A DNA stretch of 64,000 nucleotides from positions 1-64,000 of IMG/VR virus record IMGVR_UViG_3300019458_000005. One strand, written 5' to 3'. Under the pieces are notes generated by a model that worked only from the letters and a program-made list of their open reading frames with translations, was not told the DNA's origin and ran no database searches. How positions within the stretch are numbered: the first letter of the stretch is position 1; the number at the start of each line of letters is the position of its first letter. Both the position numbers and the translations under genes were made by a program. Shown piece by piece: positions 1-64,000 of this stretch. This stretch comes from a virus.

Positions 1-59
1 AGGGCGTCGCGGTCTCCGGTCAGTGCCTGCCGTTCAAGCGTTCGGGTCCGTTCGTCCAC
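1..59 (-). CDS. hypothetical protein, N-terminal part only (gene runs off the left edge)
   Basis: GTG at 59..57 lies 1 nt after the TAG of the upstream ORF. The frame stays open to position 1 (VDERTRTLERQALTGDRDAL...). Confidence 0.25.
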   Translation of the reverse strand, partial: MDERTRTLERQALTGDRDA

Positions 60-60
60 G

Positions 61-243
61 CTAGGTTGCGCGGCCCAGGAGACCCTGCCGCTTCTTGAGC
101 AAGCGCTCAAGGATCGACTCGCGGCCCTCGCGTTCGGCCAGAAGCGTGGCGGCGATGTACTTCTTCGACTTCCCGGCCGGCGTCAGCCGGCCCTGCTTCC
201 GGCGCAGGCGACGAAGCCGGCGTACGTTGCGTTCGTGACCCAT
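61..243 (-). CDS. small basic hypothetical protein (60 aa)
   Basis: ORF track. ATG at 243 has GGAGG 5 nt upstream. N-terminus is Arg/Lys-rich. Confidence 0.45.
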   Translation of the reverse strand: MGHERNVRRLRRLRRKQGRLTPAGKSKKYIAATLLAEREGRESILERLLKKRQGLLGRAT

Positions 244-274
244 CGAAGCCTCCAGTGAGTCCGGAGCATATCAG

Positions 275-300
275 GTGGCTTCGAGTGCTGTCGAAGCCAC
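275..300. other. intergenic hairpin (possible terminator or 5'-UTR structure)
   Basis: Perfect 10-bp stem GTGGCTTCGA / TCGAAGCCAC with a 6-nt loop, between the 814-aa gene and the 60-aa gene. Confidence 0.35.
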
Positions 301-554
301 TGCATCCGAGGTCATCTTCATCAGTACTGGTACGTGTGGGAACGAATGTGAGTGCGTGCGCACGCGTGCGCGCCTGCACGCACTTCTTGAACAGGCGTCC
401 GAAGAACGGAATCGTTTGGCGCGCCCCTTCCGGGCTGGGCCCGTACGTGGAGCGAGCCGGCCTAGCTGGCCGGCACCTTGGAACCGAGAACCTCGCCGGG
501 AGCGCGCATCCTGGGCAGGCCGACGGGACCCTGGCCAGGCGACACGCGGTGGGC

Positions 555-2999
555 CTACGGGTCTGGCGGGGGCATTTGCGCTGCCTCGTTCTGGAAGTCA
601 GCGCGCTGGAACTGGCCGTTCTCCTTGAGGCGCTGGTAGCGCCACTCGCGCTGTGTGGGCCAGAGGACCAGGTTCGCGAGCATCTGGTTCCGGATCGACT
701 TCGAGGTGGGCGGGTGCTTCGAGGTGGAGATCCTGGAGTGACTGACCTGATCCCAGGTCTCCCACTCCACGAGCCCGGCCTTCTCGCACTCCTCGCCGCA
801 CTCCTCGCCGTGCTGGTGGTCGTCCTCGAGCGTGCCCTTCTGGAGGCGGTACTCGGCGGTCATCTGGCTGCGCGTGACCCAGGGCAGGCCTTGGCGGCCG
901 TGCTTGGGACGCGACGAGCCCGTACAGGGCTGGCGGAAGACCTGGTCCATGAAGGCGCAGAACTCGTCCCAGCTGGTATAGAACAGCCCGGCAGCTACGA
1001 CCCGAGGTGAGAGGTAGGCCACCCGCACGCGGTCCATGACCTCGTCGAGCGAGAGCATCCGCGCGTTCTGCCGGACGGTCTCGCTCATGTGCTCGAGGAG
1101 CGCCGTGCAGGTGTTGTCGTCGTCATGGGTGACCAGGTACATCACGAACCGATCAGGGCCGCGGGTCGCAGTCAGCCAGCGGAAGGCGAGCTTCTTGCTC
1201 ATCTGGTTCGCCTTCTTCCAGGCCCACAGCTCCTTCCGGGTCTTGAACTCCGGGCTCTCGATCCAGAGGAATCGCTTGTGTCCCTCCCACTTCTTCCGTA
1301 GGCAGGCGATCAGCATGTCTGAGTAGAAGACCGCGCATGGGATGCACGGGAGCCGGTCGCAGGGCCAGGAGCGGTACTTCCCCGGGCCGTGCGAGCTGCA
1401 GGTCCTGCGCGTGAACGTGCCACAGGGCTGCATCTCCTCGAGCGTCTTGCGGTACCTGTGGTCGACCGGACACTGCGGGTTGTCGCCGCGGCAGTACTGT
1501 TCGGATTGCCTCTGCATCGCCGAAGCCCCGTCGGAGGTCTTGGTGGGCAGGAGCTGACGGATGACATCCTTGAGGTCTAGTCCAGGGAGCTCCTTCTTGC
1601 GGTCCTGGTAGTAGGCCTGCGCGAGCTCGAGCAAGAACGAGCCCCCGTAGAAGAAATCGCGCAGGATCTTGCTCTTTCCACCCAGACGGACGCCGCTTCC
1701 TCCGCGCTTCAAGGCCTCGATGTCACGGGAGATCATGCTCCAGCTGTCGGCCGCCTTCAGGTCGAAGCTCTTGTAGACGACGTGCTGAACCTGGCGCGAC
1801 GATAGACGCAGTTGTCCGTGCAGGAGTCGGGCCGTACACATGCGTAGAAGGTGACGCTGGTCCGGAGACGAAGGCATGAAGCTGCGGTAGACCTCAGCGA
1901 CGTTCGTGAACTTGCACTTGTCGATGCCAGCGGCCAGTCGCTCCTCGACCTCGCTCTTGGGGCGAGCAATTCGGTTGCGCGCAGACTCCCGAGATCTCGC
2001 TTCGGCGATCAGTCCAGGCCTGCCGATCGCGGCCTGCTGGGTCTCGAACAGCCGCTCCCCGCGGGTCACGAGATCCTTTTGGATCGGGCTGCCCATGAGC
2101 GGCTCGCCTTCGAGGCGGGTCTTCCTGTGGACCTTCTCCTTATGGAGGCCTCCATCGGGCCGGAACATGCCGCCACGACCAGCGGCGCTCTTGTTCAGGT
2201 TCGAGAGGTCGACGGCTCCGAATTGTTGGCCGTGCGGATCGTCAGAGAAGACCCAGAACTCGTAGCTGGGCTTGGTGGAGACCCTTCTCTTCTTTGTTCC
2301 GGGTTTGTCGTCGTCGTCGTCCTTGTCCTTTTCGAGATCTGGCTGCGGAATGCGCGGCTGGAGTCCGATCTTCTGCATCACGTCGCGGCAGTAGCCCAGC
2401 ATGCAGCGCAGGAGTTCGGGCGTTTCTGCGCCTGGCTCGCATGGACCGAACTCTCCGTGGAAGCGTGGCGCTTCTGGCTTTCCGGATCTGCACCAACGCA
2501 GCCTGAATCCGTCGGCGCCCACAACGTCGTTGATCAACGACATCACGCGCTCCGCGCGCGGGAAGTCTTTCATGTCCAGATCGAATCCCGGCGCCGTCAA
2601 GCGCGGGATGTTGGTCATGAACTCCCTGTGCTCTTCTGATTCTGGAGTTCCTTTGTATAGTTTGTTGTCGTCAAGGAAGACGAACCTGGACAGTGACTTT
2701 TCGTCCGCGATGACTCCGTAGTCGTAGACTTGGCCTAGTACGTGGGCATCGCCCACGGACTCGCCCGTCTCCTCGATCACGATCTTGTTGCTGGAACAGT
2801 AATGGTCTGAGAGTACATCCACGTGATTGTCAGCGAACGTGGGGACCCAGCGCGCCCACTTAGAATCAGGGACCAATTGTGCGCGGACCCGCAGAGGGGC
2901 GTGGTCTCGGTTCTTGGCCTTGCGGTACTCAGCCCAGCGGGCCTTGAAGGCCTCGATGTCCTCTTGGGTCCAGAGCGCAGGCACGCGGGTGGTGTTCAT
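555..2999 (-). CDS. large Cys-rich hypothetical protein (814 aa); candidate replication-associated protein
   Basis: Long ORF. Start set at ATG 2999 (MNTTRVPALW), which forms an ATGA overlap with the stop of the upstream 90-aa ORF. Contains an acidic DKDDDDDK linker and a C-terminal Cys/His cluster (CRGDNPQCPVDH..CSSH..CDRLPCIPC). No family recognised. Confidence 0.6.
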   Translation of the reverse strand: MNTTRVPALWTQEDIEAFKARWAEYRKAKNRDHAPLRVRAQLVPDSKWARWVPTFADNHVDVLSDHYCSSNKIVIEETGESVGDAHVLGQVYDYGVIADEKSLSRFVFLDDNKLYKGTPESEEHREFMTNIPRLTAPGFDLDMKDFPRAERVMSLINDVVGADGFRLRWCRSGKPEAPRFHGEFGPCEPGAETPELLRCMLGYCRDVMQKIGLQPRIPQPDLEKDKDDDDDKPGTKKRRVSTKPSYEFWVFSDDPHGQQFGAVDLSNLNKSAAGRGGMFRPDGGLHKEKVHRKTRLEGEPLMGSPIQKDLVTRGERLFETQQAAIGRPGLIAEARSRESARNRIARPKSEVEERLAAGIDKCKFTNVAEVYRSFMPSSPDQRHLLRMCTARLLHGQLRLSSRQVQHVVYKSFDLKAADSWSMISRDIEALKRGGSGVRLGGKSKILRDFFYGGSFLLELAQAYYQDRKKELPGLDLKDVIRQLLPTKTSDGASAMQRQSEQYCRGDNPQCPVDHRYRKTLEEMQPCGTFTRRTCSSHGPGKYRSWPCDRLPCIPCAVFYSDMLIACLRKKWEGHKRFLWIESPEFKTRKELWAWKKANQMSKKLAFRWLTATRGPDRFVMYLVTHDDDNTCTALLEHMSETVRQNARMLSLDEVMDRVRVAYLSPRVVAAGLFYTSWDEFCAFMDQVFRQPCTGSSRPKHGRQGLPWVTRSQMTAEYRLQKGTLEDDHQHGEECGEECEKAGLVEWETWDQVSHSRISTSKHPPTSKSIRNQMLANLVLWPTQREWRYQRLKENGQFQRADFQNEAAQMPPPDP

Positions 3000-3268
3000 G
3001 CGTACCCTCCCCACGCGCCGTTGTCTCTCGCCCATTCCATCAGTTCTTCGTACGTGAACTCATCGAGTGCGTTGCCGTAGCAGGTCGCGAACGAAACTGG
3101 GTCCAGGTCCCAGGCCTCATCGATGGCCTGGATGTAGGTCTTTCTTTCTGACCTGTCTATGTAGGAGATGTAGGCCGCCACACAAGACAACTCTTGGATG
3201 GTGCGGTCTTTCTGAGGGATGCCTTTTGGTTTGAAGTTTGCGGCCTGGCGGGTAGCCCTCACGGGCAC
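2996..3268 (-). CDS. hypothetical protein (about 88-90 aa)
   Basis: ORF track. GGAGG lies immediately upstream, so the real start may be the second GTG at 3262. The stop overlaps the next start (ATGA). Confidence 0.5.
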   Translation of the reverse strand: MPVRATRQAANFKPKGIPQKDRTIQELSCVAAYISYIDRSERKTYIQAIDEAWDLDPVSFATCYGNALDEFTYEELMEWARDNGAWGGYA

Positions 3269-3357
3269 CTCCCCGTGAAACTATGGCTTGACAGGTTCTG
3301 ATCGGTTGGAATACGCTCTGGCACGTCAGCACCTCCGATGCTGGCGCCTTTGATCGA

Positions 3358-3382
3358 GGGCCACCGAGTTCAGGCGGTGGCC
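3358..3382. terminator. GC-rich hairpin downstream of the HTH gene
   Basis: GGGCCACCG-agttcag-CGGTGGCCC: 9-bp perfect stem, about 50 nt after the stop at 3432. No clear U-tract. Confidence 0.4.
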
Positions 3383-3431
3383 CTCAACCTGTACGCGCAG
3401 AACCATCGTTACCTGCTGGACCCACCGTTCG

Positions 3432-3746
3432 TCAACAGGCTTCGTTGGCTAGCTTCGCAAGTCCAGTAGCCAGCGTCGCGAGCGCTTCCTGGTGGATCAG
3501 ATTCGGGACGCTTCGTCCGTGGAACCAGTTCAGCACGGACGCGTCCGTGACGCCCAGCGCTCGAGCCACCGCGGCCGCTGAAGTCTGCCCCACCAGCCGC
3601 CACACGAGCTCCCTGGAGGCTCGCGTCCAGCGCTTCCGGTGACGCTTGGGCCGCGAGCAGCTGCGTGAGCATGCGAGTTGGGTCAGCTCCCAGGGCCGGA
3701 GTATGACCCCGCATGAGCACACGATCTCGCGCTTGAGCCGGGCCAT
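3432..3746 (-). CDS. helix-turn-helix DNA-binding protein (104 aa)
   Basis: Internal ATG of the 256-aa ORF at 3746 (MARLKREIVCSCG...) overlaps the DUF1643 stop (TGATG). HTH-like segment TSAAAVARALGVTDASVLNWFHGRS. The longer N-terminal extension is Arg/Gly/Pro junk overlapping the DUF1643 gene. Confidence 0.6.
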   Translation of the reverse strand: MARLKREIVCSCGVILRPWELTQLACSRSCSRPKRHRKRWTRASRELVWRLVGQTSAAAVARALGVTDASVLNWFHGRSVPNLIHQEALATLATGLAKLANEAC

Positions 3747-4735
3747 CAGTCCGGGTCCATGCCGCCTTCGTCGGCCGCTCGAGCCTCGTCGTCCTCGTCC
3801 GAACAGCCACGGCAGCCGCGGAACAGCGCTCCGGCCGTCTCCTTGACGTGGATGGCCGCCACCCGCTTCTCGTTGGTCTTCTTGTCCTTGCTTCCCCAGC
3901 AGCGCTCCCCCGGGGGCGGGTCGAGCTCGAGCGAGCGGCTCGAGCGAGTGAGCCGGATCTGGCTCTTGCCGACCTTCTTCAGGGTCACGACCTCGACTAC
4001 GTGACCGGCGCGGCCGTCGGCCCAGAGGCCTGAGACCCACTCCACCCGGACCTGCGCCCAGGGGTGCCAGGCCGCGTTGTTTCCGCCGTCGTTGAACTTG
4101 GTCCAGGCCAGGTCGCCGACCTCCCACACGTCCGGGCGCGGACGCTGCTCGGTGGGCTGCTTGGCCGGCCGCTCGGGAAACAGGTCCTTGGTCTGTTCCC
4201 AAAGGACCTCGGCGTTGGTCTTGGGCTTGGGCGGAGCTTTCCTGGGCTCGTACGGCTCCGGATTGGTGTCCTTGGCCAGATAGAGCGGGTGCTTGGGCGT
4301 GCCGTCCTTGTTGCGGCCCAAGCAGCGTACCCGAGCTCCAGCCTCCTCGAGGATCTTCTCGACCTGGTCTGAGCGGTTACGAACGGTAGCGATCGTGCCC
4401 CATGCCGCGAGGACGGCACGGCCTGCGCAGGCCTCGCGGAGGACCCGGTCGTTCTCAGGTCCGATGGCTCGCTCGAGCAGGTCGCACTTGAGCAGCTGGA
4501 GGAGCTCCTTGGGGTCGGTAGCCCGGTAAGCGAATGCGTTGACCTTGAGCAGTCCGCCGTAGCCCCACAGCTGCGCGAAGCCGATCTCGCGGGTCACGGT
4601 AGGGTCGTTTTTCTTCTCGTCGGCCGTGCTGGGATTCAGGCCGATCACCACCAGGACCGGCTTGCTCTCGTCCCAGATGCGCGTGAGCGAGTAGCGCCAG
4701 ATCCTACAGGGAGAAAACATCGCGTTGGAATACAC
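3746..4735 (-). CDS. DUF1643 domain protein with ~150-aa C-terminal extension
   Basis: RYSLTRIWDE..LVVIGLNPSTAD..DPTVTREIGFA..GYGGLLKVNAFAYRATDP..AAWG..GTPKHPLYL matches the DUF1643 signature as I remember it. GTG start directly follows the SNF2 stop. Confidence 0.8.
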   Translation of the reverse strand: MYSNAMFSPCRIWRYSLTRIWDESKPVLVVIGLNPSTADEKKNDPTVTREIGFAQLWGYGGLLKVNAFAYRATDPKELLQLLKCDLLERAIGPENDRVLREACAGRAVLAAWGTIATVRNRSDQVEKILEEAGARVRCLGRNKDGTPKHPLYLAKDTNPEPYEPRKAPPKPKTNAEVLWEQTKDLFPERPAKQPTEQRPRPDVWEVGDLAWTKFNDGGNNAAWHPWAQVRVEWVSGLWADGRAGHVVEVVTLKKVGKSQIRLTRSSRSLELDPPPGERCWGSKDKKTNEKRVAAIHVKETAGALFRGCRGCSDEDDEARAADEGGMDPD

Positions 4736-6484
4736 CTACCCCACCTCACCGTCAACCGCCGCGATCAGGCCGACCTTCTCGAGGTTGACCTCCTCGACGC
4801 GTTCGTCCAGCGCGTGGTCCGCGAACAGGTCGATGATCGTGACGTCCTGCAGCTGCCCGAACCGGTAGATGCGGTTCTCGCTCTGCTTGTTGACCCCAGG
4901 CGTCCACTCGCGGTCGACGCGGATCGCGTAGCGAGCGCGGTGGAGCGTGATCCCGACCCCGCCTGAATCGATGGTCAAGGCGATCCCGAGCAAGTCGCCG
5001 GCCTGGAAGCGGTCGATCGCCTTCTGTCGGGCCGCGTCCGAGGTCTTGCCCTGGATCGTGGCCCAGCGCCGCCGAGATCCCAGGATGTCGACCGGGGCGC
5101 GGTGGGCTGAGAACACGACCACGGGTTCCCCGTGCTCCTCGTAGCGCTCGACCAGCTCGAGGAGGCCGGGGATCTTGGCGGTGGCTAGGGCCTTTCGGAC
5201 CTCCATCAGCACGCGCTGGCCGGGCGAGAGCTTCTTCCACTTCAAGGCCAGGTCGATCGCCTTGCGAGCCTCGGCCGGGCTGGGCTCCTTGAGCTCCGAG
5301 AAGATGTGCTCCGCGTGGGCCTCGAGGTGCTCGTAGCGCTTGGCGCGCTGGTCCTCGTTGAGGCTTTTCTCCTCGGGGTTCTTGATCAGGCCGGACCGCA
5401 CGGCCTCCCAGGCCTTGGCGTGAGCCACGAGCTTCTTCGTAGCCAGCGTGAGCTGGCTGGCGTCCTCCTTGGTGATCTCGACCTCGACCTGCTGGTAGCG
5501 CTTCTCGGGCAGGTCCGGGATCACGTCCTGCAGGCGACGGATGCGGATCGCGGTTGGTCCTGGGTCCGGTCCTACATGTCCGATGCGGTCGAAGAGCTGC
5601 TTCAGCTTCGAGCCGGACGGCGGAGCTCTCTCGTCGCGCTCCTTCAGGTTGTACCAGTCCTCGAACATGGCGTCGAACTCGGCCCAGCCGGTCTGTGGGA
5701 AGGCTGCGAAGCCCAGGAGCGCGTTCTGCCACACCGACCACAGCTCCATGGGGTTGTTCTCCCATGGAGTGGCGGTCGAGAGCCACACGTAGCCGCCGGT
5801 CTCGAGGACCACGTCGCGGAGAACCCGGATCGCCTGACAGGTCTTCTTGTCCGGATTCTTGGCCTTTTGCGCCTCGTCGAGCACGAGCACGATCGGGCCC
5901 TTGGGTTTCACGATGCGCGTGAGGCCACGGATCCAGTCGTAGGTGCGGTAGGTCGCGAAGTTAGGCCCTCCTGGCGTCCACTTGTCGCGGTCGAGATCGA
6001 GCGTGAGCAGCTCCGGCCTCCACTCGCGGACCTCTTTCTGCCAGTTCCTCGTGAGTGACTTGGTGGCCACGAGGCACAGCCCGAAGCCTTCGGGGATTGC
6101 ACGCAGAAGCTGCGGCGTCTTGCCCACTCCGGTGGCGTCCTGAATGAGCGCGATTCGGCGCGAGGCCAGGAAACGCACCCCGTCCCGCTGGTAGTCGTAG
6201 AGCGTGCGCTTCGTGCCGTCGAGCACGCCTGAGCTGGGCCGCGTAGCGCGGTCCTCGACGTTGCCAGGGTTGACGCCCTTGAGCATGAAGCAGCGCCCGC
6301 ACACGTATTCGTGTCCGCTGGGGAGCTTGAGGGTCATGTCGGCCGGGATGCGCAGCCCGCAGGCCTCGCAGTCCCAGGTCTTCGTCCACTCGGGGAAGTC
6401 GACCAGCAAGCGGCTGCGGATTACGCCCTTCTTGCGGCGGGTGGCACGCGGCCCGGTCTCGTCGCCGACGATCTCGATGGCCAC
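4736..6484 (-). CDS. SNF2/DEAD-like helicase with N-terminal zinc ribbon
   Basis: YDYQRDGVRFL, DATGVGKT (Walker A), LVLDEAQKAKN (DEAQ box), and a C-terminal helicase lobe (VVFSAHRAP, QSENRIYRFGQ). CEACG..CGRC ribbon. Start set at GTG 6484, which overlaps the TAG of the upstream ORF. Confidence 0.85.
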   Translation of the reverse strand: MAIEIVGDETGPRATRRKKGVIRSRLLVDFPEWTKTWDCEACGLRIPADMTLKLPSGHEYVCGRCFMLKGVNPGNVEDRATRPSSGVLDGTKRTLYDYQRDGVRFLASRRIALIQDATGVGKTPQLLRAIPEGFGLCLVATKSLTRNWQKEVREWRPELLTLDLDRDKWTPGGPNFATYRTYDWIRGLTRIVKPKGPIVLVLDEAQKAKNPDKKTCQAIRVLRDVVLETGGYVWLSTATPWENNPMELWSVWQNALLGFAAFPQTGWAEFDAMFEDWYNLKERDERAPPSGSKLKQLFDRIGHVGPDPGPTAIRIRRLQDVIPDLPEKRYQQVEVEITKEDASQLTLATKKLVAHAKAWEAVRSGLIKNPEEKSLNEDQRAKRYEHLEAHAEHIFSELKEPSPAEARKAIDLALKWKKLSPGQRVLMEVRKALATAKIPGLLELVERYEEHGEPVVVFSAHRAPVDILGSRRRWATIQGKTSDAARQKAIDRFQAGDLLGIALTIDSGGVGITLHRARYAIRVDREWTPGVNKQSENRIYRFGQLQDVTIIDLFADHALDERVEEVNLEKVGLIAAVDGEVG

Positions 6485-6753
6485 TACTGACTCGCCGGAC
6501 GCCAGGTGAGCGGTTCGCGGCGCAAGAGGTCGATCAGTTCCCCGTACCCGAATCCGCCCCTTTGAGCGAGGCTCTCTGCGCTCTGGCTGCGGCTGCGGCC
6601 ATAGGCGGAGACGTAGTTGCCCCAGGCCTCGAGGTGCTCGGCCCACGAGACCGTGCCTAGGCCGCGCTTCAGGTGTCGGTCTTCCTGCACTGGAGCGCGT
6701 CGACCGCAGGTACAGGAAGCACAGTGCGGAGCGGCAGGGTCTGGTTCGGTCAT
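6484..6753 (-). CDS. hypothetical protein (89 aa)
   Basis: ATG 6753 (MTEPDPAAPHCASCTCG...) with AAGGAGGAG 8 nt upstream. The stop overlaps the SNF2 GTG. Confidence 0.55.
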   Translation of the reverse strand: MTEPDPAAPHCASCTCGRRAPVQEDRHLKRGLGTVSWAEHLEAWGNYVSAYGRSRSQSAESLAQRGGFGYGELIDLLRREPLTWRPASQ

Positions 6754-6881
6754 CAGTCCCGCTCCTCCTTGGTGTCGTGGAACAGGAGGATGACCTCCTC
6801 GCGCGGGTAGTTCTCGAGCGCCCAGCCCGCACACCAGGCCGACGTTACGCCACCCGAGAAGCCGACGATGACTCGCCTCAC
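6753..6881 (-). pseudogene. 42-codon ORF carrying only a PP-loop N-terminus (possible remnant of a PAPS-reductase / ATP-pyrophosphatase-like gene)
   Basis: VRRVIVGFSGGVTSAWCAGWALENYPREEVILLFHDTKEERD*. Contains an SGGxxS P-loop plus a DT..E motif, then a stop. GTGA overlap upstream and TGATG overlap downstream. Too short for the ORF track. Confidence 0.35.
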
Positions 6882-7099
6882 TTCTTCGCCTTCTTCTTGC
6901 GCTTCTCGCCGCCGCAGGCCTTCTCGACCATCCTCTTCGACAACTCCACCACCTCAGCATCGCACGGGCTGGAAGCGTCGATCTTGCCTGAGCTGTCGTA
7001 CCAGCTCAGGAGGCCGTGCCTCGAGCTGATGACCTGGAGCGTGAAGTCCTGTGCGTGTCCGGCCACGATGCGGATGAGGATCGTCTCGCCCGGCTTCAC
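6878..7099 (-). CDS. hypothetical protein (73 aa) with Lys-rich tail
   Basis: GTG 7099 forms a GTGA overlap with the DUF3310 gene stop. Ends GGEKRKKKAKK. Confidence 0.5.
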   Translation of the reverse strand: MKPGETILIRIVAGHAQDFTLQVISSRHGLLSWYDSSGKIDASSPCDAEVVELSKRMVEKACGGEKRKKKAKK

Positions 7100-7557
7100 G
7101 GCTTGGCCGTCTCCTTGGCCTCGAGCTCCGCGATCTCGCGCTGGAGGTACCACGCGGCCTTGCGCAGGTCGTCGAGCGTCGACTCGCCCGGCTTGAGGCC
7201 GGCGCGGCAGATGTACTTCAGCGCGGAGCCCAGGCAGAAGCCTAACTTCCAAGCCACGATGACCTTGATCGCTTCGTAGGGGTTGTCGGCTCCTCCGTAG
7301 TGGGCCGGATGGTCTACCTTTTCTGCTGTGTCACGCTTCTCGATGAACGACAGCAACTGAGCATGAATCAGCTCAGCGGGTTTGCGTTTCAGGCACTCCT
7401 GGCAGGTGACCGCTTCCCACACTTGAGTGAGGCTTTCTGCCAGAGAGGACCCGCAGATTGTGATGGGATAAGACGGAATCCCTATCTGCGGGATCTGGTG
7501 ATTTAGTTCCGGGTGCTGGTAGTGAGTTCCGGCTCCAGGTCCAGAGTATTGTGTCAC
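7096..7557 (-). CDS. DUF3310 domain protein
   Basis: HPAHYGGADNPYEAIKVI..LGSALKYICRAGLK..DLRKAAWYLQREI matches the DUF3310 signature from memory. GTG 7557 forms a GTGA overlap with the upstream stop. Confidence 0.75.
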   Translation of the reverse strand: MTQYSGPGAGTHYQHPELNHQIPQIGIPSYPITICGSSLAESLTQVWEAVTCQECLKRKPAELIHAQLLSFIEKRDTAEKVDHPAHYGGADNPYEAIKVIVAWKLGFCLGSALKYICRAGLKPGESTLDDLRKAAWYLQREIAELEAKETAKP

Positions 7558-8198
7558 GCGCCCTCCTCGACCTGATCCCAGATCCACAGCTCACGCGAGA
7601 GGCTCTTGCCGGACCGGTCGATCTTGACTGACCACCGGGTCAGCTCGCGCCACTCGCGGACTGATCCGGTCTCCTTGTTCTTCTTCTGATGTTTGTTCCA
7701 GCTCCACACCTCGAGCCGGTTGCCGCACCTGAGCCAGGCCATTACCTCCGAGTCCTGGAGCTCGAGCAGCTGGTCGATCTTTTTCCGCCGGGCCGCGGAG
7801 TCGCTTGAGCTGCTGGTCGCCTGGATGCCCAGCACACCCGCGTATCCCGGACAGATCTGGTTGCCGATCTGAACCGACTTGAGATTCGAGTCGTCGTCCT
7901 GCAGCACCACCAGGTCGATGCACCCGAACAGATCGATGGTCGTCTGGTCGCGCCAGTTGCCGTGAGCTTGTCGTCCTCCGAAGTGGATCCGGCGCTCGAC
8001 GATCCCGGCGTGCCAGCCGCGCTTCTTACACTCCGCGAGCGCGGCCTTGGTCGCCGAGAACTTGGTCTTTCGCGCCGGCTTGGCCGCCTTCTCGTGCGGG
8101 GCGTCGGTGTCGCTATGGAGGTAGAGCCCGGCGCACTGAGACTCGTGGTCTGTGCGCAGGCCTGCCGCAACCCCGCAGTTGCAGGCTGCGAGCTTCAC
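7554..8198 (-). CDS. hypothetical protein; possible PD-(D/E)xK-type nuclease/resolvase
   Basis: GW..GIVERR..TIDLFGCIDLVVL..LGIQATS resembles the E..D..D/E.K-like core of Hjc/VRR-NUC-type nucleases. The match is weak. GTGA-coupled start. Confidence 0.35.
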   Translation of the reverse strand: MKLAACNCGVAAGLRTDHESQCAGLYLHSDTDAPHEKAAKPARKTKFSATKAALAECKKRGWHAGIVERRIHFGGRQAHGNWRDQTTIDLFGCIDLVVLQDDDSNLKSVQIGNQICPGYAGVLGIQATSSSSDSAARRKKIDQLLELQDSEVMAWLRCGNRLEVWSWNKHQKKNKETGSVREWRELTRWSVKIDRSGKSLSRELWIWDQVEEGA

Positions 8199-8425
8199 TG
8201 GGTTGGTCTTTCGAGCTCGGACTCTATCGTGAGGGCGCAGGCCAACGCCTCGATGATCTGCGGGTCGTTTGCCTTATTCTTGCCCAGACGGATGCGCTCG
8301 TCGACCCAGTGGCGGATGGTCGACGGCGCAGCCGCGTCCCGGCCCAGGAGCACGAACAGCATCTCGTCCTCGCGGGCGCGGTTGAGGCAGCTGGTCGGAT
8401 AGGTTACTTCGTCGGTTTTGCGCAT
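8195..8425 (-). CDS. hypothetical protein (76 aa)
   Basis: ORF track. GGAG 7 nt upstream of ATG 8425. Confidence 0.55.
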   Translation of the reverse strand: MRKTDEVTYPTSCLNRAREDEMLFVLLGRDAAAPSTIRHWVDERIRLGKNKANDPQIIEALACALTIESELERPTQ

Positions 8426-8434
8426 GATGGTCTC

Positions 8435-9742
8435 CTACTTCTCGGTGATGTCTTGCGAGCCACGCCGGTCACTCCACGTGTCCGGCGACATGTCGTGATG
8501 CATGGCGATCCCAGGCACGGCCTGTTTGATCGCCTCGCCCATCTGCTGGGCGACCGCGCGGAGGGTCGGGTGGACGGTTTTCCCCGAGCGCAGCTCGGCG
8601 ATGTAGACCGCCGAGGGCAGCGTGCAGGACATGACGATTGGCACCTGGAGCCCCATAGGCAGGTAGTACTGTCGGGTCTTCGGGTCTTCGCGCTCGAGCC
8701 ACTTCGAGACGCTGTTCAGCGATTTCTGAGCGGAGGCTGTGATCGCCGGAGGCAATTGCTCCAGGTACCAGGGGTGGAAGCCCCACTCGGGCCGGAGGAG
8801 CGGCATTCCTTGCACGCTCGAGCGCTGCCGCTGCAGGTCGCGGTAGCTACCGAAGTCGAGCATGAACTCGAACACGAGGTGGCCGAACATTCGGAAGCGT
8901 TGGTGGAGCTCGGTTCTAGGAGGCCTGGTTTGGAGAAGGATGCGTCGCTTGGGGTCCTTGTCGAGCTCGGCGAGCAAGTTGACGCACTCGAACTCGTATG
9001 GCCTGTTTTTGAGGCAATCCGGCGTCCAGTAAGCGAACTGATCCATGCTGTCGAGCAGGTACTGGCACTGCTCGTCCGAGAGCGTCTGGCCGAAGCTCGA
9101 CGGGTAGCGCTCCATGAGCTCGCTGCGCATCTGAATAGCCAACTGCTCGACCTCGTGGAGTGGGTGGTGGCGGAGCTCCTCGAGGTGGTCGTGAGCCTGT
9201 CGGAGGTTCGTGGTCCAGGCCACGTTGGTGCTGGCTCCAGCCGGCAGGAGCGCACGACAGATGTCGAACGTGCGCGCGTTGATGGCCTTCTGGTGGACTT
9301 CCGGCTTGATGTCGTCCGGGCAGGGGTGCTTGAGCTTTAGGACCTCTCGCACGCGCTCTTGGGCCTCCGTGTAGAGCTCGCGCCAGGTGTCCTGGATCTG
9401 CGTTCCGCGCTCCGTGCCTAGCGGGTTCAGGAACTCTACGGTGCTCATGTCCATGTAGCGGGTCGAGGCCTCCTGACCGCTGTAGAGCGGCGTATCCTGG
9501 ATGGCCTTGGCGGCGAGCATGGAGACACCCTCGAAGAACATCGCGATGTGCCCGCAGTCGCCGATGCTCTTATGTCCGTAGCCGATATAAAACCGCTCGT
9601 GGAATGCAGCTGAGCCCCTTTTCTTGACCTGTTCTATATGCTCCGTAACGGTTCTAGGGCTACGTGAATAGAGGGCCATGAGCATGGCCAAGTCTTGCGG
9701 GTTGGGAACGTCACGTCCGTCTAGAACGACGATCTTGGGCAC
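8435..9742 (-). CDS. thyX: ThyX-like (Thy1-domain) flavin-dependent thymidylate synthase homologue, long tandem-domain form
   Basis: GYGHKSIGDCGHIAMFFEGVS..QEASTRY resembles the ThyX core, followed by a second Thy1-like half with YRDLQRQRS where ThyX has RHR. GTG start. The first ~60 codons use A/T-ending codons, unlike the rest. Confidence 0.55.
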   Translation of the reverse strand: MPKIVVLDGRDVPNPQDLAMLMALYSRSPRTVTEHIEQVKKRGSAAFHERFYIGYGHKSIGDCGHIAMFFEGVSMLAAKAIQDTPLYSGQEASTRYMDMSTVEFLNPLGTERGTQIQDTWRELYTEAQERVREVLKLKHPCPDDIKPEVHQKAINARTFDICRALLPAGASTNVAWTTNLRQAHDHLEELRHHPLHEVEQLAIQMRSELMERYPSSFGQTLSDEQCQYLLDSMDQFAYWTPDCLKNRPYEFECVNLLAELDKDPKRRILLQTRPPRTELHQRFRMFGHLVFEFMLDFGSYRDLQRQRSSVQGMPLLRPEWGFHPWYLEQLPPAITASAQKSLNSVSKWLEREDPKTRQYYLPMGLQVPIVMSCTLPSAVYIAELRSGKTVHPTLRAVAQQMGEAIKQAVPGIAMHHDMSPDTWSDRRGSQDITEK

Positions 9743-10736
9743 GCGCTAGCCTCCTGAGTTTACGTGTCATGGTTTTCCAAGAGAGTCGATACCAGTCAGG
9801 TAGGTCGATGTTTTGGCCGCGGTGAATGACCATCAGGCGGAGTCCGTAGCCAGCCGCGACCACGGCTCGACCTTTCGCTCGAACCTGAGCGAAGATGGCT
9901 TGGTCGTAGAAGCCAAGCGTCACGAAACTCTTGACCTCTACTACCTGTGCTGTTGACAGAATGAAGATATCCGGGATGTAGCGACGCGTTCTATTGCGGA
10001 ATCGGTAGCGGAAAGTGGGCTTCCCTTCGGACGCAGTGAAGGCCAGATCATTGGGTTTTGCGCCTTTGGCGAGCAGGAACGCCACGGCCTTTCCTTCGGC
10101 GCCCTGAACCAAGACAGTGCGAGACCCGACCTTGATCGGGCGCCGACGGTACTGGGACGTGTCACACAGCGGACAGCCGTTACCGGATAGCAGCTGATTT
10201 GGTGATGTGCTCCAGATGTGACCTTTCGAGCAGCGATGACGTAGAGGCACGAGCGCGGTGATGTAATGGTCGAGAACGCAAGCGCCAAGGGAACGAGCTT
10301 CGGCGATGTAAGTCTCGTGCGTCTTCCGGCTTCGCGGGCCAATGGTCTCCTCGTAGCATCTACGACAGCCGGACCGCCGGTGAATCACGTTTGCTGGTTT
10401 TGTCTCGAACTCGCCGTGCTTGAAGCAGGTATAGACGAGCTTGATGTTGGCGCCGCGGTAGGTGCCGACGACGCGGAGACGATCGCCGTGGATCTGTCGA
10501 ACTGCCGAGACGTGGTCGTCGTGTTTGGTGCGGTGTCTGTCGTGAGCGCATAGAGCGCAACCATGACCGACCTCGATGTTTGACGCCAGCGCCTTGAAGC
10601 GACCGTGTATTGGGCACTCGTAGGTGACGCGACGGAGCGAGTGCTTGTAGATACTGACTACTGCCAGCGCAGAGCCGTGCCGAAGCTGGACCCTGCGGAG
10701 GTGTTCATTGTGGGTTTTGGTCATGTCATTACCAGC
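9550..10736 (-). mobile_element. free-standing homing-endonuclease cassette including a foreign-looking 5' tract of thyX
   Basis: Visibly lower G+C and A/T-ending codons from about 9550 to 10736. The tract contains the endonuclease ORF and the first ~60 codons of the ThyX-like gene. A displaced native 5' copy lies just upstream (10737-10868). Confidence 0.5.
9711..10724 (-). CDS. homing-endonuclease-like protein (three zinc-ribbon repeats plus PD-(D/E)xK core)
   Basis: Three repeats of Y/H.C..HG.F......G.GC..C (YECPIHGRF..GHGCALC, YTCFKHGEF..RSGCRRC, HRCSKGHIW..GNGCPLC). C-terminal YIPDIF..VVEVKS. Low-GC codon usage. The 3' end overlaps the thyX start by 32 nt. Confidence 0.55.
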   Translation of the reverse strand: MTKTHNEHLRRVQLRHGSALAVVSIYKHSLRRVTYECPIHGRFKALASNIEVGHGCALCAHDRHRTKHDDHVSAVRQIHGDRLRVVGTYRGANIKLVYTCFKHGEFETKPANVIHRRSGCRRCYEETIGPRSRKTHETYIAEARSLGACVLDHYITALVPLRHRCSKGHIWSTSPNQLLSGNGCPLCDTSQYRRRPIKVGSRTVLVQGAEGKAVAFLLAKGAKPNDLAFTASEGKPTFRYRFRNRTRRYIPDIFILSTAQVVEVKSFVTLGFYDQAIFAQVRAKGRAVVAAGYGLRLMVIHRGQNIDLPDWYRLSWKTMTRKLRRLARAQDRRSRRT

Positions 10737-10868
10737 TTAGCCAACGCAAGCACTGACCTTCTCGAGGTGCTCGGTCACCGACTTCGGACTGCGCGAGTAA
10801 AGCGCCTGGAGCATCGCCAGATCCTCGGGGCTAGGCACGTCGCGACCATCGAGCACGATGAGCTTCAC
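10737..10868 (-). pseudogene. displaced 5' fragment of the ThyX-like gene (43 codons then stop)
   Basis: VKLIVLDGRDVPSPEDLAMLQALYSRSPKSVTEHLEKVSACVG*. 28 of 37 aligned residues are identical to residues 3-39 of the intact gene (PKIVVLDGRDVPNPQDLAMLMALYSRSPRTVTEHIEQV). It is written in GC-rich codons. GTGA-coupled to the upstream gene. Confidence 0.7.
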
Positions 10869-11098
10869 GCGTCGTCGTCCTTCACGTAGTTGCTTCCCGA
10901 GTCGCAACCCGAGTTACAGAGAGCCCCTGACCGGATCGCGTCGGTCAGCCGGCCGAGAGCGATCAGTAATGCGTCCTCCTCGTTGTGGTTGTGCGTAGAA
11001 GTCACTCCGGCTACGAGCTCTCCGTCGATCCTCAGGCTGAGGTCAGCGCGCTTGAGTTTCGTGTCCTTGTAGGTCGCTCCCGAGATCTCGACCTTCAC
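10865..11098 (-). CDS. hypothetical protein (77 aa)
   Basis: GTG 11098 forms a GTGA overlap with the nuclease stop (VKVEISGATYKDTKLKRADLSLRIDG...). Confidence 0.5.
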   Translation of the reverse strand: MKVEISGATYKDTKLKRADLSLRIDGELVAGVTSTHNHNEEDALLIALGRLTDAIRSGALCNSGCDSGSNYVKDDDA

Positions 11099-12441
11099 GC
11101 GTCCCCTCCGTCCTTCTCGCGCACCTCGACCCAGGTGGCCGTGTCGAGCGACTCGTGCCTCTTGAGCTCGTTGAGCGCGAACTGGTTGTTCTTGCAGTAG
11201 GCCAGCGTGGCCTTGCGCTCGAGGCCGTTGGTTCGGACCACGAACTCGTACACGTCTACGCCCATGAGCGTGGGCGTCTTTTCGAGCGCGGTCCAGTGGA
11301 ACCCCGTCAGCGGCCGCCGGCCGATCTTGGCCTTCCACGCTCCCCAGTTGCGCTGGCCGTTGCCCAGCCGCTTCCGGATCTCGCTCGCGACCGCGCTCTT
11401 GATCGAGCCAGCGCTGTCCTGGAGGGTCTTGGCGCGGTGGAACCAGGCGGCCAGTTCCTCGTTGGTCTTGTCCTCGGCCAGCGCGTCGGCGACGGCCAGC
11501 TCGAACGGACTGGCGCCTTCTCTGGGCGTGGGACCCAGGAGGCTCTGCGCGACCCAGCGCGAGCCTTCCTTGCAGCGGAGCACGTAGGGGCACCCCGCGC
11601 AGTGGTCCCCGGTGGTGGCCTTGAGCGCCAGGTCCGGGTTCTGCATGTCCCGCACGATGCGGCGCACCTCCATGATCCCGTAGCCCATGAGCTCGTCGTC
11701 GTAGGGGATCTCGACCACCGCCCGCTCGAGCAGGAAGTAGTAGCGCATCTTGAGCGCGCGCCCCGGCCACATTTCGCGTCCGATCGCGAAGTAGATGAAG
11801 GTCTGAGGGGCGAGCTCGAGCTCGAACTTGCGACGCAGCACGCCGCTCTTGTAGTCGCCGATCACGGTGAACTGATCCTCGATGTCGACGCGGTCCAGGA
11901 CTGCCGCCACCACGACCGGGTTGTCCTTGCTCCCGAGGTTCACGGTGGCCTCGAGCTCGGCCGCCTTGACGTGGGTCATGTCGATCGGAGCCACCAACTT
12001 GATCGCCTCGAGCACGGCGTCGTAGAGGAGCTTGTGCCAGCCCATCGCGTCCGTGAGGTGAGCCAGGTACTTGGTAAGCTCGCGCTTCCCGGCCTTGGGT
12101 GAGTCGAGCACGTGACCGTCGATCCGCACGCGCGCAGCGGCCTCGAGGACCGCGTGGAGCGCGATCCCGATCTCGGACTTGGAGGCCTGCGGTGGGTGCT
12201 TGGGGTCTGCGTCCGCGGGGAGCTCCTGCGGCTCCTGGAGGTGCGACCTCCAGCGGAATGCCCAGCGACGCGGACAATCGCGCCACACGTTGATCTGACT
12301 GACCGAGACCCCGCGCGGCGGCACGAAAGCCTGCGCGTCCCGAGCCAGCTGGCTGGCCAGCTCGGACGTGACTCCGGCTGGTATGGGTGGATCTTCGGCG
12401 GCCTTGAACTCGGTCGAGTCCGCCGGTTTATGAACGCGCAT
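11095..12441 (-). CDS. Cas4/RecB-like PD-(D/E)xK exonuclease
   Basis: C.RRW near the N-terminus, VLDRVDI..VIGDYKSG (D..DYK core), and a C-terminal Cys triad GDHCAGCPYVLRC typical of the Cas4/AddB Fe-S cluster. The alternative 473-aa frame is Arg/Gly-rich junk. Confidence 0.7.
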   Translation of the reverse strand: MRVHKPADSTEFKAAEDPPIPAGVTSELASQLARDAQAFVPPRGVSVSQINVWRDCPRRWAFRWRSHLQEPQELPADADPKHPPQASKSEIGIALHAVLEAAARVRIDGHVLDSPKAGKRELTKYLAHLTDAMGWHKLLYDAVLEAIKLVAPIDMTHVKAAELEATVNLGSKDNPVVVAAVLDRVDIEDQFTVIGDYKSGVLRRKFELELAPQTFIYFAIGREMWPGRALKMRYYFLLERAVVEIPYDDELMGYGIMEVRRIVRDMQNPDLALKATTGDHCAGCPYVLRCKEGSRWVAQSLLGPTPREGASPFELAVADALAEDKTNEELAAWFHRAKTLQDSAGSIKSAVASEIRKRLGNGQRNWGAWKAKIGRRPLTGFHWTALEKTPTLMGVDVYEFVVRTNGLERKATLAYCKNNQFALNELKRHESLDTATWVEVREKDGGDA

Positions 12442-12462
12442 GGTTTGACCTGGAGTGGAAGC

Positions 12463-12530
12463 GCGACCCGCCGCCCGTAGGGCGCAGTCTTGGAAAGTGG
12501 GGACGGAACCCCAACCGAGCGGCGGGTCGC
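12463..12530. other. 12-bp inverted repeat flanking a 44-nt spacer (terminator or regulatory structure)
   Basis: GCGACCCGCCGC (12463-12474) and GCGGCGGGTCGC (12519-12530), between the SSB-like stop and the nuclease start. Confidence 0.3.
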
Positions 12531-12536
12531 TATGTA

Positions 12537-13229
12537 CTAGAACGGAATGTCGTCGTCAGCCGGCGGCGGGTCGTCGTTGTCCTGCGACGGAGCCGGCTGC
12601 GGAGCCGTGCCGGCCTTGGACGGCTTACCGGAGCCCTGCGGAGTGGCCTGCGGCTTCCCGTTGGTCGCTTGCGGCTTGCCGCTGGGCTTGTTGTTGCCAG
12701 GGTCGGTCTTCTGGCTCGGGCCGGCCTTGACCCAGCTGGCCGACGGGGCTACGAACTGCGTGATCTTCGGCCGCCACTCGTTGGAGCCCTTGGGGTACTC
12801 CTCGTTCACGATCACGGCCTTGATCAGCCGGCCGGTCGCGAGCGCCTCGCGCACGTTGTAGCCCTCGGTGTCGTCGTCCGGGAGAGCCAGGATCTTCGCG
12901 AACTCGTCCGGGAGGACGAACTCGACGAAGTTCCACCACCACCCACCGTCGGCCACGGCGTAGTAGTCGACCTGCACGTAGCCACCCTGGTCGGTGTCTC
13001 CTCGGAACCCGACCACGACCCGGATCATGGGTTCGTGGTTCCTGGAGAGCAGCGGCTTCTTGTCCTTGTCCTTGAACACCACGCTCAGGATGATCCCGTG
13101 GTGTTCGTCGTCGCTCAGTCCGTAGCGGCTGTAGTCCTTGAACTCCATCGGGAATCCGAACCGCATCTGCGTGCGGTCGATCTGTCCCACTACCGGTGGG
13201 CTCTTGGCTCCTTGCTTCGTCGCTCTCAT
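12537..13229 (-). CDS. single-stranded-DNA-binding-like protein with bacterial SSB C-terminal tip
   Basis: ATG 13229 with AAGGAG 9 nt upstream. Gly/Pro/Gln-rich linker, then PPADDDIPF*, identical to the conserved SSB tail tip. The N-terminal body is not a canonical SSB OB sequence. Confidence 0.6.
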   Translation of the reverse strand: MRATKQGAKSPPVVGQIDRTQMRFGFPMEFKDYSRYGLSDDEHHGIILSVVFKDKDKKPLLSRNHEPMIRVVVGFRGDTDQGGYVQVDYYAVADGGWWWNFVEFVLPDEFAKILALPDDDTEGYNVREALATGRLIKAVIVNEEYPKGSNEWRPKITQFVAPSASWVKAGPSQKTDPGNNKPSGKPQATNGKPQATPQGSGKPSKAGTAPQPAPSQDNDDPPPADDDIPF

Positions 13230-13270
13230 GTCGTCGATCTCCTTCTGCTGGTTGATGGTGACGGCCAGTC

Positions 13271-14287
13271 CTACGTGGGCTGCGCCTGCTGTTCGCTCTC
13301 GACCCGCGCGGCCTTGCTGGCCGCGTAGAGGATCTTCCGGTACGTGTAACCGGTCACGTTGTCCCCGACCTTGACGTCCACACCCAGGCGGGCGCAGCAC
13401 TGCGCGAGCTGATCCGTGCCCAGGTTTGGCCCGAGCGCGGTCATGGCCTTGAGGAACCGGTCCTGCGGGACCAGTTGCGTGGACGGGTAGCCCATGAGCC
13501 GCTCGAGCATGTCGCCTTCGAAGCCGACCTCGATCAGGGCCGCGCGAGACTTCTCGAGGTCTTCCGTCCCCTCGGAGACGCGAGCTGGCGTCGGAAGCTC
13601 GGCGCGCTTGGGCGGTCCTGAGGAAGCTGCCGGTGACTGGCCGTTCGCCTTGGTCGGCCGTCCGGAGGCCTGAGGCGACGTGCTGGGCTCGTTGTCGTTC
13701 TCGGGCACGGTCTCGTCTTCGTCCTCGTGGGGCTGTTGTGCGCGCCGCTCGGCTGGACTCTCGGACTGCGGTTGTTCGCCGCCCTGCTCGAGGCCCAGGC
13801 CCAGGTTCACGCCGAACGTGAGCCCGATGCGCTTCCAGGCGTCGCTCTCGGCCGCCTTGAGCGCCTTCTCATAGGCGCTGCCCTGGTCGCGGTCGTAGCT
13901 GGTGTGAGCGCCGAAGGCCTGCCGCTTGGTGACGGAGAACAAGAACGGCATGTCTGGTCTCTTGTCGGCGTCGTCGTAGCGCGCCCGGAGTTCGAGCTTC
14001 AGCTTCACGGTGACCGTGCAGTACCAGCTCCGGCCGTTCTCGGAGCGACCCTCCTTGGTGGCGAGCTGCTCGACCTCGCAGTCGAAGTCGAGCCCGAACA
14101 GCGAGGCGAAGCGGCCCCGCACGTAGGTGTGCTCGACGTACTCGTAGAACTGCGTCTCGAGCTCCCCGGTCTTCTTGTTCTTGACCTTGGCTCCCTCGCG
14201 GGCCTGGATCGTGCCGTCGGGAAGAGGCACCTCCAGCGCAATCTCGATCTCGCGCTTGGAGAGCTTCTTGGTGGTTTCGGTGCTCAT
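13271..14287 (-). CDS. Rad52/Sak-like single-strand annealing protein
   Basis: YVRGRFASLFGLDFDCEV.. and SAYEKALKAAESDAWKRIGLTFGVNLGL resemble the Rad52-family core. GGAG upstream of ATG 14287. Confidence 0.6.
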   Translation of the reverse strand: MSTETTKKLSKREIEIALEVPLPDGTIQAREGAKVKNKKTGELETQFYEYVEHTYVRGRFASLFGLDFDCEVEQLATKEGRSENGRSWYCTVTVKLKLELRARYDDADKRPDMPFLFSVTKRQAFGAHTSYDRDQGSAYEKALKAAESDAWKRIGLTFGVNLGLGLEQGGEQPQSESPAERRAQQPHEDEDETVPENDNEPSTSPQASGRPTKANGQSPAASSGPPKRAELPTPARVSEGTEDLEKSRAALIEVGFEGDMLERLMGYPSTQLVPQDRFLKAMTALGPNLGTDQLAQCCARLGVDVKVGDNVTGYTYRKILYAASKAARVESEQQAQPT

Positions 14288-14372
14288 GTAAGGCGTCACT
14301 CCTTCGTTGCTTGCGTATTGGCAGGGATGCTCGTATCCTGACCGGGTCCTCTGATTGCTTCTGCTGCGTTGT

Positions 14373-14402
14373 CCGGCCCCGGGAGCGTCACCCCGGGGCC
14401 GG
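14373..14402. terminator. GC-rich hairpin between helicase and annealase genes
   Basis: CCGGCCCCGGG-agcgtcac-CCCGGGGCCGG: 11-bp stem. The T-run (GCTGTTTTCT) follows on the plus strand only. Confidence 0.35.
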
Positions 14403-14425
14403 GCTGTTTTCTGATGCGCAGCCGG

Positions 14426-15862
14426 TCACACGCACCCTTCCATGAGCCCGCCCATGCCCTCGTTCTTGAGACACCAGGCGCGAACCTTGGGATGCATCGA
14501 GACCTTCCGTCGGCCGGGCCAGCCAGTCAGGTAGAGCCCGTCCAGCGATCGCACGCGAGAGAGCGCCACGTAGGCCTGCCCTGGCGCGAACGTGCGCGAG
14601 AGGTCGAGCGAGACTTGGTCGAGGGTCATGCCCTGGGTACGGTGGACAGTCAGCGCGTAGCTGAGCTTCAGGGGGAACTGTTCCATCTCGGCCAGGACCT
14701 TCTTGTTCCCGTAGGCGTCTCGCTCGGTGAGCTTCCAGGTGTGCTTGCTGACCCGGATCGGGTTCTCGGTGATCGGCCGGTCGAGGAGGACCAGAATGTG
14801 GAACTCCTCCAGCTCGACCACGGTCCCCAGGCTGCCGTTCACGTAGCGGTCGGAGTTGTTGTGGGTGCAGATCACACGCGCGCCGATCCGCAGGCGCAGG
14901 AACTCCGGAGACGGGCAGTCGCGCACGACTTGGTCCACGAGCCCGTCGTGCTCCGTGTAGATGTCGGCCTCGTAGACTCGCTCCGTAAGCGGGTCGCAGC
15001 TTTCTAGCCCGCGCTCATTGGCTTCTGCGGCTTGCGCGTTGGTGGTGACCACGAACACCGGGGGCCGGGTCGGGTCGTGAGGGATCCTGCGAGCCAACAA
15101 CGTGCGCTCGTCGTCGACTGAGAGCACGCCCAGGCGAGCGCGGTTGAGGAGCCCGATGAATTGCGCGTCGTGCTGACGCTGCGGCTCGAGGAGTCGGCAG
15201 ACCGTCAGGCCGGCTGCTTCGAGGGCTTTCCAGGCGCCACTTTCGAATGGGAAGAGAGGCTCCTGACTCTGCCCTTTCCGGTGGCGGTCGGCCTTATCTA
15301 CGGGCGGCAGTTGGCCCAGGTCGCCCACGAGCACGACCTGGAGGCCTCCGAACGGGAGGTGAGACGATCCTAGGCGCGCCTCGCGGCATACGCCGTCGAT
15401 CAGGTCGAGGATCTTGGCCGAGGCCATCGAGATCTCGTCCACGATCAGGGTGGTGGCCCGCCAGATCCTGGTCGCCACGTAGTCGCGCCAGCCTGGGCGG
15501 ATCACGATCTCCTCGAGCGTGTTCTCACCGATGCCGACTCCGGCCCAGCGATGCACGGTGCAGCCGTCGATCGCCAGCGCCGCGATCCCGGTGGTCGCAC
15601 ACACCGCGACCACCTTCTCGCCGCGAACGGGGTGCTTGCCAGGCTCCTCGATGAATCGCCGCAGGACGAAACTCTTTCCGGTGCCCGCGACGCCGGTCAG
15701 GAACACGTTCTTGCCGGCCTGGAGGGCTGCAAGCGCGCGAGCTTGAGAAGGAGACAGAGGCGCCGGAAGCACGACTTCCTGCGCCTTCTCCTGTTGGGCC
15801 GCAAGGAGCTCCTCCCAGCCTTTCCCCTGGCTATCTGCCTGGATGTCCGCTTGGCTGGTCAC
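14426..15862 (-). CDS. PIF1/RecD-like (Dda-type) DNA helicase
   Basis: FLTGVAGTGKS (Walker A), LIVDEISMAS (Walker B), LVGDLGQLPPV, YALTVHRTQGMT, YVALSRVRS. GTG 15862 forms a GTGA overlap with the upstream stop. Confidence 0.85.
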   Translation of the reverse strand: MTSQADIQADSQGKGWEELLAAQQEKAQEVVLPAPLSPSQARALAALQAGKNVFLTGVAGTGKSFVLRRFIEEPGKHPVRGEKVVAVCATTGIAALAIDGCTVHRWAGVGIGENTLEEIVIRPGWRDYVATRIWRATTLIVDEISMASAKILDLIDGVCREARLGSSHLPFGGLQVVLVGDLGQLPPVDKADRHRKGQSQEPLFPFESGAWKALEAAGLTVCRLLEPQRQHDAQFIGLLNRARLGVLSVDDERTLLARRIPHDPTRPPVFVVTTNAQAAEANERGLESCDPLTERVYEADIYTEHDGLVDQVVRDCPSPEFLRLRIGARVICTHNNSDRYVNGSLGTVVELEEFHILVLLDRPITENPIRVSKHTWKLTERDAYGNKKVLAEMEQFPLKLSYALTVHRTQGMTLDQVSLDLSRTFAPGQAYVALSRVRSLDGLYLTGWPGRRKVSMHPKVRAWCLKNEGMGGLMEGCV

Positions 15863-16161
15863 GGAACCCGCTTGGCGCGCTTCTGGAGGAGCTCCAGGAA
15901 CAGCGCCGGGTAGTAGTCGATTGGCCGCTTGGTATCGCTGACGAGGTCGGCCTTGACCCGGAGCATGAGCAGCTTTCGGGAGTGGTCCCAGGCCTGCTGG
16001 TTCACCTGGATGATGATCCCGGCTGGACGTCCGCCCTTCTTGCTGGGCTTGGCGCCCAGTCGCAGCCTGATCCAGCGCCCCTGCTGGCTGACGATCTGCT
16101 CGCGCACCGACTCCTCGGCCGAGCGCACGAAGAGCTCGTGCGTATGGAGGACAGCTGACAT
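15859..16161 (-). CDS. hypothetical protein (100 aa)
   Basis: ATG 16161 (MSAVLHTHELF...) with GAGG 7 nt upstream. Confidence 0.5.
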   Translation of the reverse strand: MSAVLHTHELFVRSAEESVREQIVSQQGRWIRLRLGAKPSKKGGRPAGIIIQVNQQAWDHSRKLLMLRVKADLVSDTKRPIDYYPALFLELLQKRAKRVP

Positions 16162-16222
16162 GGGAGGACCTCGCTTGTAACCGATCAGGCTCGCTGGTCG
16201 CAAGAGGCACACGGTAGAGGAG

Positions 16223-16238
16223 GCAGTGAGTTTTTCAG
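16223..16238 (-). promoter_or_regulatory. promoter-like box CTGAAAAACT-N3-TGC (copy 1)
   Basis: Minus-strand CTGAAAAACTCACTGC, about 60-70 nt upstream of the operon start at 16161. The same 16-nt pattern recurs at 18225 and 24951. Confidence 0.45.
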
Positions 16239-16247
16239 GCAAACCAC

Positions 16248-16493
16248 TTATGCGCGGCGCTCGATGTGTCCGCCTGGATCTTGCTGAATCGGTTGACCGT
16301 CAGCGAACCACGCGCGCTTGCATGTCCGACAGTCGCACAGGCACACGAGCGGTAGCTTGGCGTTCATGTTCGCAAGCGCAGGGCCTACTGCGCTGCTGTC
16401 TCTGTGCTCGAGCACGACTCCGCAGTCCATGTGGACGTATGCTCCGGGCGTGATGTCTCCCCAGAACGGACACCAGGTGTCTGGGTCGCTCAC
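16248..16493 (-). CDS. Cys-rich hypothetical protein (81 aa)
   Basis: GTG 16493 forms a GTGA overlap with the methyltransferase stop (VSDPDTWCPFWG..CLCDCRTC). Confidence 0.5.
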   Translation of the reverse strand: MSDPDTWCPFWGDITPGAYVHMDCGVVLEHRDSSAVGPALANMNAKLPLVCLCDCRTCKRAWFADGQPIQQDPGGHIERRA

Positions 16494-18175
16494 GCCCGCA
16501 TCCTTCTGAACTCCGGCCGGAGCATGTCCGCGTCGTGCGTCGCGCACATGGCCGGGTCTCCGCCCAGCTTCACGCAGCCGCAGCCCACGTAGCGCTCGCG
16601 CTTGTCCTGCTCCGCGAACAGCTGGTGAACGAGCGCGGTGGCCGTACGCACCGCGACTGCGTTTCCGATCTGCCGGGTTACCTCGGTCTTGTTGCCGGCG
16701 AACTCGTAGGTGGTCTCGTCGTCCGAGAACCCCATCGCCTTGGCCAGCTCGTGGGGTTGGAGCATCCGGAACAGGATGTCCCACTGTGCCTCGAGGTCGC
16801 CCTCGACGAGAGGCACGCGGCCCTGTGCGCAGATCGCCGGGACGGGCTGGCTGAGGTCATGAGTCCTGGGCGTCTGGCCTGGCCGTTCGCCGAAGGCCGC
16901 GATCGCGAAGGCCAGCTCGCCCCGGTTCGCGCCCGTGATCATGTGGAGTGGCTCGTGGCTCGAGCGGACGCGCCGGCCGTCCTTGTCGGTGTGAGTCACC
17001 GGAACCACGAGCGAGAGGCGGTCTTTGGCCGTGATCGTTGCCACCGGCTCGTCGGCGGTCCGGTTGCCGCCGTTCCCGTAGTAGGTCGAGACCAGCGCGT
17101 GCGCCCCGCGGCCTGGGATCGTGGGCATGGGGTTGGTGGTGGGTCGCGCGCGTCCGCCCTGGCCCTGAGCCAGGATCACCGGCTCGGTCACGCCCATGCC
17201 GTTGCTCGTGGTGATGGTCGCGAGCGGGGACACGGCCGGGTCGCGCACGCACATCGCGTTCGAGAGGTGCATATCGGTCCTGGCGATGAGCGGGATCCCG
17301 GCCATCCCGTCCGGCTTCAGCCCGCGCCCCTTGAAGTCCTTCAGGATCGCCGTGTAGGCCTCGCCCGTGATGTAGCGCTCGAGCAACTCCACGAACGGTG
17401 CCGGCCAGCCGAACTTGACCGCTCCGGCGAGGATCCTGGCCAGCGTCTTGGTCGAGAGCCGCTTCTCCTTGCCCTTCTTGGTGACGCCGCGCCGGAAGAT
17501 CGAGTTGCCCTTGAGCGACCAGTCGATCACTTCGCGCGCAGCTCGCCAGCGGGGGAGGCCGCTGCCTCCGTCCTGGTCGTGCGAGGCCAGGGGCCAGGTG
17601 ACGAGCTCCCCGTCGCTGCGCCCGACCAGGAAGAACCGCTCACGGGTGGTCGCGTCGCCGTAGTCGGCGGCGTTGAGCACGCGGTACTCGAGCTGGAACC
17701 CGAGCCCTTCGATGGCGCGGACCCAGGCCTTGAAATACTCCCCGCGCCGGCTCTTGAGCGCCTTGCCAGTCTTCGGGTCCACCGGGCCCCACTGCTGAAA
17801 CTCGGGCACGTTCTCGACGATCAGCGATTTTACCCGCAGCTCGGTGAGCCAGTTGATGATCACCCAGGGACTCATGCGCTGCTGATCAGAGGTCGGCTTG
17901 CCTCCACGAGCCCGAGAGAAGTGGATGCAGCTGGGCGAGGCCATAAGCAGGTCGAGCTTGCCGGACGGGACGAGCTCGGACGGACGGGCATGCTCTAGGT
18001 CCACGCAGAAGTGCTGGGCATCCGGATGCATCTTCGAGTGCGTCTTGATCGCGGTCGGCCAGTGATTGACCGCGATCAGCTTCATCCGGATGCCCAGCCG
18101 CTCGAGCGCGCGGCGGGTTCCCGTGCTCGAGCCGCCGGCCCCACAGAATAGATCAGCCACAGTCACAGTGCGCAT
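16490..18175 (-). CDS. DNA (cytosine-5) methyltransferase
   Basis: Motif I DLFCGAGGSS, catalytic SPSCIHFS (PC motif variant), ENVPEF (motif VI), QIGNAVAV (motif X), and a long variable region. Confidence 0.85.
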   Translation of the reverse strand: MRTVTVADLFCGAGGSSTGTRRALERLGIRMKLIAVNHWPTAIKTHSKMHPDAQHFCVDLEHARPSELVPSGKLDLLMASPSCIHFSRARGGKPTSDQQRMSPWVIINWLTELRVKSLIVENVPEFQQWGPVDPKTGKALKSRRGEYFKAWVRAIEGLGFQLEYRVLNAADYGDATTRERFFLVGRSDGELVTWPLASHDQDGGSGLPRWRAAREVIDWSLKGNSIFRRGVTKKGKEKRLSTKTLARILAGAVKFGWPAPFVELLERYITGEAYTAILKDFKGRGLKPDGMAGIPLIARTDMHLSNAMCVRDPAVSPLATITTSNGMGVTEPVILAQGQGGRARPTTNPMPTIPGRGAHALVSTYYGNGGNRTADEPVATITAKDRLSLVVPVTHTDKDGRRVRSSHEPLHMITGANRGELAFAIAAFGERPGQTPRTHDLSQPVPAICAQGRVPLVEGDLEAQWDILFRMLQPHELAKAMGFSDDETTYEFAGNKTEVTRQIGNAVAVRTATALVHQLFAEQDKRERYVGCGCVKLGGDPAMCATHDADMLRPEFRRMRA

Positions 18176-18224
18176 GCAGTCCCCTTTCGTGAGGCTAAAC
18201 TGTAGCAGCGCCGGCAGGTGCGCT

Positions 18225-18240
18225 GCAAACAGTTTTTCAG
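18225..18240 (-). promoter_or_regulatory. promoter-like box CTGAAAAACT-N3-TGC (copy 2)
   Basis: Minus-strand CTGAAAAACTGTTTGC, about 50-60 nt upstream of the methyltransferase ATG at 18175 and directly downstream of the repeat array. Confidence 0.45.
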
Positions 18241-18292
18241 GAGAACCTCACCAGCCGCGTCATCCTGGCAGGACCTCGCCACGTCTTGAGTT

Positions 18293-19576
18293 GCCTGCCC
18301 GTCCACGTCAAGCCTGATCTCGCCCAACCTTACCTTGCCAGCCCCGCCATCCACACCCTGCCTCGTCACGCCATCCGATCAGGTCCATGCCTGCCCCGCC
18401 CGGTACTGACCGGACGTGCCCGTCCAAGCCCTGCCTGCCGTGTCATGCCCTCGCTGTCCCGCCTATCGAGCCCCGCCTGCCATGCCGGAACGCTCACCAC
18501 CTGGTCGCGCATTTACAAGCCGTGCTTGCTTGCCGCGTCACGTCGGGCCGCCAGCGCCTCAAACTTGCCACTCCATCCCCGCCTGCCGAGCCGGGCCCCG
18601 CTTGTCCAGGACGGACCCATCCCCGCCTTGCCTGCCGTGTCATGCAGCGCCTATCCGAGCCTCGACGAACCGGTCCTGCCATGCCCTACCATCCGCCAGC
18701 TCCGGGCGTTGACGGTCCTGGCCTGCCTGTTCCTGCCTGTCCGTGCCCATCCCCGTCTTGCCTGCCGTGCCACCTGATGCCCACCCATGCCTCGCCACGC
18801 CGGCCGTGCGCAGAGTTCCGGTCCCTGTCACTCCCTGGATCGTCGGCCGTGACGTACCACTCGATGCCCAACCACTTCCAGCCCCGCCGGCCATGCCACT
18901 TCTGGCCTGTCCGTAAGCGCCGAAGGAGGCCTGCCCAGCCTGGCCGGTCGCGGCCCCGCCTTCGCAAGCCTGCCGTGATCTCTTCCGCGAGCTCCGCCCT
19001 GTCTCACGCCCCGTCCGGCCCGTCCATGAACTGCCTGCCGTGTCCTGACAGTCCCGGCCCTGTCTGGCCTTCCTAGCCTGCCGTGTCTCACCCAACCGTG
19101 TTCGGCCGTCTACGTCTTGCCTGTCCGAGCCTGCCCCGCCTCTCCGTTGCCTGTCCTACCTATCCCAGCCTGCCATGCCTCTCGATTGCTTGCCTTGCCT
19201 CGCCCTTCACGCCTGCCAGACCTCGTCACTTCGGTCCGGTCCCAAACACTCCATGCCTGCCGCTACATACCTGTCCCGACCCTGTCGCACCAAGCCTGCC
19301 GTTCAGCTCCGCCCACGTCGTCCATGCCCCGTCGTGCCTGCCGAGCCTTGCCGGTCCGAGATCGTGACTGTCGTGCCTTGCAATGACGAGCCGGGCCTGC
19401 CTGTCCAGGCCATGTCATGCCCAACCTTGCGATGTCTAGCCTGCCCAGCCATTCCCTGCCGTTCCTGGTTGGTCCGCGAGCGCCTTGCCTGCCGACCCAC
19501 GTTGGTCCATTCCACTTCCAGACTGGCCTTGCCTGCCTTTCCGTGGCCATCCCGACCTGGCACGGCCACGCCTGCC
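18293..19576 (+). repeat. non-coding array of 23 same-orientation GCCTGCC(GTG) boxes, mostly 39-49 bp apart
   Basis: Exact heptamers start at 18293, 18389, 18433, 18475, 18581, 18630, 18721, 18760, 18929, 18968, 19033, 19076, 19129, 19168, 19211, 19255, 19294, 19336, 19395, 19439, 19487, 19531 and 19570. The spacers are unrelated. The plus strand is C/T-rich. No frame is open across the region. Confidence 0.85.
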
Positions 19577-19668
19577 GTGTCTCGTTCTGTTCTGCCTGGC
19601 CAAGACAGGCCGTGTTCTAGAGCCAGCTCGAGGACCTCGAGCGATCCCCGAGCTGGCTCGTGAAGTCT

Positions 19669-20496
19669 CTACCCGAGGATCTCGAACAATCCCCAGCCCT
19701 GGCCGCCCGAAGGGCTGTCAGGTCGGCCCTCGCCCACCCCGACCTGCATGCCGGCGCGGAGGAGGAGGTTCGCCACGTCCTCGGTCGAGAAGATGTCCGC
19801 GTCGTGGCGGACCTTCACCGTGGCCTCCCAGCCCGGCTCCCAGAACGGCCGGACGCGGATGTCGGTCGACGACATCTGCAGCCGCACGAGCGTCTCGAAG
19901 CGCGCGGGCGTGCCTTTGGTGATCCGGATCAGCCCAGACTTGTCGTGCGGGTCGGCCGACCAGCCGTCCGGCAGGACGAACAGGCCCAGCCGAGCCACGG
20001 TCATCTTGAAGTCGACCATCCGGCAGCTCGAGACCATCGCCTTGTAAAACGCGACCGCCGGGATGCCGTGCCAGCCGTTTACGCTGCGGTGCATGGCCGC
20101 TTCGTAGGCCGCGTTGAAGTCCTTGGGTTCCTTTACGCGGCCCTTCTTCTTGGCGAGCGAGCCGGCCTCCTGCGCGGCCTTCATCATGTTCAGCGCCTTC
20201 TCCGAGAACTTGTTCTGGACGTAGGGCGCGGTCCCGCGGATCTGGAACTGCGCGATCTGGAGGTTCGGCCGCGGGATGCGCACGTTCTTGGTGCTCTCCT
20301 GCGCCTTCTTGAGGTCCTTGGCGCTCTTCGGGTCCTGGAGGTGCGACCCGAGCTCCATGTCGTCGACCCCGGTGCCATCGTCGTCCAGCTCCTCGGTGGG
20401 CTTGACCTTGGGTGGACGCCCGCGCCTCTTCTTGGGCGGGTCCTCGACCGCCGTGGCTGTGGGACCGTTGCCGTTGCCGTTCTTCAGCCTGTTCAT
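19669..20496 (-). CDS. hypothetical protein with N-terminal AT-hook-like basic segment
   Basis: ORF track. KKRRGRPPKVKP near the N-terminus. ATGA-coupled to the upstream gene. Confidence 0.6.
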   Translation of the reverse strand: MNRLKNGNGNGPTATAVEDPPKKRRGRPPKVKPTEELDDDGTGVDDMELGSHLQDPKSAKDLKKAQESTKNVRIPRPNLQIAQFQIRGTAPYVQNKFSEKALNMMKAAQEAGSLAKKKGRVKEPKDFNAAYEAAMHRSVNGWHGIPAVAFYKAMVSSCRMVDFKMTVARLGLFVLPDGWSADPHDKSGLIRITKGTPARFETLVRLQMSSTDIRVRPFWEPGWEATVKVRHDADIFSTEDVANLLLRAGMQVGVGEGRPDSPSGGQGWGLFEILG

Positions 20497-20975
20497 CGCT
20501 TGCTCCTCTGCTTCTGCTTCTTCGTCACTGCTGCGTTGGCCGCAACGGTCATCGCGTCGAACACCAACGCGAGCTCGCTGAGGCGTGCGTACTTGTTCTG
20601 AAAGGCGCGCATCTCGCGCTGGGCGTCCGCCAGCAGGATCGCGCGCAGTTGTTCGTCGGACATTACCTCGGCCGTGGCCCGGTATCCGCCGCCCCCGGTG
20701 ATCTGGCCCTTCACGCCCTGTGGCCGGTCCTCCGAGAGACTTACGTAGGCGCGCACCTCCTGGTCCGTGCCCGGGATCAGCGTGACCGTGACCCGTATCA
20801 GCTGTCTCGCCTCCTCGAGGCGGTGCCTCCTGGCAGCCTCCGTGTCGTCCCAGGTGAACAGCTCGTGGAGCGGGCTCCTAGGCGACTGCGCGGCCCTGAC
20901 TACCTCCTCAGGGATGAGGAGCTCCTCTGGGTGGAGGTGACGGATGCGCTCGAGCTCAGCGTGGACGGCGTTCAT
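20493..20975 (-). CDS. hypothetical protein (160 aa)
   Basis: ORF track. GAGG 7 nt upstream of ATG 20975. Lys/Arg tail. Confidence 0.6.
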   Translation of the reverse strand: MNAVHAELERIRHLHPEELLIPEEVVRAAQSPRSPLHELFTWDDTEAARRHRLEEARQLIRVTVTLIPGTDQEVRAYVSLSEDRPQGVKGQITGGGGYRATAEVMSDEQLRAILLADAQREMRAFQNKYARLSELALVFDAMTVAANAAVTKKQKQRSKR

Positions 20976-20984
20976 GGTGGGACC

Positions 20985-21821
20985 TCAGTTGTCGAAGAAG
21001 AAGCACAACCGCGCTCCGTCGAGACCGAACCGGTCAGAGAGCTGCTGACACATCAGCCTGAACTTGGCCGCGAAGGCGCTCTTGTGGACCTTCCAGGAGG
21101 CCTCCACGAGCGGGCCGCTGCCACCGAACGGAGGCTGGTTCTCGACCTCCAGGATCTTGGCCTTGGACATCTTCGCGAGTCGCTCGAGCGCCTGTGACTC
21201 GCTCAGGATCTGTGGCCCGAAGGCACCCCTGGACCACGAATCAGGAATCGTGCCGCGCTGGAGCTTGCTAAATGCGCCCAGCGACACGAGGCCACTGCGC
21301 GTGAACTCGCCCGAGAGATCTGCTTCGAGGACCTGGCGTATGGTCAGCCAGCGATGTGAGTGGGCGTCGTCGTCCCAGTCATCCACTTCCTGTTTGTAGG
21401 CCTCGGTGGCGTTTCCTGGGACTCCGCTCTGAGTGAGCACGAAACCACCAGTGGTTTGTTGTACTGCGGTGGACAGGATGGGCTGGATCCCGTCGTAGTT
21501 CCGGACGTTCGCCAGCCACGCGAAGAGCGCGTAGTGGCGGCTGTCGTAGAGCACGATCTCAGGCTCTAGCAGCTGTCCGTCTGGACCGCGCAGCAGTTCG
21601 TCGAGATCGGTGAGCGGACCTTCCGTAGCTCGCGGTCCGCCGCGTCTCTTGGTCCTGAGCATCTGCCACGGACCCCATGGGGTCAGCCTGTCGATGTTCG
21701 CTACGGCTTCCTGGTCCTCTGGATGGGCGCGGACACGCCGGTAAGCCTCTTGAAGCTGGGCGTCTCCGCAGGCCACACCGCGCTCGCGGACCTCGACGTA
21801 GAGGTGGATGTCGCAGCCCAC
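20985..21821 (-). CDS. hypothetical protein (278 aa)
   Basis: Start set at GTG 21821 (VGCDIHLYVEV...), 2 nt after the upstream TAG. Confidence 0.55.
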   Translation of the reverse strand: MGCDIHLYVEVRERGVACGDAQLQEAYRRVRAHPEDQEAVANIDRLTPWGPWQMLRTKRRGGPRATEGPLTDLDELLRGPDGQLLEPEIVLYDSRHYALFAWLANVRNYDGIQPILSTAVQQTTGGFVLTQSGVPGNATEAYKQEVDDWDDDAHSHRWLTIRQVLEADLSGEFTRSGLVSLGAFSKLQRGTIPDSWSRGAFGPQILSESQALERLAKMSKAKILEVENQPPFGGSGPLVEASWKVHKSAFAAKFRLMCQQLSDRFGLDGARLCFFFDN

Positions 21822-21823
21822 AG

Positions 21824-22423
21824 CTAGGCCTTCACGCGCAAGAACAGCCGCTGGAGGCGCAGGACCTCCGACCACAGGTCAAACAGCGCGCGGTGGACCT
21901 CGGCCTTGGGCGGCATCTGCTCGCGCTGCTCCTTGGCCATGAGCAGGTCAAGGCCAGTGACATCGAAGTGGCGATGCGAAAACCGGTACGCGCACTTGAT
22001 CCCGCCGCGCTCCTCGATCCAGCGCCGATCGAAGCGGGCCACGTTGCGCCCAGCCAGGATCACGTCGCCAGTCCTGCCCATCGTCTCTTTCCAGTGCCGT
22101 TCGAGCAGTGGCTCGATGAGCCCGTCCAGGTTGTCCCAGGGGGATCCCAGACACTCTTCCATGAGGCCGGAGCGCTCGTGCGAACTGGCCACGCTAGGGC
22201 TTTCCTTGTGGAACTCGTCCCAGCGGACCCTGGCCACCTTGAGGATCCGCGAGGCCTGGTCGACCACGTTGAGCTGCTGATCGGTGACCAGGAAGGCCGC
22301 CTCGAGGAGCATGTCGGCCGACGGGTCCAGGCCAGAGGTCTCCACGTCGCACCAGAGTAGTTTGGGCGGACACACAGCCATCGACAGGTGCAGGGGGGCA
22401 GCTTCGATCTTCTCGTTGATCAT
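21824..22423 (-). CDS. oligoribonuclease-like DEDDh 3'-5' exonuclease
   Basis: LWCDVETSGLDPSADMLLEAAFLVTD, LAGRNVARFDRRWI, SHRHFDVTGL and VHRALFD align by eye with E. coli Orn ([54 protein letters not shown]). ATG 22423 forms an ATGA overlap. Confidence 0.75.
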   Translation of the reverse strand: MINEKIEAAPLHLSMAVCPPKLLWCDVETSGLDPSADMLLEAAFLVTDQQLNVVDQASRILKVARVRWDEFHKESPSVASSHERSGLMEECLGSPWDNLDGLIEPLLERHWKETMGRTGDVILAGRNVARFDRRWIEERGGIKCAYRFSHRHFDVTGLDLLMAKEQREQMPPKAEVHRALFDLWSEVLRLQRLFLRVKA

Positions 22424-22824
22424 AGGCACTTCTCCAGGTTTTTGATCAGTGGTCCGATTCCGCCGCAGCTGTCGGCGTGGATCTCGTTGCTCAGGCGTCC
22501 GCACTTCGGACAGCGCTGCTTGATTAGGCCGATGATCTGTCTGAGATCGCTGGAGGAGACGATCACGCCGCGATGCTTGAGGCGGGAGTGGCGTTGCGCG
22601 CGGTCGAGCGCCAGCTGCGCCAAGCCGACCGGGATGTTCACGACCAAGCTGCCCTTGGTAGCGGTGGCCATCACGCTCTGGCTGCGCGGCTCGGTAGCGA
22701 TGACCAGGTTCCACTCGAGTGCTTTGGCTCTCCACATCACGATCTCGCCGTCGGTCTGCTCGGCGAGCGTCCAGTCGTCGGCGGCCACGATGGCGTCGAT
22801 CAGGGAAGCAACGACTGGGCTCAC
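22420..22824 (-). CDS. hypothetical protein (134 aa) with C-terminal CxxC..C motif
   Basis: GTG 22824 with GAGG 7 nt upstream. Forms a GTGA overlap with the preceding micro-ORF. Confidence 0.5.
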   Translation of the reverse strand: MSPVVASLIDAIVAADDWTLAEQTDGEIVMWRAKALEWNLVIATEPRSQSVMATATKGSLVVNIPVGLAQLALDRAQRHSRLKHRGVIVSSSDLRQIIGLIKQRCPKCGRLSNEIHADSCGGIGPLIKNLEKCL

Positions 22825-22925
22825 GTGGTCACCTCGTAGGGCTCTGGAGGAGGCGGAGGCACCCAATAGGGGTCCTTGACGCTGCCGATGTAGACGCTCT
22901 TCCAACCTGGGGTGGCGTCTCCCAT
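22821..22925 (-). CDS. micro-ORF (34 aa, Pro-rich)
   Basis: ATG 22925 directly follows the upstream TGA. MGDATPGWKSVYIGSVKDPYWVPPPPPEPYEVTT*. The stop overlaps the next GTG. Below the ORF-track length cutoff. Confidence 0.3.
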   Translation of the reverse strand: MGDATPGWKSVYIGSVKDPYWVPPPPPEPYEVTT

Positions 22926-23081
22926 TCAGCTGTGCATCCAGATCTTGCGCCCGCGCTTGTTGCTGTCAGGACCAGAGATCTGGTCGACGAACGTGGCCAG
23001 GAAGCTCCGATCGTTCTGGTCTTCGGCCGAGATCGTGAAGGCCACGAAGCCGGCTGAGTCGAGGCCTACGGAGAGCTTCAC
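22926..23081 (-). CDS. micro-ORF (51 aa)
   Basis: GTG 23081 forms a GTGA overlap with the upstream stop. VKLSVGLDSAGFVAFTISAEDQNDRSFLATFVDQISGPDSNKRGRKIWMHS*. Confidence 0.35.
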   Translation of the reverse strand: MKLSVGLDSAGFVAFTISAEDQNDRSFLATFVDQISGPDSNKRGRKIWMHS

Positions 23082-23332
23082 AGTTCGTCCGTGAGCCCGA
23101 GTGTCTCGAGCGCACTGAGGCTCTTGAGGACCGCGTTGCTGTGCGGGATACCCTCGTCATAGCACTCGCGGTACCACCGCAGATGTCCGTTCTCGTGCGA
23201 CTCTTTCCAGCCGATCAAGCGCAAGAAGCGCACTTCGCTTTGAACGAGCTCGTCGTTCAGGGCTGCCATGCGCCGCTTGATGTCGGCCCAGGACCTGGAC
23301 TCCTTGAGCGCCTCTTGGAGGTTCTCGTTCAT
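23078..23332 (-). CDS. hypothetical protein (84 aa)
   Basis: ORF track. ATGA-coupled start. Confidence 0.55.
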   Translation of the reverse strand: MNENLQEALKESRSWADIKRRMAALNDELVQSEVRFLRLIGWKESHENGHLRWYRECYDEGIPHSNAVLKSLSALETLGLTDEL

Positions 23333-23748
23333 GCGTCTCCCTGCTCCAGTTCTCCGTTCAGAAGCGTGCGGATCTCTACTTCAGCGACCTTGGCGCGGCG
23401 CGCTTCCTCGTTGCGGTCGATTACGTCCCCGCAGCGCTCGCACACGTCGTGGACGTAGGTCTTCTGGGGCTCGAGTCTGTCGACCATGAACTTGAACCAG
23501 TGGTCGCGGTGACTCGTGATGTAGAGCTTGGTCTGCCCGCTCGGGTGAATTTCCGTGGTAGCCATGGCCTCGGCCTGCCTGTTGACGGTCTGCAGTTGCT
23601 CGAGCGTGAGCTTGGCCTCGTCGTAGCGCGGCCGGTAGCGGTGCCGGCACGTTCTGGGGTCTGGAGCCCTCAAGAGCCCGCGCGCCCACCAACCCAGCGT
23701 GTAAGCGAACACGAGCATGGCGCCCACGCAGACCATGATCCCGATCAC
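23329..23748 (-). CDS. membrane-anchored hypothetical protein (139 aa)
   Basis: N-terminal hydrophobic helix IGIMVCVGAMLVFAYTLGWW. GTGA-coupled start. Confidence 0.55.
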   Translation of the reverse strand: MIGIMVCVGAMLVFAYTLGWWARGLLRAPDPRTCRHRYRPRYDEAKLTLEQLQTVNRQAEAMATTEIHPSGQTKLYITSHRDHWFKFMVDRLEPQKTYVHDVCERCGDVIDRNEEARRAKVAEVEIRTLLNGELEQGDA

Positions 23749-24593
23749 TGAGCGCTCCTCTTTGGTGGCCTCTGCCCGAGCTCCCGCAGCGCTCGCCTGG
23801 CTCGCTTGCTCCGGGCGAACGACCAGGCGTACTTGTGGTTGCCGGGGTGGGCCTGAGGCCTGGTGACGGTGGCCAGCGCGAGCCGCAGCCAGGCCGCGCG
23901 GTCCTGGCCCGCCTCGAGCTGAGGAGCTCCCCAGCTGACCAGGCGCTCGTAGGGCTCCCTGCTCGAGCGCTCGTCCGCGCGGACCTTGCTCATGGATCGG
24001 CGGTCGAAGCTGGTCCCGTCAGGGAGGAGACGCAGCGTGTTCCGTGCCCCACGGCCCAGGTAGATGCCGTTGTGGGCCTGGTAGATCCCGCCTGTGTGGC
24101 CCGGGAACACCACCGACCCGTCGGCGCGCTTGCGCGGTTGGTCGTCAGAGAACGAGACCACGCCGTTGTATCCTTCTTTGCGCAGGACCTCGAAGCAGCG
24201 GGCCAGGAACCAGGTCTCGGCGTTCTTCTCGAGCTCGTCCAGGAGCACGAACCGTCCGAGCTCGAGCGAGTCGGCGGCCTGTCCGCCGAACACGTTGGTC
24301 ACGGTCTTCGGGTTCGTGCCCGGCCCGAACACGGCCACACCCGCAAGCAGCCCGTCGCGCAAGATCGCGAACCGGCGCGACGCCGCACAGTAGCTGCCGC
24401 TGTAGTGGTGCTGCTGGACGAACTTCTTGGCGGTCGTGTTGTCGAACAGCTCGGCGACCTCGTGCCTAGCCGGGTCGAAGTAGACCTCGTCCTCGGGGCG
24501 GAAGCTGCTGTCCTTGTCGAGCCAGCGCTGGGTCACTTGGGCGCTTCTTTCTTGGCCTTCTGTGATCGGTGTGCTTGCGATCTTCTTCTTCAT
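23745..24593 (-). CDS. Mom-like GNAT-fold acyltransferase (candidate DNA base-modification enzyme)
   Basis: QQHHYSGS..LAGVAVFGPGTNP..LELGRFVLLD..NAETWFLARC..VVSFSDD..GHTGGIYQAHNGIYLG matches the pattern I remember for the Mom (adenine methylcarbamoylation) family. Confidence 0.5.
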   Translation of the reverse strand: MKKKIASTPITEGQERSAQVTQRWLDKDSSFRPEDEVYFDPARHEVAELFDNTTAKKFVQQHHYSGSYCAASRRFAILRDGLLAGVAVFGPGTNPKTVTNVFGGQAADSLELGRFVLLDELEKNAETWFLARCFEVLRKEGYNGVVSFSDDQPRKRADGSVVFPGHTGGIYQAHNGIYLGRGARNTLRLLPDGTSFDRRSMSKVRADERSSREPYERLVSWGAPQLEAGQDRAAWLRLALATVTRPQAHPGNHKYAWSFARSKRARRALRELGQRPPKRSAQ

Positions 24594-24907
24594 TCGTCGA
24601 GCCCCTGCTCGCTGGCCGAGGTTGCGCAGCGGTTCTTGATCTTGTCCGGCACACCCGACAGCTCACAGAACCCGCTGAGCGAGTAGCCGTGGAGCTGCGT
24701 GAACTGCGCGTATTCCTCCGCCGTGAACATGCCGCGGTCGAGCATGCACGCGAGCATGTTCAAGTCGAACGCGCGAGGCTGCTGGTTTTGGAGCAGGTTC
24801 AGCATGTAGGCCACGATCCGATTGGGCGTGAACCGCAGTACGCCGTCTGGGTCGACGCGCATGGGCTGATCAGGCAGTTGGTTGTAAGCAGCTCGCTTCG
24901 TGCCCAC
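24590..24907 (-). CDS. hypothetical protein (105 aa)
   Basis: ORF track. GTG start with TGGAGG upstream. First gene after the promoter-like box at 24951. Confidence 0.55.
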   Translation of the reverse strand: MGTKRAAYNQLPDQPMRVDPDGVLRFTPNRIVAYMLNLLQNQQPRAFDLNMLACMLDRGMFTAEEYAQFTQLHGYSLSGFCELSGVPDKIKNRCATSASEQGLDE

Positions 24908-24950
24908 AGTCCACCTCCAGGTGGCGGACTGTATCAGATCTCCACGTCTC

Positions 24951-24966
24951 GCAGCAAGTTTTTCAG
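24951..24966 (-). promoter_or_regulatory. promoter-like box CTGAAAAACT-N3-TGC (copy 3)
   Basis: Minus-strand CTGAAAAACTTGCTGC, about 45-55 nt upstream of the GTG at 24907. Confidence 0.45.
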
Positions 24967-24987
24967 TAGATCTATCTGATTCTCGCG

Positions 24988-25395
24988 TTAGCGCCCGTCG
25001 CCAATTGGCTTTGCGTCCGTCTCAGGCCGTCCCCCGAGGAGCTCCTCGAGCGCCTCCGCGTAGGTGATCCAGTCACGCAGCGCGCGGAGGAGCGCCTGAT
25101 CGTCTCCGGGCTGCAGAATCACACAACCGCGTTGGACCATCGAGCGCCGCTCGAGCGGCTGGCCGTCGAGCAGACCTTGCTCGAGCAGCTCGGCCGAGCG
25201 CCACTCGACGGCCTGACCGTTCTCGAGCCAGCGTCTGGGGACGTCGCGCCAGAGCGTGATCTTGTGCAGCAGCTCAGCTCGGGGGTCCTCCGGCCTCCAC
25301 GCCGGGAGCTGCGCCTCCGCTCGCGTCTCCGAGCAGCAGCCGCCGAGCGTCGGCAGCAGCATCAGGATCCCCGCCCACAGCCCGCGCTTGCGCAT
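24988..25395 (-). CDS. lipoprotein; o-spanin-like
   Basis: MRKRGLWAGILMLLPTLGGC has a signal peptide plus a lipobox (L-G-G-C). The start lies inside the 3' part of the preceding TM/coiled-coil gene in another frame (overlapped Rz/Rz1-type layout). It is longer than typical o-spanins. Confidence 0.45.
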   Translation of the reverse strand: MRKRGLWAGILMLLPTLGGCCSETRAEAQLPAWRPEDPRAELLHKITLWRDVPRRWLENGQAVEWRSAELLEQGLLDGQPLERRSMVQRGCVILQPGDDQALLRALRDWITYAEALEELLGGRPETDAKPIGDGR

Positions 25396-25618
25396 CGGCC
25401 ACCTTCTTGTCGTTTTCGAGCAGTTCCGCGACCTTGCCTCCGGCGCTCCGCTCACGTTCGAGCGTGCGTTCTAGTAGCGCGACTCGGTCGCGCGCGTCCG
25501 TCAGCTGCGAGACCAGGAGCGTGACCTCTGCCGCTCGCAGTCCCCAGCCTATGGCGCAGCCGATGCCCAGCAGCACAAGCACGACTGCGGCTCCGACTGC
25601 GAGCGACGTGAGGTCCAT
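25274..25618 (-). CDS. N-terminal TM plus coiled-coil protein; i-spanin-like
   Basis: SLAVGAAVVLVLLGIGCAIGW transmembrane helix followed by a coiled coil (LVSQLTDARDRVALLERTLERE..). Confidence 0.45.
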   Translation of the reverse strand: MDLTSLAVGAAVVLVLLGIGCAIGWGLRAAEVTLLVSQLTDARDRVALLERTLERERSAGGKVAELLENDKKVADAQARAVGGDPDAAADARRLLLGDASGGAAPGVEAGGPPS

Positions 25619-25839
25619 CAGTCAGCCTCCATCTCATCATCGATCCAGGTCAGTCTGAGTGCGCCTTCGACCGTGGACGGGGGTCGCACGTAGCCCGGCA
25701 GCGTCTCGGTCTTGAGCTGGGCCTCGGCGCGCTTGAACACGTGTTCCTTGGCGGCTCGACGAGCCTCCATGTAGTCCATGGGGCCGTCGAGCTCGATCTC
25801 GCCGCCCAGGACGATGTCGAACGACCAGCGCCGCTTCAC
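25618..25839 (-). CDS. hypothetical protein (73 aa)
   Basis: ORF track. GTGA-coupled start and TGATG-coupled stop. Confidence 0.5.
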   Translation of the reverse strand: MKRRWSFDIVLGGEIELDGPMDYMEARRAAKEHVFKRAEAQLKTETLPGYVRPPSTVEGALRLTWIDDEMEAD

Positions 25840-26213
25840 TTGGGCGTGCCCTTGGCCAGCCCGGCGTCGGTCACGATCTTGTGCAGGCCTTCCTCAGCAC
25901 CGGCGCGCACGGCCGCGACCTGGATCTCGGCCTTGTCGTTCTTGGTGGCCCAGGTCTCGATCCAGGTCGCGATGAACTTCGCGCCCTTCTCGATGAGCAC
26001 GTTCTGTGCGGTGGCTTCGCGCTTGGCGCGGTTCTCAAGGAACGCGACTACGAAGGCCAGGACGGCCAACCCGATCGGCACGAGCTGGATTTTCCAGTCG
26101 AGCTCGGCGGCCTGTCCGGAAGCGGACATGGTGGTCACCGCAGACACATCCTGCGCGACCGCCTGTATGACCAGAATCAGGAACAGAGCGATCAGGAACC
26201 CGAACAGGCGCAT
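25836..26213 (-). CDS. two-helix membrane protein; holin candidate
   Basis: Hydrophobic segments FGFLIALFLILVIQAVA and LVPIGLAVLAFVVAFL. AAGGAGGAG upstream of ATG 26213. First gene of the leftward arm. Confidence 0.4.
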   Translation of the reverse strand: MRLFGFLIALFLILVIQAVAQDVSAVTTMSASGQAAELDWKIQLVPIGLAVLAFVVAFLENRAKREATAQNVLIEKGAKFIATWIETWATKNDKAEIQVAAVRAGAEEGLHKIVTDAGLAKGTPK

Positions 26214-26282
26214 GTCTCCTCCTTAGATAGACACGCGAGCCGCAGCGCCTCTCCAGGCGGCCGCTACCTCTCGGTGACCTAA

Positions 26283-26296
26283 CGTGGTATACCACG
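26283..26296. promoter_or_regulatory. perfect 14-bp palindrome CGTGGTATACCACG (operator-like) in the divergent switch region
   Basis: Read directly from the sequence. It ends 3 nt before the GTG of the first rightward gene (26300). Confidence 0.5.
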
Positions 26297-26299
26297 CAG

Positions 26300-26815
26300 G
26301 TGCCCCCCAAGCGCATCGAGCTCGACCTCAGGCCTGGCGTCGTCGGGGCCGGGCGCTATGTGATCTGTCCCGCGAGCGAGCATCTGCACGAAGAGGCGCT
26401 CGCGTGCGAGGTCTACCCCAGCTCGAACAAGCAGGTCCCGACCGCTCAGTGCGACTGCGAGACCCGGATCTGGGTCTCGCGCCGCGCGAGCATCGATCAG
26501 CTGCTGAAGTTCGAGGACCTGGCCGGGAGCTTCGACCTGGTCCAGCGCCGCCCTAAGCTCGAGCCGCTCGTGGCCGAGAACAAGGACGAAGCGCGCTATG
26601 TGATCTGCCCCCACTCGGGGCGGATGCACCCCACGGTTCACGCGCTCCTGGTCAAGGAGACAGTGGCCAAGCAGCGGAACGGCAAGACCAGGCCGTGCTT
26701 CTACGCCTACTGCGCCAGCTGTTCGAGCCGCTCATTCCTGGGCCCGCGTTGGAAGCGCGGCTTCGGTTTCTCACTCGAGATGGCGATCGCTCGCAACATG
26801 AGCGTCGCCGGTTAG
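26300..26815 (+). CDS. hypothetical Cys-rich protein (171 aa)
   Basis: ORF track. Internal repeat (G)RYVICP(A/H)S. First gene of the rightward arm. Confidence 0.55.
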   Translation: MPPKRIELDLRPGVVGAGRYVICPASEHLHEEALACEVYPSSNKQVPTAQCDCETRIWVSRRASIDQLLKFEDLAGSFDLVQRRPKLEPLVAENKDEARYVICPHSGRMHPTVHALLVKETVAKQRNGKTRPCFYAYCASCSSRSFLGPRWKRGFGFSLEMAIARNMSVAG

Positions 26816-26823
26816 GAGACCAC

Positions 26824-28407
26824 ATGACCGCCCCTGTCCCGGAGAACGGCAAGTCCGCCACCCACACCGACGAGGAGCTCCCGCGCGCAGAGGTCGCCGT
26901 CGAGGTCCAGGCCCCCAAGAAGATCGGCGGCAAGAAGCGGCGCGCGGCTCCCACGCCCGGAGAGGACGCCCCAGAGCTCGCCGCGGCCGCCGGGGGCTCC
27001 AACTCGCTCGACCTCCTCGCGGCCGAGGAGTCGAACACGATCAAGGTCGAGCGCATGAAGCCCTCCAAGGAGGGCGGCTCGACCCAGACCGGCTCCTGCG
27101 GAGAGATCGACGCCCAGGGCGAGGACCTCTCCAGGGCCATCGAGCGCGAGTGGGGCGGCGGCGAGTACCGCGTGACCGGGTTCCTCTCCGACGGGCGCCC
27201 GGCCACGAAGACGCTGCGCATTCCTGGTCCGTCGCGCTCGCTCACGGAGGACGACCCGTCGATGGACGAGTACGAGGTGCCTACCCAGCGCTACTCGCGC
27301 AGCGCGCCCTACGAGCACTCGCCCTACGGGCCTCCGGGCTACCAGGCGCCTCCGGGGCCGTACATGCCCCCGCAGGCAGGACCTCCGTCCAGGCCCGACT
27401 GGTACAACACCGCTTTCAACCCGAACAGCCGGGTCGAGTTGGACGCGCTCAAGGACCGCCTCACGCAGCTTCAGCGCGACTACGACCAGGAGAAGATGGC
27501 TCACGCTGCGACCCGGGGGCAGCTCGAGGCGGCCCGCGAGCAAGCGCGCAGCGAGGCCACCAAGCGCGAGATGGAGGCGCGGTTCGGGCCGATCACCGCG
27601 CAGCTCGAGGCGCTCCGCTCCGGCCTCGGACGTTCGGGCGGCAACGAGGCCCAACAGATGTTCATGCAGCTCATCCAGCACGCGCAGACTCAGAGCTCGG
27701 CCCAGGCCGAGCGCGAGAACGCGGCTCGTCGTGCGGAGGCCGAGAACTTCCGGGCCATGATGCAGCAACAGGTCTCCCTGCTCTCGAAGGGTCACATCGA
27801 CCCGACCCAGATGATGGCCAACATGATGACGGCCATGCAGCCGATCATCGCGGCCACCCGCGCCCCCACAGCCGACCCGATGGAGATGCTCGAGCGGCTC
27901 GACCGCATGCGCTCCGGTCGCTCGGACGAGGACGACGACCCGGAGGAGCCGCCCCACCCGGCCGTGGCCTTCGCGCAGGCCGCGCTCGAGGCCGTCCAGA
28001 CCTGGAGGGCGCAGAACCAGCTTCCGGCCGCCAACCCACCGCAGGCCTTGCCGGGTCCCGCCCCGCAGGCCCAGTCCCAGGGGGACGACATGACCGACGA
28101 GCTCAAGTGGCTCGCGCTGATCAAGGAGGTCAGCACCTACATCACGGCCGGCGATTCGCCGCACACGGCCGCTCACAAGCTGGCGGCCTGGGCCAACGGC
28201 ACCCAGAGCGTGGGCCACGTCCAGAAGGTGATGGTCATGCCCATCGCCGACCTGGCGCAGCTGCTCGAGAGCAAGGCCGGCGAGGTCAAGATGTCCTTCC
28301 TGCCCGAGATCAAGAAGGAGCTCGAGACCTTCGCGCGGATCCTCCGCGACCCGGGCGGTGCGCAGTGGGTCCAGCAGATGGTCTCCACGCTCAAGACCGG
28401 CAAGTAG
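26824..28407 (+). CDS. hypothetical protein (527 aa), Pro-rich linker plus coiled coil
   Basis: ATG 26824 with AGGAGA 4 nt upstream. PYGPPGYQAPPGPYMPPQAGPP segment, then long helical Gln/Ala/Arg-rich regions. Confidence 0.65.
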   Translation: MTAPVPENGKSATHTDEELPRAEVAVEVQAPKKIGGKKRRAAPTPGEDAPELAAAAGGSNSLDLLAAEESNTIKVERMKPSKEGGSTQTGSCGEIDAQGEDLSRAIEREWGGGEYRVTGFLSDGRPATKTLRIPGPSRSLTEDDPSMDEYEVPTQRYSRSAPYEHSPYGPPGYQAPPGPYMPPQAGPPSRPDWYNTAFNPNSRVELDALKDRLTQLQRDYDQEKMAHAATRGQLEAAREQARSEATKREMEARFGPITAQLEALRSGLGRSGGNEAQQMFMQLIQHAQTQSSAQAERENAARRAEAENFRAMMQQQVSLLSKGHIDPTQMMANMMTAMQPIIAATRAPTADPMEMLERLDRMRSGRSDEDDDPEEPPHPAVAFAQAALEAVQTWRAQNQLPAANPPQALPGPAPQAQSQGDDMTDELKWLALIKEVSTYITAGDSPHTAAHKLAAWANGTQSVGHVQKVMVMPIADLAQLLESKAGEVKMSFLPEIKKELETFARILRDPGGAQWVQQMVSTLKTGK

Positions 28408-28413
28408 GCCAGC

Positions 28414-28689
28414 GTGCCAGCCCGCCACATGCCGGAGGAGGAGTTCGCGAAGCTGTCCGACGGACAGAAGCTCGAGCTCCTGCTCCGCAGCTACGCGGGC
28501 GCGTTCGCGCGGATCATCCAGCTGCTCGAGCAACAGAACGAGCTGCTCGAGCAGCTGGCGGTCGACAAGAATGGCCGGGCGCCCGTGCGGCGACGCAGGG
28601 CGTCCGAGCAGCCTGAGCTGTCTCCACAAGAAGAGATGGCTGAGCGCGCGTTTCGGACCATCTTTCATGGATTCTTCCCAGGCAGGTAG
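28414..28689 (+). CDS. hypothetical protein (91 aa)
   Basis: ORF track, GTG start. Confidence 0.5.
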   Translation: MPARHMPEEEFAKLSDGQKLELLLRSYAGAFARIIQLLEQQNELLEQLAVDKNGRAPVRRRRASEQPELSPQEEMAERAFRTIFHGFFPGR

Positions 28690-28694
28690 GTCCT

Positions 28695-28877
28695 GTGCCC
28701 GAGCACTACGAGTTCCCGGCCGATATCTTGGACACGCGTCCGACCATCACCGAGATCCTCTACAACGCCGGTCGGAAGACGGTCACGTTACTCTCGTGCG
28801 GCCACCGCGCCGTGCTCGAGCGTGCAGACACCAGGACCGGAGACCGGGTGCGTTGCGCCAAGTGCGAGCACCTGTGA
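28695..28877 (+). CDS. hypothetical protein (60 aa), zinc-ribbon-like
   Basis: ORF track. SCGH..CAKCEH. Confidence 0.45.
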   Translation: MPEHYEFPADILDTRPTITEILYNAGRKTVTLLSCGHRAVLERADTRTGDRVRCAKCEHL

Positions 28878-29086
28878 CCAAGGCCAAGCGTCGAGCCATC
28901 GCGAGCAAGCGCGCTCTCAACGCTGACCTGCATGTCACCAGCGAGCGTGTAGGACTCAGCAGGAGCTGGACCACGCGCGGAGGGTGGTGGTTCAAGTCCG
29001 GGCTCATGAAGTCTGGGCGTGTCTACTACAGAAGGCACGGAGCCAGCTGGGCAACCGGGATCTGGAGAGGATTCAGGAACCTGTGA
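28874..29086 (+). CDS. basic hypothetical protein (70 aa)
   Basis: GTG 28874 forms a GTGA overlap with the upstream stop. Confidence 0.4.
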   Translation: MTKAKRRAIASKRALNADLHVTSERVGLSRSWTTRGGWWFKSGLMKSGRVYYRRHGASWATGIWRGFRNL

Positions 29087-29253
29087 GCTGCCGCATCAAG
29101 GACTGGGTTCGCCAAGAGCTCGACGAACCCACTGAGCTCGAGTGCCCTGAGAAGCCCGACGAGTCGGTAGACGGCCACGAGCTCTGCAAGACCCACGCGT
29201 TCGCGGTCCGCGCCTTCGCCCGGAGCTGGGAGCCTGCTACGCTGCCGGCATGA
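29083..29253 (+). CDS. hypothetical protein (56 aa)
   Basis: GTG 29083 forms a GTGA overlap. The stop overlaps the next ATG (ATGA). Confidence 0.4.
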   Translation: MSCRIKDWVRQELDEPTELECPEKPDESVDGHELCKTHAFAVRAFARSWEPATLPA

Positions 29254-30890
29254 CCCAGCCTCGCCCAGTCGTCGCAGCGGCCATGCGTTCGATCTACGCG
29301 CCTCCAGCCACAGCTCACAGCATGGGAGACTTCTTTGACCCGCCGCTCGAGGGGTTGCCCTCGCACCGCCGCAAGGGCGGAGGCGAGGCCGCGCCAGGGT
29401 TCGACTACCGCTGGATCGGCGACAAGGACGTCGGCACCGCCGCCACGATCGACGTGATGAAGAAACTGGCGGTCGACGGGAGCACGCACCCAGGGATCAT
29501 CGCGGCCGCGCAGCGAGTCACGCGTCGCCTCCCTAGCAAGGACTACGAGGCCGAGCTGCGCGCGCTGTTCGAGCTCGTGCGGGAGAACGTGCGCTACAAC
29601 CTCGACCCGCGCGCGATGGAGATGGTCCAACATCCGGCTTACACGATGTTCGTGAGCGGAGTCGGGGACTGCTTCGTGGCCGGGACGCAGGTCCTGCTCA
29701 AGGACGGATACCGCACGATCCCGATCGAGGAGGTGCGAGCTGGGGATCAGATCTGGGGAAAGGACCGCTGGTCTCGCGTCGAGAGGTCCTGGTCCAAGGG
29801 ACGCCTGAGGACCTGGCTCGTTCGGCTGAACAACGGGTCGACCATGCGCCTGACTCCAGACCACAAGGTCTACGTGCTCGATCCTGATTCCGGAGAGGAG
29901 TCGAGGATCACGCTTCGTGAGCTCAGGCCTGGCATGCTGCTCACTCAGCCGGAATCTGTGGCTACCGGGACCGGCGAACAGGACCCGGACATGGCCTACC
30001 TGGACGGGGTCTACCTGTCGGATGGATGGGCCGAGCAGAGCCGGTTCGCGATCTCAGGCAAGGACGGGCACCCGAAAGAGGAACAGAAGCGTAGGGTGCA
30101 GGGGATCTGCTCCCACCGTGGGATCCGTACCAGGTGGGCCAAGAAGTACATCTCGATCCTAGATCGTGATCTCGCCCAGCGCATGCTGAGTATGGGCAGT
30201 AGGGCCTTCAACAAGAAGGCGCTCACAATTGACCTCGAACCGCTCGCCTCCACGCAGCTCCTGTCCGGGATCATGGCCGACTCTGGGCGGAACACTTCCA
30301 GAAAGGAGGCTGAGCTACTAGCTTCGGATCAAAACCTCACAGGCAGGACGTTCACGACCACGTCCTACGCTTTGGCTCTCCAGGTGAGAATTCTCCTCAA
30401 ACAGCAGGGAATCAGCTGCGGAGAGAGCTACGTGCCTGACCATGGAGGCGAGGGTACGCATCCGATCTGGCGACTCCAAACGAGACTTCGTGAGCATGAG
30501 ACCAAAACGCATGTCAAGCGGCTCAAGGTGGTCGAGATCATTCGCGACAACGACCCGCGCGAGTGTTTCGACATCTCCACGGACGACCACTACGTGTGGT
30601 TGCCGCAGGCCGACTGGACGGTCTCGAACTGCGACGATAGCGCGGTCCTCCTGGCCGCCCTCTCGATGGCCGCCGGACACGGCGCGCTCTACCGCACGAT
30701 CCGCACCGACCCGCGTCGCATGGACGAGTTCAGTCACGTCTACCCGCTCCTGGGCTACCGCAACAAGGACGGCGCGTTCTGGTTCTCAAGCGACGTAACC
30801 CACCCGCGCCCCGAAGACGCGCGCTGGGGCTGGGAGGCCCCGCAGGAGGTCCGCTACGGCACGGCCGACTGGATGGTCGCGGGGGTCTAG
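29250..30890 (+). CDS. transglutaminase-like cysteine protease interrupted by an intein
   Basis: The extein reads ..YTMFVSGVGD|CDDSAVLLAALSMAAGHG..FSHVYP..FWFSSDVTHP (Cys-His-Asp transglutaminase-core pattern) once residues 141-460 are removed. Confidence 0.7.
   Translation: MTQPRPVVAAAMRSIYAPPATAHSMGDFFDPPLEGLPSHRRKGGGEAAPGFDYRWIGDKDVGTAATIDVMKKLAVDGSTHPGIIAAAQRVTRRLPSKDYEAELRALFELVRENVRYNLDPRAMEMVQHPAYTMFVSGVGDCFVAGTQVLLKDGYRTIPIEEVRAGDQIWGKDRWSRVERSWSKGRLRTWLVRLNNGSTMRLTPDHKVYVLDPDSGEESRITLRELRPGMLLTQPESVATGTGEQDPDMAYLDGVYLSDGWAEQSRFAISGKDGHPKEEQKRRVQGICSHRGIRTRWAKKYISILDRDLAQRMLSMGSRAFNKKALTIDLEPLASTQLLSGIMADSGRNTSRKEAELLASDQNLTGRTFTTTSYALALQVRILLKQQGISCGESYVPDHGGEGTHPIWRLQTRLREHETKTHVKRLKVVEIIRDNDPRECFDISTDDHYVWLPQADWTVSNCDDSAVLLAALSMAAGHGALYRTIRTDPRRMDEFSHVYPLLGYRNKDGAFWFSSDVTHPRPEDARWGWEAPQEVRYGTADWMVAGV
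29670..30629 (+). mobile_element. intein (320 aa) with LAGLIDADG homing-endonuclease domain
   Basis: Starts CFVAGTQVLLKDG. Block B is LTPDHKV. LAGLIDADG-like motifs YLDGVYLSDGW and LLSGIMADSG. Ends DHYVWLPQADWTVSN followed by the +1 Cys. The central part has lower G+C. Confidence 0.75.
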
Positions 30891-31078
30891 GACTGGTTCT
30901 GCGTAAAAACCACTCAACTCCCGCTCGTCAAGCCTCTTCTGGTTCGTCTTGAGCTGCAGCGCACCCGCTGGTAACTTGCACCGCACTGTCCGGTAACCGC
31001 ACTGCGCGCTTTGCCGCGCTCGCGTTGCCGGGTACGTGACGCAGACTCGCAGCAGCAGCAACAGCAGAGAGGACACCG

Positions 31079-31660
31079 GTGCAAGACGTCATCCAAGTGG
31101 TCGTCGTCAGGAACGCGTGGACGGGCGCCAAGGTCAAGGTCGAGCGGCAGGAGCTGTCCGACACTCCGACTTGGATGGACGGCGGAAGCGAGGGTCAGCG
31201 GCAGCCTCCGGCCGGCTTCTCGCTCCCACCCAAGGTGCAGAACACCGTCGAGGTGCTCGAGAACCTCGATCAGGTGCGCGCTTGGCTCAATTCCAGCGCG
31301 TTCGACATGTCCGAGCCAGACACCGTGAGCCGCTCTCCATCTCTGGTCGAGGTGGAAATGCGCACCTACCCCGGCGCCGAAGCAGTACTGCAGGTGCGGC
31401 GCATGAACGGCTCCTCGGCGTACGTGGTCACCGTGCAGCGACTGCGGGTCACGCTCAAGCCGTCGAAGGACCAGCCGCCAGCGAACATCGTGACCCTCAT
31501 TGCCGGGGCGCTTCACGACCGAGGGATTGTGGATCCTACGGCGATGGCTCCTGAGAGCTACGCCTTCAGCTCGCACAAGGCGATGCTCGAGTTCTGCGTC
31601 GACTGGCTGAAGCAGTGCATGCCAGCCATCCACCAGCACTCCAACCGGGCGGAGGACTAG
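31079..31660 (+). CDS. hypothetical protein (193 aa)
   Basis: ORF track. GTG start with AGAGGA upstream. Confidence 0.55.
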   Translation: MQDVIQVVVVRNAWTGAKVKVERQELSDTPTWMDGGSEGQRQPPAGFSLPPKVQNTVEVLENLDQVRAWLNSSAFDMSEPDTVSRSPSLVEVEMRTYPGAEAVLQVRRMNGSSAYVVTVQRLRVTLKPSKDQPPANIVTLIAGALHDRGIVDPTAMAPESYAFSSHKAMLEFCVDWLKQCMPAIHQHSNRAED

Positions 31661-31662
31661 CC

Positions 31663-34600
31663 ATGAGCGCTGTTGCCGCCGCCCAGGGCCGCATTCAGAT
31701 CAAGCGCTGGTTCACCGCGGCCGCGCGAGACGTGTACGCGGACCTCGAGTGGAAGAAGGTCGACGTCAAAGTCGGTCCGTTCGAACAGAAGGACGTCGAG
31801 GCGCCCACCTTCTGGAGCGAGAGCGCGGTGGGAATTGCCGCCTCCAAGTTCTTCCGCAAGGCCGGCGTGCCTGATGCCGGCACCGAGACCAGCGTGAAGC
31901 AGCTGGTCGAGCGTGTGGTCCAAGCGATCAGGTTGGCCGGAGAGCGCAATGGATACTTCGGAACAAACGCAGGCAGCGCAGACGACTTCATGCGCTCGAA
32001 AATCTTCGAGGACGAGCTCCGCTACCTGCTCATCACCCAGCGCGCGGCCTTCAACAGCCCGGTGTGGTTCAACGTCGGCCTGAAGGAGGCCTACGGGATC
32101 GCCGGAGAACCCGCCGGTAACTGGCGCTACGACGTCAACACCCAGTGCGTTTTACCGACCAAGGACTCCTACACGAACCCCCAGTCGTCGGCCTGCTTCA
32201 TCCAGTCCATCAAGGACGACCTGATGGACATCGCCGAGCACGTTCAGCGTGAGATGCGGATCTTCAAGTACGGCTCGGGCTCCGGGACCAATTACTCGAG
32301 CTTGCGCGCCAAGAACGAAAAGCTCAGCAACGGCGGCTCGAGCTCGGGCGTGCTCTCGTTCCTCGAGGTGTTCGACAAGTCGGCCGGCGCGATCAAGTCC
32401 GGCGGCACCACCCGGCGTGCGGCCAAGATCTGCATCCTCGACGTCGACCACCCGGACATCGAGGAGTTCGTGACCTGGAAGGCGCGCGAGGAGAAGAAGG
32501 CCAAGGCTCTGATCGCCGCCGGCTACGAGAGCGACTTCAACGGCGAGGCCTACCGCACGATCTCGGGCCAGAACGCCAACAACTCGGTTCGCGTGACCGA
32601 CGCCTTCATGAAGGCCGTCGAGACCGACGGCGAGCACGCGCTGCGCTGGAGGACCTCCGGCGACATCGCGAACCGCGTCTCGGCCAAGGCCCTGTTCCGC
32701 ACGATCGCCCAGGCCGCGTGGGAGTGCGCGGATCCGGGCCTCCACTTCGCGGACACGACCAACCGCTGGCATACGTGCCAGGACACGAGCGAGATCCGCG
32801 CGGCCAATCCGTGCGTACCTGGTCACACGCTGATCCTGACCCGGGACGGGGACAGGCGGATCGACAGCCTCGTGGGTCAGCTGGTGGACGTCTGGAACGG
32901 ACTGCAGTGGTCGGCGGTCAGTCCGCGCGTGACCGGCACCAACCAGCCGCTCGTGCGGGTGACCCTGAACGACGGCGCCTTCCTTGACTGCACGCCCACG
33001 CATCAGTTCATCCTCGCGGACGGATCTCGCAGGCCTGCCGGAGAGCTCGCGAAGGGCGAGGAGTTGGGCAAGTTCGAGATGCCACAGGTGGAACCAGGAC
33101 AGCCTCGCTCCCAGTCGCGGACCGTCGAGTCTGTCGAGAGCATCGGCACCGCCGAGAAGGTCTACTGCTTCACGGAGCCGCTGAACCACTCTGGCACGTT
33201 CAACGGCATCGTGACGGGGCAGTGCCAGGAGTACCTCTTCATCGACAACTCGGCCTGCAACCTCGCGAGCCTGAACCTGGTCAGGTTCCAGAAGGACGAC
33301 CTGAGCTTCGACCACGAGGGCTTCGCGCACGCCTGCAGGGTGATGTTCCTCGCGCAGGAGATCCTGGTCGACTACGCCAGCTACCCCACGGCCGAGATCT
33401 GCGAGAACTCGCATCTGTACAGGCCACTGGGCCTGGGCTACGCGAACCTGGGCGCGCTGATCATGCGCTGCGGGCTGCCATACGACTCGGACGACGCGCG
33501 GCAGCTCGCGGCCGAGATCACCTCGCTCATGACCGCGACCGCCTACGAGACCAGCTGCGACATGGCGGCCGCGATGGGTCCGTTCGAGCGCTGGAAGGCC
33601 AACCGGAAGGGCGCGCTCTCGGTTCTGGAGGCGCACTACCTGGCCTTCCGCGATCTGGACCACGACTACTCGCCGATCGGTAGGCGCGCGGTCGACACCT
33701 GGAGTCGGGTCGTGGGCAAGGCGCAGCTCACCGGAATCCGGAACGCCCAGGCGACCCTGATCGCGCCCACCGGCACGATCTCGTTCCTCATGGACTGCGA
33801 CACCACCGGCCTCGAGCCAGAATTCCAGCTGGTCAAGGAGAAGCTCCTGGCTGGGGGCGGCACGCTCTACATCGAGAACCGCTCGATCCGAACCACGCTC
33901 GAGAGCCTTGGCTACATGAACGGCGCCGTGGACCAGATCGTGGACCACATCCGCATGGGCGAGGGGCTCGAGACCTGCAAGCAGCTCGACAAGGCGCACG
34001 TGCCCGTGTTCGACTGCGCGGTCAAGCCGCCCAAGGGCACGCGCGCAATCGACCCCATGGGTCACATCCGGATGCTCGAGGCGATCGCGCCGTTCATCTC
34101 GGGCTCGGCCTCGAAGACGGTCAACTGCCCCCACGAGACCACCGTCGAGGAGATCGAGAAGCTCTACCTCGAAGCCTGGCGACGCGGTCTCAAGGCGATC
34201 GCGGTCTACCGCGAGTCGTCGAAGGGCTGCCAGGTCCTGACCGGAGGCAAGTCGGCACTTCTGCCGGAGACAAAGAGCGCGCAGACCCTGCCACATCCTG
34301 TCGAGACCAAGCGGATGCGCCTCCCCAAGAAGCGCACCGGCTTCACGCAGGAGGCGCGGGTCGCCGGGCAGAAGATCTATGTGCGCACGGGCGAGTATCC
34401 CGACGGGCGCCTGGGCGAGATCTTCATCGACATGGCCAAGGAGGGCGCGACCATGCGGAGCATGGTCAACACCCTGGCTATTGCGGTCTCGCTGGGTCTC
34501 CAGCACGGCGTGCCCCTCGAGGAATACGTGGACGTGTTCACGTACACCAACTTCGCCCCCAACGGAGTCGTGACCGACCACCCGAACATCAAGCTCTGCA

Positions 34601-34857
34601 CGAGCCCGGTCGACTACATCTTCAGGATGCTCGCGCTGGAGTACCTCGGGCGCGAGGACCTCGTACAGCTCCCGCCTAGCGAGATCGACAGCGAGGGCGA
34701 CACGAAGCTCGACCTGCCGCTGCTCAAGCCAGTACAGCCCAGCGCTACCCGCTTCTCGGACGGCAAGCTGTGCCTGAACTGCGGGAACATTGCGACCCGC
34801 CGGGCCGGCAGCTGCTACGTGTGCGAGGTGTGCTTCTCGCAGACCGGCTGCGCCTGA
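31663..34857 (+). CDS. nrdJ: class II (B12-dependent) ribonucleotide reductase interrupted by a mini-intein
   Basis: GGAGGA upstream of ATG 31663. Typical class II blocks include FNSPVWFN, ACFI, GSGSGTNYSSLR, GGTTRRAA, the active-site NPC..SACNLASLNL (once the intein is removed), APTGTIS and SKTVN. C-terminal CLNCG..CYVCEVC ribbon. Confidence 0.85.
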   Translation: MSAVAAAQGRIQIKRWFTAAARDVYADLEWKKVDVKVGPFEQKDVEAPTFWSESAVGIAASKFFRKAGVPDAGTETSVKQLVERVVQAIRLAGERNGYFGTNAGSADDFMRSKIFEDELRYLLITQRAAFNSPVWFNVGLKEAYGIAGEPAGNWRYDVNTQCVLPTKDSYTNPQSSACFIQSIKDDLMDIAEHVQREMRIFKYGSGSGTNYSSLRAKNEKLSNGGSSSGVLSFLEVFDKSAGAIKSGGTTRRAAKICILDVDHPDIEEFVTWKAREEKKAKALIAAGYESDFNGEAYRTISGQNANNSVRVTDAFMKAVETDGEHALRWRTSGDIANRVSAKALFRTIAQAAWECADPGLHFADTTNRWHTCQDTSEIRAANPCVPGHTLILTRDGDRRIDSLVGQLVDVWNGLQWSAVSPRVTGTNQPLVRVTLNDGAFLDCTPTHQFILADGSRRPAGELAKGEELGKFEMPQVEPGQPRSQSRTVESVESIGTAEKVYCFTEPLNHSGTFNGIVTGQCQEYLFIDNSACNLASLNLVRFQKDDLSFDHEGFAHACRVMFLAQEILVDYASYPTAEICENSHLYRPLGLGYANLGALIMRCGLPYDSDDARQLAAEITSLMTATAYETSCDMAAAMGPFERWKANRKGALSVLEAHYLAFRDLDHDYSPIGRRAVDTWSRVVGKAQLTGIRNAQATLIAPTGTISFLMDCDTTGLEPEFQLVKEKLLAGGGTLYIENRSIRTTLESLGYMNGAVDQIVDHIRMGEGLETCKQLDKAHVPVFDCAVKPPKGTRAIDPMGHIRMLEAIAPFISGSASKTVNCPHETTVEEIEKLYLEAWRRGLKAIAVYRESSKGCQVLTGGKSALLPETKSAQTLPHPVETKRMRLPKKRTGFTQEARVAGQKIYVRTGEYPDGRLGEIFIDMAKEGATMRSMVNTLAIAVSLGLQHGVPLEEYVDVFTYTNFAPNGVVTDHPNIKLCTSPVDYIFRMLALEYLGREDLVQLPPSEIDSEGDTKLDLPLLKPVQPSATRFSDGKLCLNCGNIATRRAGSCYVCEVCFSQTGCA
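32812..33222 (+). mobile_element. mini-intein (137 aa, no endonuclease domain) in the NPC active-site motif of nrdJ
   Basis: ..EIRAANP|CVPGHTLILTRDGD..CTPTHQFIL..VYCFTEPLNHSGTFNGIVTGQ|CQEYLFIDNSACNL. The C-terminal residue is Gln and the +1 residue is Cys. Confidence 0.7.
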
Positions 34858-35264
34858 TGCGGCGCACGTTCTACCTGGCAGGCTCGAGCGAGCGCGCCAC
34901 CGGTCTCAAGCGGAAGGCGCAGGAGCTCGAGCAGCGCATGTTGCGCTGCTTGTGCATGTGGATGAACGACGTGCCCAAGTTCGGAGCCTCGGGGTTCGAA
35001 GGGAGCTCACCGGCCGAGCAGAGCGCGATGGTTTACGAGGACATCCTCGCCTGTCAGGCCGCCGACCTGTTCGTAGCCGTGATCGGAAACGAGACGCACA
35101 GCCGCGGGACCTACATGGAGATCGGCGCACGCCTGGGCGTCAACAAGCCCGTCCACATCGTACTCGACTGTCCGGAGGCGCCGATCCACCTGTTCTTCAA
35201 GCATCCTCTAGTCACGGTTCACGAGGGCTGGTTCGCCTTCCTGAACCGCGAAGTAGCTTCATGA
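34857..35264 (+). CDS. nucleoside 2-deoxyribosyltransferase-like protein
   Basis: FYLAGS..DLFVAVIG..SRGTYMEIGARLGVNKPV pattern. TGATG overlap with the nrdJ stop. Confidence 0.5.
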   Translation: MRRTFYLAGSSERATGLKRKAQELEQRMLRCLCMWMNDVPKFGASGFEGSSPAEQSAMVYEDILACQAADLFVAVIGNETHSRGTYMEIGARLGVNKPVHIVLDCPEAPIHLFFKHPLVTVHEGWFAFLNREVAS

Positions 35265-35554
35265 GAACGCTCGAAGAGATCGCGAACGCGCCGTGCTCGG
35301 GTGACGTGATCGTGCTGCGCAGCGGACACGTGACCTACGAGGTGCTCGAGGCCTCCTTGAGCATGCAGCCGCTTCTTCGGTTGAGCGACGCGGTCCTGGC
35401 CCGCCGCACCTCGGTCCGAAACGACGTCTACGAGGGCGTCGGGCAGGTCTTGCTCTCGAAGGCGGCCTGGCGCGACCTGGTCCTGTTCGGGGCGTGCGCC
35501 GCGGTTCAGGTCAGCAACTCGGCGACGGTCGAGAACGTCGAGTCGCTTCAGTAG
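35261..35554 (+). CDS. hypothetical protein (97 aa)
   Basis: ATG 35261 forms an ATGA overlap. Confidence 0.5.
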   Translation: MRTLEEIANAPCSGDVIVLRSGHVTYEVLEASLSMQPLLRLSDAVLARRTSVRNDVYEGVGQVLLSKAAWRDLVLFGACAAVQVSNSATVENVESLQ

Positions 35555-35684
35555 CGTTCCCCCCTTGTAACCCCTGTCACCTCTCGGCTACGCTTCTCCC
35601 CACGCAGCCGAGGCCGAGCCCGAGACGCAACCCGAGCGCTGGCAACGTCAGTGCTCTTGTTGAACACGGGCAAGGCGGGTTACC

Positions 35685-36212
35685 TTGGGTCCGGAGACCA
35701 CGCCGTCCACCGTCGCGAAGCTAGGGAGAGTCGTTCCGCCGTCCACACGTCTACGAGAAGATGGCCGCGAGTTCCGTCCGACCTACAAGACCTCTCGCTG
35801 CTTTCAGCTCATCGACGCTTGCTCTGCGGAAGCTGACCCGGCCCGTCGCGCGCTCCTTCTCGCCGAGCTCGAGCTGGAGCTGGGAAACCTGGAGGTGCGC
35901 CAAGGCGTGGCTGCGGCCCGCTACGCGGTCGAGGCGCTCGAGGCCTTGGTCGACTACACGGTCAGCAACGGTGGGGTCAAGGTGGGTCGGCGCGGACAAA
36001 AGCCGGCTCCCGAGTACCTGACCAGGCTGCTCGAGCAAGTCGACCTGGCAGAGAGCACCCTCGATCAGATCTCGGAGGCCCTGCGCTCCTACCTCCAGCT
36101 GAAACCTCACCAGGATCGGTTGGAGATGTGGCGCTTGGCTCGGACGGCCCGGAACCTGCTCCGGGCAGCCGCCAAGAGATTCCAGCGTCTGCGGAACCCG
36201 TCAGCCAGCTAG
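35685..36212 (+). CDS. hypothetical helical protein (start uncertain, TTG)
   Basis: ORF track. Ends ..FQRLRNPSAS. Confidence 0.4.
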   Translation: MGPETTPSTVAKLGRVVPPSTRLREDGREFRPTYKTSRCFQLIDACSAEADPARRALLLAELELELGNLEVRQGVAAARYAVEALEALVDYTVSNGGVKVGRRGQKPAPEYLTRLLEQVDLAESTLDQISEALRSYLQLKPHQDRLEMWRLARTARNLLRAAAKRFQRLRNPSAS

Positions 36213-36240
36213 GCGCCCCTCGAGGCCCCTGGAGGCTCGC

Positions 36241-37803
36241 GTGGCCAACGGGATCCTGGTCAATAACCTGATCGCCGCCGGGCTCGTCCGTCCGCCGGCC
36301 TGGCAGTCGGCCGCGATGCGCGGCTTCGGGATGGGGGGCCTGGGGAAGGGTCCGGCCGGACCCAGCCAGGAGGCCGTGTCCGCCTCCCAGCGGACCTACG
36401 AGACTACCTACCAGGCGATCGTGTCCCTGATCAACCAGATCCAAGGCGCAGCGCGCGAGGTCGATCAGGCCAGCGGCGGCCTCGACGAGCCGGCGGTGCG
36501 CTCGCTGGTCGACGACGCGATGCTGATCTCGCAGGACGCGCAAGACCGCCTCTCGGAGGCGCGCTCGATCTACGAGCTCGAGCAGGGCTGGGTCGAGTCG
36601 GCCGTTGCCGAGCAGGCGCACGGCGGGTGGGCCTTCGGGCGCGAGTTCGTGCTCACCGCGGCCGGCGCGAGCGCGCAGGGCAACCGCTCAGGCGTGCCGC
36701 TCATGGCCTGGAACAAGGACCAGATCCTGGGCGCGGCCGCCAAGGCCCTGACCTCGATCCAGCGCGGCCTGGCCACGAACCTGGGCCAGCTGCGCGGGCT
36801 GCGCGAGGCCGTCCTGACCAAGGTCAAGCTCACCAAGCAGGCTGCGGCGCAGCAGGCCACGATCGACCTGCGTCAGCAGCAGGAGCAGGCCAAGGTCGAT
36901 CAGCTGGCCGCGATCCGCCAGAAGATCGAGGAGGACAAGCTTCGCCGTGAGGAGGAGGCCGCGACCCGAGCGCAGCTGTTCGCCGAACAGCAGGCGCAGC
37001 GCGCGCAGGAGCTCGAGGAGCGCCGGCAGCAGGCCGCGATCGACAGCGAGAACCGCCGCATCGCGATGCAGGAGCAGCTCGAGCAGTCCCGCATCCGCGC
37101 CGAAGAGCAGCGCCTCAACGCGCAGCTCCAGGCCGAGGCGCAGTCGGCCGCGCTCGAGCAGGCCCGCCTTCAGCAGGAGGTCCAGACCTCGCAGGCTGCC
37201 TCGCAGTTCCAGCTCCAGCTGGAGCAGCAGCGGCAGGCCGCGCTCGTCCAGGCCGAGCTCTCGAAGCTCATGCCTCCTCCGCCACCACTCTATGGGGCGG
37301 GCGCGCTCGCAGTACCCGGCTACGGGATGCCCCAGGGCGCGATCCCGCAGCCCATGATCCCGCCGGGCTGGGACGCCTACTCGGCCGCGGCACAGGCCGG
37401 GGCCACGGCGGCGTTCCCGCAGGTGTGGTCGCCGATCGGCCCGCAGGAGCTCCCCACCATGGCCATGCCGGCCCCTCAGGGCGGCTGGTCGCCCGGAGGC
37501 GAGATGTTCGGCATGGGCGCCATGGCTCCCGGGACGTTCTCTCCCGCCTCGGCGGGTCGGATCCAGCCGACCGGCCTCGAGTCGGTAGCCAACTTCCTGA
37601 GCACGTTGGCGGCTCCGGCCGCGAATGTGATCGACGCGGTCCGCGGGACTCCGCGAGCGCCGGCCATGTCGTCCTCGAGCTCGGGTCCGGACCTCGGGAA
37701 CCTGCTCCTGGCCGGCGTCGCGATCGCTGGCGCGATCTACGTGGGCAAGAAGGTCCTGGGCGGCAAGAAGACGAGCCGCTCCCGCAGCCGGCGGCGCCGG
37801 TAG
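36241..37803 (+). CDS. Gln-rich coiled-coil protein with C-terminal membrane anchor and Arg tail
   Basis: GGAGG 5 nt upstream of the GTG. About 170 aa of Q/E/R/A coiled coil. Ends LGNLLLAGVAIAGAIYVGKKVLGGKKTSRSRSRRRR. Confidence 0.7.
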   Translation: MANGILVNNLIAAGLVRPPAWQSAAMRGFGMGGLGKGPAGPSQEAVSASQRTYETTYQAIVSLINQIQGAAREVDQASGGLDEPAVRSLVDDAMLISQDAQDRLSEARSIYELEQGWVESAVAEQAHGGWAFGREFVLTAAGASAQGNRSGVPLMAWNKDQILGAAAKALTSIQRGLATNLGQLRGLREAVLTKVKLTKQAAAQQATIDLRQQQEQAKVDQLAAIRQKIEEDKLRREEEAATRAQLFAEQQAQRAQELEERRQQAAIDSENRRIAMQEQLEQSRIRAEEQRLNAQLQAEAQSAALEQARLQQEVQTSQAASQFQLQLEQQRQAALVQAELSKLMPPPPPLYGAGALAVPGYGMPQGAIPQPMIPPGWDAYSAAAQAGATAAFPQVWSPIGPQELPTMAMPAPQGGWSPGGEMFGMGAMAPGTFSPASAGRIQPTGLESVANFLSTLAAPAANVIDAVRGTPRAPAMSSSSSGPDLGNLLLAGVAIAGAIYVGKKVLGGKKTSRSRSRRRR

Positions 37804-37818
37804 AAGCGAGCGCGCTCC

Positions 37819-38700
37819 ATGCTTCTCACGCTCGATCAGCTGGAGCGGCTCGAGTCGCTCAAGCAGCTCGCCAAGCGAGATCCGCGCTGGGCCATGGCGC
37901 TCGGGCACCGGAACGCCGGCTACACCGGCATGGGTGCCTGGCACGCCAACCACGGGGCGATCTTGCCCGCGCCCATGAATCCTCTGGAGACCAGCGGCGT
38001 AGGCCTGCTTGACCCGCAGGCCTACGCCGTGTTGCCAGCGGCCGCGAACCTGGTGATCAACCCGCCTCGAGCGGTGAACCAGATCAGCGGCATGGGCGCG
38101 CTTCCGGCTATGCGCACGGGCGCGCTCTCCCCGGCAGCCAAGGGAGCCGCGCCAACCAAGCCGAAATCGAACTCGGACTTCGACAGGCCGGTGCCGGACT
38201 CTACCAAGGCCAGCTACACGAGCGCGGTCAAGCAGCTCGATGGCATGGACCCAGGCCCCGAGAAGGTCGCGATGGCCAACTCGCTTCGGAGGCAGCTCGA
38301 CGGGCTGCCGGACTGGGGTCCGGACACGAACAGCTACTTCTTCAAGGACTACGACAGCTGGCTCGAGCTCAGTCAGCGCGTGGACGCGGCCCGGATGTCC
38401 TACGTCCCCTCGGGCGCACAGAGCCCGCTCGGACCCGGCGCAGGAGACGGGGGCGGTGGTGGCGGAGGGTTCGGCTCGGCGCTCGACTCGATCGGGAGCT
38501 TCCTCTCCACGATCTCGGGCCCGGCGGCCGACATCATTCGCTTCTCGCGGAACCAGCCGTCACAGCCCAGCTTCGTGGCTCCTCCGCCTGATCCAGGCTT
38601 CCCGTGGGGGAAGTTCGCGATCGGGGTTGGAGTGGCCGCCGGGGTCACGCTGGCTCTTCAGGCCACGAAGAAGCCCGCACACAAGGGAAGGAGCCGCTAG
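37819..38700 (+). CDS. tail-anchored membrane protein (293 aa)
   Basis: Ends FAIGVGVAAGVTLALQATKKPAHKGRSR. Shares the module L(E/D)S(V/I).(N/S)FLST...PAA(N/D)(V/I)I with the preceding protein. Confidence 0.65.
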   Translation: MLLTLDQLERLESLKQLAKRDPRWAMALGHRNAGYTGMGAWHANHGAILPAPMNPLETSGVGLLDPQAYAVLPAAANLVINPPRAVNQISGMGALPAMRTGALSPAAKGAAPTKPKSNSDFDRPVPDSTKASYTSAVKQLDGMDPGPEKVAMANSLRRQLDGLPDWGPDTNSYFFKDYDSWLELSQRVDAARMSYVPSGAQSPLGPGAGDGGGGGGGFGSALDSIGSFLSTISGPAADIIRFSRNQPSQPSFVAPPPDPGFPWGKFAIGVGVAAGVTLALQATKKPAHKGRSR

Positions 38701-39029
38701 TGCCATCGCTCACCGAGACCATCGGCCTGGCGCGCATGGAGCAGGAGAAGGTCAAGATGATGCTCTCGGCCGCCTCGGCCGCGAGCGCCATCGGCCGCCC
38801 TGCCCAGGCCGCCGCTATCGGCTCCCAGGCCGCGCAGCAAGCCTCAGTCGGCGAGAAGCTGATCATGAAGGTGGCCAGCGCTGGCCAGGCTGCGTTCGCC
38901 GACGAGGCTGCCGAGATCATGCGGCCAAAGCGGTCGCCGCTGCCTTGGCTGATCGGCGGTGTCGTCGGACTCGTGGGCCTGGGGATCCTGTGGAGAAGGA
39001 GCCGGAGCTCCAAGAAGCGCAAGAAGTAG
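38700..39029 (+). CDS. tail-anchored membrane protein (109 aa)
   Basis: GTG 38700 overlaps the upstream TAG. Ends LPWLIGGVVGLVGLGILWRRSRSSKKRKK. Confidence 0.6.
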   Translation: MPSLTETIGLARMEQEKVKMMLSAASAASAIGRPAQAAAIGSQAAQQASVGEKLIMKVASAGQAAFADEAAEIMRPKRSPLPWLIGGVVGLVGLGILWRRSRSSKKRKK

Positions 39030-39033
39030 CTCC

Positions 39034-39390
39034 ATGCTCGCCGACCTGACCTACCGCATGCTCCAGTCGAAGCAGGTCCAGCCGGCCCTCCAGGGAGTCG
39101 GCCTGGGGATCCTGCCCGCGATCCTGGGCGTGCTGGGGGCGGTCGGGCAGGTCGGGACCTCGCTGGCGAGCCCGTTTCTTGAGGAGGCCTCGAAGGGCGA
39201 ACAGCGTGTGGTCGACGCGGCCGCCAGGACATCGATCGCGCAGGAGCTGCAGGTCAGAGCTCAACAGAAGGCGCTCCGAAACCAGCAGCTGGCGCTCGTG
39301 GGCGCCGGACTCCTGGTGATCGGAGGCGTGGGGTACTTCTTCTACCGGCGGCGGAGCCGCTCAACGACCAAGAAGCGGGGGCGCAAGTGA
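39034..39390 (+). CDS. membrane protein with C-terminal anchor (118 aa)
   Basis: Hydrophobic GVGLGILPAILGVLGAVG, plus a C-terminal LALVGAGLLVIGGVGYFFYRRRSRSTTKKRGRK. Confidence 0.6.
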   Translation: MLADLTYRMLQSKQVQPALQGVGLGILPAILGVLGAVGQVGTSLASPFLEEASKGEQRVVDAAARTSIAQELQVRAQQKALRNQQLALVGAGLLVIGGVGYFFYRRRSRSTTKKRGRK

Positions 39391-39701
39391 GCGGCATGGG
39401 CTACATCTCGGCGGGCTACCTGGCTGGCGCCGCCCCCTCGGGCTTCGGCTACCTGGGACAGGATCAGCGGCAACCGCAGTTCATGCAGTCGCAATCGCAG
39501 CAGACCAGCCAGTCCACGTCCGTGAACGCCTCGGCGACCGGCGGGTCGGTGACCGGCTCAGCCAACGTGGGCAGCCGTGTTGGTCCCACCACCTACTACG
39601 GCGGGGGAGGCGGGGGAGGCCAGATCAACTGGGTCCCGATCGCGCTGGGTGTAGCGGTGGGCGTGGCGCTCATGATCTACCTGAGGAGCCGAGGCAAGTA
39701 G
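39387..39701 (+). CDS. tail-anchored membrane protein (104 aa)
   Basis: GTGA-coupled start. Ends INWVPIALGVAVGVALMIYLRSRGK. Paralogue of the next gene. Confidence 0.6.
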   Translation: MSGMGYISAGYLAGAAPSGFGYLGQDQRQPQFMQSQSQQTSQSTSVNASATGGSVTGSANVGSRVGPTTYYGGGGGGGQINWVPIALGVAVGVALMIYLRSRGK

Positions 39702-39703
39702 CC

Positions 39704-39991
39704 ATGCCGCTCTCGGTCGAGGCCATGCAGAAGCTGCAGCACATGTCTGGCTTGCGCCAGATGGGGCGGTTCTCTGGCCTCGGTCAGAGCGCCGCTCAGC
39801 AGTCCTCGCAGCAGACGAACCAGGCCACGACCGTCAACGTCTACGCAGGCGGCGGCAACATCAGCGACTCGGCCAACGTGGGCAGCTCGGTCGGGAAGGT
39901 GATCCAGGCCGCGCAGCTGAACTACGTCCCGATCATGCTCGGTCTCGCGGGAGCCGCCGCGCTGTGGCTCCTGACCGGGAGGCGGCAGTGA
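39704..39991 (+). CDS. tail-anchored membrane protein (95 aa)
   Basis: Ends LNYVPIMLGLAGAAALWLLTGRRQ. Shares QQ.SQ.T...T.VN..A.GG....SANVGS.VG with the preceding protein. Confidence 0.6.
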   Translation: MPLSVEAMQKLQHMSGLRQMGRFSGLGQSAAQQSSQQTNQATTVNVYAGGGNISDSANVGSSVGKVIQAAQLNYVPIMLGLAGAAALWLLTGRRQ

Positions 39992-40308
39992 GGCTCAACG
40001 CTCCAGCGACCAACCGCGGCATGTTCGTGATCGCGATGCCAAGTCGCGGATCCAGCGGTCTGGGAGCTTCCGCGATCCAGGAGATGTTCGACAAGCTCTT
40101 CAACAAGAAGAAGTCGAAGGCGCGCGAGGAGAAGCGCGATCTCGCGGTCAAGAACTACGGCGAGACCGAGCAGGTCGCGCAAGCCGCCACCTTCCAGATC
40201 CAGCAGGCCTCACAGAAGAACGTCATGACCTACCTGGTGGCCGGAGCAGCCGCAGCCGGAGCGCTGGTTCTCCTGGCTGAGCTGCTCTCGCCCCCGAGGG
40301 GACGCTAG
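39988..40308 (+). CDS. tail-anchored membrane protein (106 aa)
   Basis: GTG 39988 forms a GTGA overlap. Ends MTYLVAGAAAAGALVLLAELLSPPRGR. Confidence 0.55.
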   Translation: MRLNAPATNRGMFVIAMPSRGSSGLGASAIQEMFDKLFNKKKSKAREEKRDLAVKNYGETEQVAQAATFQIQQASQKNVMTYLVAGAAAAGALVLLAELLSPPRGR

Positions 40309-40309
40309 C

Positions 40310-41317
40310 GTGCAGGCCGAACAGGAGCTCTCTGACGCCGAGTGGCTGCGGAGGATCCGGCTCAAGAATCGCCAGGAGCTCGGGCTCGAGGGCCCGCAGG
40401 GAGTCGCGACGATGGACGGCAACGTGAACGGCATCGGCGACTTCATGTACATGAACGCAGCCGCGGGGGGCGTGCCCAGCCCCGAGCAGGACCTGCTCGC
40501 GTACTACGCCGGTCGCCAGGGCGGGAACGCGGACGGCTGGCAGCCGTCCATGATCGACCCCAGGCAGGGCACCTACCACCAGATGCAGATGCCCACCCAC
40601 GCCAACTACGTCGGCCAGGAGGTCGCCGGACAGGCCGTCTCAGGCCTGGGCTACATGGGCGCGGTGGGCGTCTCGGCTGATCAGAAGGCTCAAGCCACCC
40701 TGGCGGTCGAGGGCGCGATCCGCGAGTCCGACCTGCTGTCTCAGCAGACGAACAACGTCTCGGCGGCGCGCCTGATCCTCGAGGCGCAGCGCTCGAGGCT
40801 CTCGAGCCTGAACTGGACCGACAGCTCGTGGGGCGTCGTCGGGCCGCGCTACTCCAGCCGCGCCGACCTGCTCAAGAAGCTCACCGAGGCACAAGCGCGC
40901 GTGATCGCCCGCTCGGGCGCGGTCCGTGAGGACGGCAAGGCGATCTTCGACCCTCGCTCCGTCAACCCGACCACCGGCAAGGCGCGCGTGGACAGCCAGA
41001 TCGGCGCAGCCGCTGGGTCGCTGGTCCAGTCCGGCAAGGAGACTGCGGCCGAGGTCGGTGGCCTCCTGGGAAGCCTCTCCAAGGTCACACAGTTCTTCCT
41101 GGGCTCTCCAACCAGAATCCTGGTCACGACCAGCATCGGACTCGGGGTCTACGGCCTGGTCTACACCGACCTAGGCAAGAAGATCAGCCGGAAGGTCTTC
41201 GGTAGCAAGAAGAAGAACCCTCCGGCTCGTAACCGCCACAAGAAGGCCGCGGTCCGCAAGAACCCCAGCCGCAAGCGGCGCAAGCGCTACCACGAGAACG
41301 ACTCGAGCGACGAGTAG
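40310..41317 (+). CDS. membrane-anchored protein with long Lys/Arg tail (335 aa)
   Basis: ILVTTSIGLGVYGLVYTDLG followed by KKISRKVFGSKKKNPPARNRHKKAAVRKNPSRKRRKRYHENDSSDE. Confidence 0.65.
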   Translation: MQAEQELSDAEWLRRIRLKNRQELGLEGPQGVATMDGNVNGIGDFMYMNAAAGGVPSPEQDLLAYYAGRQGGNADGWQPSMIDPRQGTYHQMQMPTHANYVGQEVAGQAVSGLGYMGAVGVSADQKAQATLAVEGAIRESDLLSQQTNNVSAARLILEAQRSRLSSLNWTDSSWGVVGPRYSSRADLLKKLTEAQARVIARSGAVREDGKAIFDPRSVNPTTGKARVDSQIGAAAGSLVQSGKETAAEVGGLLGSLSKVTQFFLGSPTRILVTTSIGLGVYGLVYTDLGKKISRKVFGSKKKNPPARNRHKKAAVRKNPSRKRRKRYHENDSSDE

Positions 41318-41362
41318 GCGGCTCGCAACCCCGCATGTTCTTCAGTAGAATGCGAGCTCGTC

Positions 41363-42277
41363 ATGCGGAATGCTTCATCGGATCATAGGGCTCGCCGCGC
41401 CAGTCGTGACTCGGATCGCGTGCAGGAGGCCCAGGAGGCCGTCCGACGCGGGGACATCCAGCGCTACATCGAGCTCCGCGCCGGCTACGACAAGCCGTTC
41501 GGGGTATGGGCGCGTTGGGCGGCCAACTTCGGCGATCCGGTGTGTCGTGCGGCGCTGCCGGTTGAGCACGAGTGGCTGGAGTGGGCTCACGAAGAGAGCT
41601 TCAACAACGTCGGAGACGGCAGGGCGCGCTGGCCTGAGCGCGGACACAGGCCCAAGCGTGGGCGCAACCCATCTTGGCCTTTGACTCTGTACCAGATCCG
41701 CAGTCGTGCTGGGACCTGGAAGAAGCCAGAAGGTTGGAGCCTGTTCGAGTCCGGCGAACACGGCCTCGAGATCGAGCGAGACGACGACGATACAGACTTC
41801 AAGTACGACGACGACGCGCAGCAGTTCGTGTTCGATCGCGCTTGCGAGGGAAGCGTCTTGCACCTCTCGGCGCTCCTGTGGGTGCGGCTCTACCACTACC
41901 TGTTCTCGGTGGACAGTATTCAGACGCTTAGGGTTCTGTATTCGGACGTAGCGACCGCTGAAACTCTGCAGAGTCTATATCCGGACGGAGGTCCAGCTGA
42001 GCACGCACGACTCGCTGAACAAGCTGAGCTCCTGAGGCCTAGTCCGGTGATTTACTACGACGAGATCTACTCATCTCGGTTCGGCAGAACGTTTCAGCCG
42101 GCACTAACGTCCTACGGTCTTATGCTCGAACACCTCAAGAACGACAAGATTGGCACCGGAGTCGCTCCAGAAGCCTACCTGGTCGAGCGTTTCTTCTGGA
42201 ACGCGGTCCTCGAGTCCGCGCCGCCCTACACAGCAGCTCAAGCCGGCGCGCTGCGCCGCGAGAACGGATGGTGGTAA
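41363..42277 (+). CDS. hypothetical protein, member of the RN(A/P)..D.R.RRA.R-leader family
   Basis: Starts MRNASSDHRARRASRDSDRVQEAQEAVRRGDIQRYIELRAG. Confidence 0.65.
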   Translation: MRNASSDHRARRASRDSDRVQEAQEAVRRGDIQRYIELRAGYDKPFGVWARWAANFGDPVCRAALPVEHEWLEWAHEESFNNVGDGRARWPERGHRPKRGRNPSWPLTLYQIRSRAGTWKKPEGWSLFESGEHGLEIERDDDDTDFKYDDDAQQFVFDRACEGSVLHLSALLWVRLYHYLFSVDSIQTLRVLYSDVATAETLQSLYPDGGPAEHARLAEQAELLRPSPVIYYDEIYSSRFGRTFQPALTSYGLMLEHLKNDKIGTGVAPEAYLVERFFWNAVLESAPPYTAAQAGALRRENGWW

Positions 42278-44326
42278 GTGAAGTCTCGCGTGCAGGTCTC
42301 GCAGCTCACGGGTCGTTCGCACTTAGACCACTGGGCGGTGTGCCAGGTGCCGATCATCAAGGGTGGCTACATGCCGAACCCGCCCCGCCAGCTGCCGGTC
42401 GCTCCCGGGGGGCTCGTGCCTCTCGAACAGGTGCCTCTCGCGCCCAAGACGAAGTTCCGGCGCCCTCCCTGGAATGGCTGCGTGATCTACGAGGGGCCCA
42501 GCCTGATCACCGGCAAGCCGATCGTGGCTATCGCGATCGGCTTCCAGGACGGGAGCGAGAACCGGAAGACCGGACCCATGATCCAAACGTTCATCCTCTG
42601 CGCTGATATGCCTCCACAGGAGGCGATCGACACCGGCGCAGACGACGCGATCTGCGGGGAGTGCCCGGCTCGCGGGGTCGGAATCGCGCCTCTCGAGCGA
42701 CCGCGTCCGCGCGCCTACCGGAAGCGCGGCTCGGGCTGGGAGCACGGAGAGGGCGTCGGTCAGGCCTGGCAAGCGCCTGAGGGGCGGTTCTGCTACGTGG
42801 TCGTGGCGCAGTCGCCCACGAACGTGTGGTGGAAGTACTGGAACGGCGGCTACCCGCGCGTGAGCCTCCAGGAGCTCGCCTACTACACCTGGGGACGTAA
42901 CGTGCGCTTCGGGACCTACGGAGACCCGGCCGCCGTACCCACCGAGGTGTGGGCGACGATGGCCGAGTCCGCCAACTACGTGCTCGCCTACACCCATCAG
43001 TGGCGGCTGCCCAGCGCGCAGCCGCTGCGGCAGTGGGCCATGGCCTCCACCAACAGCGAGGAGGATCTGCGCGAGGCCACCGCCATGGGCTGGCGCTCGT
43101 TCCGGATGCTCAAGGCCGGCGAGCAGCTGGTTCCTGGGATCGAGATCACCTGCCCGGCCAGCGACGAGCACGAGGAGAAGAAGGGCAAGAAGGCGAAGTG
43201 CATCGAGTGCCGCAGCTGTCAGGGTCTCGCTTCGAAGTCGCGCCGAAGCGTCGCGATTCGCGAGCACGGCTACCTGGTCGATCCAGGAGGCCGGAAGAAG
43301 CGCACACGGAGGGAGAAGGAGAACCCCGACGAGGACCTGCGCGCGCTCGAGCGCCGCGTTCAGCTCGGTGATCAGGAGGCCTTGGCGCGCCTCCAGGCTG
43401 CGCAGCTCCGCAGCGGCGTTCGGCAGCCCCAGCGCAAGTATCTGATAGACCTGGCTGGCGAAGTCCTGGGTGAGATCGGCGGCGCGGGGCTGGCCTCGCG
43501 CTCGGACTACCTGGACCGGAAGATCCACGCGGCCGCCATCAAGGCCGTGCTCAAGCAGATCGGAGTCAAGGCGAGCGTGACCACGCCCAATTACGCCTGG
43601 GCGAGCTCGGTAGAGATCAAGTCGGCGCGCAAGGTTCCTGGTTGGCTCGGAGAACCGACCCACGACCACCTGAACTTCGACGAGTCGCGCACGATCTGGG
43701 ACGCCTTCGGACTCGAGTCGTGGGAAGAGCCCAAGGAAGAGCGACGCGCGAATTGGCGCGGAATGCAGAACTTCTCGCTCTACCCCAACGCGCGCGAGGA
43801 CCGCTCGGACCCGCGCACAGACTACTTCAGTCCCGGCGGTCCGCGTCTCCGAGAGGACCTGTGGGATGTCTACAAGGCCGCTTTGCGAAAGGAGCTGGCC
43901 AAGCCGCCCCGAGCCAAGAAGCCCAAGAAGCAGAACCCGTGGGTCAGCGGCTCGGACGGGATCCCGGAGAACGTTCGGGCTCACGTCGAGCTCACCGACG
44001 CGGACGGGATCCCCTACTGGCGCTACGCGATCGGAGAGGGTCAGCTGGCGGAGCTCGACGACGAGGACCCGCTCATGCAGAACTACGAGGAGATCGAGGG
44101 CGTGCTCCGCTCCCACCTCGAGGCCGCCGTGGCGTTCGGAGCTTCTCACCCGCACGACGGGAGCGTGCCTCACCCACGAACCGGAGACATGGCTCACTTC
44201 GCGATCGGCAACAGGCGCTGGGCCACGATGGTCACGATGTACGAGCCGGGAGTGATCAAGCTGGGCACGTTCCCAGAACGAGGGAACCCGCGCCGCCCGA
44301 GCCGCAGGAAGCGCGGCCGTCGGTGA
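42278..44326 (+). CDS. mosaic protein: N-terminal Cys-rich conserved phage domain plus internal leader-type module plus C-terminal domain
   Basis: ICGECPARG..CYVVV..FGTYGDPAAVP..YTHQW..MAS..CPAS..CIECRSCQG block. Internal ENPDEDLRALERRVQLGDQEALARLQAAQLRSG at 43319-43417. Ends RGNPRRPSRRKRGRR. Confidence 0.7.
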   Translation: MKSRVQVSQLTGRSHLDHWAVCQVPIIKGGYMPNPPRQLPVAPGGLVPLEQVPLAPKTKFRRPPWNGCVIYEGPSLITGKPIVAIAIGFQDGSENRKTGPMIQTFILCADMPPQEAIDTGADDAICGECPARGVGIAPLERPRPRAYRKRGSGWEHGEGVGQAWQAPEGRFCYVVVAQSPTNVWWKYWNGGYPRVSLQELAYYTWGRNVRFGTYGDPAAVPTEVWATMAESANYVLAYTHQWRLPSAQPLRQWAMASTNSEEDLREATAMGWRSFRMLKAGEQLVPGIEITCPASDEHEEKKGKKAKCIECRSCQGLASKSRRSVAIREHGYLVDPGGRKKRTRREKENPDEDLRALERRVQLGDQEALARLQAAQLRSGVRQPQRKYLIDLAGEVLGEIGGAGLASRSDYLDRKIHAAAIKAVLKQIGVKASVTTPNYAWASSVEIKSARKVPGWLGEPTHDHLNFDESRTIWDAFGLESWEEPKEERRANWRGMQNFSLYPNAREDRSDPRTDYFSPGGPRLREDLWDVYKAALRKELAKPPRAKKPKKQNPWVSGSDGIPENVRAHVELTDADGIPYWRYAIGEGQLAELDDEDPLMQNYEEIEGVLRSHLEAAVAFGASHPHDGSVPHPRTGDMAHFAIGNRRWATMVTMYEPGVIKLGTFPERGNPRRPSRRKRGRR

Positions 44327-45927
44327 AGCTAAGGAACGCAGACGCACGCGGTCGGCGCGCGGAGCGAGACGGAGATCGCGAACGCGCCTGGCGTGAGGCC
44401 GTGCGCGCTGGGCATGTGTTGACGCCGATCAGATCAGGCAGCTTCGCTGGAGGCCTCGAGGCGAGGTTCTTTGGCCTGATGTTCCGCGACGGCGGGCCCG
44501 GTCCAGGCATTGCCGTTGACTACTTCGAGGAGTATGCGCTGATCCAGATCCTCTTCTGGCAGAGGCACGGAGAGGTAGCTCAGCCCGACGGCTGGACGAT
44601 CGGCGAAAGCTCGCGAGACACAGGTCCGGATGCGGGCTGGACCGTCTGGGTCCGCAGGAACCATCGCCCGGACGTGGTGCCATGGTGGGCGGACCGAGAG
44701 ATCCAGATGGCCGTCCGCGAAGCCATGCAGCGCCGTCTGGTGCAGGACGATTCGGCGCAGGAGAACCCAGTGAGGCGGAACGGACCCGACGAACGAGCAC
44801 GGCGCGCAGAGCGTTCGGTGTCCGGCTCACTCTCGCTCGAGGAGCGCCAAGCCGCAGAGGCTCAGATCCTCCGGGCTCACGGCATGGAGTGGCGGGGTCG
44901 CGTGCCCAGCCCCAAGTTCGTGTGGCGTGGGGGAGCTCGCGGGGTTCTCTATCAGCCAGGCGAGGGCGACGACGGGCACTGGACGTGGCACAGCTGCTTC
45001 GACCCGCTCACCACCCTGGACAACGACTACCAGGCCGTACTGGTCTCCAGGCAGATCGAGCGCTGGCTGTTGAATCGCCTGATCCTGGGCGACTTCGACG
45101 AGGACGATGCACTCGCCCTCTGGCACAAGTGGGCCGTGAACAGTAAGGACCTCCTGGGGTTCACAGGGACCTACGGCTCTCGCAAGCAGGTCCTAGAGGC
45201 CGCCGAACTCCAACAGAACGCACGCTTCCTGGACATGTCCCGAGGCGGCTGGACCGAAGTGGAGGTCGGCCTCATGCTGCAGCGACCGCTCGAGAAGCCA
45301 GACGGGCGTCCGTATACGAACCCTCCCAGCGGAGACCAGCGTATGCGCGCTCTCGAGCGCCGCGCCCAGCTCGGTGACCAGGAGGCGCAGGCACAACTCC
45401 ACGCCGCTCAGAAGCGCAGCGCTACCGTGCCCACGGTTCGTGCTCCGGTGAGCTACGAGAACCTCATGCAGTTGGGCATGGGGCCGTGGCATCACAGCAC
45501 GCCATGGCTCGGTCCGTGGCCCAAGGAGACCGCTCACGTCGTCATGTGGGCCGCTCAGCAGGCCCAGTCTGGTCACGCGGCCGTCGCCAACGAAGACAAC
45601 AGCGGCCGCCTGGTACAGAACCTCGGTTACCTGATGAAGAACAACCGCAGCGTCACGGCCATGGAGTTCGTGCGCGGAGACCCATCTCAGGACAATCTCC
45701 TGTTCGTCTACCTGGACCGCGACTGCCGCAGCCAGGGAATCTACGTGACCCGCTACGCGAGCGAGGCCTTGTTCCGGCGCTGGGTCTCGCGGCGGATTTT
45801 CTCGGGCGTGCTGGTCTCGTTCCGCGACCCGGACTGGGTCGTCACCGAGCACGGCCGCGTCGAGAAGAACGGCACGCGCTGGTGGCCGGCTGACACCGAA
45901 TGGACCCACCGCGGGGAGCTCCGATGA
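44323..45927 (+). CDS. mosaic hypothetical protein (534 aa) with three leader-type modules
   Basis: GTGA-coupled start, VKLRNADARGRRAERDGDRE.. Internal copies at 44761-44817 (ENPVRRNGPDERARRAERS) and 45319-45420 (NPPSGDQRMRALERRAQLGDQEAQAQLHAAQKRS). Confidence 0.7.
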   Translation: MKLRNADARGRRAERDGDRERAWREAVRAGHVLTPIRSGSFAGGLEARFFGLMFRDGGPGPGIAVDYFEEYALIQILFWQRHGEVAQPDGWTIGESSRDTGPDAGWTVWVRRNHRPDVVPWWADREIQMAVREAMQRRLVQDDSAQENPVRRNGPDERARRAERSVSGSLSLEERQAAEAQILRAHGMEWRGRVPSPKFVWRGGARGVLYQPGEGDDGHWTWHSCFDPLTTLDNDYQAVLVSRQIERWLLNRLILGDFDEDDALALWHKWAVNSKDLLGFTGTYGSRKQVLEAAELQQNARFLDMSRGGWTEVEVGLMLQRPLEKPDGRPYTNPPSGDQRMRALERRAQLGDQEAQAQLHAAQKRSATVPTVRAPVSYENLMQLGMGPWHHSTPWLGPWPKETAHVVMWAAQQAQSGHAAVANEDNSGRLVQNLGYLMKNNRSVTAMEFVRGDPSQDNLLFVYLDRDCRSQGIYVTRYASEALFRRWVSRRIFSGVLVSFRDPDWVVTEHGRVEKNGTRWWPADTEWTHRGELR

Positions 45928-46163
45928 GACGACCGATCGCGCCTAACAGCCCGCTCTCGCGGCTCAAGATCGCCGGCTACGTGGTCTCGGCGGTGCCGTT
46001 CCGCTGCGGGACCTGCCAGTACGCCGGGCCGGCCGTGCCAGGCCTCCTGACTCTTGACGACCGGCCCATGCACCACTGCAAAAAGCTCGACGCAGGCGTC
46101 GACCCGGACAAGGGCTGCTGCGACCTGTGGAGCAATCCGAACGAGGAGCTAGCTCGCGCATGA
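45924..46163 (+). CDS. Cys-rich hypothetical protein (79 aa)
   Basis: ATG 45924 forms an ATGA overlap. CGTC..HHC..CC motif. Confidence 0.5.
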   Translation: MRRPIAPNSPLSRLKIAGYVVSAVPFRCGTCQYAGPAVPGLLTLDDRPMHHCKKLDAGVDPDKGCCDLWSNPNEELARA

Positions 46164-48127
46164 GCACCGACGAGCGCATGAGGCGCGCAGAACGCGACCG
46201 AGACCGTCACCGCTCCGAGCTCGAGGCGCGCCGTCGGGGAGTCGTGCCCAACTTCCGGCTGTTCTTGAAGTCGCTGGGGGGCCTGCGCGACTACGGTCCC
46301 AACTTCGCGCGCATGGAGTTCAGCGACGGTTGGTCGCTCTCCATCCAGCCGTCTCGGATCTACCTGAACTCGTGGGAGCTGATGTGGATCCCGCCGCCAT
46401 TCGCTTCATCGCTCAGACCTTCCCAGTGGAAGTCTCCTCCTACGCGCAAGCGTCCCGAGGGAGACGACGAGATCACGCCCAGCACTGCGCTCTCTGATCA
46501 GGAAGTTCAGGAGATCTTCGAGATGGTCGTGCAGAGACACGGTCTGCCGATCTACCCGCTCGAGCAGCGCCAGAACCCGCCCTACTCCCCGGAGGAACTC
46601 GAGCGCCGCCGGCAGGAGTTGCTCGACGACGGCCACAGCACAGGGCTCGCGGACATGCTGCTGCGTCGCGAGGTACGGCCGGTCGCGCGTACGGACCTGC
46701 GCGGACACCAGCGCTCTGGTCAACCCTACCGCGGCCAGGGACGCGGTCAGGCCGAGCCGCAGCGCCAGCATGAGGGCTGGATCACGAACCCGTCAGACGA
46801 GCGCATGCGGCGCGCCCAAAGAGACGGAGACCGTCTCCGTTTTTCCCGCGAGTCGAAACGGGCTGGAGATCCGATGCCGATGGAGCGCCTGCACTGCCCG
46901 TGGTGCGGCGGAAGCCCTCCGCCGCCAGAGCTCTTGCAGCGCGGAAGGCTCGGCCAGCGCTACCGTCGCCACCTATCTCGTCACGGAGATCCAGACGTGA
47001 AGCCGAACCCCGACGAGCGCATGCGCGAGCTCGAACGCCGAGCCCGACTGGGTGATGCCGAAGCGCTCTCTCAGCTCCAGGCGCTTTCGCGTCGCACGCA
47101 GGACTGGAAGGCTCCCAAGACCGTGCGGCCATACATTGGTCATCGTCCTGGTGGACCAGTCTTCGAGGGCGAGATCGTGTGGGGCGACGAGATCAAGGTC
47201 CTGAAGACGCTCGGGCCAGGCCTCGTGCTCACGCGCTCGCTGGAGGGCGATTTCGAGTCTGAGCGCCTGAAGATCCAGAACCGCGAGCGCCGTTTAAGGC
47301 TGGGTAAATTCACGATCATGGCTCCTGCGTCCGGAATGGCGCTCGTAAGCTGCGTTTCGCGCCCGTTCGCGGAGATGTTCGCCCCGCAGGTCGCTACGGC
47401 CTGCAGCTGGCTGAACGAGAACGTAACCGAGATCCTGGCCGACAAGCCGTGCGTCGATCGCATCTACGAGCTGTTCGCGCAGTACGGGATCCGGGTCGGC
47501 CTTCGCAGTAACCCCGACGCCGGTGACGCCGACTGGGATCCGACCGAGTGGCTTACCGGGCGCATGAAGAAGGCGCGCAAGGAGCGCCTCTCGAGAGACA
47601 CCGCCTGGTGGGACACGCCCGAGCGTCGCGCAGCTCATGCTCGCGAGGAACAGGAGCACCGCATCAGGTCCGCCCAGCAGCACGCCGCCTGGGAACAGAT
47701 GCCGCCGATCCGGGTGTGCCTGGTCCAGTGTTCTGACTCGAAGTTGCCGCACCCAGCTCCGGCGCGAGACCTCTACATGGCCAGCCAGCTGTTCCAGCAG
47801 GCGCGCGGCTTCGCGGAGCGTCGCTGTCAGGACTGGGTAGTGCTCTCCGCCCTACACGGGATGGTCACGCCGGACCAGGTGATCGCGCCCTACAACCTCG
47901 AGCTCAAGAAGCTCTCCAAGGAGGAACGCGCTCGCTGGGGCCACCGGGTCAGCTATGCGCTCCGGCAGCGCTTCGGCCCGCGCGCGACATACGTCGGTCT
48001 GGCCAGCGCGCTCTACCTCGAGCAGCTCGACCCCGACATCCAAGCCGTGCTCGAGAAGCCGCTCACAGGCATGGGAATCGGCACGCACAAAGGCTGGCTA
48101 AAGCGGAACCCGCGGAGGAACTCGTGA
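46160..48127 (+). CDS. mosaic protein (655 aa) with three leader-type modules and a C-terminal DUF6884-like domain
   Basis: MSTDERMRRAERDRDR at the start. Internal NPSDERMRRAQRDGDR (46787-46834) and NPDERMRELERRARLGDAEALSQLQALSRR (47006-47095). The C-terminal CSDSK..ARDLY..VLSALHGMV..APYN..GMGIG pattern is recalled as DUF6884-like. Ends KRNPRRNS. Confidence 0.7.
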   Translation: MSTDERMRRAERDRDRHRSELEARRRGVVPNFRLFLKSLGGLRDYGPNFARMEFSDGWSLSIQPSRIYLNSWELMWIPPPFASSLRPSQWKSPPTRKRPEGDDEITPSTALSDQEVQEIFEMVVQRHGLPIYPLEQRQNPPYSPEELERRRQELLDDGHSTGLADMLLRREVRPVARTDLRGHQRSGQPYRGQGRGQAEPQRQHEGWITNPSDERMRRAQRDGDRLRFSRESKRAGDPMPMERLHCPWCGGSPPPPELLQRGRLGQRYRRHLSRHGDPDVKPNPDERMRELERRARLGDAEALSQLQALSRRTQDWKAPKTVRPYIGHRPGGPVFEGEIVWGDEIKVLKTLGPGLVLTRSLEGDFESERLKIQNRERRLRLGKFTIMAPASGMALVSCVSRPFAEMFAPQVATACSWLNENVTEILADKPCVDRIYELFAQYGIRVGLRSNPDAGDADWDPTEWLTGRMKKARKERLSRDTAWWDTPERRAAHAREEQEHRIRSAQQHAAWEQMPPIRVCLVQCSDSKLPHPAPARDLYMASQLFQQARGFAERRCQDWVVLSALHGMVTPDQVIAPYNLELKKLSKEERARWGHRVSYALRQRFGPRATYVGLASALYLEQLDPDIQAVLEKPLTGMGIGTHKGWLKRNPRRNS

Positions 48128-48918
48128 TCCGCACCCGGCGGAACGCTGACGACCGAGCGCGTCGTGCCCAGCGCGATCTCGCGCTCGATCCGCACAGCGT
48201 CGAGGCGCGCGTCCGCTCGCTCCAGGAGCTCCTTCGGCAGGGCCTCGTGTCAGCCACGATCCTGAGGAAGTGCGCCAAGATCGACTGGGCGCCGGCCGTG
48301 GCTCTGTTCCCCAAGGAGGCGCACAAGGGCAGCAACCTGCGTCAGAGCCCGCGCTGGATCCTCGATCACCCCTGGTGGAGGAACGCCAACCAGAAGGTCC
48401 AGGTGTGGTGGGCGGCCGCGCAGGTAGCCCTGCCGTGGATCACGTCGGAGTGGGTCAAGAACGACCTGACGTTGGGCTACCAGCAGGAGTTGGGCTCCAG
48501 CCTCTCATCGCAGGACGTCTACGACATGCTCGTGGCCGGCCTGCAGGCCTCGGCGATGTACGCCGAGAGGCAGCTCACGCGGAGCAAAATCATCCCTCTG
48601 GCTGACCAGATCGGAGCTTGGCAGGAGATGACCCAAGTCTGGGAAGTTGGAGACGCGCTAGCGAACGCGATTGACATCGTGGACATGATCATCTTCTCGG
48701 CGGTTTACGGACCACAGACAGGCAGTCTCGACAGCTTTCGCGAAGTGACATTCATCGACCGCGCGGTGTGGCGCCTGTTCGACTGGCACTGGGCCGACGA
48801 GCGCTTCGAGCTTCGTGAGCGCGTCGAGCGAGTCAACGGCCTGCGCGACCAGCTGTGTGAGGCGATGGTTCGGTTCGACGTCGAATCGAGACAGAAGAAG
48901 TTGAGCGGTGGTCGGTGA
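48124..48918 (+). CDS. hypothetical protein, leader-family member
   Basis: GTGA-coupled start. IRTRRNADDRARRAQRDLALDPHSVEARVRSLQELLRQG. Confidence 0.65.
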   Translation: MIRTRRNADDRARRAQRDLALDPHSVEARVRSLQELLRQGLVSATILRKCAKIDWAPAVALFPKEAHKGSNLRQSPRWILDHPWWRNANQKVQVWWAAAQVALPWITSEWVKNDLTLGYQQELGSSLSSQDVYDMLVAGLQASAMYAERQLTRSKIIPLADQIGAWQEMTQVWEVGDALANAIDIVDMIIFSAVYGPQTGSLDSFREVTFIDRAVWRLFDWHWADERFELRERVERVNGLRDQLCEAMVRFDVESRQKKLSGGR

Positions 48919-49892
48919 GAAAGCTGAGTCACAGGAACCCGCGCTCGAGTGATCAGCGCTACCGAGAGCTGCTTCGCGCTGGAGCTTCAGGAGACGTGGA
49001 GGCCGCCCTCCAGGCGATCGTCGAAGCGGTGCGGCACGGCATGTATCTGTCGCCGACAACCGAACGCGACTGGCACAGCGTGGCCCAGCAGAACGGATTC
49101 AGGGTCGCGCAGTTGCGCTTGCTGGCCTGGGCCGGCTGGAAGCCGGCGCTAGGGCTCTTGAAGTCTCTGCCTACTGACATGGACTTCATGGTGATGGGAC
49201 GCACGGGACGACAACGAGAACGGCCGCCAGCAAGTAAGCGTATAGACGACCCACAACCACCGTATCCCTACTACACCCACAAAAAGGACGACCCAGACGC
49301 CGTCAAGGCCTACGAGGACTGGGGTCGCCGTCACGCGTTCGCGTGGCGCGACAAGATTCCGCTCGACGCCTTCAAGAAGATCGGGCCCAAGATCGCCGAG
49401 GAGGTCGGCGCGCGGGTAATGCGCGCGGTTGCTTGGGCTGTGCTCGGGCTCACGCGAGACACGATGAAGAGTCTCTATGGCTTCGATCCTGTTGAGATCG
49501 TGCGCGTGCCATACAAGGACAATCCGGAAGGATCCGAGGCGCTGCGGCGCGCGTCTTATCCACCAGAGCACAACTGGACTACTTCGAGCACGTATGCCAA
49601 CGACATGGCCCGGATGGCTCGCGGTTGGCATGAGGCATACTTCTGGCAGGTGATCCCACACCAAGAACACCGTCAGTGCCACGAAGCCGCAAACATCCTC
49701 GAGTGGGTCCTGGACGGCCTGGCAGCTGAACAGATGCATCTACTTGGGATCAAGTCTGCGCGCCCGCCGATCACGGTCGTGCGACCAATCGCCAAGCAGA
49801 TCAAGGACGTGGCAAGCAAGGCTGCCGCGATCGCGATCGCACAAGAACTGGCAGGCGTTCCTGACGAGCTCGAACAGTACCGCAGCCGATGA
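48915..49892 (+). CDS. hypothetical protein, leader-family member
   Basis: GTGA-coupled start. RKLSHRNPRSSDQRYRELLRAGASGDVEAALQAIVEAVRHG. Confidence 0.65.
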   Translation: MRKLSHRNPRSSDQRYRELLRAGASGDVEAALQAIVEAVRHGMYLSPTTERDWHSVAQQNGFRVAQLRLLAWAGWKPALGLLKSLPTDMDFMVMGRTGRQRERPPASKRIDDPQPPYPYYTHKKDDPDAVKAYEDWGRRHAFAWRDKIPLDAFKKIGPKIAEEVGARVMRAVAWAVLGLTRDTMKSLYGFDPVEIVRVPYKDNPEGSEALRRASYPPEHNWTTSSTYANDMARMARGWHEAYFWQVIPHQEHRQCHEAANILEWVLDGLAAEQMHLLGIKSARPPITVVRPIAKQIKDVASKAAAIAIAQELAGVPDELEQYRSR

Positions 49893-50875
49893 CCAAACAG
49901 AGAGACGTTCGTCCGGAGCTGCTCGAGCTCGAGCGGCACGTATCTTCGCGTTGGCCCGAACAGGTCCTGCTCGCAAGGCGCGGCCTGTGGGTGGTTCACA
50001 TCTACCCCCAGCAGTGGCTGGCCCTGATCGAGTCCGGCTCCCAGAACGCCGCCTCCAAAAAGAAGGCCTGGGAGCGCTGGAAGCGCCGCGTGCGCGATCT
50101 GGGTCTCGAGGCCAAGCCGCACGAGAGCCTCCAGCCCCCCGTGTTCGCGTTCTTGGTCGAGGCGCTGGGTCAGCCAGCTCAACACGAAGATATCGAGACC
50201 AGGTTCGAGAGGGTCGCCGACCGGTCCTACAAGCCCAAGGGAATCTCCAGACGCAAGGCTGGCCTGGCTGGCATGTCCGGCCACCCGATCCCAGCCTTCC
50301 AGGCGGCCATCAGACTCGAGGAGATCCGCGACTACCTGGGCCTGACCCAAGCGCGCATGGCCGAGCTCCTGGGGCTGACCACCAACGCCTACGCCAAGAT
50401 GATCTGCAACGGCCGGCTTGGACGAAACAAGACCGCCGACTCTGATCTACTGGAGCGCGCCGAGGAGCTCCTCGACGAGGTGGTGATCCAGCCCAAGTGG
50501 TCATCGACGCGCCTTCAGCGCATCACCCCCGAGATCCTTCACGCGGCTCTCGTGGCGTGCGACTGGAAGGTCCAACCAGCCACGGCTCTACTTGGCTACA
50601 AGAGCGACGATCCGATCAAGAAGCTGGCCATCGAGTACGGATTCGGTCCCATGCTGCGGAAGAAGTCACACGTGGCCTCTCGGATCTCCAAGGACGAGAT
50701 CCGCGCAGCCATGCGAGACGCCTCCTGGAGCATCACCAGGTGCGCCAAGCGCATGGGTATCTCGGCCAGCACGCTCCGGCGCGCGATCGTAGCTCACGGG
50801 ATGCAGGCCGAGCTCAAGCCGCACATGCGCTACTACAGCGGAAAGAAGCGCAGCTCGAGCTGGCTCGACGGCTAG
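49889..50875 (+). CDS. multi-HTH DNA-binding protein
   Basis: ATGA-coupled start. XRE-like IRDYLGLTQARMAELLGLTTNAYAKM, plus further HTH-like segments (QPATALLGYKSDDPIKKLA; ITRCAKRMGISASTLRRAI). Confidence 0.6.
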   Translation: MTKQRDVRPELLELERHVSSRWPEQVLLARRGLWVVHIYPQQWLALIESGSQNAASKKKAWERWKRRVRDLGLEAKPHESLQPPVFAFLVEALGQPAQHEDIETRFERVADRSYKPKGISRRKAGLAGMSGHPIPAFQAAIRLEEIRDYLGLTQARMAELLGLTTNAYAKMICNGRLGRNKTADSDLLERAEELLDEVVIQPKWSSTRLQRITPEILHAALVACDWKVQPATALLGYKSDDPIKKLAIEYGFGPMLRKKSHVASRISKDEIRAAMRDASWSITRCAKRMGISASTLRRAIVAHGMQAELKPHMRYYSGKKRSSSWLDG

Positions 50876-50902
50876 AGACCAAAACAGCTAGTATGCCCAG
50901 GC

Positions 50903-51148
50903 ATGCACCACCTGAAAAACGGCCTCCACGTGGAGCGCATCGAGACCCCCGAGGGTCCGAAGATCAGGTTCGTGCTCAAGGCGCTGTTCGAGACGGGCAC
51001 GGTCTTGTGCGAGATCTCGCTCAGAGAGTGGGCCACGGCCGTCGCCAATACCGCAGCTCGCGGCGAGTCGTTGACCTACCAGACGATCCTCGACGCGCTC
51101 ACCGAGCCGCTCCTTCCCAAGTGGCGACCAGGCGACGCAGGAGCGTGA
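50903..51148 (+). CDS. hypothetical protein (81 aa)
   Basis: ORF track. Contains a fourth CTGAAAAAC 9-mer (plus strand, 50912-50920). Confidence 0.45.
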   Translation: MHHLKNGLHVERIETPEGPKIRFVLKALFETGTVLCEISLREWATAVANTAARGESLTYQTILDALTEPLLPKWRPGDAGA

Positions 51149-51150
51149 AC

Positions 51151-52503
51151 ATGGCCAGACGACATCCCAAGAAGAACCCCCAGCTCCTGGCCGTGGTCGG
51201 CGCGGCCGGCCTGCTGGGGATTCCGAACCCGCCCCGCAAGCACCATCCGGCCTCCATGTGGCCGACACTTCGAGAGTCGATTGGCGCCCTGCACGCCAAG
51301 TGGAGCGGAGTTCCTGGCGCAGAGCCACAGCTCTCGCAGGCCCAGATGGAGAGCCTGATGCAGCACTTGGCGAGCTGCCGGTCCTGCGCCAAGAAGGCGG
51401 TCGCCAGCGGCATCCCTGAATACTCGATCCAGGCCTACCAGCGTCCCGCCTGGAAGACGAACCCATCCAGCGCTCGAGCTTGCGACCCCTGCAGGACCGG
51501 CAACCACGCGGCCTGTCACTCGGACATGGCCCCCGGGGCGTGCGGTTGTTGGTGCTGCGCGACCGGCACCCAGCGCTACGAGGGATCGGCGCCGGTGGTG
51601 CCCAGGAAGCAGCGCGTGTGGCTGCAGGGGAAGCGGAACCCGCTCAAGACCTGCGATCCGCACGCACGGCCCATCCAGCCGTCGGTCGCGCAGAAACTCC
51701 TGGGCAAGAAGGTGCGCGTCCACTTGAACCTCCACAACGGCTGCTACGTGATCAGCCTCCAGGGGAAGGTTGTCGGCTACACGCGCGCGCTGGGGCTCGC
51801 GAACGTGAGGAGCAAGGTCAGCAAGGCCGGACACCGTCGCTGTCGGGACGAGATGACCCGTAACGTCCACGCCCACCTCGAGGGCCATCTGATCGACGTG
51901 GGTGATCACCTGCTGAGCGAGTCACCTCCGCCGGGGTCTCGCGCGATCACCTACAACTGCCTCACCCATCCGCCGTGCTTCTTCTACCGCGACAGCGGCG
52001 AGTGCTTCGAAAGCGCGGCCGTGGCGTTCTTCGGTCCACGCGGGGTGGTCGTGGGCGGCGGTCGTGCGGAATCCAGGAGCAAGCGCCGAAACGCCCCCAC
52101 GAAGCCCTCGAAGCGCAACCTGGGCCCCATGCCCAAGGTGGTCGGCGAGGTCGACATCTCCGAGTTCGAGCGCATGTTCCCAGGTAGCGAGCTCCGCCAG
52201 GGCCAGGACCGCTACGGCCTCTGGCACGGCGAGGAGGCCGACGCCGGGATTGTGATCCGCCAGGACGACGGAAAGCCGGGCACGACCCGGAAGCTAGTCG
52301 TAGGCCTGGGCGCGACGCCCAAGACCACCTACCAGGTCCCATGGGACGGCACGACCAAGGAGGACCACGTGTGGGAGCACGAGCACCCACCCGGCAAGGA
52401 GCCACTCTTGGTTCTCGACCCGACCACCAACGTCGTCAGCCAGCTGCCTCGGAATCCCCGAGCGCGGATCGACGACTTCTTCCGCGATCCGGGGCACGAC
52501 TGA
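51151..52503 (+). CDS. Cys-rich hypothetical protein (450 aa)
   Basis: ATG 51151. MARRHPKKNPQ.., CRSC..CDPC..HAAC..CGCWCC cluster. Several (K/R)NP motifs. Confidence 0.6.
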   Translation: MARRHPKKNPQLLAVVGAAGLLGIPNPPRKHHPASMWPTLRESIGALHAKWSGVPGAEPQLSQAQMESLMQHLASCRSCAKKAVASGIPEYSIQAYQRPAWKTNPSSARACDPCRTGNHAACHSDMAPGACGCWCCATGTQRYEGSAPVVPRKQRVWLQGKRNPLKTCDPHARPIQPSVAQKLLGKKVRVHLNLHNGCYVISLQGKVVGYTRALGLANVRSKVSKAGHRRCRDEMTRNVHAHLEGHLIDVGDHLLSESPPPGSRAITYNCLTHPPCFFYRDSGECFESAAVAFFGPRGVVVGGGRAESRSKRRNAPTKPSKRNLGPMPKVVGEVDISEFERMFPGSELRQGQDRYGLWHGEEADAGIVIRQDDGKPGTTRKLVVGLGATPKTTYQVPWDGTTKEDHVWEHEHPPGKEPLLVLDPTTNVVSQLPRNPRARIDDFFRDPGHD

Positions 52504-52940
52504 TGAACCGCCGCAACGCCGAAAGCTCCGACGCTCGAAGACGGCGCGCTTCACGCGGCCGCCGTCAGACCGGTTCGCGCGAGGACGCGGAGCGCGAGTA
52601 CCTCGAGCTACTGAGGCAAGGCAGGCCTCCGGACTTCACAGAGCGCGCACGGCAGGTCATCGAGGAAGGCTGGAACGGCCAAGACTGGCGCTCAGCAAAC
52701 TGGCAAGAAAACAGTGGAGATATCCCATCTGAGAGATTCCTGGTAATCACCAGCGCAGTCGACTACGACGCCGAACACTGGTTCAACGGCGCGAACACCC
52801 TCGCTGAAGCAGCGCACTTCTTGATTGACGCTCTTCACTCCGAGTACCCTGACATGGTGAGTTACGTCATCGACCTGATGTTCATGGAAGAGGTGCCGGC
52901 CCGCTACCGCGCCGAGGTCGGCGGGATCCTGTCTCCGTGA
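52503..52940 (+). CDS. hypothetical protein, leader-family member (145 aa)
   Basis: TGATG-coupled start. MNRRNAESSDARRRRASRG..EREYLELLRQGRPP. Tandem paralogue of the next gene. Confidence 0.6.
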   Translation: MNRRNAESSDARRRRASRGRRQTGSREDAEREYLELLRQGRPPDFTERARQVIEEGWNGQDWRSANWQENSGDIPSERFLVITSAVDYDAEHWFNGANTLAEAAHFLIDALHSEYPDMVSYVIDLMFMEEVPARYRAEVGGILSP

Positions 52941-53434
52941 GACATCGAAACGCCAGCTCGGATGACCGTGCGCGCCGAGCTGAGCGCTACGCTCGAGGAG
53001 GGGACCGCGCCCAGTTCGAGGTGCATTACCAGGAACTTCTCCGGCAGGGTCGGGCGCCGTACTACAACGCCCAGGTGGCCGAGCTCCTGAACTCGGAGTT
53101 CAATCTGCCGTTCGTGCCGGAGTGGATCCGAGATCTAGACCTGTCTGAGTTCATTCAGGCCGAGGTGGTTGGGCCAGGAGAGCTGGGCGGCGTATGGTTC
53201 CGCTACCTGGTGGTCGTGTGCGGCGTAGTCCACAGCTCGGCTGATGCGTGGCTGACCAGCGGCAAGACGCTCAAGGAAGCCGCAGAGCAGTGCCTGATCC
53301 AGCTGCGCGGCGACATCGATCTTCCTTGGCAACCGGTCCTGGTGATCGACCTGGCGTTCATGGAGCCAGTCCCGTTCGACATCGGGATCAGCGTAGGAGG
53401 CGAACAGGCCTGGCAGAGCGAATGGGATCGCTGA
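52937..53434 (+). CDS. hypothetical protein, leader-family member (165 aa)
   Basis: GTGA-coupled start. MRHRNASSDDRARRAERY..VHYQELLRQGRAP. The C-terminal ..LKEAAEQCLIQL..VLVIDLAFMEPVP parallels ..LAEAAHFLIDAL..SYVIDLMFMEEVP in the previous protein. Confidence 0.6.
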   Translation: MRHRNASSDDRARRAERYARGGDRAQFEVHYQELLRQGRAPYYNAQVAELLNSEFNLPFVPEWIRDLDLSEFIQAEVVGPGELGGVWFRYLVVVCGVVHSSADAWLTSGKTLKEAAEQCLIQLRGDIDLPWQPVLVIDLAFMEPVPFDIGISVGGEQAWQSEWDR

Positions 53435-53595
53435 CCACGATCCCCCTTGCCAACTCGCCACCTGAAAGGCTAGCCTAATCCTTCGTCGATAGCCCTTGCG
53501 CCCGCAGGCCAGTCATCCGGCCCCACGCGCTCCGAGGCTCAGCTAGATCCGGCCGTCTCCTAGACCGCCTGTGATCGCGAGCTCGGAGACGCAAC

Positions 53596-54888
53596 ATGAT
53601 CGAGTGGTGGGCGCTCGCGAACCCCCCGCGCCGGAGTCGGCGCCGTCGTCGCCGCTCGAATCCGCTCCCCGCAGGCTGGGGCGGAACCAAGAAGCCCAAG
53701 AAGGCCAAGAAGCGCTCCGGCAAGTCGGCCGCCAAGGCCCGCGCTGCTCAGCAGCAGCGCGACCGCGAGTCGCGCGCCAAGAACCTGCTCTCGGCCTGGA
53801 ATCGCGCTTCGAAGAAGAAGAAGCGCAAGAAGAGCAAGGCGACCAAGAAGTCCAAGAAGAAGTCGGCGCGTAAGGTCGCGCCGAAGCGCAAGAAGAAGGC
53901 CGCGCGTTCGCGCCGCGGCGCTCAAGGAGGGCCCGTGGCCAAGAAGAAGCGGAAGAAGTCCGGCAAGAGGAAGAGCTCCAAGCGCTCGGCCGCCGCCCGC
54001 AAGGGCGCGCGTACCAAGGCGCGCAACAAGGCTAAGCGGAAGGCCGCCGCCAAGAAGGCCGCCCGCAGCCGCGGGAAGAGCGGCGGGGGAGTGCGCAAGG
54101 CCGCGCGTCGTCGCGGCCGGAAGCGCCCGGCTCGCGCCAAGGTCCGGAAGACCCGAGGCGGGAAGGGCCGCATCGTCTACGCCAAGGGCAAGCGCCTGCG
54201 CTGGCGCCGCACCGGCCGCCACTCAGGTCGTCTCGTGATCCGCGGAAATCCGGGCGGGTCAGGCGGGATCCAGGGGAACCTCAAGGCCCTCCTCAAGCCC
54301 GAGCTGTACATCGACGCGGCCCAGGTCGCGCTCGGGCTCGGTGGAGCGCTGGCGCTCCCGGCGCTCCTCGCCCAGAAGATGGGCAAGCCGATGCTCAACC
54401 GCGGCCTCGTGGGCGTGGCGGCGACCGCCGTCTCGTCCGCGGTTCTCGCGGCGGCCGCGGCCGCGGCCGGACAGCGCGCGCTCTCCGGTCGCCTGTTCGC
54501 CGGTGGCGTGCTCGCGGCGGTTGTCAAGCTCGCCGTGCAGGTCATCCCGCCGTCGCTCCTCCAGAAGATCCTCCCGCTCAACGAGCTCAACCGCGGCGCG
54601 ATCGCTGCGGCTCCGGCCGCGAGCGGTGCGGTCAACGGGATGGGCTACTACGGGAGCGGCGTGGGCAACCTCGTGCCCTACTCCGCGATCAACGGCATGG
54701 CCGACCTGCTCACGCCCGAGCAGATGATCGCAGGCGAGGCGTTCTACGGGCGCATGAACGGCATGGGTCGCACCGGCGACTACCTGCAGCTGGGCATGGG
54801 GGACTACCTCCAGTTCGGCCAGGCGGCCAACGTGCCCCAGTTCACGTCCGTGCTCGACAGCTTCAACCCCGGGGGTGAGGCCTTCTAG
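53596..54888 (+). CDS. H1/protamine-like Lys/Arg-rich domain fused to a multi-helix hydrophobic domain
   Basis: GGAGA upstream of ATG. About 200 aa of KKPKKAKKRSGKSAAKARAA..KKKKRKKSKATKKSKKKSARK..RRRGRKRPARAKVRK. Then hydrophobic helices (AQVALGLGGALALPALLA; GLVGVAATAVSSAVLAAAAAAAG; LFAGGVLAAVVKLAVQVI). Confidence 0.7.
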   Translation: MIEWWALANPPRRSRRRRRRSNPLPAGWGGTKKPKKAKKRSGKSAAKARAAQQQRDRESRAKNLLSAWNRASKKKKRKKSKATKKSKKKSARKVAPKRKKKAARSRRGAQGGPVAKKKRKKSGKRKSSKRSAAARKGARTKARNKAKRKAAAKKAARSRGKSGGGVRKAARRRGRKRPARAKVRKTRGGKGRIVYAKGKRLRWRRTGRHSGRLVIRGNPGGSGGIQGNLKALLKPELYIDAAQVALGLGGALALPALLAQKMGKPMLNRGLVGVAATAVSSAVLAAAAAAAGQRALSGRLFAGGVLAAVVKLAVQVIPPSLLQKILPLNELNRGAIAAAPAASGAVNGMGYYGSGVGNLVPYSAINGMADLLTPEQMIAGEAFYGRMNGMGRTGDYLQLGMGDYLQFGQAANVPQFTSVLDSFNPGGEAF

Positions 54889-54971
54889 CTCGAGAGGGCC
54901 GGCCCGAGTGCGTTCCGGCCCGCATCCAACCAGCGCTGATCTCGGTCAGAGCTGGGTGGTCTCCAGAGCCT

Positions 54972-55006
54972 CCCCCGAGGACACGGATGGTCCGGGTCCT
55001 CGGGGG
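54972..55006 (+). terminator. hairpin downstream of the Lys-rich protein gene
   Basis: CCCCCGAGGAC-13 nt-GTCCTCGGGGG: 11-bp perfect stem. Confidence 0.4.
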
Positions 55007-55135
55007 GCAAAGGCTCCGGCGACATGACAGCGCGAGAGGGATCTGGCAGCGAGGCGCTCCGCCCCTGACCGGAACAGCGACCCGGCGCAATCCACAGTGG
55101 CTCACCCGATGAGGGAAGCCCAAGGAAAGAACAGC

Positions 55136-55801
55136 ATGGGTCCTCAAGGCATGCCGGTCGTCGCGCTGCCCACTCCCGGAGTGGTCGGCGGGCGTCCTCG
55201 CAAGCAGCCTCTCGTCGACACCGAGGTGATCGGTGGGACGGCGGCTGTCCCGGCGGAGATCAACATCTACGCCAACTTCAGCCAGTTCCGCATCGCGCCC
55301 ATCGTCAACACGAACATCACCCAGACGAAGCAGTACGGGCGCGATACGAACCTGAAGAGCTCCGGCGGCGGCACCTTGCCGCAGTCGTCGTTCTTCTACT
55401 GGTACAAGAGCCGGATCGTCCTCAAGACGTACCTCACCGCGCTCAACACCAGCGGGAACTGCGTCGCGTACGAGGAGATCCAGCGCCTCAGGTTCCTGGG
55501 CGCCTGGTTCTTCAACTTCCAGCAGACCGAGCTGGTCGTGATGCCGCTCGACGAGCTCCCCTCGGGCGTCGGCTCGGCCGCCGGCTCGACCAGCTCGATC
55601 AACAACATCAACGCCCCGAGCCTCACCTGGGGCCCGTGGGACGGTCGTGACATGACCGTCTCGGGTCGCCCGGTTGGCATCGAGGCGCTGCAGCAGTTCA
55701 ACGTGAACATCAAGTGGCCGCAGACCACCGGCTTCACGCCGACCCTCGACTACTTCATCTCGTCGCGTCTCGACGGCCTGCTGCTCCTGGGCATCAGCTA
55801 G
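55136..55801 (+). CDS. beta-rich structural protein (221 aa); candidate single jelly-roll capsid/penton protein
   Basis: AAGGAAAG upstream of ATG 55136. No helix-rich or low-complexity regions. Followed by the strongest hairpin in the window. Confidence 0.5.
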   Translation: MGPQGMPVVALPTPGVVGGRPRKQPLVDTEVIGGTAAVPAEINIYANFSQFRIAPIVNTNITQTKQYGRDTNLKSSGGGTLPQSSFFYWYKSRIVLKTYLTALNTSGNCVAYEEIQRLRFLGAWFFNFQQTELVVMPLDELPSGVGSAAGSTSSINNINAPSLTWGPWDGRDMTVSGRPVGIEALQQFNVNIKWPQTTGFTPTLDYFISSRLDGLLLLGIS

Positions 55802-55838
55802 TCGACCTACCCGACCGCGTAGTTCCGCTCGTTCCTCT

Positions 55839-55868
55839 CAGCGGCCCTGGATCACTCCAGGGCCGCTG
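55839..55868 (+). terminator. strong hairpin terminator after the 221-aa structural gene
   Basis: CAGCGGCCCTGGA-tcac-TCCAGGGCCGCTG: 13-bp perfect stem, 4-nt loop. Confidence 0.6.
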
Positions 55869-56022
55869 GTCTGTACGCGCTTCCCCGCCCGCGCTCGACC
55901 TGCTAGGCTGTTCCGTAGCCCGAAGCGCCCCAAGGCTTACCAGCCCACACGCGCTTCCTCGAGGCCTCACCCGCAGCCGGAGCTCCACAGGACCTCTCGC
56001 TCGAGCGCGGAGAGGTCTTCCC

Positions 56023-57084
56023 GTGCAGGCTCAGCTCCACGTCGGCGAAAACGCCTGGAACCCCTACGCGAACGTGCCCTTGCTTATGCGCGGGCCCGAT
56101 CCGCGCACCGGCAAACAGAAGACCTACGTCAACCGCGGCAAGTACTCGCAGAAGTTCTGCGAGTTCACCACGCAGACCTACCCGATCACGGTGCCCGCCA
56201 ACGCGCGGAACCGGACCTCGATCGTGCCTCAGGCAGACCAGGGCGGCGCGGGCGACGTCGAGTTCTACCAGTGGTGGTCGGCCTCGACCGGGCAGTACGC
56301 GGTGATGCTCACGAACCTGGCCATGGGCGGGATCAAGCTCATGAACCAGCCGGTCGAGAGCTCGCTGATCTTCGGCAACGGCCCCCAGCTCCCCGGAAAG
56401 CTCCTCCAGCCGGTGTTCGTGGCCGCGACCGACGCGCTCGACGTCGAGCTCACCGACCTCTCGGGCCTCTCGAACGACGTGCGCCTGGTCGCGCATGGCT
56501 GCCAGATCGTCGACCCCATGAACACCCTGGGCGTCACCCAGCAGCAGGTTCGGGCCGCGATGTACAACCCGAACGTCGTCCCCTACTGGCTCACGTTCGA
56601 CTCGGGCTCGCAGGTGACCGTGGCCGGTAGCGCCTCGGGCACCGAGTTCACGATGACCATCCCCTCGAACGGCGACTTCAACAGCTGGTCGCTCGTGGGC
56701 CGAACCACCGCGCCCACCGCTCTCACGGTCGAGATCTTCGAGGGAAACCGCCGCAGGTTGATGAACGGCCCGATCCGCTTCGACCAGTGCATGTCGACCA
56801 CCGGCCAGACGGCCTCGCTGAACGCGGCCTCGATCCCGTTCGTGTGGAACTTCTCGCACACGTTCGAGCGAAAGACCCAGCTCGTGTTCCGCTTCACCGA
56901 CACCAGCGCCTCGCCCCAGGTGATCTCCTGCGCGCTATGGGGACAGATCGTCTACTACGATCAGAGCCCGCCCTCGCTCACTGCGATCAACAGCCTGCGC
57001 GGAGTAGCACAGGCCATGGCGCCGGCTTACGCGGCGCCGTCCGGCCAGATGGTCGGCATGCGCGGCCTCCGGGGCCGGCGGTAA
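56023..57084 (+). CDS. beta-rich structural protein (353 aa) with internal tandem duplication; candidate double jelly-roll major capsid protein
   Basis: GAGAGG 7 nt upstream of GTG 56023. The two halves share IKLMNQPV..(L)TDLSG..GCQIV and RRLMNGPI..(F)TDTSA..GQIVY at similar spacing. Confidence 0.45.
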   Translation: MQAQLHVGENAWNPYANVPLLMRGPDPRTGKQKTYVNRGKYSQKFCEFTTQTYPITVPANARNRTSIVPQADQGGAGDVEFYQWWSASTGQYAVMLTNLAMGGIKLMNQPVESSLIFGNGPQLPGKLLQPVFVAATDALDVELTDLSGLSNDVRLVAHGCQIVDPMNTLGVTQQQVRAAMYNPNVVPYWLTFDSGSQVTVAGSASGTEFTMTIPSNGDFNSWSLVGRTTAPTALTVEIFEGNRRRLMNGPIRFDQCMSTTGQTASLNAASIPFVWNFSHTFERKTQLVFRFTDTSASPQVISCALWGQIVYYDQSPPSLTAINSLRGVAQAMAPAYAAPSGQMVGMRGLRGRR

Positions 57085-57093
57085 GAGGCCACC

Positions 57094-58317
57094 GTGCTCA
57101 ACCACCGCGTCTCGCCGCCAGTGCCGTTCCACCTGCTTCCGCCCCACATCCAGGCGGCGATCGCGGCTCGCGCTCAGCGCGTGAACGGTCCGTCCGGTCC
57201 TCCCGGCGGAGGCACAGCTCCGGGAGGTATGGCTGGCCTGGGGAACTTCGGCATCGCTGGCTCGCCTGAGCCATGGTCCCTGCCTCCCTACGCTCAGCGC
57301 CTTCCGCTGGTCGCTCGAGCCGGCCAGCTGGGACAGGCCGGCGCGGCCCCGGAGCTCCTTCCGGCCGGCCCGGACGCGGCCAACCTCCAGGCCGCCGATC
57401 CGGTTGGCCCCGCGAACCCTTGGGCCGGGACGCCGCTCGAGGACCTGCCGCTCCTTGAGGCGCTGAAGCTCGCGTCGCGTCAACTGGTGTGGATCCAGCA
57501 CCCGTCGCCGATCGACAGCAAGCCGCTCCTGGGCACGCGCGAGCAGTACACCGAGACGGCCGTGATCGCCCCGCCCACCGACATCGCTTCCGCTGGCGCG
57601 ACCGCTGGAGCTCAGGCCTTGGCCGATGGCTACAGCTCGAGCTCGGGAGAGGTGACCGCGGTTCTCACGCCAGCCAACGCCGCCGACTTCGAGACGATAT
57701 TCCAGTTCACTGTCCCTCCGGGGCGCGCGTTCCTGGTGTGGTCGGTGGCCGGCGAGTGCCACGACTACCTGGGCATGGCGAACGTGATCAAGTTCCGGGT
57801 CCGGGTGGGCACGACCCTGATCGTCCCCGAGACGCAGCTGGGCTTGATCGGCGCGCCCTCGAACCAGCTCGTCGTGCAGGAGATGGCCTACGAGAACCAG
57901 ACGGTGTTCTTCGAGGGCCGAAACCTCGACGGCGAGTCCGGCACGCTCGTGACCGCTTACCTCCTGGGCTGGAGCTTCCCACTCAAGGGCACCGGCCTCG
58001 ACTGGGGCGACCTCTCGAGCAGCGGCAGCTCGACCTGGGGCGAGCGCGAGGGACCCGAGGCCATGGACCCCGGCGAGCCGGTTCGGATCCCGCTCTCGCA
58101 GGCTGCGCCAGGGAACCCACGCTACGGCGGCCTCCCGGTGTGGACTCACCCGCTCAACGGCGAGGCCGTATGGGCGCCGGTCCAAGGCATCCCTGGCCTC
58201 TCCGACCCGCGTTGGGCGGGTTACCGCATGACCTGGACCGGGACCATGTTCGTGGTCGATCAGCACAGCCAGCCGCTGCCTGGGTTCGACCTGGCCACGA
58301 TGACGATCTACGGGTAG
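57094..58317 (+). CDS. structural protein (407 aa): Gly/Pro/Ala-rich N-terminus plus beta-sandwich-like C-terminal domain
   Basis: AAGAGG upstream of the GTG. FQFTVPPGRAFLVWSVAG..VIKFRVRVG..NQTVFFEGRNLDGESGTLVTAYLLGWSFP. Confidence 0.55.
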   Translation: MLNHRVSPPVPFHLLPPHIQAAIAARAQRVNGPSGPPGGGTAPGGMAGLGNFGIAGSPEPWSLPPYAQRLPLVARAGQLGQAGAAPELLPAGPDAANLQAADPVGPANPWAGTPLEDLPLLEALKLASRQLVWIQHPSPIDSKPLLGTREQYTETAVIAPPTDIASAGATAGAQALADGYSSSSGEVTAVLTPANAADFETIFQFTVPPGRAFLVWSVAGECHDYLGMANVIKFRVRVGTTLIVPETQLGLIGAPSNQLVVQEMAYENQTVFFEGRNLDGESGTLVTAYLLGWSFPLKGTGLDWGDLSSSGSSTWGEREGPEAMDPGEPVRIPLSQAAPGNPRYGGLPVWTHPLNGEAVWAPVQGIPGLSDPRWAGYRMTWTGTMFVVDQHSQPLPGFDLATMTIYG

Positions 58318-58320
58318 CTC

Positions 58321-58686
58321 ATGAGCGTCTCGATCGGACACTTCTGGCTGCGAGTCAAGGACGTGAGCGCCTCCGAGCGCTTCTACGTACTCCTGGGGCT
58401 CGAGCTGGTCGAGCGCCTGCGAAATGTGACGGTGCTCGGGGCACGCGGCCACTCGCATGTGTGCCTCCAGAAGAGCCTGACCACCCAGCCGCGTCGGCTT
58501 CCGATCGACTTCATGGTCGACAACCTGGAGGAGACGCTGTCCGTATTCAAGCAGGCCGGGTTTGCTCCTTCACAGATCGAGCGCGACCGCGAGTCCGACC
58601 ACCGCTCGTTCGTGGTCAAGGACCCCGACGGACACGAGGTCGAGGTGATCTCCAGCCATATCCCGATCCCACAGGCAGTGGAGTAG
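58321..58686 (+). CDS. VOC (glyoxalase/bleomycin-resistance/dioxygenase) family protein
   Basis: IGHFWLRVKDVSASERFYVLLGLELV.. ..SFVVKDPDGHEVEVI, the classic VOC pattern. Confidence 0.65.
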   Translation: MSVSIGHFWLRVKDVSASERFYVLLGLELVERLRNVTVLGARGHSHVCLQKSLTTQPRRLPIDFMVDNLEETLSVFKQAGFAPSQIERDRESDHRSFVVKDPDGHEVEVISSHIPIPQAVE

Positions 58687-58689
58687 CCC

Positions 58690-59466
58690 ATGCCCATTCA
58701 GATCATGGAGGGGCCAAGCCTCTCGGTGGTGTTGGCTGGCGACGGCGCGGCCAACACACCTCCATCTCTGCGCTGGCGAGTGGTGGGGTGCGCGCGCCTG
58801 GTCGGACTCCTCGAGGTCACGGCTCCAGAGCTCACTCCGGCGCTGGTGATCTCGGACAAGGACTACACGCAAACCGAGATCATCGAGCTCCAGCAGGACG
58901 ACGAAGGGAACTACGTCATCGGGGCCGAGCTCACGATGCCATACGTGGAGCTCTTCCCCGGCGGAGTCACGCTGGTCAAAGGCACGCCAGATCCCGGCGA
59001 CTACACCGACATGTCCTTCACCGCGCAGATCCTGCCTGGATCTGGCGCAGGGTCAGGAGGCGGAGGTGGCGGAGGTGGCGGTGGCGTCGCCTACGAGGTC
59101 GAGAACGACTTCTCGGGCGCGATCGCGCAGAACGCACAGACCGTAGCCGAGCTGGCCCTCCAGGCCCGCAAGGTCACGATCGAGCTCATCTCGCTCACGG
59201 CTTCCGACCTGCTCGACTACGAAGTTCTGATCTACGACGCAGCTGGCGGATCAGCCAGCGACTTCGTGGGCAAGGTGAGTATGTCTTCTGCGAACGCTGT
59301 GCTAGTCGTGGGCGACTCGCTCTACATGTACGAGGCCACATGCTCGATCTCGTACATCGCGCCCCCGCTGGGAGATCAGAGCCTGTGGGTCGGGCTCTCG
59401 CCCAGGAGCGGAGGGAAGAACGCCAAGACCTGCCTCACCAAGGTCACCTACCGGACAGGGGCCTAA
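58690..59466 (+). CDS. structural-block hypothetical protein (258 aa) with poly-Gly linker
   Basis: ORF track. GSGAGSGGGGGGGGGG separates two beta-rich halves. Confidence 0.6.
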   Translation: MPIQIMEGPSLSVVLAGDGAANTPPSLRWRVVGCARLVGLLEVTAPELTPALVISDKDYTQTEIIELQQDDEGNYVIGAELTMPYVELFPGGVTLVKGTPDPGDYTDMSFTAQILPGSGAGSGGGGGGGGGGVAYEVENDFSGAIAQNAQTVAELALQARKVTIELISLTASDLLDYEVLIYDAAGGSASDFVGKVSMSSANAVLVVGDSLYMYEATCSISYIAPPLGDQSLWVGLSPRSGGKNAKTCLTKVTYRTGA

Positions 59467-59469
59467 GCC

Positions 59470-59901
59470 ATGGCCGCACTCACCCAAGCTGTCGAGGCCT
59501 ACGCGCGCGGCTGCCAGAACGGATCGAACTCGGTCACCACGACTCCGTACCGCACCGGACTCACAACCGCCGACTCGTTCAACCTCACCTCGCCTCTCTC
59601 GGGCGGAGCGTTGCTCAAGAAGGTCGGCGGGCGAACCACCGCCTACGTGGCCGGGTCGTTTTCGGCGGCCAGCGCCACGGTGGTCCTGGTCGTCGTGTTC
59701 TACGGCCAGTCCGGGAGCTCCACGGGCGCGATGATCGGTCACGCCAAGATCACGCTCACGGCCGACGCGAATCTCTTGCGCGACGGCACGCGCTTCGACG
59801 CGCCGCCAATCCCGGTGGATTGCCTCTCGGAGAACTACGAGGTCCGCGTGTACAGCGCACCCAGCTCGGGCAACGTGCAGCTGTTCACCTGGGTCGAGTA
59901 A
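59470..59901 (+). CDS. structural-block hypothetical protein (143 aa)
   Basis: ORF track. Tightly packed after the previous gene. Confidence 0.55.
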   Translation: MAALTQAVEAYARGCQNGSNSVTTTPYRTGLTTADSFNLTSPLSGGALLKKVGGRTTAYVAGSFSAASATVVLVVVFYGQSGSSTGAMIGHAKITLTADANLLRDGTRFDAPPIPVDCLSENYEVRVYSAPSSGNVQLFTWVE

Positions 59902-59941
59902 CGCAAAAAACAGCGCAGGTCAGCGCGAGGAGTAGTCAGCC

Positions 59942-62089
59942 ATGGGTGTCGGCAAGATCCTCGCAGTGATGGGCGGCGCCAATATCGCCCCTGTGTTGGG
60001 CGGACCGCTCACGCTGGGCGACGGCACGGTCTCGAAGGGCCTCAAGCTGGGCCAGGCCGCGGCGGACCCGCTCCATATCAAGGGCTCTGCCGACCCTAAC
60101 GGGAGCGTGACCGCCCCAGCTGGCTCGCTCTACCAGCGAACCAACGGCAGCGCGTACATCAACACCAACAGCGCGACCACGTGGGCTCAGGTCCAGGCCG
60201 GGGCGGTGGCCACATGGGCGGCCACGCTGGCTTCAGGAAACGTGACCGGGGGCACCTCGCCAGTCCTCTCGAGCGGCGACACGTTCCGGGGGGTGGACGC
60301 AGCGACCGGGACGCCCATGGCGATCCGGGGCGGAAACTCGAGCGGGGCTGCCACGGCGGGCGGCGCGGTCACCGTCACCGGCGGCAACTCGACCACCTCG
60401 GGGGCCGGGGGCGCGGTCACGATCAGAGGCGGCACGCCGACCTCTGGGATAGGCGGAGCGATCACGCTGTCTATCCCAACCTCCACTTCTGGTGCTGGCG
60501 GCGCGGTCTCGATCTCTGCTGGCGACGCTGACGGGTCCAATGCCGGAGGAGCGGTCACGATCGAGGGCGGCGCGCGCGGGAACGTCGGAAACGCGGACGG
60601 CGGGCGACTCACGCTCGCTGGCGGCGTGTCTGGTACTGGAGGTGACGCAACCCTTGCCGGAGGCGCTCAGGGCCCAGGCGGTTCGGGCTCGACCAACGGA
60701 GGCGCCGTAATCGTCACAGGAGGGACGCCCAGTACCACCGGAAGCGGCGGAAACGCGACGCTGCAGGGCTCTGCTGGCGGCTCCTCCGGCAACCGCAACG
60801 GCGGCAACGTCACGGTCACGGCCGGCAACGCCGGTACGGGTGGCACGGGGGCCGCCGGCACGGTCACGATCACCGCGGGCCAGGGCGGGACGACCTCGGT
60901 CGGCGGAACGGCCTCGCTCGTGGCTGGCCAAGGCGGCTCTGGCAACTCGGCTGGCGGTGCGGCCTCGGTGACCGGCGGGCAAGGTGGCGCGACCGGCGGC
61001 AACGGGGGAAACGTCACGATCTCTGGCGGCCTGGGCGTGGCTACCGGGGCGCCGGGCGGGAACGTCACTATCCAGGGCGGGGCAGGAACGGACGGCCCTG
61101 GCTCTCAGCTGACCCTCCAAGGCCGCCCTGGCGTGGGCACAAACCGCGCGGGTGGTGCGGTCACCGTGTCCGCGGGTGCCTCGACTGGGAATGCGACCGG
61201 CGGCAGCGTCAACATTACCGCGGGCGCAGGCGGCGCGACCGGAACCGCGGGAACTGCCTCGCTCACGGCCGGAGCAGGCGGCACGGGTGCGGCGACCGGC
61301 GGCCCGATCACGATCACCTCAGGGGCAGGCGGGGGGACCTCTGGCGCGTCCGGGACGGTGACGCTCGCCTCGGGAACGACCACCTCGGGCAACTCGGGCG
61401 CGATCACGGTCCAGCCTGGCGCGCCAACCGCAGGTAACGGTGGAGCGATCAACGTCACCGGGGCCGCGGGCAACGGCTCCAACAACGTCGGCAGCACGAT
61501 CACGATCCTGGCCGGGGCTTCGGTGGGCACCGGGACGGGCGGCGCGGTAGCAGCCACGGCCGGAGCGGGCGGCGGGGGAGCGGCCACCGGCGGAGCCGTC
61601 ACGCTCACCTCCGGCGCGGGCGGCGGCACCTCCGGCAACTCCGGCGCGATCTCGCTGGTCACCGGCACGACCACCTCGGGCAACACGGGCGATATCAACC
61701 TCACTTGCGGAGCCCCGACCGGTGGCACGCGCGGGCGGATCGTCCACACCGGGAACGTGATCCCCGCGGCCGACAACACCTACTCGCTGGGGATTGCGGG
61801 CACGGCCTGGTCGGACCTGTTCCTCGAGGCCGTGATCGACACGACCGCGGGCGATGCCGCCACGATCGACGCGCCAGCGGGCAGGTTCCGGAAGGACACC
61901 AGCGGGACCACGTTCACGTTGACGAACAACCGGATTAGCGCGAGCTCAATCATTCTGCTCACGTTCGTGGACGTGGACGTGACGGCCTTCAATATGGCAG
62001 TGGCCGCTGGAGCCGGGAGCGCGGTGATCACGTTCAACGCGGCGCCTACCGCGAATTGCAACGTGAACTTCCTGGTGATCAACGCGTGA
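59942..62089 (+). CDS. Gly-rich repeat fibre/spike protein (715 aa)
   Basis: GAGGAG upstream. N-terminal GSLYQRTNGSAYINTNSATTW. About 30 degenerate repeats of GG(A/N)(V/I)T(V/I).(G/A)G...(T/S)G. Distinct C-terminal domain. Confidence 0.7.
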   Translation: MGVGKILAVMGGANIAPVLGGPLTLGDGTVSKGLKLGQAAADPLHIKGSADPNGSVTAPAGSLYQRTNGSAYINTNSATTWAQVQAGAVATWAATLASGNVTGGTSPVLSSGDTFRGVDAATGTPMAIRGGNSSGAATAGGAVTVTGGNSTTSGAGGAVTIRGGTPTSGIGGAITLSIPTSTSGAGGAVSISAGDADGSNAGGAVTIEGGARGNVGNADGGRLTLAGGVSGTGGDATLAGGAQGPGGSGSTNGGAVIVTGGTPSTTGSGGNATLQGSAGGSSGNRNGGNVTVTAGNAGTGGTGAAGTVTITAGQGGTTSVGGTASLVAGQGGSGNSAGGAASVTGGQGGATGGNGGNVTISGGLGVATGAPGGNVTIQGGAGTDGPGSQLTLQGRPGVGTNRAGGAVTVSAGASTGNATGGSVNITAGAGGATGTAGTASLTAGAGGTGAATGGPITITSGAGGGTSGASGTVTLASGTTTSGNSGAITVQPGAPTAGNGGAINVTGAAGNGSNNVGSTITILAGASVGTGTGGAVAATAGAGGGGAATGGAVTLTSGAGGGTSGNSGAISLVTGTTTSGNTGDINLTCGAPTGGTRGRIVHTGNVIPAADNTYSLGIAGTAWSDLFLEAVIDTTAGDAATIDAPAGRFRKDTSGTTFTLTNNRISASSIILLTFVDVDVTAFNMAVAAGAGSAVITFNAAPTANCNVNFLVINA

Positions 62090-62346
62090 GCGAGCGCGAC
62101 GATCCTATGAAGGTCGGCCACTGGGCCATGGTCGCGATCGCCGTTGTGCTGGGGATCGGCTGGGTCCTGATCTGCAGCATGGTCCTCATGGGCTGCGCCA
62201 CCAAAGAGGCCTCACAAGAGCGGTGCCCGGCCCCATATCCCTGCAACCATCCGCACAAGCGGATCACCTTCCGCACCGAGTGCCGAGACTGCGACACCTG
62301 CCTGATAGAGCTCCAAGAGGTCGTCCACGACCAGCGCGTCAGGTAA
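62086..62346 (+). CDS. small lipoprotein/membrane protein
   Basis: GTG 62086 forms a GTGA overlap with the fibre stop (alternative ATG at 62107). AMVAIAVVLGIGWVLICSMVLMGC has a lipobox-like LMGC. Cys-rich tail. Confidence 0.5.
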   Translation: MSERDDPMKVGHWAMVAIAVVLGIGWVLICSMVLMGCATKEASQERCPAPYPCNHPHKRITFRTECRDCDTCLIELQEVVHDQRVR

Positions 62347-62355
62347 CATGCCCGC

Positions 62356-62778
62356 ATGAGCAAGAACGGCAAGCCGCTGAAGTTCCCGGACACGAAGCAG
62401 CCCGAGCGCCGCCAGGCCAGCTCCGAGCAGTTCCTGGCCACTCGCCTCATCAACGCGCTCTCGGCCAACCAGGCCAAGAACGAGCGCATCTCGCAGCTAG
62501 AGCGCGAGCTCGCGCAGGCCGCCGAGAAGATCGCCAACCTCGAGGCGCAGGTCTCGGCCCAACTGAACCGCGGCGAGCAGGACGTGATCGACGAGCTCCG
62601 GAAGACCTACAGCCTCCCTATCGAGCCCTACCAGATCACCGCTCCGGACCGCAACGGAGCGCGCTTCTTCCTGAAGCTGGGCGAGGAACTCGCTGTGGCT
62701 GCCCCTGCAGTTCCTCCGCTCGAGCCGGATCCGACCAGCGATCCGCCGACCAACCGCATTGACAACCAGGAGAGCTGA
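62356..62778 (+). CDS. hypothetical coiled-coil protein (140 aa)
   Basis: ORF track. Confidence 0.55.
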   Translation: MSKNGKPLKFPDTKQPERRQASSEQFLATRLINALSANQAKNERISQLERELAQAAEKIANLEAQVSAQLNRGEQDVIDELRKTYSLPIEPYQITAPDRNGARFFLKLGEELAVAAPAVPPLEPDPTSDPPTNRIDNQES

Positions 62779-62839
62779 CCCAAGGGTTTATCTCAGAGGA
62801 GGTTGCCGCCTGGTCACCTTGCCGGATACCCTGTAGGTC

Positions 62840-63373
62840 ATGCCCACAACGTCCGATCAGGGACAGGTCCAGGCCGTTGCCAACGGCGCGCAAAACGCCG
62901 GGGTCGTGACCAAACTACTCACCGCAGCTGGTGCCGTCTCGGGGTCAGCTTCGGCGGTCGGGATCCTGGGCGGGGGACGCGAGTGGGCCGCGCTAGCCCG
63001 AGATCTCGGGCTCAAGACGACAGCCGTGATTTTCGGAATGCTCGCAGTCACGATGTTTTTGCGTTGGTGCGCGACCCACCTGGTCGTGCCGCTTGTCACC
63101 ACGCACGTGCGCTACGTGAACAAGTCAGAACAGCAGGGCGAACGCCTGACCCTGGCCAACGAGCGGCAAGCTGGTTCGATCGAGCGCCTCGAGACCACCG
63201 TCACAGGCCTGGCGCGCGGACAGAGCGAGATCAAGCAGGAGCTCCTTACGCAGGCGCGCGCGCAGACTGAGCTGCGCGCGGACTTCGTCAACCACACCGC
63301 GCGAATCGAGAACGCGGTCGAGCGCCTGATCAGCGGCGCCACACCCAATCCGCCTCCCAAGAAGAACACCTAG
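62840..63373 (+). CDS. membrane protein with coiled-coil C-terminus (177 aa)
   Basis: Hydrophobic VVTKLLTAAGAVSGSASAVGILG and TAVIFGMLAVTMFLRW. Confidence 0.55.
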   Translation: MPTTSDQGQVQAVANGAQNAGVVTKLLTAAGAVSGSASAVGILGGGREWAALARDLGLKTTAVIFGMLAVTMFLRWCATHLVVPLVTTHVRYVNKSEQQGERLTLANERQAGSIERLETTVTGLARGQSEIKQELLTQARAQTELRADFVNHTARIENAVERLISGATPNPPPKKNT

Positions 63374-63382
63374 GAGACCACC

Positions 63383-63715
63383 ATGCAGCCGTGCCCAGGC
63401 GTTCGGTATCCGAACGGACAAGTCCAGCCCTGCGGATCGCAGAACTTCACGCCCGTACAGGGAGAATCGACCACGATCGCTGGGTTCGTCCACGCGATCG
63501 CGCTGTGCGAAAACGGCCACCGCGTGGCCGTGCCGGTCCTCGGCCCGCGCTGCAGCAACTGCGGCCATCAGGAGGCGATCCGGGCCGGAGGCGACCAGCA
63601 TGTCCCTACGGGCGCGCTGAATCCGCTCGCGGTCCAGCGCTTCGAGCAGGGCGGCTCGCAGCGCCAGACGATGCAGAACGCAGCTCGAGCCGCCGGCATC
63701 GGCGGCGTGATCTAG
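63383..63715 (+). CDS. Cys-rich hypothetical protein (110 aa)
   Basis: AGGAGA upstream of ATG 63383. C..C...C..C zinc-ribbon-like spacing. Confidence 0.5.
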   Translation: MQPCPGVRYPNGQVQPCGSQNFTPVQGESTTIAGFVHAIALCENGHRVAVPVLGPRCSNCGHQEAIRAGGDQHVPTGALNPLAVQRFEQGGSQRQTMQNAARAAGIGGVI

Positions 63716-63716
63716 C

Positions 63717-64000
63717 TCACCAGCCGAGCGTATCGTATAGAGGCTCGCGACGCGGGCGACCTATGACCATGCCAGGCTGCGGCAACTGAACGATCCTGAC
63801 GCGACGACCGTTCACGTACACGTCCCTTCCCAAGAACGTGAGTAGGCGCGACGGCAGCCACGGCCCGTCGGCCGTGCGCCGGAGCTCTGCGTCAAGCGCC
63901 GCGAGGTCACTCGGGTCGACCGGCCCGCGCACGTCCTGGAACGCGTCGAGGTGAGCCTGGGCGATCAGCGAGCGCCGGCCGATCGTACGCTGCCAAAGGC
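63717..64000 (-). CDS. hypothetical protein, C-terminal part (gene enters from the right edge)
   Basis: The minus-strand frame is open from position 63998 down to the TGA at 63719..63717. It converges on the last rightward gene with a 1-nt gap. Confidence 0.4.
   Translation of the reverse strand, partial: LWQRTIGRRSLIAQAHLDAFQDVRGPVDPSDLAALDAELRRTADGPWLPSRLLTFLGRDVYVNGRRVRIVQLPQPGMVIGRPRREPLYDTLGW

Follow-up and report, generated by a model that had tools for sequence, protein, structure and literature searches.

An uncultivated phage-like genome of ~81.7 kb with 65% GC encodes a helical-hairpin tag of ~35 residues, placed ahead of ~20 otherwise unrelated protein modules. The window, a stretch of 64 kb of this genome, contains at 41363..53434 (+) a co-oriented, operon-like gene run in which stop and start codons overlap or abut. 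Its genes encode hairpin-plus-cargo modules, and the hairpin-carrying coding frames are high-GC3 and on the plus strand. The genome also encodes RNR, ThyX, Rad52, helicases, an integrase and L5 gp82-like and phrog_2554 domains.

The repeated segment spans ~30-40 residues in 12 copies. The main profile was built from the 12 window copies and scanned against the six-frame translation of the window. A foreign-only profile was built from 228 instances, all from proteins of other genomes. Copies and neighbouring features are listed by position, with the name of the copy in brackets where it differs from the start and with profile scores in bits.

41363..41461 (+): copy 1, short subtype, N-terminus of the 304-aa gene 41363-42277; MRNASSDHRARRASRDSDRVQEAQEAVRRGD; 12-copy profile 40.8; the orthologous module L009 14067-14942 opens with a clear leader
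43301..43426 (+): copy 2 (43319), canonical long subtype, internal in the 682-aa gene 42278-44326, preceded by a phrog_2554 domain (aa 66-331) and followed by a cargo at the C-terminus that also occurs in P0002, P0007 and P0011; foreign-only profile 45.3
44323..44421 (+): copy 3, short subtype, N-terminus of the 534-aa gene 44323-45927, whose GTG start overlaps the stop of the upstream gene (GTGA); leave-one-out 25.1, foreign-only 12.0; P0101 has the orthologous module in an internal position, with the leader reading NPSPDER
44764..44886 (+): copy 4 (44761), divergent, internal in gene 44323-45927, heads cargo 2; cargo 2 orthologues with N-terminal leaders are P0052 and the same genome's 245-aa gene
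45307..45432 (+): copy 5 (45319), canonical, internal in gene 44323-45927, heads cargo 3; 12-copy profile 59.4, leave-one-out 30.4, foreign-only 37.5
46160..46249 (+): copy 6, short subtype, N-terminus of the 655-aa gene 46160-48127, ATGA start/stop overlap; MSTDERMRRAERDRDRHRSELEARRRG; helix predicted at aa 3-25 (AlphaFold2)
46574..46684 (+): possible degenerate copy, internal in gene 46160-48127, below the profile threshold; QRQNPPYSPEELERRRQELLDDGHSTGLADMLLRR; contains NP; AlphaFold2 helices H144-156 and H161-169, pLDDT 76-83
46775..46876 (+): copy 7 (46787), short subtype, internal in gene 46160-48127; leave-one-out 24.6, foreign-only 12.3
46988..47110 (+): copy 8 (47006), canonical, internal in gene 46160-48127, upstream of a region ending in a DUF6884/DpdC-like domain; foreign-only 39.2
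48124..48252 (+): copy 9, N-terminus of the 264-aa gene 48124-48918, GTGA overlap; leave-one-out 17.6, foreign-only 15.7
48924..49049 (+): copy 10 (48915), N-terminus of the 325-aa gene 48915-49892, GTGA overlap; 12-copy profile 58.3, foreign-only 30.1; orthologue L009 13174-14070
49889..50875 (+): two-HTH protein of 328 aa without hairpin, with Xre-like and Fis-type HTH_8 domains
52503..52631 (+): copy 11, divergent, N-terminus of the 145-aa gene 52503-52940
52937..53059 (+): copy 12, N-terminus of the 165-aa gene 52937-53434; 12-copy profile 57.5, foreign-only 18.8
3..59 (-): copy 13, N-terminus of a 286-aa gene running off the window start, complete in L003 14677-15537; VDERTRTLERQALTGDRDALEELRAAWLRLH; outside the training set; 12-copy profile 17.4, foreign-only 23.4

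Five to six further copies lie in the rest of the genome, beyond the window, giving a total of ~19. The gene-call pipeline starts the 44323 gene at 44479 and the 48915 gene at 48996, both downstream of the motif. The upstream starts of the original prediction are favoured because of the GTGA stop/start overlaps and the motif.

The 12 copies score 34-59 bits with their own profile; the best unrelated six-frame match has 5.8 bits. Each copy is recovered by the other eleven with 12.7-30.4 bits, against a six-frame noise of at most 8.5 bits. The predicted density of at least 12 copies in 12 kb thus stands, with all 12 in the predicted coding frames. The weakest copies, all of a shorter and divergent subtype, are 41363, 44761, 46160 and 52503. 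They were accepted because of their leave-one-out scores of 21.1, 12.7, 18.5 and 20.6 bits, respectively. Orthologous modules elsewhere with a clear leader are a further reason for 41363 and 44761. Copy 52503 is also accepted because its protein is a paralogue of the 52937 protein, with the homologues P0046 and P0067 common to both.

The hairpin sequence is rich in Arg, Ala and Glu and the alternative reading frames of the genome are Arg-rich, as expected if the motif were an artefact of chance or of Arg/Ala-rich translation in a 65% GC genome. This explanation, which the original prediction had named as generic Arg-rich low-complexity sequence, is rejected and virtually excluded by the recovery of left-out copies above noise and by the foreign-only profile, which reaches 45 bits on real copies and at most 12.9 bits over 20 residue-shuffled sets. 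The motif is also present in a 44% GC contig and in 95 foreign proteins. The five matches of a strict pattern in 185,579 genomes are all out-of-frame chance matches that lack the rest of the motif. The hairpin is absent from deposited phages and plasmids.

Consensus and predicted structure

The consensus is (K/R)(K/R)-N-(P/A/S)-D-E-x-L-R-x-L-E-R-x-A-x-x-G-D-x-E-A-x-x-x-L-x5-R-x-G. Near-invariant are Asn(-2), Asp6, Arg10, Leu12-Glu13-Arg14, Ala16, Gly19-Asp20, Ala23, Leu27, Arg33 and Gly35. In our reading, each helix opens with an N-capping box, N-P-D-E in one case and G-D-P-E-A in the other, and has Gly as C-cap; this suggests an autonomous helix-turn-helix hairpin. Pro-containing linkers flank it on both sides. 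AlphaFold2 models support the hairpin reading: the predicted helices are H284-296 and H300-314 for copy 8 (pLDDT 73-91, without an alignment) and H4-21 and H24-36 for the 52937 protein (pLDDT 66-77), in models of low overall confidence (mean pLDDT 58.5 and 49.8) that say nothing on interactions. Among PDB sequences, the closest are helical hairpins designed de novo, whose capping loops are of the SSDE type. The PDB contains no natural homologue, and Pfam, NCBIfam, PHROG and PADLOC have no family covering the hairpin, in agreement with the prediction of an undescribed motif. The hairpin is, with high confidence, a previously uncatalogued protein module of ~30-36 residues. The reading as a shared leader is retained; the leader itself is a small, predicted folded helix-turn-helix unit and no linear signal peptide.

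Distribution, cargo domains and conservation at the protein level

A profile search of public databases had been proposed. An exhaustive one over 1.84 billion proteins, which are cluster representatives, yielded 102 matches at E<=1e-3, 95 of them foreign and all metagenomic. In the foreign proteins, too, the hairpin lies at module boundaries. The hairpin is therefore not peculiar to the present genome. Foreign proteins have 1-7 copies each with a median spacing of 157 aa, and the contigs range from 44 to 69% GC. The genome fragments contain ~19 copies here, 16 in L009, 12 in L010 and 8 in L014. Relatives of the HTH protein 49889..50875 adjoin the hairpin clusters of L009 and L010. This regulator is the sole non-hairpin protein seen beside three hairpin clusters; it is missing from L014, a more distant relative.

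A shared leader on otherwise unrelated cargos had been predicted, and the 266 cargo segments indeed fall into 199 BLAST clusters. The hairpin is a module leader and not a tail, since 72 of 107 proteins open with it and at least 72 aa follow the last copy in all proteins except one. A given hairpin-plus-cargo unit recurs both in fusions, with an internal hairpin, and as a translationally coupled gene of its own, with an N-terminal one. Each of the three cargos of the 44323 protein is found elsewhere with a leader of its own, in another position or in a separate gene. Across genomes, the units are thus shown to switch between fused and separate states and between positions. Cargos include NUDIX, GNAT acetyltransferase and DpdC-like DUF6884 domains, which are typical of accessory or counter-defence proteins. 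The hairpin resembles a portable handle for accessory proteins that are shuffled rapidly.

Conservation is at the protein level, as predicted: where residues are identical, the codon is also the same in 41% of cases, about the expectation from codon usage. That codons differ between copies is mostly true; two subgroups have kept DNA similarity, with 79% over 78 nt (43338 vs 45344) and 84% over 44 nt (copies 6 and 7, 46169 vs 46796). Modules clearly shuffle at the hairpin junction, and the nearest relative of a hairpin is in its own protein or genome 37 times vs 2.6 expected. These observations would fit a primarily DNA-level device, an in-frame recombination junction for cassette exchange between phages with protein conservation as a by-product. 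The codon comparison largely refutes this as the primary cause and makes it highly improbable: synonymous sites are randomised, including switches between CGN and AGR codons at invariant Arg positions, the same amino acid pattern occurs in 44% and 69% GC contigs, and the DNA identity of most copy pairs (~56%) is too low for homologous recombination.

Asn-Pro is enriched in the proteins of the region (NP 23 vs 7.6 expected; [KR]NP 8 vs 1.1) and not in other window genes. The predicted (K/R)NP tails are real in the window but are no consistent feature of related loci.

Possible functions of the hairpin

The hairpin may be a per-module docking handle, to which we assign a probability of roughly 0.35. 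One common partner would recognise the conserved Asp/Arg/Glu face, and a new accessory domain arriving behind a hairpin would be routed or assembled like the others. No such partner was recognised; of the non-hairpin proteins, the HTH regulator alone was seen beside three clusters, and L014 lacks it. Hairpin stability alone, by caps, core and Asp-Arg staples, could also explain all the conserved residues, without a binding face. A passive structural element without partner, acting as a spacer or N-terminal cap that is very stable and strongly charged, would insulate the folding of neighbouring domains and keep freshly shuffled, fast-evolving cargos soluble. Every conserved position can be assigned to a capping box, a small Leu/Ala core or an Asp/Arg staple; the Pro-containing linkers, the likeness to designed idealised hairpins, the confident prediction from a single sequence and the need of an insulator for exactly one copy per domain agree with it. 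However, single-domain proteins of 145 and 165 aa, in which a spacer is needless, keep an N-terminal hairpin with near-invariant Asp and Arg. Three exposed invariant Arg are unusual in a purely structural mini-domain, and a natural solubility tag of such universality has, to our knowledge, no precedent. We consider a passive role rather unlikely. Self-association into four-helix bundles, by pairing of a hairpin with itself or with others, would dimerise each cargo or gather the ~20 modules into a multi-enzyme assembly or condensate. Alpha-hairpins in isolation often form dimers, the best PDB matches are designed hairpin homodimers, every genome fragment examined has many copies and multivalent fused proteins suit an assembly or avidity role. 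This is unlikely: the hydrophobic face is small (Leu9, Leu12, Ala16, Ala23, Leu27) and probably spent inside the hairpin, and a three-copy fragment gave no confident hairpin-hairpin packing in AlphaFold2 from single sequence (pTM 0.20), a weak negative.

Polyprotein processing would make Asn-Pro at the junctions a cleavage site and the hairpin a recognition exosite. A phage or host protease, or slow self-cleavage by Asn cyclisation, would free the individual domains. Autocleavage at Asn-Pro and Asn-Ala is known from reovirus mu1 and nodavirus capsid proteins, and polyvalent phage proteins are believed to be cut into their individual domains. NP within six residues of the helix start is found in 130 of 167 internal copies (78%) vs 26 of 72 N-terminal copies (36%, p = 1e-9), and the three-fold NP enrichment in the region points the same way. 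N-terminal copies, however, need no cleavage and yet retain the Asn (62 of 63 with at least four residues before Asp; internal copies 166 of 167). Their identity to the consensus (0.546) is almost that of internal copies (0.568), which disfavours a cleavage-only role and argues for a function independent of fusion. The residue after Asn is variable (P, A, S, G, T, M) and fits helix N1 better than a scissile bond, and no protease gene was detected in the genome. Processing is quite improbable; we take the Pro after Asn to break the helix and so to separate the hairpin from the domain before it. Tethering of modules to phage RNA or DNA by an arginine-rich motif (ARM) is less probable still. The helix D-E-R-x-R-R-x-E-R after K/R-rich residues resembles ARM peptides such as that of lambda N (MDAQTRRRERRAEKQ), whose ARM is N-terminal; linkers and some C-terminal tails are very basic. 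But the helix is charge-balanced by conserved Asp, Glu, Asp and Glu, the Ala, Leu and Gly pattern indicates a folded hairpin and not an induced-fit ARM, and no repeated RNA element or Rfam family was found in the window.

For the docking handle, the likeliest destination would be the particle or a phage-made assembly, with co-delivery of accessory and counter-defence proteins with the DNA; we put this forward very tentatively. For packaging, one handle per polypeptide would suffice, but in fused proteins every domain has its own. No capsid, portal, terminase or prohead protease was recognised in the genome, so virion association is only an analogy. Weak circumstantial hints leave a packaging or targeting role as a live possibility: the hairpin genes of L014 stop ~1.7 kb before the gene for a virion structural protein, phrog_1645 (E = 2.5e-87), and some cargo types overlap with those of injected polyvalent proteins, which likewise contain NUDIX and GNAT domains. 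Incorporation with co-delivery would have parallels in the capsid-targeting leaders of T4 and in injected polyvalent proteins.

Copies of the hairpin segment and their predicted fold

The twelve segments listed by the original prediction within 41363-53434 all lie on the plus strand in frames with high third-position GC, and they align convincingly. A profile of the 12 copies scored them at 34-59 bits, versus 5.8 bits for the best unrelated match in all six frames of the 64 kb. Left out in turn, every copy was recovered (12.7-30.4 bits versus noise of at most 8.5 bits). A 13th copy outside the training set lies on the minus strand at the window start, at the N-terminus of a 286-aa gene. Five to six further copies are located outside the window, at gene starts or within genes. 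With a profile built from foreign proteins only, seven in-span copies and the edge copy were clear (15.7-45.3 bits), and two more copies scored 12 bits, a range in which shuffled controls reach up to 12.9 bits. The copies at 41363, 44761, 46160 and 52503 form a short, divergent subtype and were accepted on the within-genome profile. Added support came from orthologous modules with clear leaders (41363 and 44761) and from paralogy with the 165-aa protein encoded at 52937 (52503).

Conservation had been ascribed to the protein level, and the codons agree with this. Identical residues share a codon in 41% of cases, about the codon-usage expectation, and the invariant arginines draw on the CGN as well as the AGR set, which places selection at the protein level. 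DNA similarity is kept in two subgroups, with 79-84% identity over 44-78 nt.

Public gene calls begin two genes downstream of the hairpin, at 44479 for gene 44323 and at 48996 for gene 48915. In-frame GTG starts overlapping the upstream stop (GTGA) restore the hairpin in both genes. Since the called starts cut it off, automatic calling under-reports the leader. Two uncalled open reading frames lie past the window end on L002, a locus of the same genome:
L002 15655-16212 (+): hairpin and a Cys-rich, zinc-ribbon-like domain, adjoining the integrase gene
L002 17965-18087 (+): canonical copy (37-44 bits), running antisense into a minus-strand hairpin gene

Column conservation was computed over about 240 hairpin instances.

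Table. Conservation of hairpin positions
Asn4: 76% (aligned column only)
Pro5: 50% (otherwise Ala, Ser or Gly)
Asp6: 100%
Arg10: 99%
Leu12: 84%
Glu13: 83%
Arg14: 98%
Ala16: 74%
Gly19: 83%
Asp20: 81%
Ala23: 75%
Leu27: 61%
Arg33: 93%
Gly35: about 100%

An Asn is present at most six residues upstream of Asp6 in 166 of the 167 internal copies. N-P-D-E and G-D-P-E-A would form two helix N-capping boxes, with the glycines as C-caps. By general helix-capping rules, the capped segment is expected to be a helix-turn-helix hairpin built around a small core of Leu and Ala, and Asp6 and Arg33 would meet at its open end. AlphaFold2 predicted two helices for a canonical copy, from a single sequence (46997-47104; residues 284-296 and 300-314, pLDDT 73-91), and two for the leader of the 52937 protein (residues 4-21 and 24-36). 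This secondary structure agrees with the hairpin reading, at a low overall model confidence. MAFFT stacked all module homologues of the 44323 protein on its middle hairpin, and this alignment was left unused for structure prediction. The best PDB sequence matches were de novo designed helical hairpins (2L4HC2_23; 5j0k, 6egc; E = 0.005-0.09), which share with the motif Ser/Asp-type capping loops followed by Arg/Glu/Leu helices. This likeness is a resemblance to an idealised capped alpha-hairpin only, with no homology.

Genome setting and wider family

The window has a GC content of 65%. The minus strand carries the genes as far as about 25.5 kb, the plus strand those from 26.2 kb. Recognised genes encode SNF2 and PIF1 helicases, ThyX, a PD-(D/E)XK nuclease, Rad52, a C5 methylase and a class II ribonucleotide reductase, together with an intein-like insertion. 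By this predicted gene content, the window is a large phage-like element. It originates from metagenome SRR7811943, in which Logan contig SRR7811943_8512 (81,695 bp; 81,808 bp in the JGI copy) is related to the window by circular permutation. The window runs across the contig end, which indicates a genome that is circular or terminally redundant and probably complete. The genome parts outside the window were covered except for about 3.3 kb (record 38333-41655); genes for methyltransferases and for a tyrosine integrase are located there. No capsid, portal or terminase was recognised in this genome, and the window DNA had no close relative among deposited phages. GC skew is -0.205 in the 2-kb bin 18001-20000, directly upstream of the C5 methylase gene, and at most +/-0.08 in all other bins. 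Three further genes were inspected:
29250-30890 (+): 546-aa protein with a weak match to an intein splicing domain at aa 165-447
49889-50875 (+): two-HTH protein (Xre-like and Fis-type HTH_8) that lacks the hairpin
53596-54888 (+): 430-aa protein without a family match, its first ~220 residues extremely Lys/Arg-rich (runs RRSRRRRRRS, KKKKRKKSKATKKSKKKSARK), its C-terminal half Gly/Ala-rich and hydrophobic

The short similarities of the 546-aa protein to phage genes annotated as methylase or polymerase are probably due to the intein. The 430-aa protein could be a DNA-condensing or internal protein.

The database search suggested in the original prediction was run exhaustively, with a profile against 1.84 billion representative proteins, and yielded 102 matches at E ≤ 1e-3, 7 from this genome and 95 foreign. 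The foreign proteins carry one to seven copies each, spaced 66-515 aa apart (median 157). Ten foreign clusters were checked; these are singletons or two-member clusters and all metagenomic. Contigs that carry family members reach 85, 169 and 273 kb.

Table. Loci of relatives carrying hairpin genes
L009: GC 65%, 16 copies, leader at the start of nearly every consecutive gene of the run
L010: GC 64%, 12 copies, leader at the start of nearly every consecutive gene of the run
L014: GC 69%, 8 copies, adjoining a virion structural gene
L011: GC 44%, 3-4 copies, low-GC contig

The presence of the hairpin on a contig with 44% GC rules out a composition artefact, and an artefact is excluded as an explanation. 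In the 85-kb relative L014, a virion structural protein (phrog_1645, E = 2.5e-87) is encoded ~1.7 kb downstream of the last hairpin gene, and this identifies the hairpin-bearing elements as phages. A small protein with collagen-like GPxG repeats (L014 13726-14142, plus strand) is encoded between the two. Relatives of the two-HTH protein are located immediately upstream of the hairpin clusters of L009 and L010, and this protein may regulate the cluster. A synteny search for a conserved partner across the window genome, L009 and L010 revealed only this HTH regulator; between the window genome and L014 it revealed only a C5 methylase.

Other searches stayed empty. With the low-complexity filter on, tblastn found no match for P0002 (a hairpin protein from the profile search), a two-copy consensus or the window DNA in 50,697 deposited phage genomes, nor for the two-copy consensus in 72,556 plasmids. 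The strict pattern RxLERRAxLGDxEA gave five matches in 185,579 species genomes, each a chance match in a wrong frame or context. Scans of IMG/VR with the 655-aa protein (46160-48127) and a seven-copy alignment confirmed no relatives. A word-indexed protein search with the 12-copy profile found nothing and also missed the hairpin protein P0001, which scores 84 bits with the identical profile; its negatives for short repeat profiles are therefore not to be trusted. Word-indexed searches with the 534-aa protein (44323-45927) and with P0002 retrieved almost nothing beyond the queries themselves.

The motif had been regarded as undescribed. No family of Pfam-A 2025, NCBIfam 20, PHROGs v4 or PADLOC 2 covers it, whether entire proteins were scanned or single copies at E ≤ 10. 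Ten foreign multi-copy proteins had matches on cargo (DUF5591, NUDIX) and none on the hairpin. Current catalogues of protein families lack this one, which could be included.

Cargo modules and their junctions

In every protein except one, 72 or more residues come after the last hairpin copy. The motif stands at the protein start in 72 of 107 proteins, and 29 begin with a domain that lacks a leader. The hairpin therefore marks the front of a module rather than its end. By instances, 72 of 239 hairpins are N-terminal and 167 (70%) internal. A shared leader on unrelated cargos was proposed earlier, and the cargo diversity bears this out: 266 inter-hairpin segments fall into 199 BLAST clusters, 164 with a single member. 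Few cargos are recognisable: a phrog_2554 domain, a DUF6884/DpdC-like domain, an Imm5-like domain, DUF5591, NUDIX and a GNAT acetyltransferase. An L5 gp82-like gene (51151-52503) lies within the cluster and carries no hairpin. The conserved boundary element delimits roughly 200 distinct cargo families as independent units, in rapidly shuffling phage accessory proteins, which are usually unannotatable.

The hairpin boundaries make whole-module fusion and fission directly visible. All three cargo domains of the 44323 protein are found again elsewhere with a leader of their own, one of them as a separate gene of the same genome, and shared cargos take differing positions. Orthologous modules alternate between NPxDER in internal copies and RNAD in N-terminal copies. 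Cluster genes are joined by GTGA or ATGA overlaps, so that modules are linked either by covalent fusion or by translational coupling. The basic (K/R)NP tails noted earlier are enriched in this region, but they are no general feature of related loci. They resemble double-NP linkers of which only the upstream half is present; such linkers occur intact inside other proteins, for example RPNPGRKRRANPEDY in the hairpin protein P0004.

Some cargos were inspected individually. In the 655-aa protein, the DUF6884 cargo (aa 518-650) has a match to PDC-M57A, a candidate family of PADLOC (E = 1.6e-28), and a weak one to DpdC, which belongs to the 7-deazaguanine DNA-modification system. DUF5591, which occurs in archaeosine transglycosylases, is present in the foreign member P0010. 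These two cargos hint that some modules may act on DNA modification. Outside the window, L003 (another locus of this genome) encodes an Imm5-like protein:
L003 17175-17717: Imm5-like (PF21805) protein; its N-terminal 40 residues (RTAERSGDAVAVLRWRLRSGEVSEERVELAAQLG) resemble the second hairpin half, followed by a G-x-L-S-x-E-R-L-x-LAA-x-LG helix

The same helix comes after a canonical hairpin in the family member P0017.

Candidate functions and comparison with known systems

N-terminal and internal copies are almost equally conserved (identity to the consensus 0.546 versus 0.568). The hairpin therefore seems to have its own function on every module, which speaks against a signal for cleavage alone and against a simple spacer. 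Our preferred reading, with a probability of about 0.35, is that it would serve as a common docking handle. The likeliest destination of the docked modules would be the particle or a phage-made assembly; this tentative step draws on analogy with T4 leaders and injected polyvalent proteins, on the virion gene adjoining the L014 cluster and on the kinds of cargo carried. A handle for docking or delivery would provide one common route for the whole phage effector arsenal and a reusable tag, comparable in concept to the RxLR or MIX markers of other conflict systems. A doubtful extension by analogy makes the hairpin a universal portable address tag of an unrecognised lineage of uncultivated phages, which would load the trailing domain into the particle or a phage-built assembly for co-delivery with the DNA. 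Asn-Pro junctions could perhaps be the points at which multi-module chains come apart. If true, these phages would possess a plug-and-play arsenal of ~20 injected effectors, and the tag could load foreign proteins.

Several alternatives compete with the docking handle. Even if purely structural, as a passive cap, for which the odds are somewhat poor, a 35-residue natural hairpin with nearly ideal capping would be a useful minimal folding unit, and the canonical copy was predicted with high confidence from its single sequence. That hairpins would bind each other as a self-association module is unlikely; the AlphaFold2 model of a three-copy fragment had no confident packing between hairpins, at a pTM of 0.20 that makes it uninformative. 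A processing site at module junctions would explain why NP occurs in 130 of 167 internal copies (78%) versus 26 of 72 N-terminal copies (p = 1e-9). However, the Asn and the hairpin are kept equally at N-termini, and no protease gene was recognised in the window proteins, the neighbouring genes or the examined rest of the genome; we regard processing as distinctly unlikely. The arginines could mark a nucleic-acid-binding motif, a very unlikely reading; a motif of the lambda N type would go with a repeated, boxB-like RNA hairpin, and the window matched no Rfam family. Direct DNA repeats at the copies consist of the copies' own coding sequence only, and other repeat families are short, with two or three copies. 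A recombination junction at the DNA level is hardly credible.

Among known motifs, the Tat signal was dropped because the leader has no hydrophobic region, 2A-like skipping for want of NPGP, and helix-hairpin-helix DNA binding for want of a G-h-G loop. The R-x-L-E resemblance to PEXEL/RxLR was considered coincidental.

Like Sel1/TPR repeats, the hairpin is a predicted helix-turn-helix unit of ~35 residues with small residues at packing positions, and its G-D-x-E-A-x-x-x-L stretch resembles the start of Sel1 helix B. Unlike them, copies are single, with ~157 aa of unrelated domain between them and no tandem solenoid. Charged residues (Asp and three Arg) take the invariant positions, in place of aromatic or small ones, and six copies had no match to the Sel1 or TPR Pfam models at E ≤ 10.

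MIX, LXG/WXG100, PE and the Gemmata TIGR02996 element each place one N-terminal element on many C-terminal regions and mark a common route or partner. The hairpin likewise combines one conserved N-terminal element with many differing C-terminal regions per genome, but it also recurs internally at every domain boundary. Pfam searches of the hairpin proteins and their neighbours found neither MIX, LXG or WXG100 nor adjacent secretion-system genes, and the NCBIfam model TIGR02996 gave no match at E ≤ 1.

The capsid targeting sequence of T4 (IPI-III, Alt) is a partial parallel, a short leader common to otherwise unrelated proteins of one phage. It is a short N-terminal peptide that the prohead protease cuts off after Glu. 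In contrast, the hairpin is a segment of 30-36 residues, predicted to be folded, with 70% of its copies internal and no conserved (L/I)-x-E site.

Close parallels come from the polyvalent proteins described for phages and conjugative elements (Iyer et al. 2017; PMC5512222). Both are large mosaics on mobile elements that string together unrelated accessory or counter-defence domains and shuffle rapidly, and NUDIX and GNAT domains are common to both repertoires. The hairpin proteins have up to seven modules, diverse shuffled cargo and a phage-like context, as is typical of the polyvalent mosaic. Polyvalent anchor domains (zincin-like MPTase, MuF, SNF2, methylase, ParB) were not found by Pfam in the same chain in the window or in ten foreign proteins; a ParB-like stretch in the hairpin protein P0012 was noticed by eye only. 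Unlike in polyvalent proteins, every domain follows a conserved hairpin, and single-domain genes begin with one as well. The text of PMC5512222 mentions no junction element of this kind, and the terms 'linker' and 'helical hairpin' occur 0 times. Judged from sequence, the hairpin is a shared leader on polymorphic, shuffled putative effectors, and a conserved element, predicted to be folded, that is undescribed for polyvalent proteins.

Follow-up and report, generated by a model that had tools for sequence, protein, structure and literature searches.

A conserved polybasic protein with hydrophobic helices, encoded beside a candidate capsid gene in a probable tailless phage

Introduction

Eukaryotic dsDNA viruses, adenovirus among them, are well known to use polycationic core proteins that condense the genome; to our knowledge, no such protein has been reported from an internal-membrane virus of bacteria. 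The polybasic J protein of the Microviridae (phiX174) condenses DNA and is anchored to the capsid by a hydrophobic part, and the Arg-rich arms of small-virus capsid proteins and the C-terminal domain of the HBV core protein are polybasic, capsid-tethered segments that neutralise the packaged nucleic acid. Linker histone H1/H5 holds a globular winged-helix domain between Lys-rich tails, and protamines P1/P2 are small (about 50-aa) Arg-rich sperm nuclear proteins. The p16.7 protein of phi29, of about 130 aa, combines an N-terminal anchor with a folded DNA-binding domain. This integral membrane protein organises phage DNA replication by binding DNA and terminal protein (PMC4974454). In adenovirus, protein VII fills a pocket in the hexon cavity (bioRxiv 10.1101/857581).

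SSIP-1 is a membrane-containing, T=49 phage of Salisaeta. The PRD1 viral membrane is modelled as being pinched off the cytoplasmic membrane, and the concerted-encapsidation model of PM2 postulates a virus-specific membrane area that interacts with nucleic acid (PMC6356626). According to its title, as cited in PMC6356626, a study by Pawlowski et al. (2015) reports that VP11 aids assembly of P23-77 via lipid-protein interactions. A packaging ATPase of the FtsK/HerA type, encoded together with the capsid protein, is stated to be conserved throughout the realm Varidnaviria, and recent work on NO16, a non-tailed vibriophage, reported no DNA-binding proteins in particles other than host histone-like proteins, whose true virion status was left open (PMC13552765). 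How DNA enters the lipid vesicle of membrane phages with circular genomes is unsolved. Here, we describe a gene whose product joins a putative DNA-binding polycation to a membrane-type domain and which lies beside a coat protein candidate, making it a concrete candidate for the missing link.

Results

The gene was found in a 64,000-nt stretch of DNA, referred to here as the window, and is preceded by a ribosome-binding site.

53596..54888, + strand: gene for a 430-aa protein made of a polycation and hydrophobic helices; ATG start, 45.7 kDa, pI about 12
53585..53588, + strand: GGAG ribosome-binding site, 7 nt 5' of the ATG

GC3 in the frame of this open reading frame (ORF) is 0.90 overall and 0.84 to 0.94 along its length, and values in the other two frames are 0.47 to 0.81. 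The ORF is a genuine coding gene. Since GC3 is highest in its frame, the antisense ORFs that overlap it are shadows. AAG serves for all 49 Lys codons and CGC for most Arg residues, a preference that represents normal usage for a genome of 65% GC. Scans for promoter and terminator consensus sequences found nothing exceeding the shuffled expectation. The product is the K/R-richest in the window, reaching 16 of 25 residues at its peak and keeping up this richness over about 200 aa. Four peptide strings quoted in a first-pass annotation of this DNA were all found in the translation.

The N-terminal half of the protein consists of a short motif and a long basic arm.

53596..53628, + strand: N-terminal motif MIEWWALANPP, a hydrophobic strand followed by NPP
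53629..54246, + strand: polybasic arm (aa 12-217), punctuated by units of a basic run and Asn-Pro
53974..54081, + strand: conserved island within the arm, SSKRSAAARKGARTKARNKAKRKAAAKKAARSRGKS, which aligns with L008 and P0017

Residues 1 to 217 include 49 Lys, 46 Arg and 3 acidic residues (D+E), giving a net charge of +92. Counted over aa 1 to 215 (K49, R45, A35, G20, S18), K+R make up 44% and K/R/A/S 68%, so that the description of the first ~210 residues as "almost pure K/R/A/S" was slightly overstated. Across the family, the arm ranges from ~60 to ~335 aa and its K:R ratio also varies, while the order of the parts is kept, which indicates selection for charge and not for sequence. NP dipeptides are enriched about tenfold in the family, with 104 observed against 10.5 ± 3.2 expected. 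Of 34 members, 14 have the hydrophobic start leading into NP (VIEYVVLNPP, MLELIVLNPP and MFQLLALNPP among them). Because the SSKRSAAARKGARTKARNKAKRKAAAKKAARSRGKS island aligns with other members, the arm is not pure low complexity. An origin of the arm from tandem DNA repeats was rejected, since only short arrays of 9 to 12 nt in 2 to 5 copies are present.

The arm had also been called "histone H1/protamine-like". This label holds for composition but not for family. A Pfam scan of the full protein (E <= 0.1) returned 0 families, with no match to Linker_histone (H1/H5), no H1 globular domain, and no match to protamine P1/P2 in a product of 430 aa with a 213-aa non-basic half. A match to TolA was weak (E = 0.016, 14 bits against a cut-off of 59 bits) and is explained by the K/R/A/S/P-rich composition.

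The arm ends at a boundary motif that leads into the hydrophobic part and the C-terminal tail.

54241..54258, + strand: boundary motif R-G-N-P-G-G, with Asn invariant in the five-sequence alignment A5
54265..54309, + strand: amphipathic helix GIQGNLKALLKPELY, family pattern G.LK..LK.LL
54316..54372, + strand: hydrophobic helix 1, AAQVALGLGGALALPALLA (aa 241-259); KD 1.75, crude Hessa sum 4.0 kcal/mol
54406..54471, + strand: hydrophobic helix 2, LVGVAATAVSSAVLAAAAAAAG (aa 271-292); KD 1.99, crude Hessa sum 1.6 kcal/mol
54493..54561, + strand: hydrophobic helix 3, LFAGGVLAAVVKLAVQVIPPSLL (aa 300-322); KD 1.95, crude Hessa sum >5 kcal/mol
54562..54885, + strand: C-terminal tail with ILPLNEL, NGMGYYGSG, TPEQMIAGEAFYG, GDYLQLGMGDYLQFG and VPQFTSV, ending in NPGGEAF

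KD values are Kyte-Doolittle maxima over 19 residues, and the Hessa sums are on a crude scale. The presence, already noted, of at least three long Ala/Val/Leu/Gly hydrophobic helices after the basic region was borne out by these three segments. On the crude scale, only helices 1 and 2 score as transmembrane-like, in line with the tail anchors of neighbouring gene products at 0.9 to 4.4 kcal/mol; in the same crude scan, the capsid candidate and RNR have no segment that scores like a membrane anchor. Helix 3 carries a conserved GG and, in most family members, a mid-helix Lys or Arg. This charge and a Hessa sum above 5 kcal/mol make it marginal as a transmembrane segment. The Ala/Gly-rich helices could instead build a soluble or peripheral bundle.

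Several features of this half recur in the family. The boundary R-x-N-P-G is found in most members, and a conserved loop, P.LNRG(W).GV, precedes helix 2. The tail has the Gly/Met/Tyr-rich character that had been noted, in NGMGYYGSG, TPEQMIAGEAFYG and GDYLQLGMGDYLQFG; GMGD(Y/W) motifs are conserved, and 27 of 34 members end in E-x-F/Y. In a 299-aa protein of L015 the layout is mirrored, with LGMGDW at the N terminus, then a single hydrophobic helix and a basic NP tail. No other window protein was matched significantly by an HMM of the C-terminal tail, whose best other match was this 299-aa protein (E = 0.49), so the GMGD link to other membrane proteins is at the level of motifs only.

The first-pass annotation had proposed a search for homologues with the same two-part architecture. 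A profile search yielded 33 representatives with this layout, to which four syntenic copies can be added, and the architecture is kept in at least 36 homologues. The pairing of a basic arm with a hydrophobic domain is therefore real and conserved; together with the K/R richness it lies far beyond chance and is no compositional accident. Scans of the protein and the family against Pfam, PHROG and NCBIfam and profile searches of the PDB gave no family match, and neither PHROG nor Pfam linked the protein, which at 430 aa sits in a structural module, to holin, spanin or lysis families. When 50,697 phage records were searched with megablast and tblastn, neither the region nor the C-terminal half nor the capsid candidate had a match. 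A search for related loci seeded with the capsid-candidate alignment returned a single JGI metagenome locus and nothing from IMG/VR or GTDB genomes. On sequence criteria, the protein family is new and has no described relative. The earlier statement that no phage counterpart had been described thus stands for family membership but not for the concept, for which VP11, p16.7, phiX174 J and adenovirus pVII offer precedents.

Downstream of the gene lies a conserved set of neighbours.

54889..55135, + strand: intergenic spacer of 247 nt with a long G+C hairpin (MFE -119 kcal/mol, z = -2.5)
55136..55801, + strand: conserved 221-aa neighbour, syntenic in all related loci
56023..57084, + strand: candidate major capsid protein of 353 aa, with a predicted two-beta-sandwich, double-jelly-roll-like fold
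57094..58317, + strand: conserved 407-aa protein, with relatives of 252 to 275 aa in L015 and L017

The gene order, in which the polybasic protein is followed by a protein of ~220 aa and then one of ~325 to 353 aa, is kept in the window, L001, L005-7, L008, L015/16 and L017/18, and was seen in six independent metagenomic loci. The AF2 model of the 353-aa protein (pLDDT 69.8, pTM 0.70) has two all-beta halves. In Foldseek, this model matched PR772 P3 (TMq 0.39) and the major capsid protein of the iridovirus SGIV (0.36) with a probability of 1.0, a value also given to PHM, a two-jelly-roll enzyme. The top viral match was the 256-aa protein of BFVD entry I1ZBI0 (E = 1.3e-9, TMt 0.65), which has the length of SSIP-1 gp47 and is probably that protein. 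Compared by hhalign with SSIP-1 gp47 and gp45, the capsid-candidate and 221-aa families gave no sequence signal. The 353-aa protein is likely a coat protein, as judged from one medium-confidence model with query TM-scores of only 0.36 to 0.49. The claim that the polybasic gene lies directly upstream of capsid-like genes therefore agrees with a conserved module in which the 353-aa product has a predicted two-jelly-roll, capsid-protein-like fold. The AF2 model of the 221-aa neighbour has a pLDDT of 41, and the Foldseek list obtained from it carries no meaning. The 407-aa product is possibly a vertex or penton protein, and a 715-aa Gly-rich fibre-like protein is also encoded downstream.

The element as a whole spans ~81.7 kb and has a circular map.

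29250..30890, + strand: intein-interrupted transglutaminase-like protein, homologue of SSIP-1 structural protein gp34
36241..41317, + strand: run of at least five genes for tail-anchored membrane proteins that end in a hydrophobic helix and a K/R tail

The tail-anchored genes share a plus-strand gene block with the polybasic gene, and the replication block is made up of minus-strand genes at 1 to 26 kb. In blastp, SSIP-1 gp34 matched the transglutaminase-like proteins of L005 (E = 2.8e-16), L015 (E = 1e-12) and the window (E = 2e-6). The element thus shares a structural protein with SSIP-1 by sequence homology, and the link through gp47 is one of fold only. Motif and profile scans of ~80 of the 81.7 kb and of the relatives' loci detected no terminase, portal, tail protein or canonical Walker-A packaging ATPase. 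The only ORFs with a canonical Walker-A motif in those ~80 kb or in the relatives' loci encode a PIF1 helicase and a protein of 814 to 826 aa; no homologue of the SSIP-1 Walker-A ATPase gp40 was found in the element. The packaging ATPase described as general in Varidnaviria was accordingly not seen in these scans, which a divergent ATPase could escape. Uncharacterised products of the element also include proteins of 682 and 482 aa, and an integrase is encoded just past position 64,000 of the window. The element is probably a tailless phage distantly related to SSIP-1, with an internal membrane. Its group comprises uncultured phages of 60 to 82 kb from groundwater and other metagenomes, among them a 0.1-um fraction of Hainich groundwater (ERZ1292626), and these genomes are about twice the size of that of SSIP-1.

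Discussion

We tentatively favour, at somewhat under an even chance, a reading of the 430-aa protein as a membrane-anchored polycation of the virion that binds and neutralises the genome and links DNA to the inner membrane. In a large (about 81.7 kb) tailless phage, probably with an internal membrane, it would be a structural protein that links core to membrane. The N-terminal arm (~60 to 335 residues, with K/R runs between Asn-Pro caps) would bind dsDNA through electrostatic contacts that are not sequence-specific, and would thereby neutralise and compact it. The amphipathic helix and helices 1 to 3 would be seated in the viral lipid bilayer, and the GMGD(Y/W)...E-x-F tail may contact another virion component, possibly the capsid lattice across the membrane. 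Given the circular genome map and the lack of a recognisable packaging ATPase, the protein may work as in the PM2 model, with a virus-specific membrane patch capturing DNA while the particle forms.

Topology raises an objection to an arm on the DNA side. If pinching as in PRD1 holds, the vesicle lumen is topologically periplasmic, and the +92 domain would be expected on the cytoplasmic, capsid-facing side. That placement, which the positive-inside rule together with PRD1 pinching predicts, suits a protein that glues capsid to membrane in the manner of VP11: the arm would lie between the shell and the outer leaflet, bind anionic lipids and the acidic underside of capsomers, and nucleate or stabilise the shell, with no role on DNA. 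VP11 is likewise basic, is encoded upstream of the major capsid genes and, by the cited title, has a lipid-protein assembly role (PMC6356626), and the recurrent h-x-h-N-P units could serve as multivalent docking strands. We nevertheless consider such a glue unlikely. The two proteins are unrelated in sequence (E = 3.6), VP11 has no hydrophobic helices and is not low-complexity, and more than 90 positive charges per copy with a five-fold range of arm length exceed what lipid or capsid binding needs and are typical of nucleic-acid-binding arms. A host-membrane-anchored DNA binder that brings phage DNA to a membrane assembly site and is not kept in the particle has precedents in p16.7, which organises DNA replication from the membrane (PMC4974454), and in PRD1 P10, which is not a structural protein and is enriched at the patch of virus-specific membrane (PMC6356626). 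The 430-aa protein is homologous to neither, however; its gene adjoins capsid-like genes outside the replication block, and synteny with the capsid candidate is maintained in divergent relatives, making a role outside the virion quite improbable.

Internal-membrane phages deliver their genomes via membrane proteins (PMC6356626), and the protein could be packaged with the DNA for that purpose, its helices entering the host envelope to help form or line a conduit while the polycation escorts the DNA, by analogy with PRD1 membrane-tube proteins or with ejection and pilot proteins known from other phages. The location of the gene in the structural module fits such a role, as do the Ala/Gly-rich helices with conserved Gly pairs, which resemble membrane-active or oligomerising helices. 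Searches of Pfam, PHROG, NCBIfam and the PDB, though, gave no homology to known ejection, pilot or tube proteins, and nothing sets a delivery role apart from that of a static linker. We regard delivery as distinctly unlikely; it is compatible with the core-membrane linker and does not exclude it. Least probable, with a small chance only, is a reading of the element as a mobile element that is not viral or as a divergent tailed phage, in which case the protein would be an internal head protein or have nothing to do with a membrane. The Foldseek list of the 353-aa model also holds many tail-fibre-like jelly-roll proteins, the 715-aa product is fibre-like, and a genome of ~82 kb is unprecedented among bacterial double-jelly-roll or SSIP-1-like viruses. 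Yet the tail-fibre matches have TM-scores of 0.15 to 0.25, against 0.36 to 0.65 for capsid-type matches; none of the scans detected a terminase, portal, HK97-type capsid, tape-measure or baseplate family; and the homology to gp34 ties the element to SSIP-1 at the sequence level.

Returning to the membrane-anchored genome linker, the family marks an uncultured phage group that has no recognisable packaging ATPase. A bolder extension, which we hold to be improbable, is that the family is the signature of an unrecognised lineage of ~60- to 82-kb tailless membrane phages that package a circular genome without a motor: the anchored protamine-like protein would capture and condense DNA on a membrane patch, and across the membrane its GMGD...E-x-F tail would bring in the jelly-roll capsid lattice. 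If so, this would be the first chromatin-like core protein of a bacterial virus to be virus-encoded, and it would offer a molecular handle on how internal viral membranes gain their cargo.

Several described systems share parts of this design. SSIP-1 is the only relative of the element in culture. It has many tail-anchored membrane proteins, and its gp41 and gp44 carry (R/H)ENP motifs beside hydrophobic helices. None of its proteins is polycationic, however: K+R reach only 17% in gp41, and gp44 is acidic. Its 44-kb genome, which encodes the Walker-A ATPase gp40, compares with ~81.7 kb for the element, and the profile of the polybasic family found no match among SSIP-1 proteins. VP11 of the Thermus phage P23-77 (187 aa, pI 10.7, K+R 27%) resembles the 430-aa protein (pI about 12) in being basic and in being encoded upstream of capsid genes, two of them in P23-77. 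This resemblance is functional only: in hmmsearch the family profile showed no sequence relationship to VP11, which, unlike our protein, also lacks NP units and the GMGD/E-x-F tail. Like p16.7, the protein may be a phage-encoded membrane protein that tethers DNA to a membrane, but p16.7 is early and non-structural and acts in replication.

The arm itself is K/R/A/S/P-rich like the C-terminal domain of H1, protamines, TolA domain II and AlgP-like proteins, and like them it is probably disordered or helical when bound to DNA. Asn-Pro punctuation sets the arm apart, as it is absent from H1, protamines and TolA/AlgP-like proteins. The J protein, the Arg-rich capsid arms and HBV core are far smaller, have no membrane-type helices and belong to different virus classes, and the protein has no Pfam match to their families. 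Adenovirus VII, acting with V and mu, is the polycationic genome-condensing core protein of a dsDNA virus with a double-jelly-roll capsid. There was no Pfam match to Adeno_VII, and the family profile had no sequence match in the PDB. Adenovirus has no internal membrane and infects a eukaryotic host, and pVII has no hydrophobic helices and is cut by the adenoviral protease; the 430-aa protein is not known to be processed. The precursor of VII docks on the inner face of the major capsid protein, and VII would be the functional analogue for a charge-neutralising core protein with a capsid-docking peptide.

The 430-residue protein and its family

The ORF listing gives an ATG-started ORF of 430 aa at 53596-54888 (+), with GGAG 7 nt upstream of the ATG. 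Its third-codon-position GC is 0.84 to 0.94 along the full length, compared with 0.47 to 0.81 in other frames; its value for the stop-to-stop frame is 0.90, and GC at codon positions 1 and 2 resembles that of the other genes. This is a real coding gene, and the antisense ORFs that overlap it are mirror-frame shadows. Since the basic half has a G+C content of 70%, equal to that of the rest, its Lys/Arg richness does not reflect an A+T island; Lys is encoded by AAG (49/49) and Arg mainly by CGC. Residues 1 to 215 include K49, R45, A35, G20, and S18. The net charge is +92 over residues 1 to 217 and near neutral over the C-terminal 213 residues, which contain three Ala/Gly/Val/Leu segments.

Hydrophobic segments (Kyte-Doolittle 19-residue maximum)
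aa 241-259, segment 1, 1.75
aa 271-292, segment 2, 1.99
aa 300-322, segment 3, 1.95

The helices are followed by a Gly/Met/Tyr-rich tail (NGMGYYGSG, TPEQMIAGEAFYG, GDYLQLGMGDYLQFG) that ends in NPGGEAF. All peptide strings cited in the first-pass annotation were found in the protein, and composition and Kyte-Doolittle analysis confirmed the K/R-rich N-terminal region, hydrophobic segments, and Gly/Met/Tyr end that it described. The spacer to the gene for the 221-aa protein (54889-55135) is unusually long (247 nt) and folds as a long G+C-rich hairpin (z = -2.5 versus shuffles) without a U-tail; the hairpin may set the ratio of the two products through RNA stability or attenuation.

A word-indexed search with the C-terminal half returned P0001 as the sole relative (52% identity), whose ORF, on a 1.5-kb contig, extends upstream as an Arg-rich arm open at the contig end. 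An exhaustive HMMER search with the two-sequence profile matched 33 cluster representatives (E below 1e-10 for 11), which have one common layout.

Family layout
Start: frequently M-x-(I/L)-E-(Y/L)-x-V-L-N-P-P
K/R arm: ~60-335 residues; K+R 0.21-0.56; K:R ~1:1 to 1:15
Boundary: conserved R-x-N-P-G
Amphipathic helix: G.LK..LK.LL
Helix 1: A....G.G.AL.LP, then loop P.LNRG(W).GV
Helix 2: SAVS.A...
Helix 3:.GGL.A...K/R.....P, with a conserved basic residue within the helix
Motif: (S/T)P.Q(L/M).AGE
GMGD(Y/W)-hydrophobic motifs: 1-4
C terminus: E-x-F/Y in 27/34 members

Judged by sequence, this is a conserved protein family and no low-complexity accident. A count gave 14 of 34 members with a hydrophobic...NP start; others begin within the arm and may have miscalled starts. 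Shuffling the residues gives 10.5 ± 3.2 Asn-Pro pairs (maximum, 20), against 104 observed in the 34 members, and in the arms Pro directly follows 55% of Asn residues. By analogy with helix capping, a short cationic helix may begin at each N-P of the arm. A 36-residue island in the arm (SSKRSAAARKGARTKARNKAKRKAAAKKAARSRGKS) aligns well among close relatives; at the DNA level, the arm has only trivial 9- to 12-nt repeats. Neither the protein nor the family profile matched a family in Pfam, PHROG, NCBIfam, or the PDB. One weak TolA match (14 bits versus a cutoff of 59 bits) was rejected as compositional and far below the cutoff.

The carrier element

The window is phage-like and is organized in two blocks.

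1-26 kb, minus strand: SNF2 helicase, ThyX, PD-(D/E)XK nuclease, Rad52, PIF1 helicase, C5 methylase, Mom
26-64 kb, plus strand: class II ribonucleotide reductase, DUF6884, L5-gp82-like protein

A Logan contig of 81,695 bp (SRR7811943) is a second assembly of this genome. Its two ends lie 28 nt apart in the window (~32050-32077), inside the intact ribonucleotide reductase gene, and coordinate arithmetic therefore gives a circular map of ~81.67 kb. Shortly after window position 64,000 comes a tyrosine integrase gene (11175-12161 of L003, which with L011 covers the rest of the genome). The C5 cytosine methylase (16490-18175, minus strand) and the Mom-family protein (23745-24593, minus strand) suggest that the phage DNA is modified.

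Gene order and a capsid candidate

Three plus-strand genes follow that of the 430-residue protein.

55136..55801 (+), 221-aa protein
56023..57084 (+), 353-aa capsid candidate
57094..58317 (+), 407-aa protein

This order (the 430-residue protein or its homologue, ~220 aa, ~325-353 aa, another conserved protein) is kept in the window, the related locus L001, three JGI contigs (L005-L007), and a Logan contig (L008). It is also present in two far more divergent members, L017/L018 and L015/L016, the latter a 60.7-kb ENA contig whose record name points to Hainich groundwater. Neighbor homology across loci is at 1e-46 to 1e-88 (tblastn).

The AlphaFold2 model of the 353-aa protein, made from a ten-sequence alignment, is all-beta with two sandwich halves (pLDDT 69.8, pTM 0.70). 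Full-length PDB matches at probability 1.0 were peptidylglycine hydroxylating monooxygenase, a two-jelly-roll enzyme; the Singapore grouper iridovirus major capsid protein (TMq 0.36); and chain L (392 aa) of the PRD1-like PR772 cryo-EM structure (TMq 0.39), which we take to be major capsid protein P3. Among predicted viral structures, the best match was the 256-aa I1ZBI0 (E = 1.3e-9, TMt 0.65); tail-fiber-like matches reached just 0.15 to 0.25. Structural protein gp47 of the cultured Salisaeta phage SSIP-1 is exactly 256 aa, the length of I1ZBI0, and may be that protein; profile comparison of the 353-aa family with gp47 found no sequence similarity. The fold matches make the 353-aa protein, with moderate confidence, a candidate double-jelly-roll-type capsid protein. 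Conserved order and this predicted fold support the earlier placement of the 430-residue protein upstream of capsid-like genes.

The N terminus of the 221-aa protein (MPVVALPTPGVVGGRPRKQPLVDTEV; 55136-55230, plus strand) resembles the C terminus of a 101-aa minus-strand protein (VRIVQLPQPGMVIGRPRREPLYDTLGW; 63729-63800), as do the homologues in L005, L008, L015, and L017. Gly/Ala/Thr/Ser repeats (GGAVTV.GG...) make up nearly all of a 715-aa protein (59942-62089, plus strand), which is globular at its C-terminal end and fiber- or spike-like in sequence; a glyoxalase-fold protein (58321-58686) lies midway in the structural block that includes the gene for the 715-aa protein. Downstream of the structural module, this phage group conserves a giant protein (1084-1152 aa) in which a glycosyltransferase is fused to methyltransferase domains (L003 18179-20333; L005 16434-19712; L008 14758-18012).

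Probable membrane proteins and the link to SSIP-1

SSIP-1 is a tailless, internal-membrane, T=49 phage with a 44-kb circular dsDNA genome and almost no database relatives. Its gp34, annotated as a structural protein with a transglutaminase-like Cys-His-Asp core, is homologous to a transglutaminase-like protein encoded upstream of the module in the relatives (blastp 2.8e-16, 1e-12); this is an independent link to a membrane-containing phage. The window copy (29250-30890, plus strand) is split by an intein (Pfam Intein_splicing/Hint; exteins 29388-29672 and 30627-30878) at its catalytic-Cys region, conserved G-C-G-D-C-D, a position that suggests an essential role of this enzyme in the virus. The class II ribonucleotide reductase (31615-34857, plus strand), with a TSCPD domain, has ~150 aa extra within its barrel domain; Pfam reports no intein domain there, and because the stretch starts CVPGHTLILTRDG, it may be a second (mini-)intein.

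At least five genes at 36241-41317 (+) encode products of 520, 293, 141, 143, and 335 aa, each with a C-terminal hydrophobic helix and then a K/R tail (e.g., ...GGVGYFFYRRRSRSTTKKRGRK); these are probably viral membrane proteins. SSIP-1 likewise has a run of proteins with hydrophobic-helix ends, the K/R tail being noted for the window. Some of the window products have GMG or GIGDFMYMN...SPEQ motifs near the N terminus, and a long Q/E coiled coil is present in the 520-aa product. Scored on a crude, position-independent Hessa scale, the anchors range from 0.9 to 4.4 kcal/mol, and helices 1, 2, and 3 of the 430-residue protein reach 4.0, 1.6, and >5; no segment scores below 5 in the capsid candidate, the 221-aa and 407-aa proteins, or the 1080-aa reductase. 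By these crude scores, the hydrophobic module is therefore membrane-like; it may span the bilayer three times or form a hairpin with an interfacial helix. A 299-aa protein of L015 has the mirror layout (N-terminal LGMGDWV, then one hydrophobic helix, and a basic, NP-containing tail at the C terminus). Its GMGD motif and basic NP region flank the single helix on opposite sides, a hint in favor of an odd number of spans; the link is at motif level only, since the tail HMM gave E = 0.49.

In SSIP-1 (L010, JN880423), gp41 (25740-26612; pI 9.5) has MRENP... and, just before a C-terminal hydrophobic helix, ...VRENPQG, and gp44 (33840-34565) has AQNP... and HENPSGS, then a hydrophobic middle. Both are reminiscent of the R-G-N-P-G-G boundary; gp44 has the equivalent gene position, yet it is acidic. 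A further peptide module (MR.RNASSD.RARRAER..DR; (NP)DER(M/L)R.LERRAQLGD.EA...L.AAQ.RS) recurs in at least seven proteins, several with basic NP tails (...ERGNPRRPSRRKRGRR, ...KRNPRRNS), and is a paralogous family or motif.

41363-42277, 42278-44326, 44479-45927, 46127-48127, 52503-52940, 52937-53434 (+), peptide-module proteins
L003 10637-10942 (-), peptide-module protein

Proposed role and alternatives

We tentatively favor, at somewhat below an even chance, a virion core-membrane linker joining DNA to membrane, all functional steps of which we infer. The arm would bind the genome electrostatically; by our arithmetic, a few hundred copies at +92 each would neutralize a sizeable share of the ~163,000 phosphates in an 81.7-kb duplex. 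The hydrophobic module would anchor in the viral bilayer, and the conserved C-terminal tail would contact another structural component. A packaging ATPase is reported as a conserved feature of Varidnaviria (PMC13552765). No canonical Walker-A packaging ATPase was found in ~80 of the 81.7 kb or in the relatives' loci, nor was a homologue of SSIP-1 ATPase gp40 found in this genome. The sole P-loop ORFs in the window, L003, and L011 are the PIF1 helicase (14426-16210, minus strand) and an 814-826-aa protein with GVRLGGKS (555-3035, minus strand). With the circular map, this makes a PM2-like mode possible. For PM2, a virus-specific membrane area is proposed to interact with supercoiled DNA during particle formation (PMC6356626), and the 430-residue protein may act likewise, a membrane patch meeting DNA while the particle forms.

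The main objection to a DNA-membrane linker comes from the PRD1 model, in which a vesicle pinches off the cytoplasmic membrane (PMC6356626). Its lumen is topologically periplasmic, and the positive-inside rule would hold the +92 domain at the capsid-facing leaflet. That placement favors a glue between shell and membrane like P23-77 minor capsid protein VP11, a basic protein (pI 10.7) whose gene lies upstream of the capsid genes and which is reported to act via lipid-protein contacts (Pawlowski et al. 2015, cited in PMC6356626). VP11, however, shows no sequence relationship and lacks both hydrophobic helices and a low-complexity arm, and arms so charged and so variable in length are typical of nucleic acid binders; we consider such a glue unlikely. 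A non-virion organizer like the phi29 membrane protein p16.7 (PMC4974454) is rather improbable, and a genome-delivery protein is improbable. That the element type was misjudged and this is a tailed phage is very unlikely; no terminase, portal, HK97-type capsid, tape-measure, or baseplate family was found in scans with Pfam (30 ORFs), PHROGs (20), and NCBIfam (8) and in precomputed Pfam results for all called genes of three 20-kb loci.

Comparison with known systems

By sequence comparison, the 430-residue protein appears to belong to no described family: it does not qualify as an H1 histone, a protamine, an adenovirus pVII or VP11 homologue, or a holin. Of the label "histone H1/protamine-like," only the K/R-rich composition therefore holds. 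The first-pass interpretation is partly supported: the architecture stands and is conserved, the structural context stands as well, and DNA condensation, membrane insertion, and virion residence are putative. Its suggestion of no described phage counterpart agrees with the lack of family matches, but conceptual phage counterparts exist. Closest by function is the polycationic adenovirus core protein VII, which in its precursor form docks in the hexon cavity (bioRxiv 10.1101/857581). The 430-residue protein would differ in joining a core-type function to a membrane anchor, a combination in one protein that is undescribed for phage. In kind, it would belong with viral basic core or minor structural proteins, here in an uncultured phage lineage.
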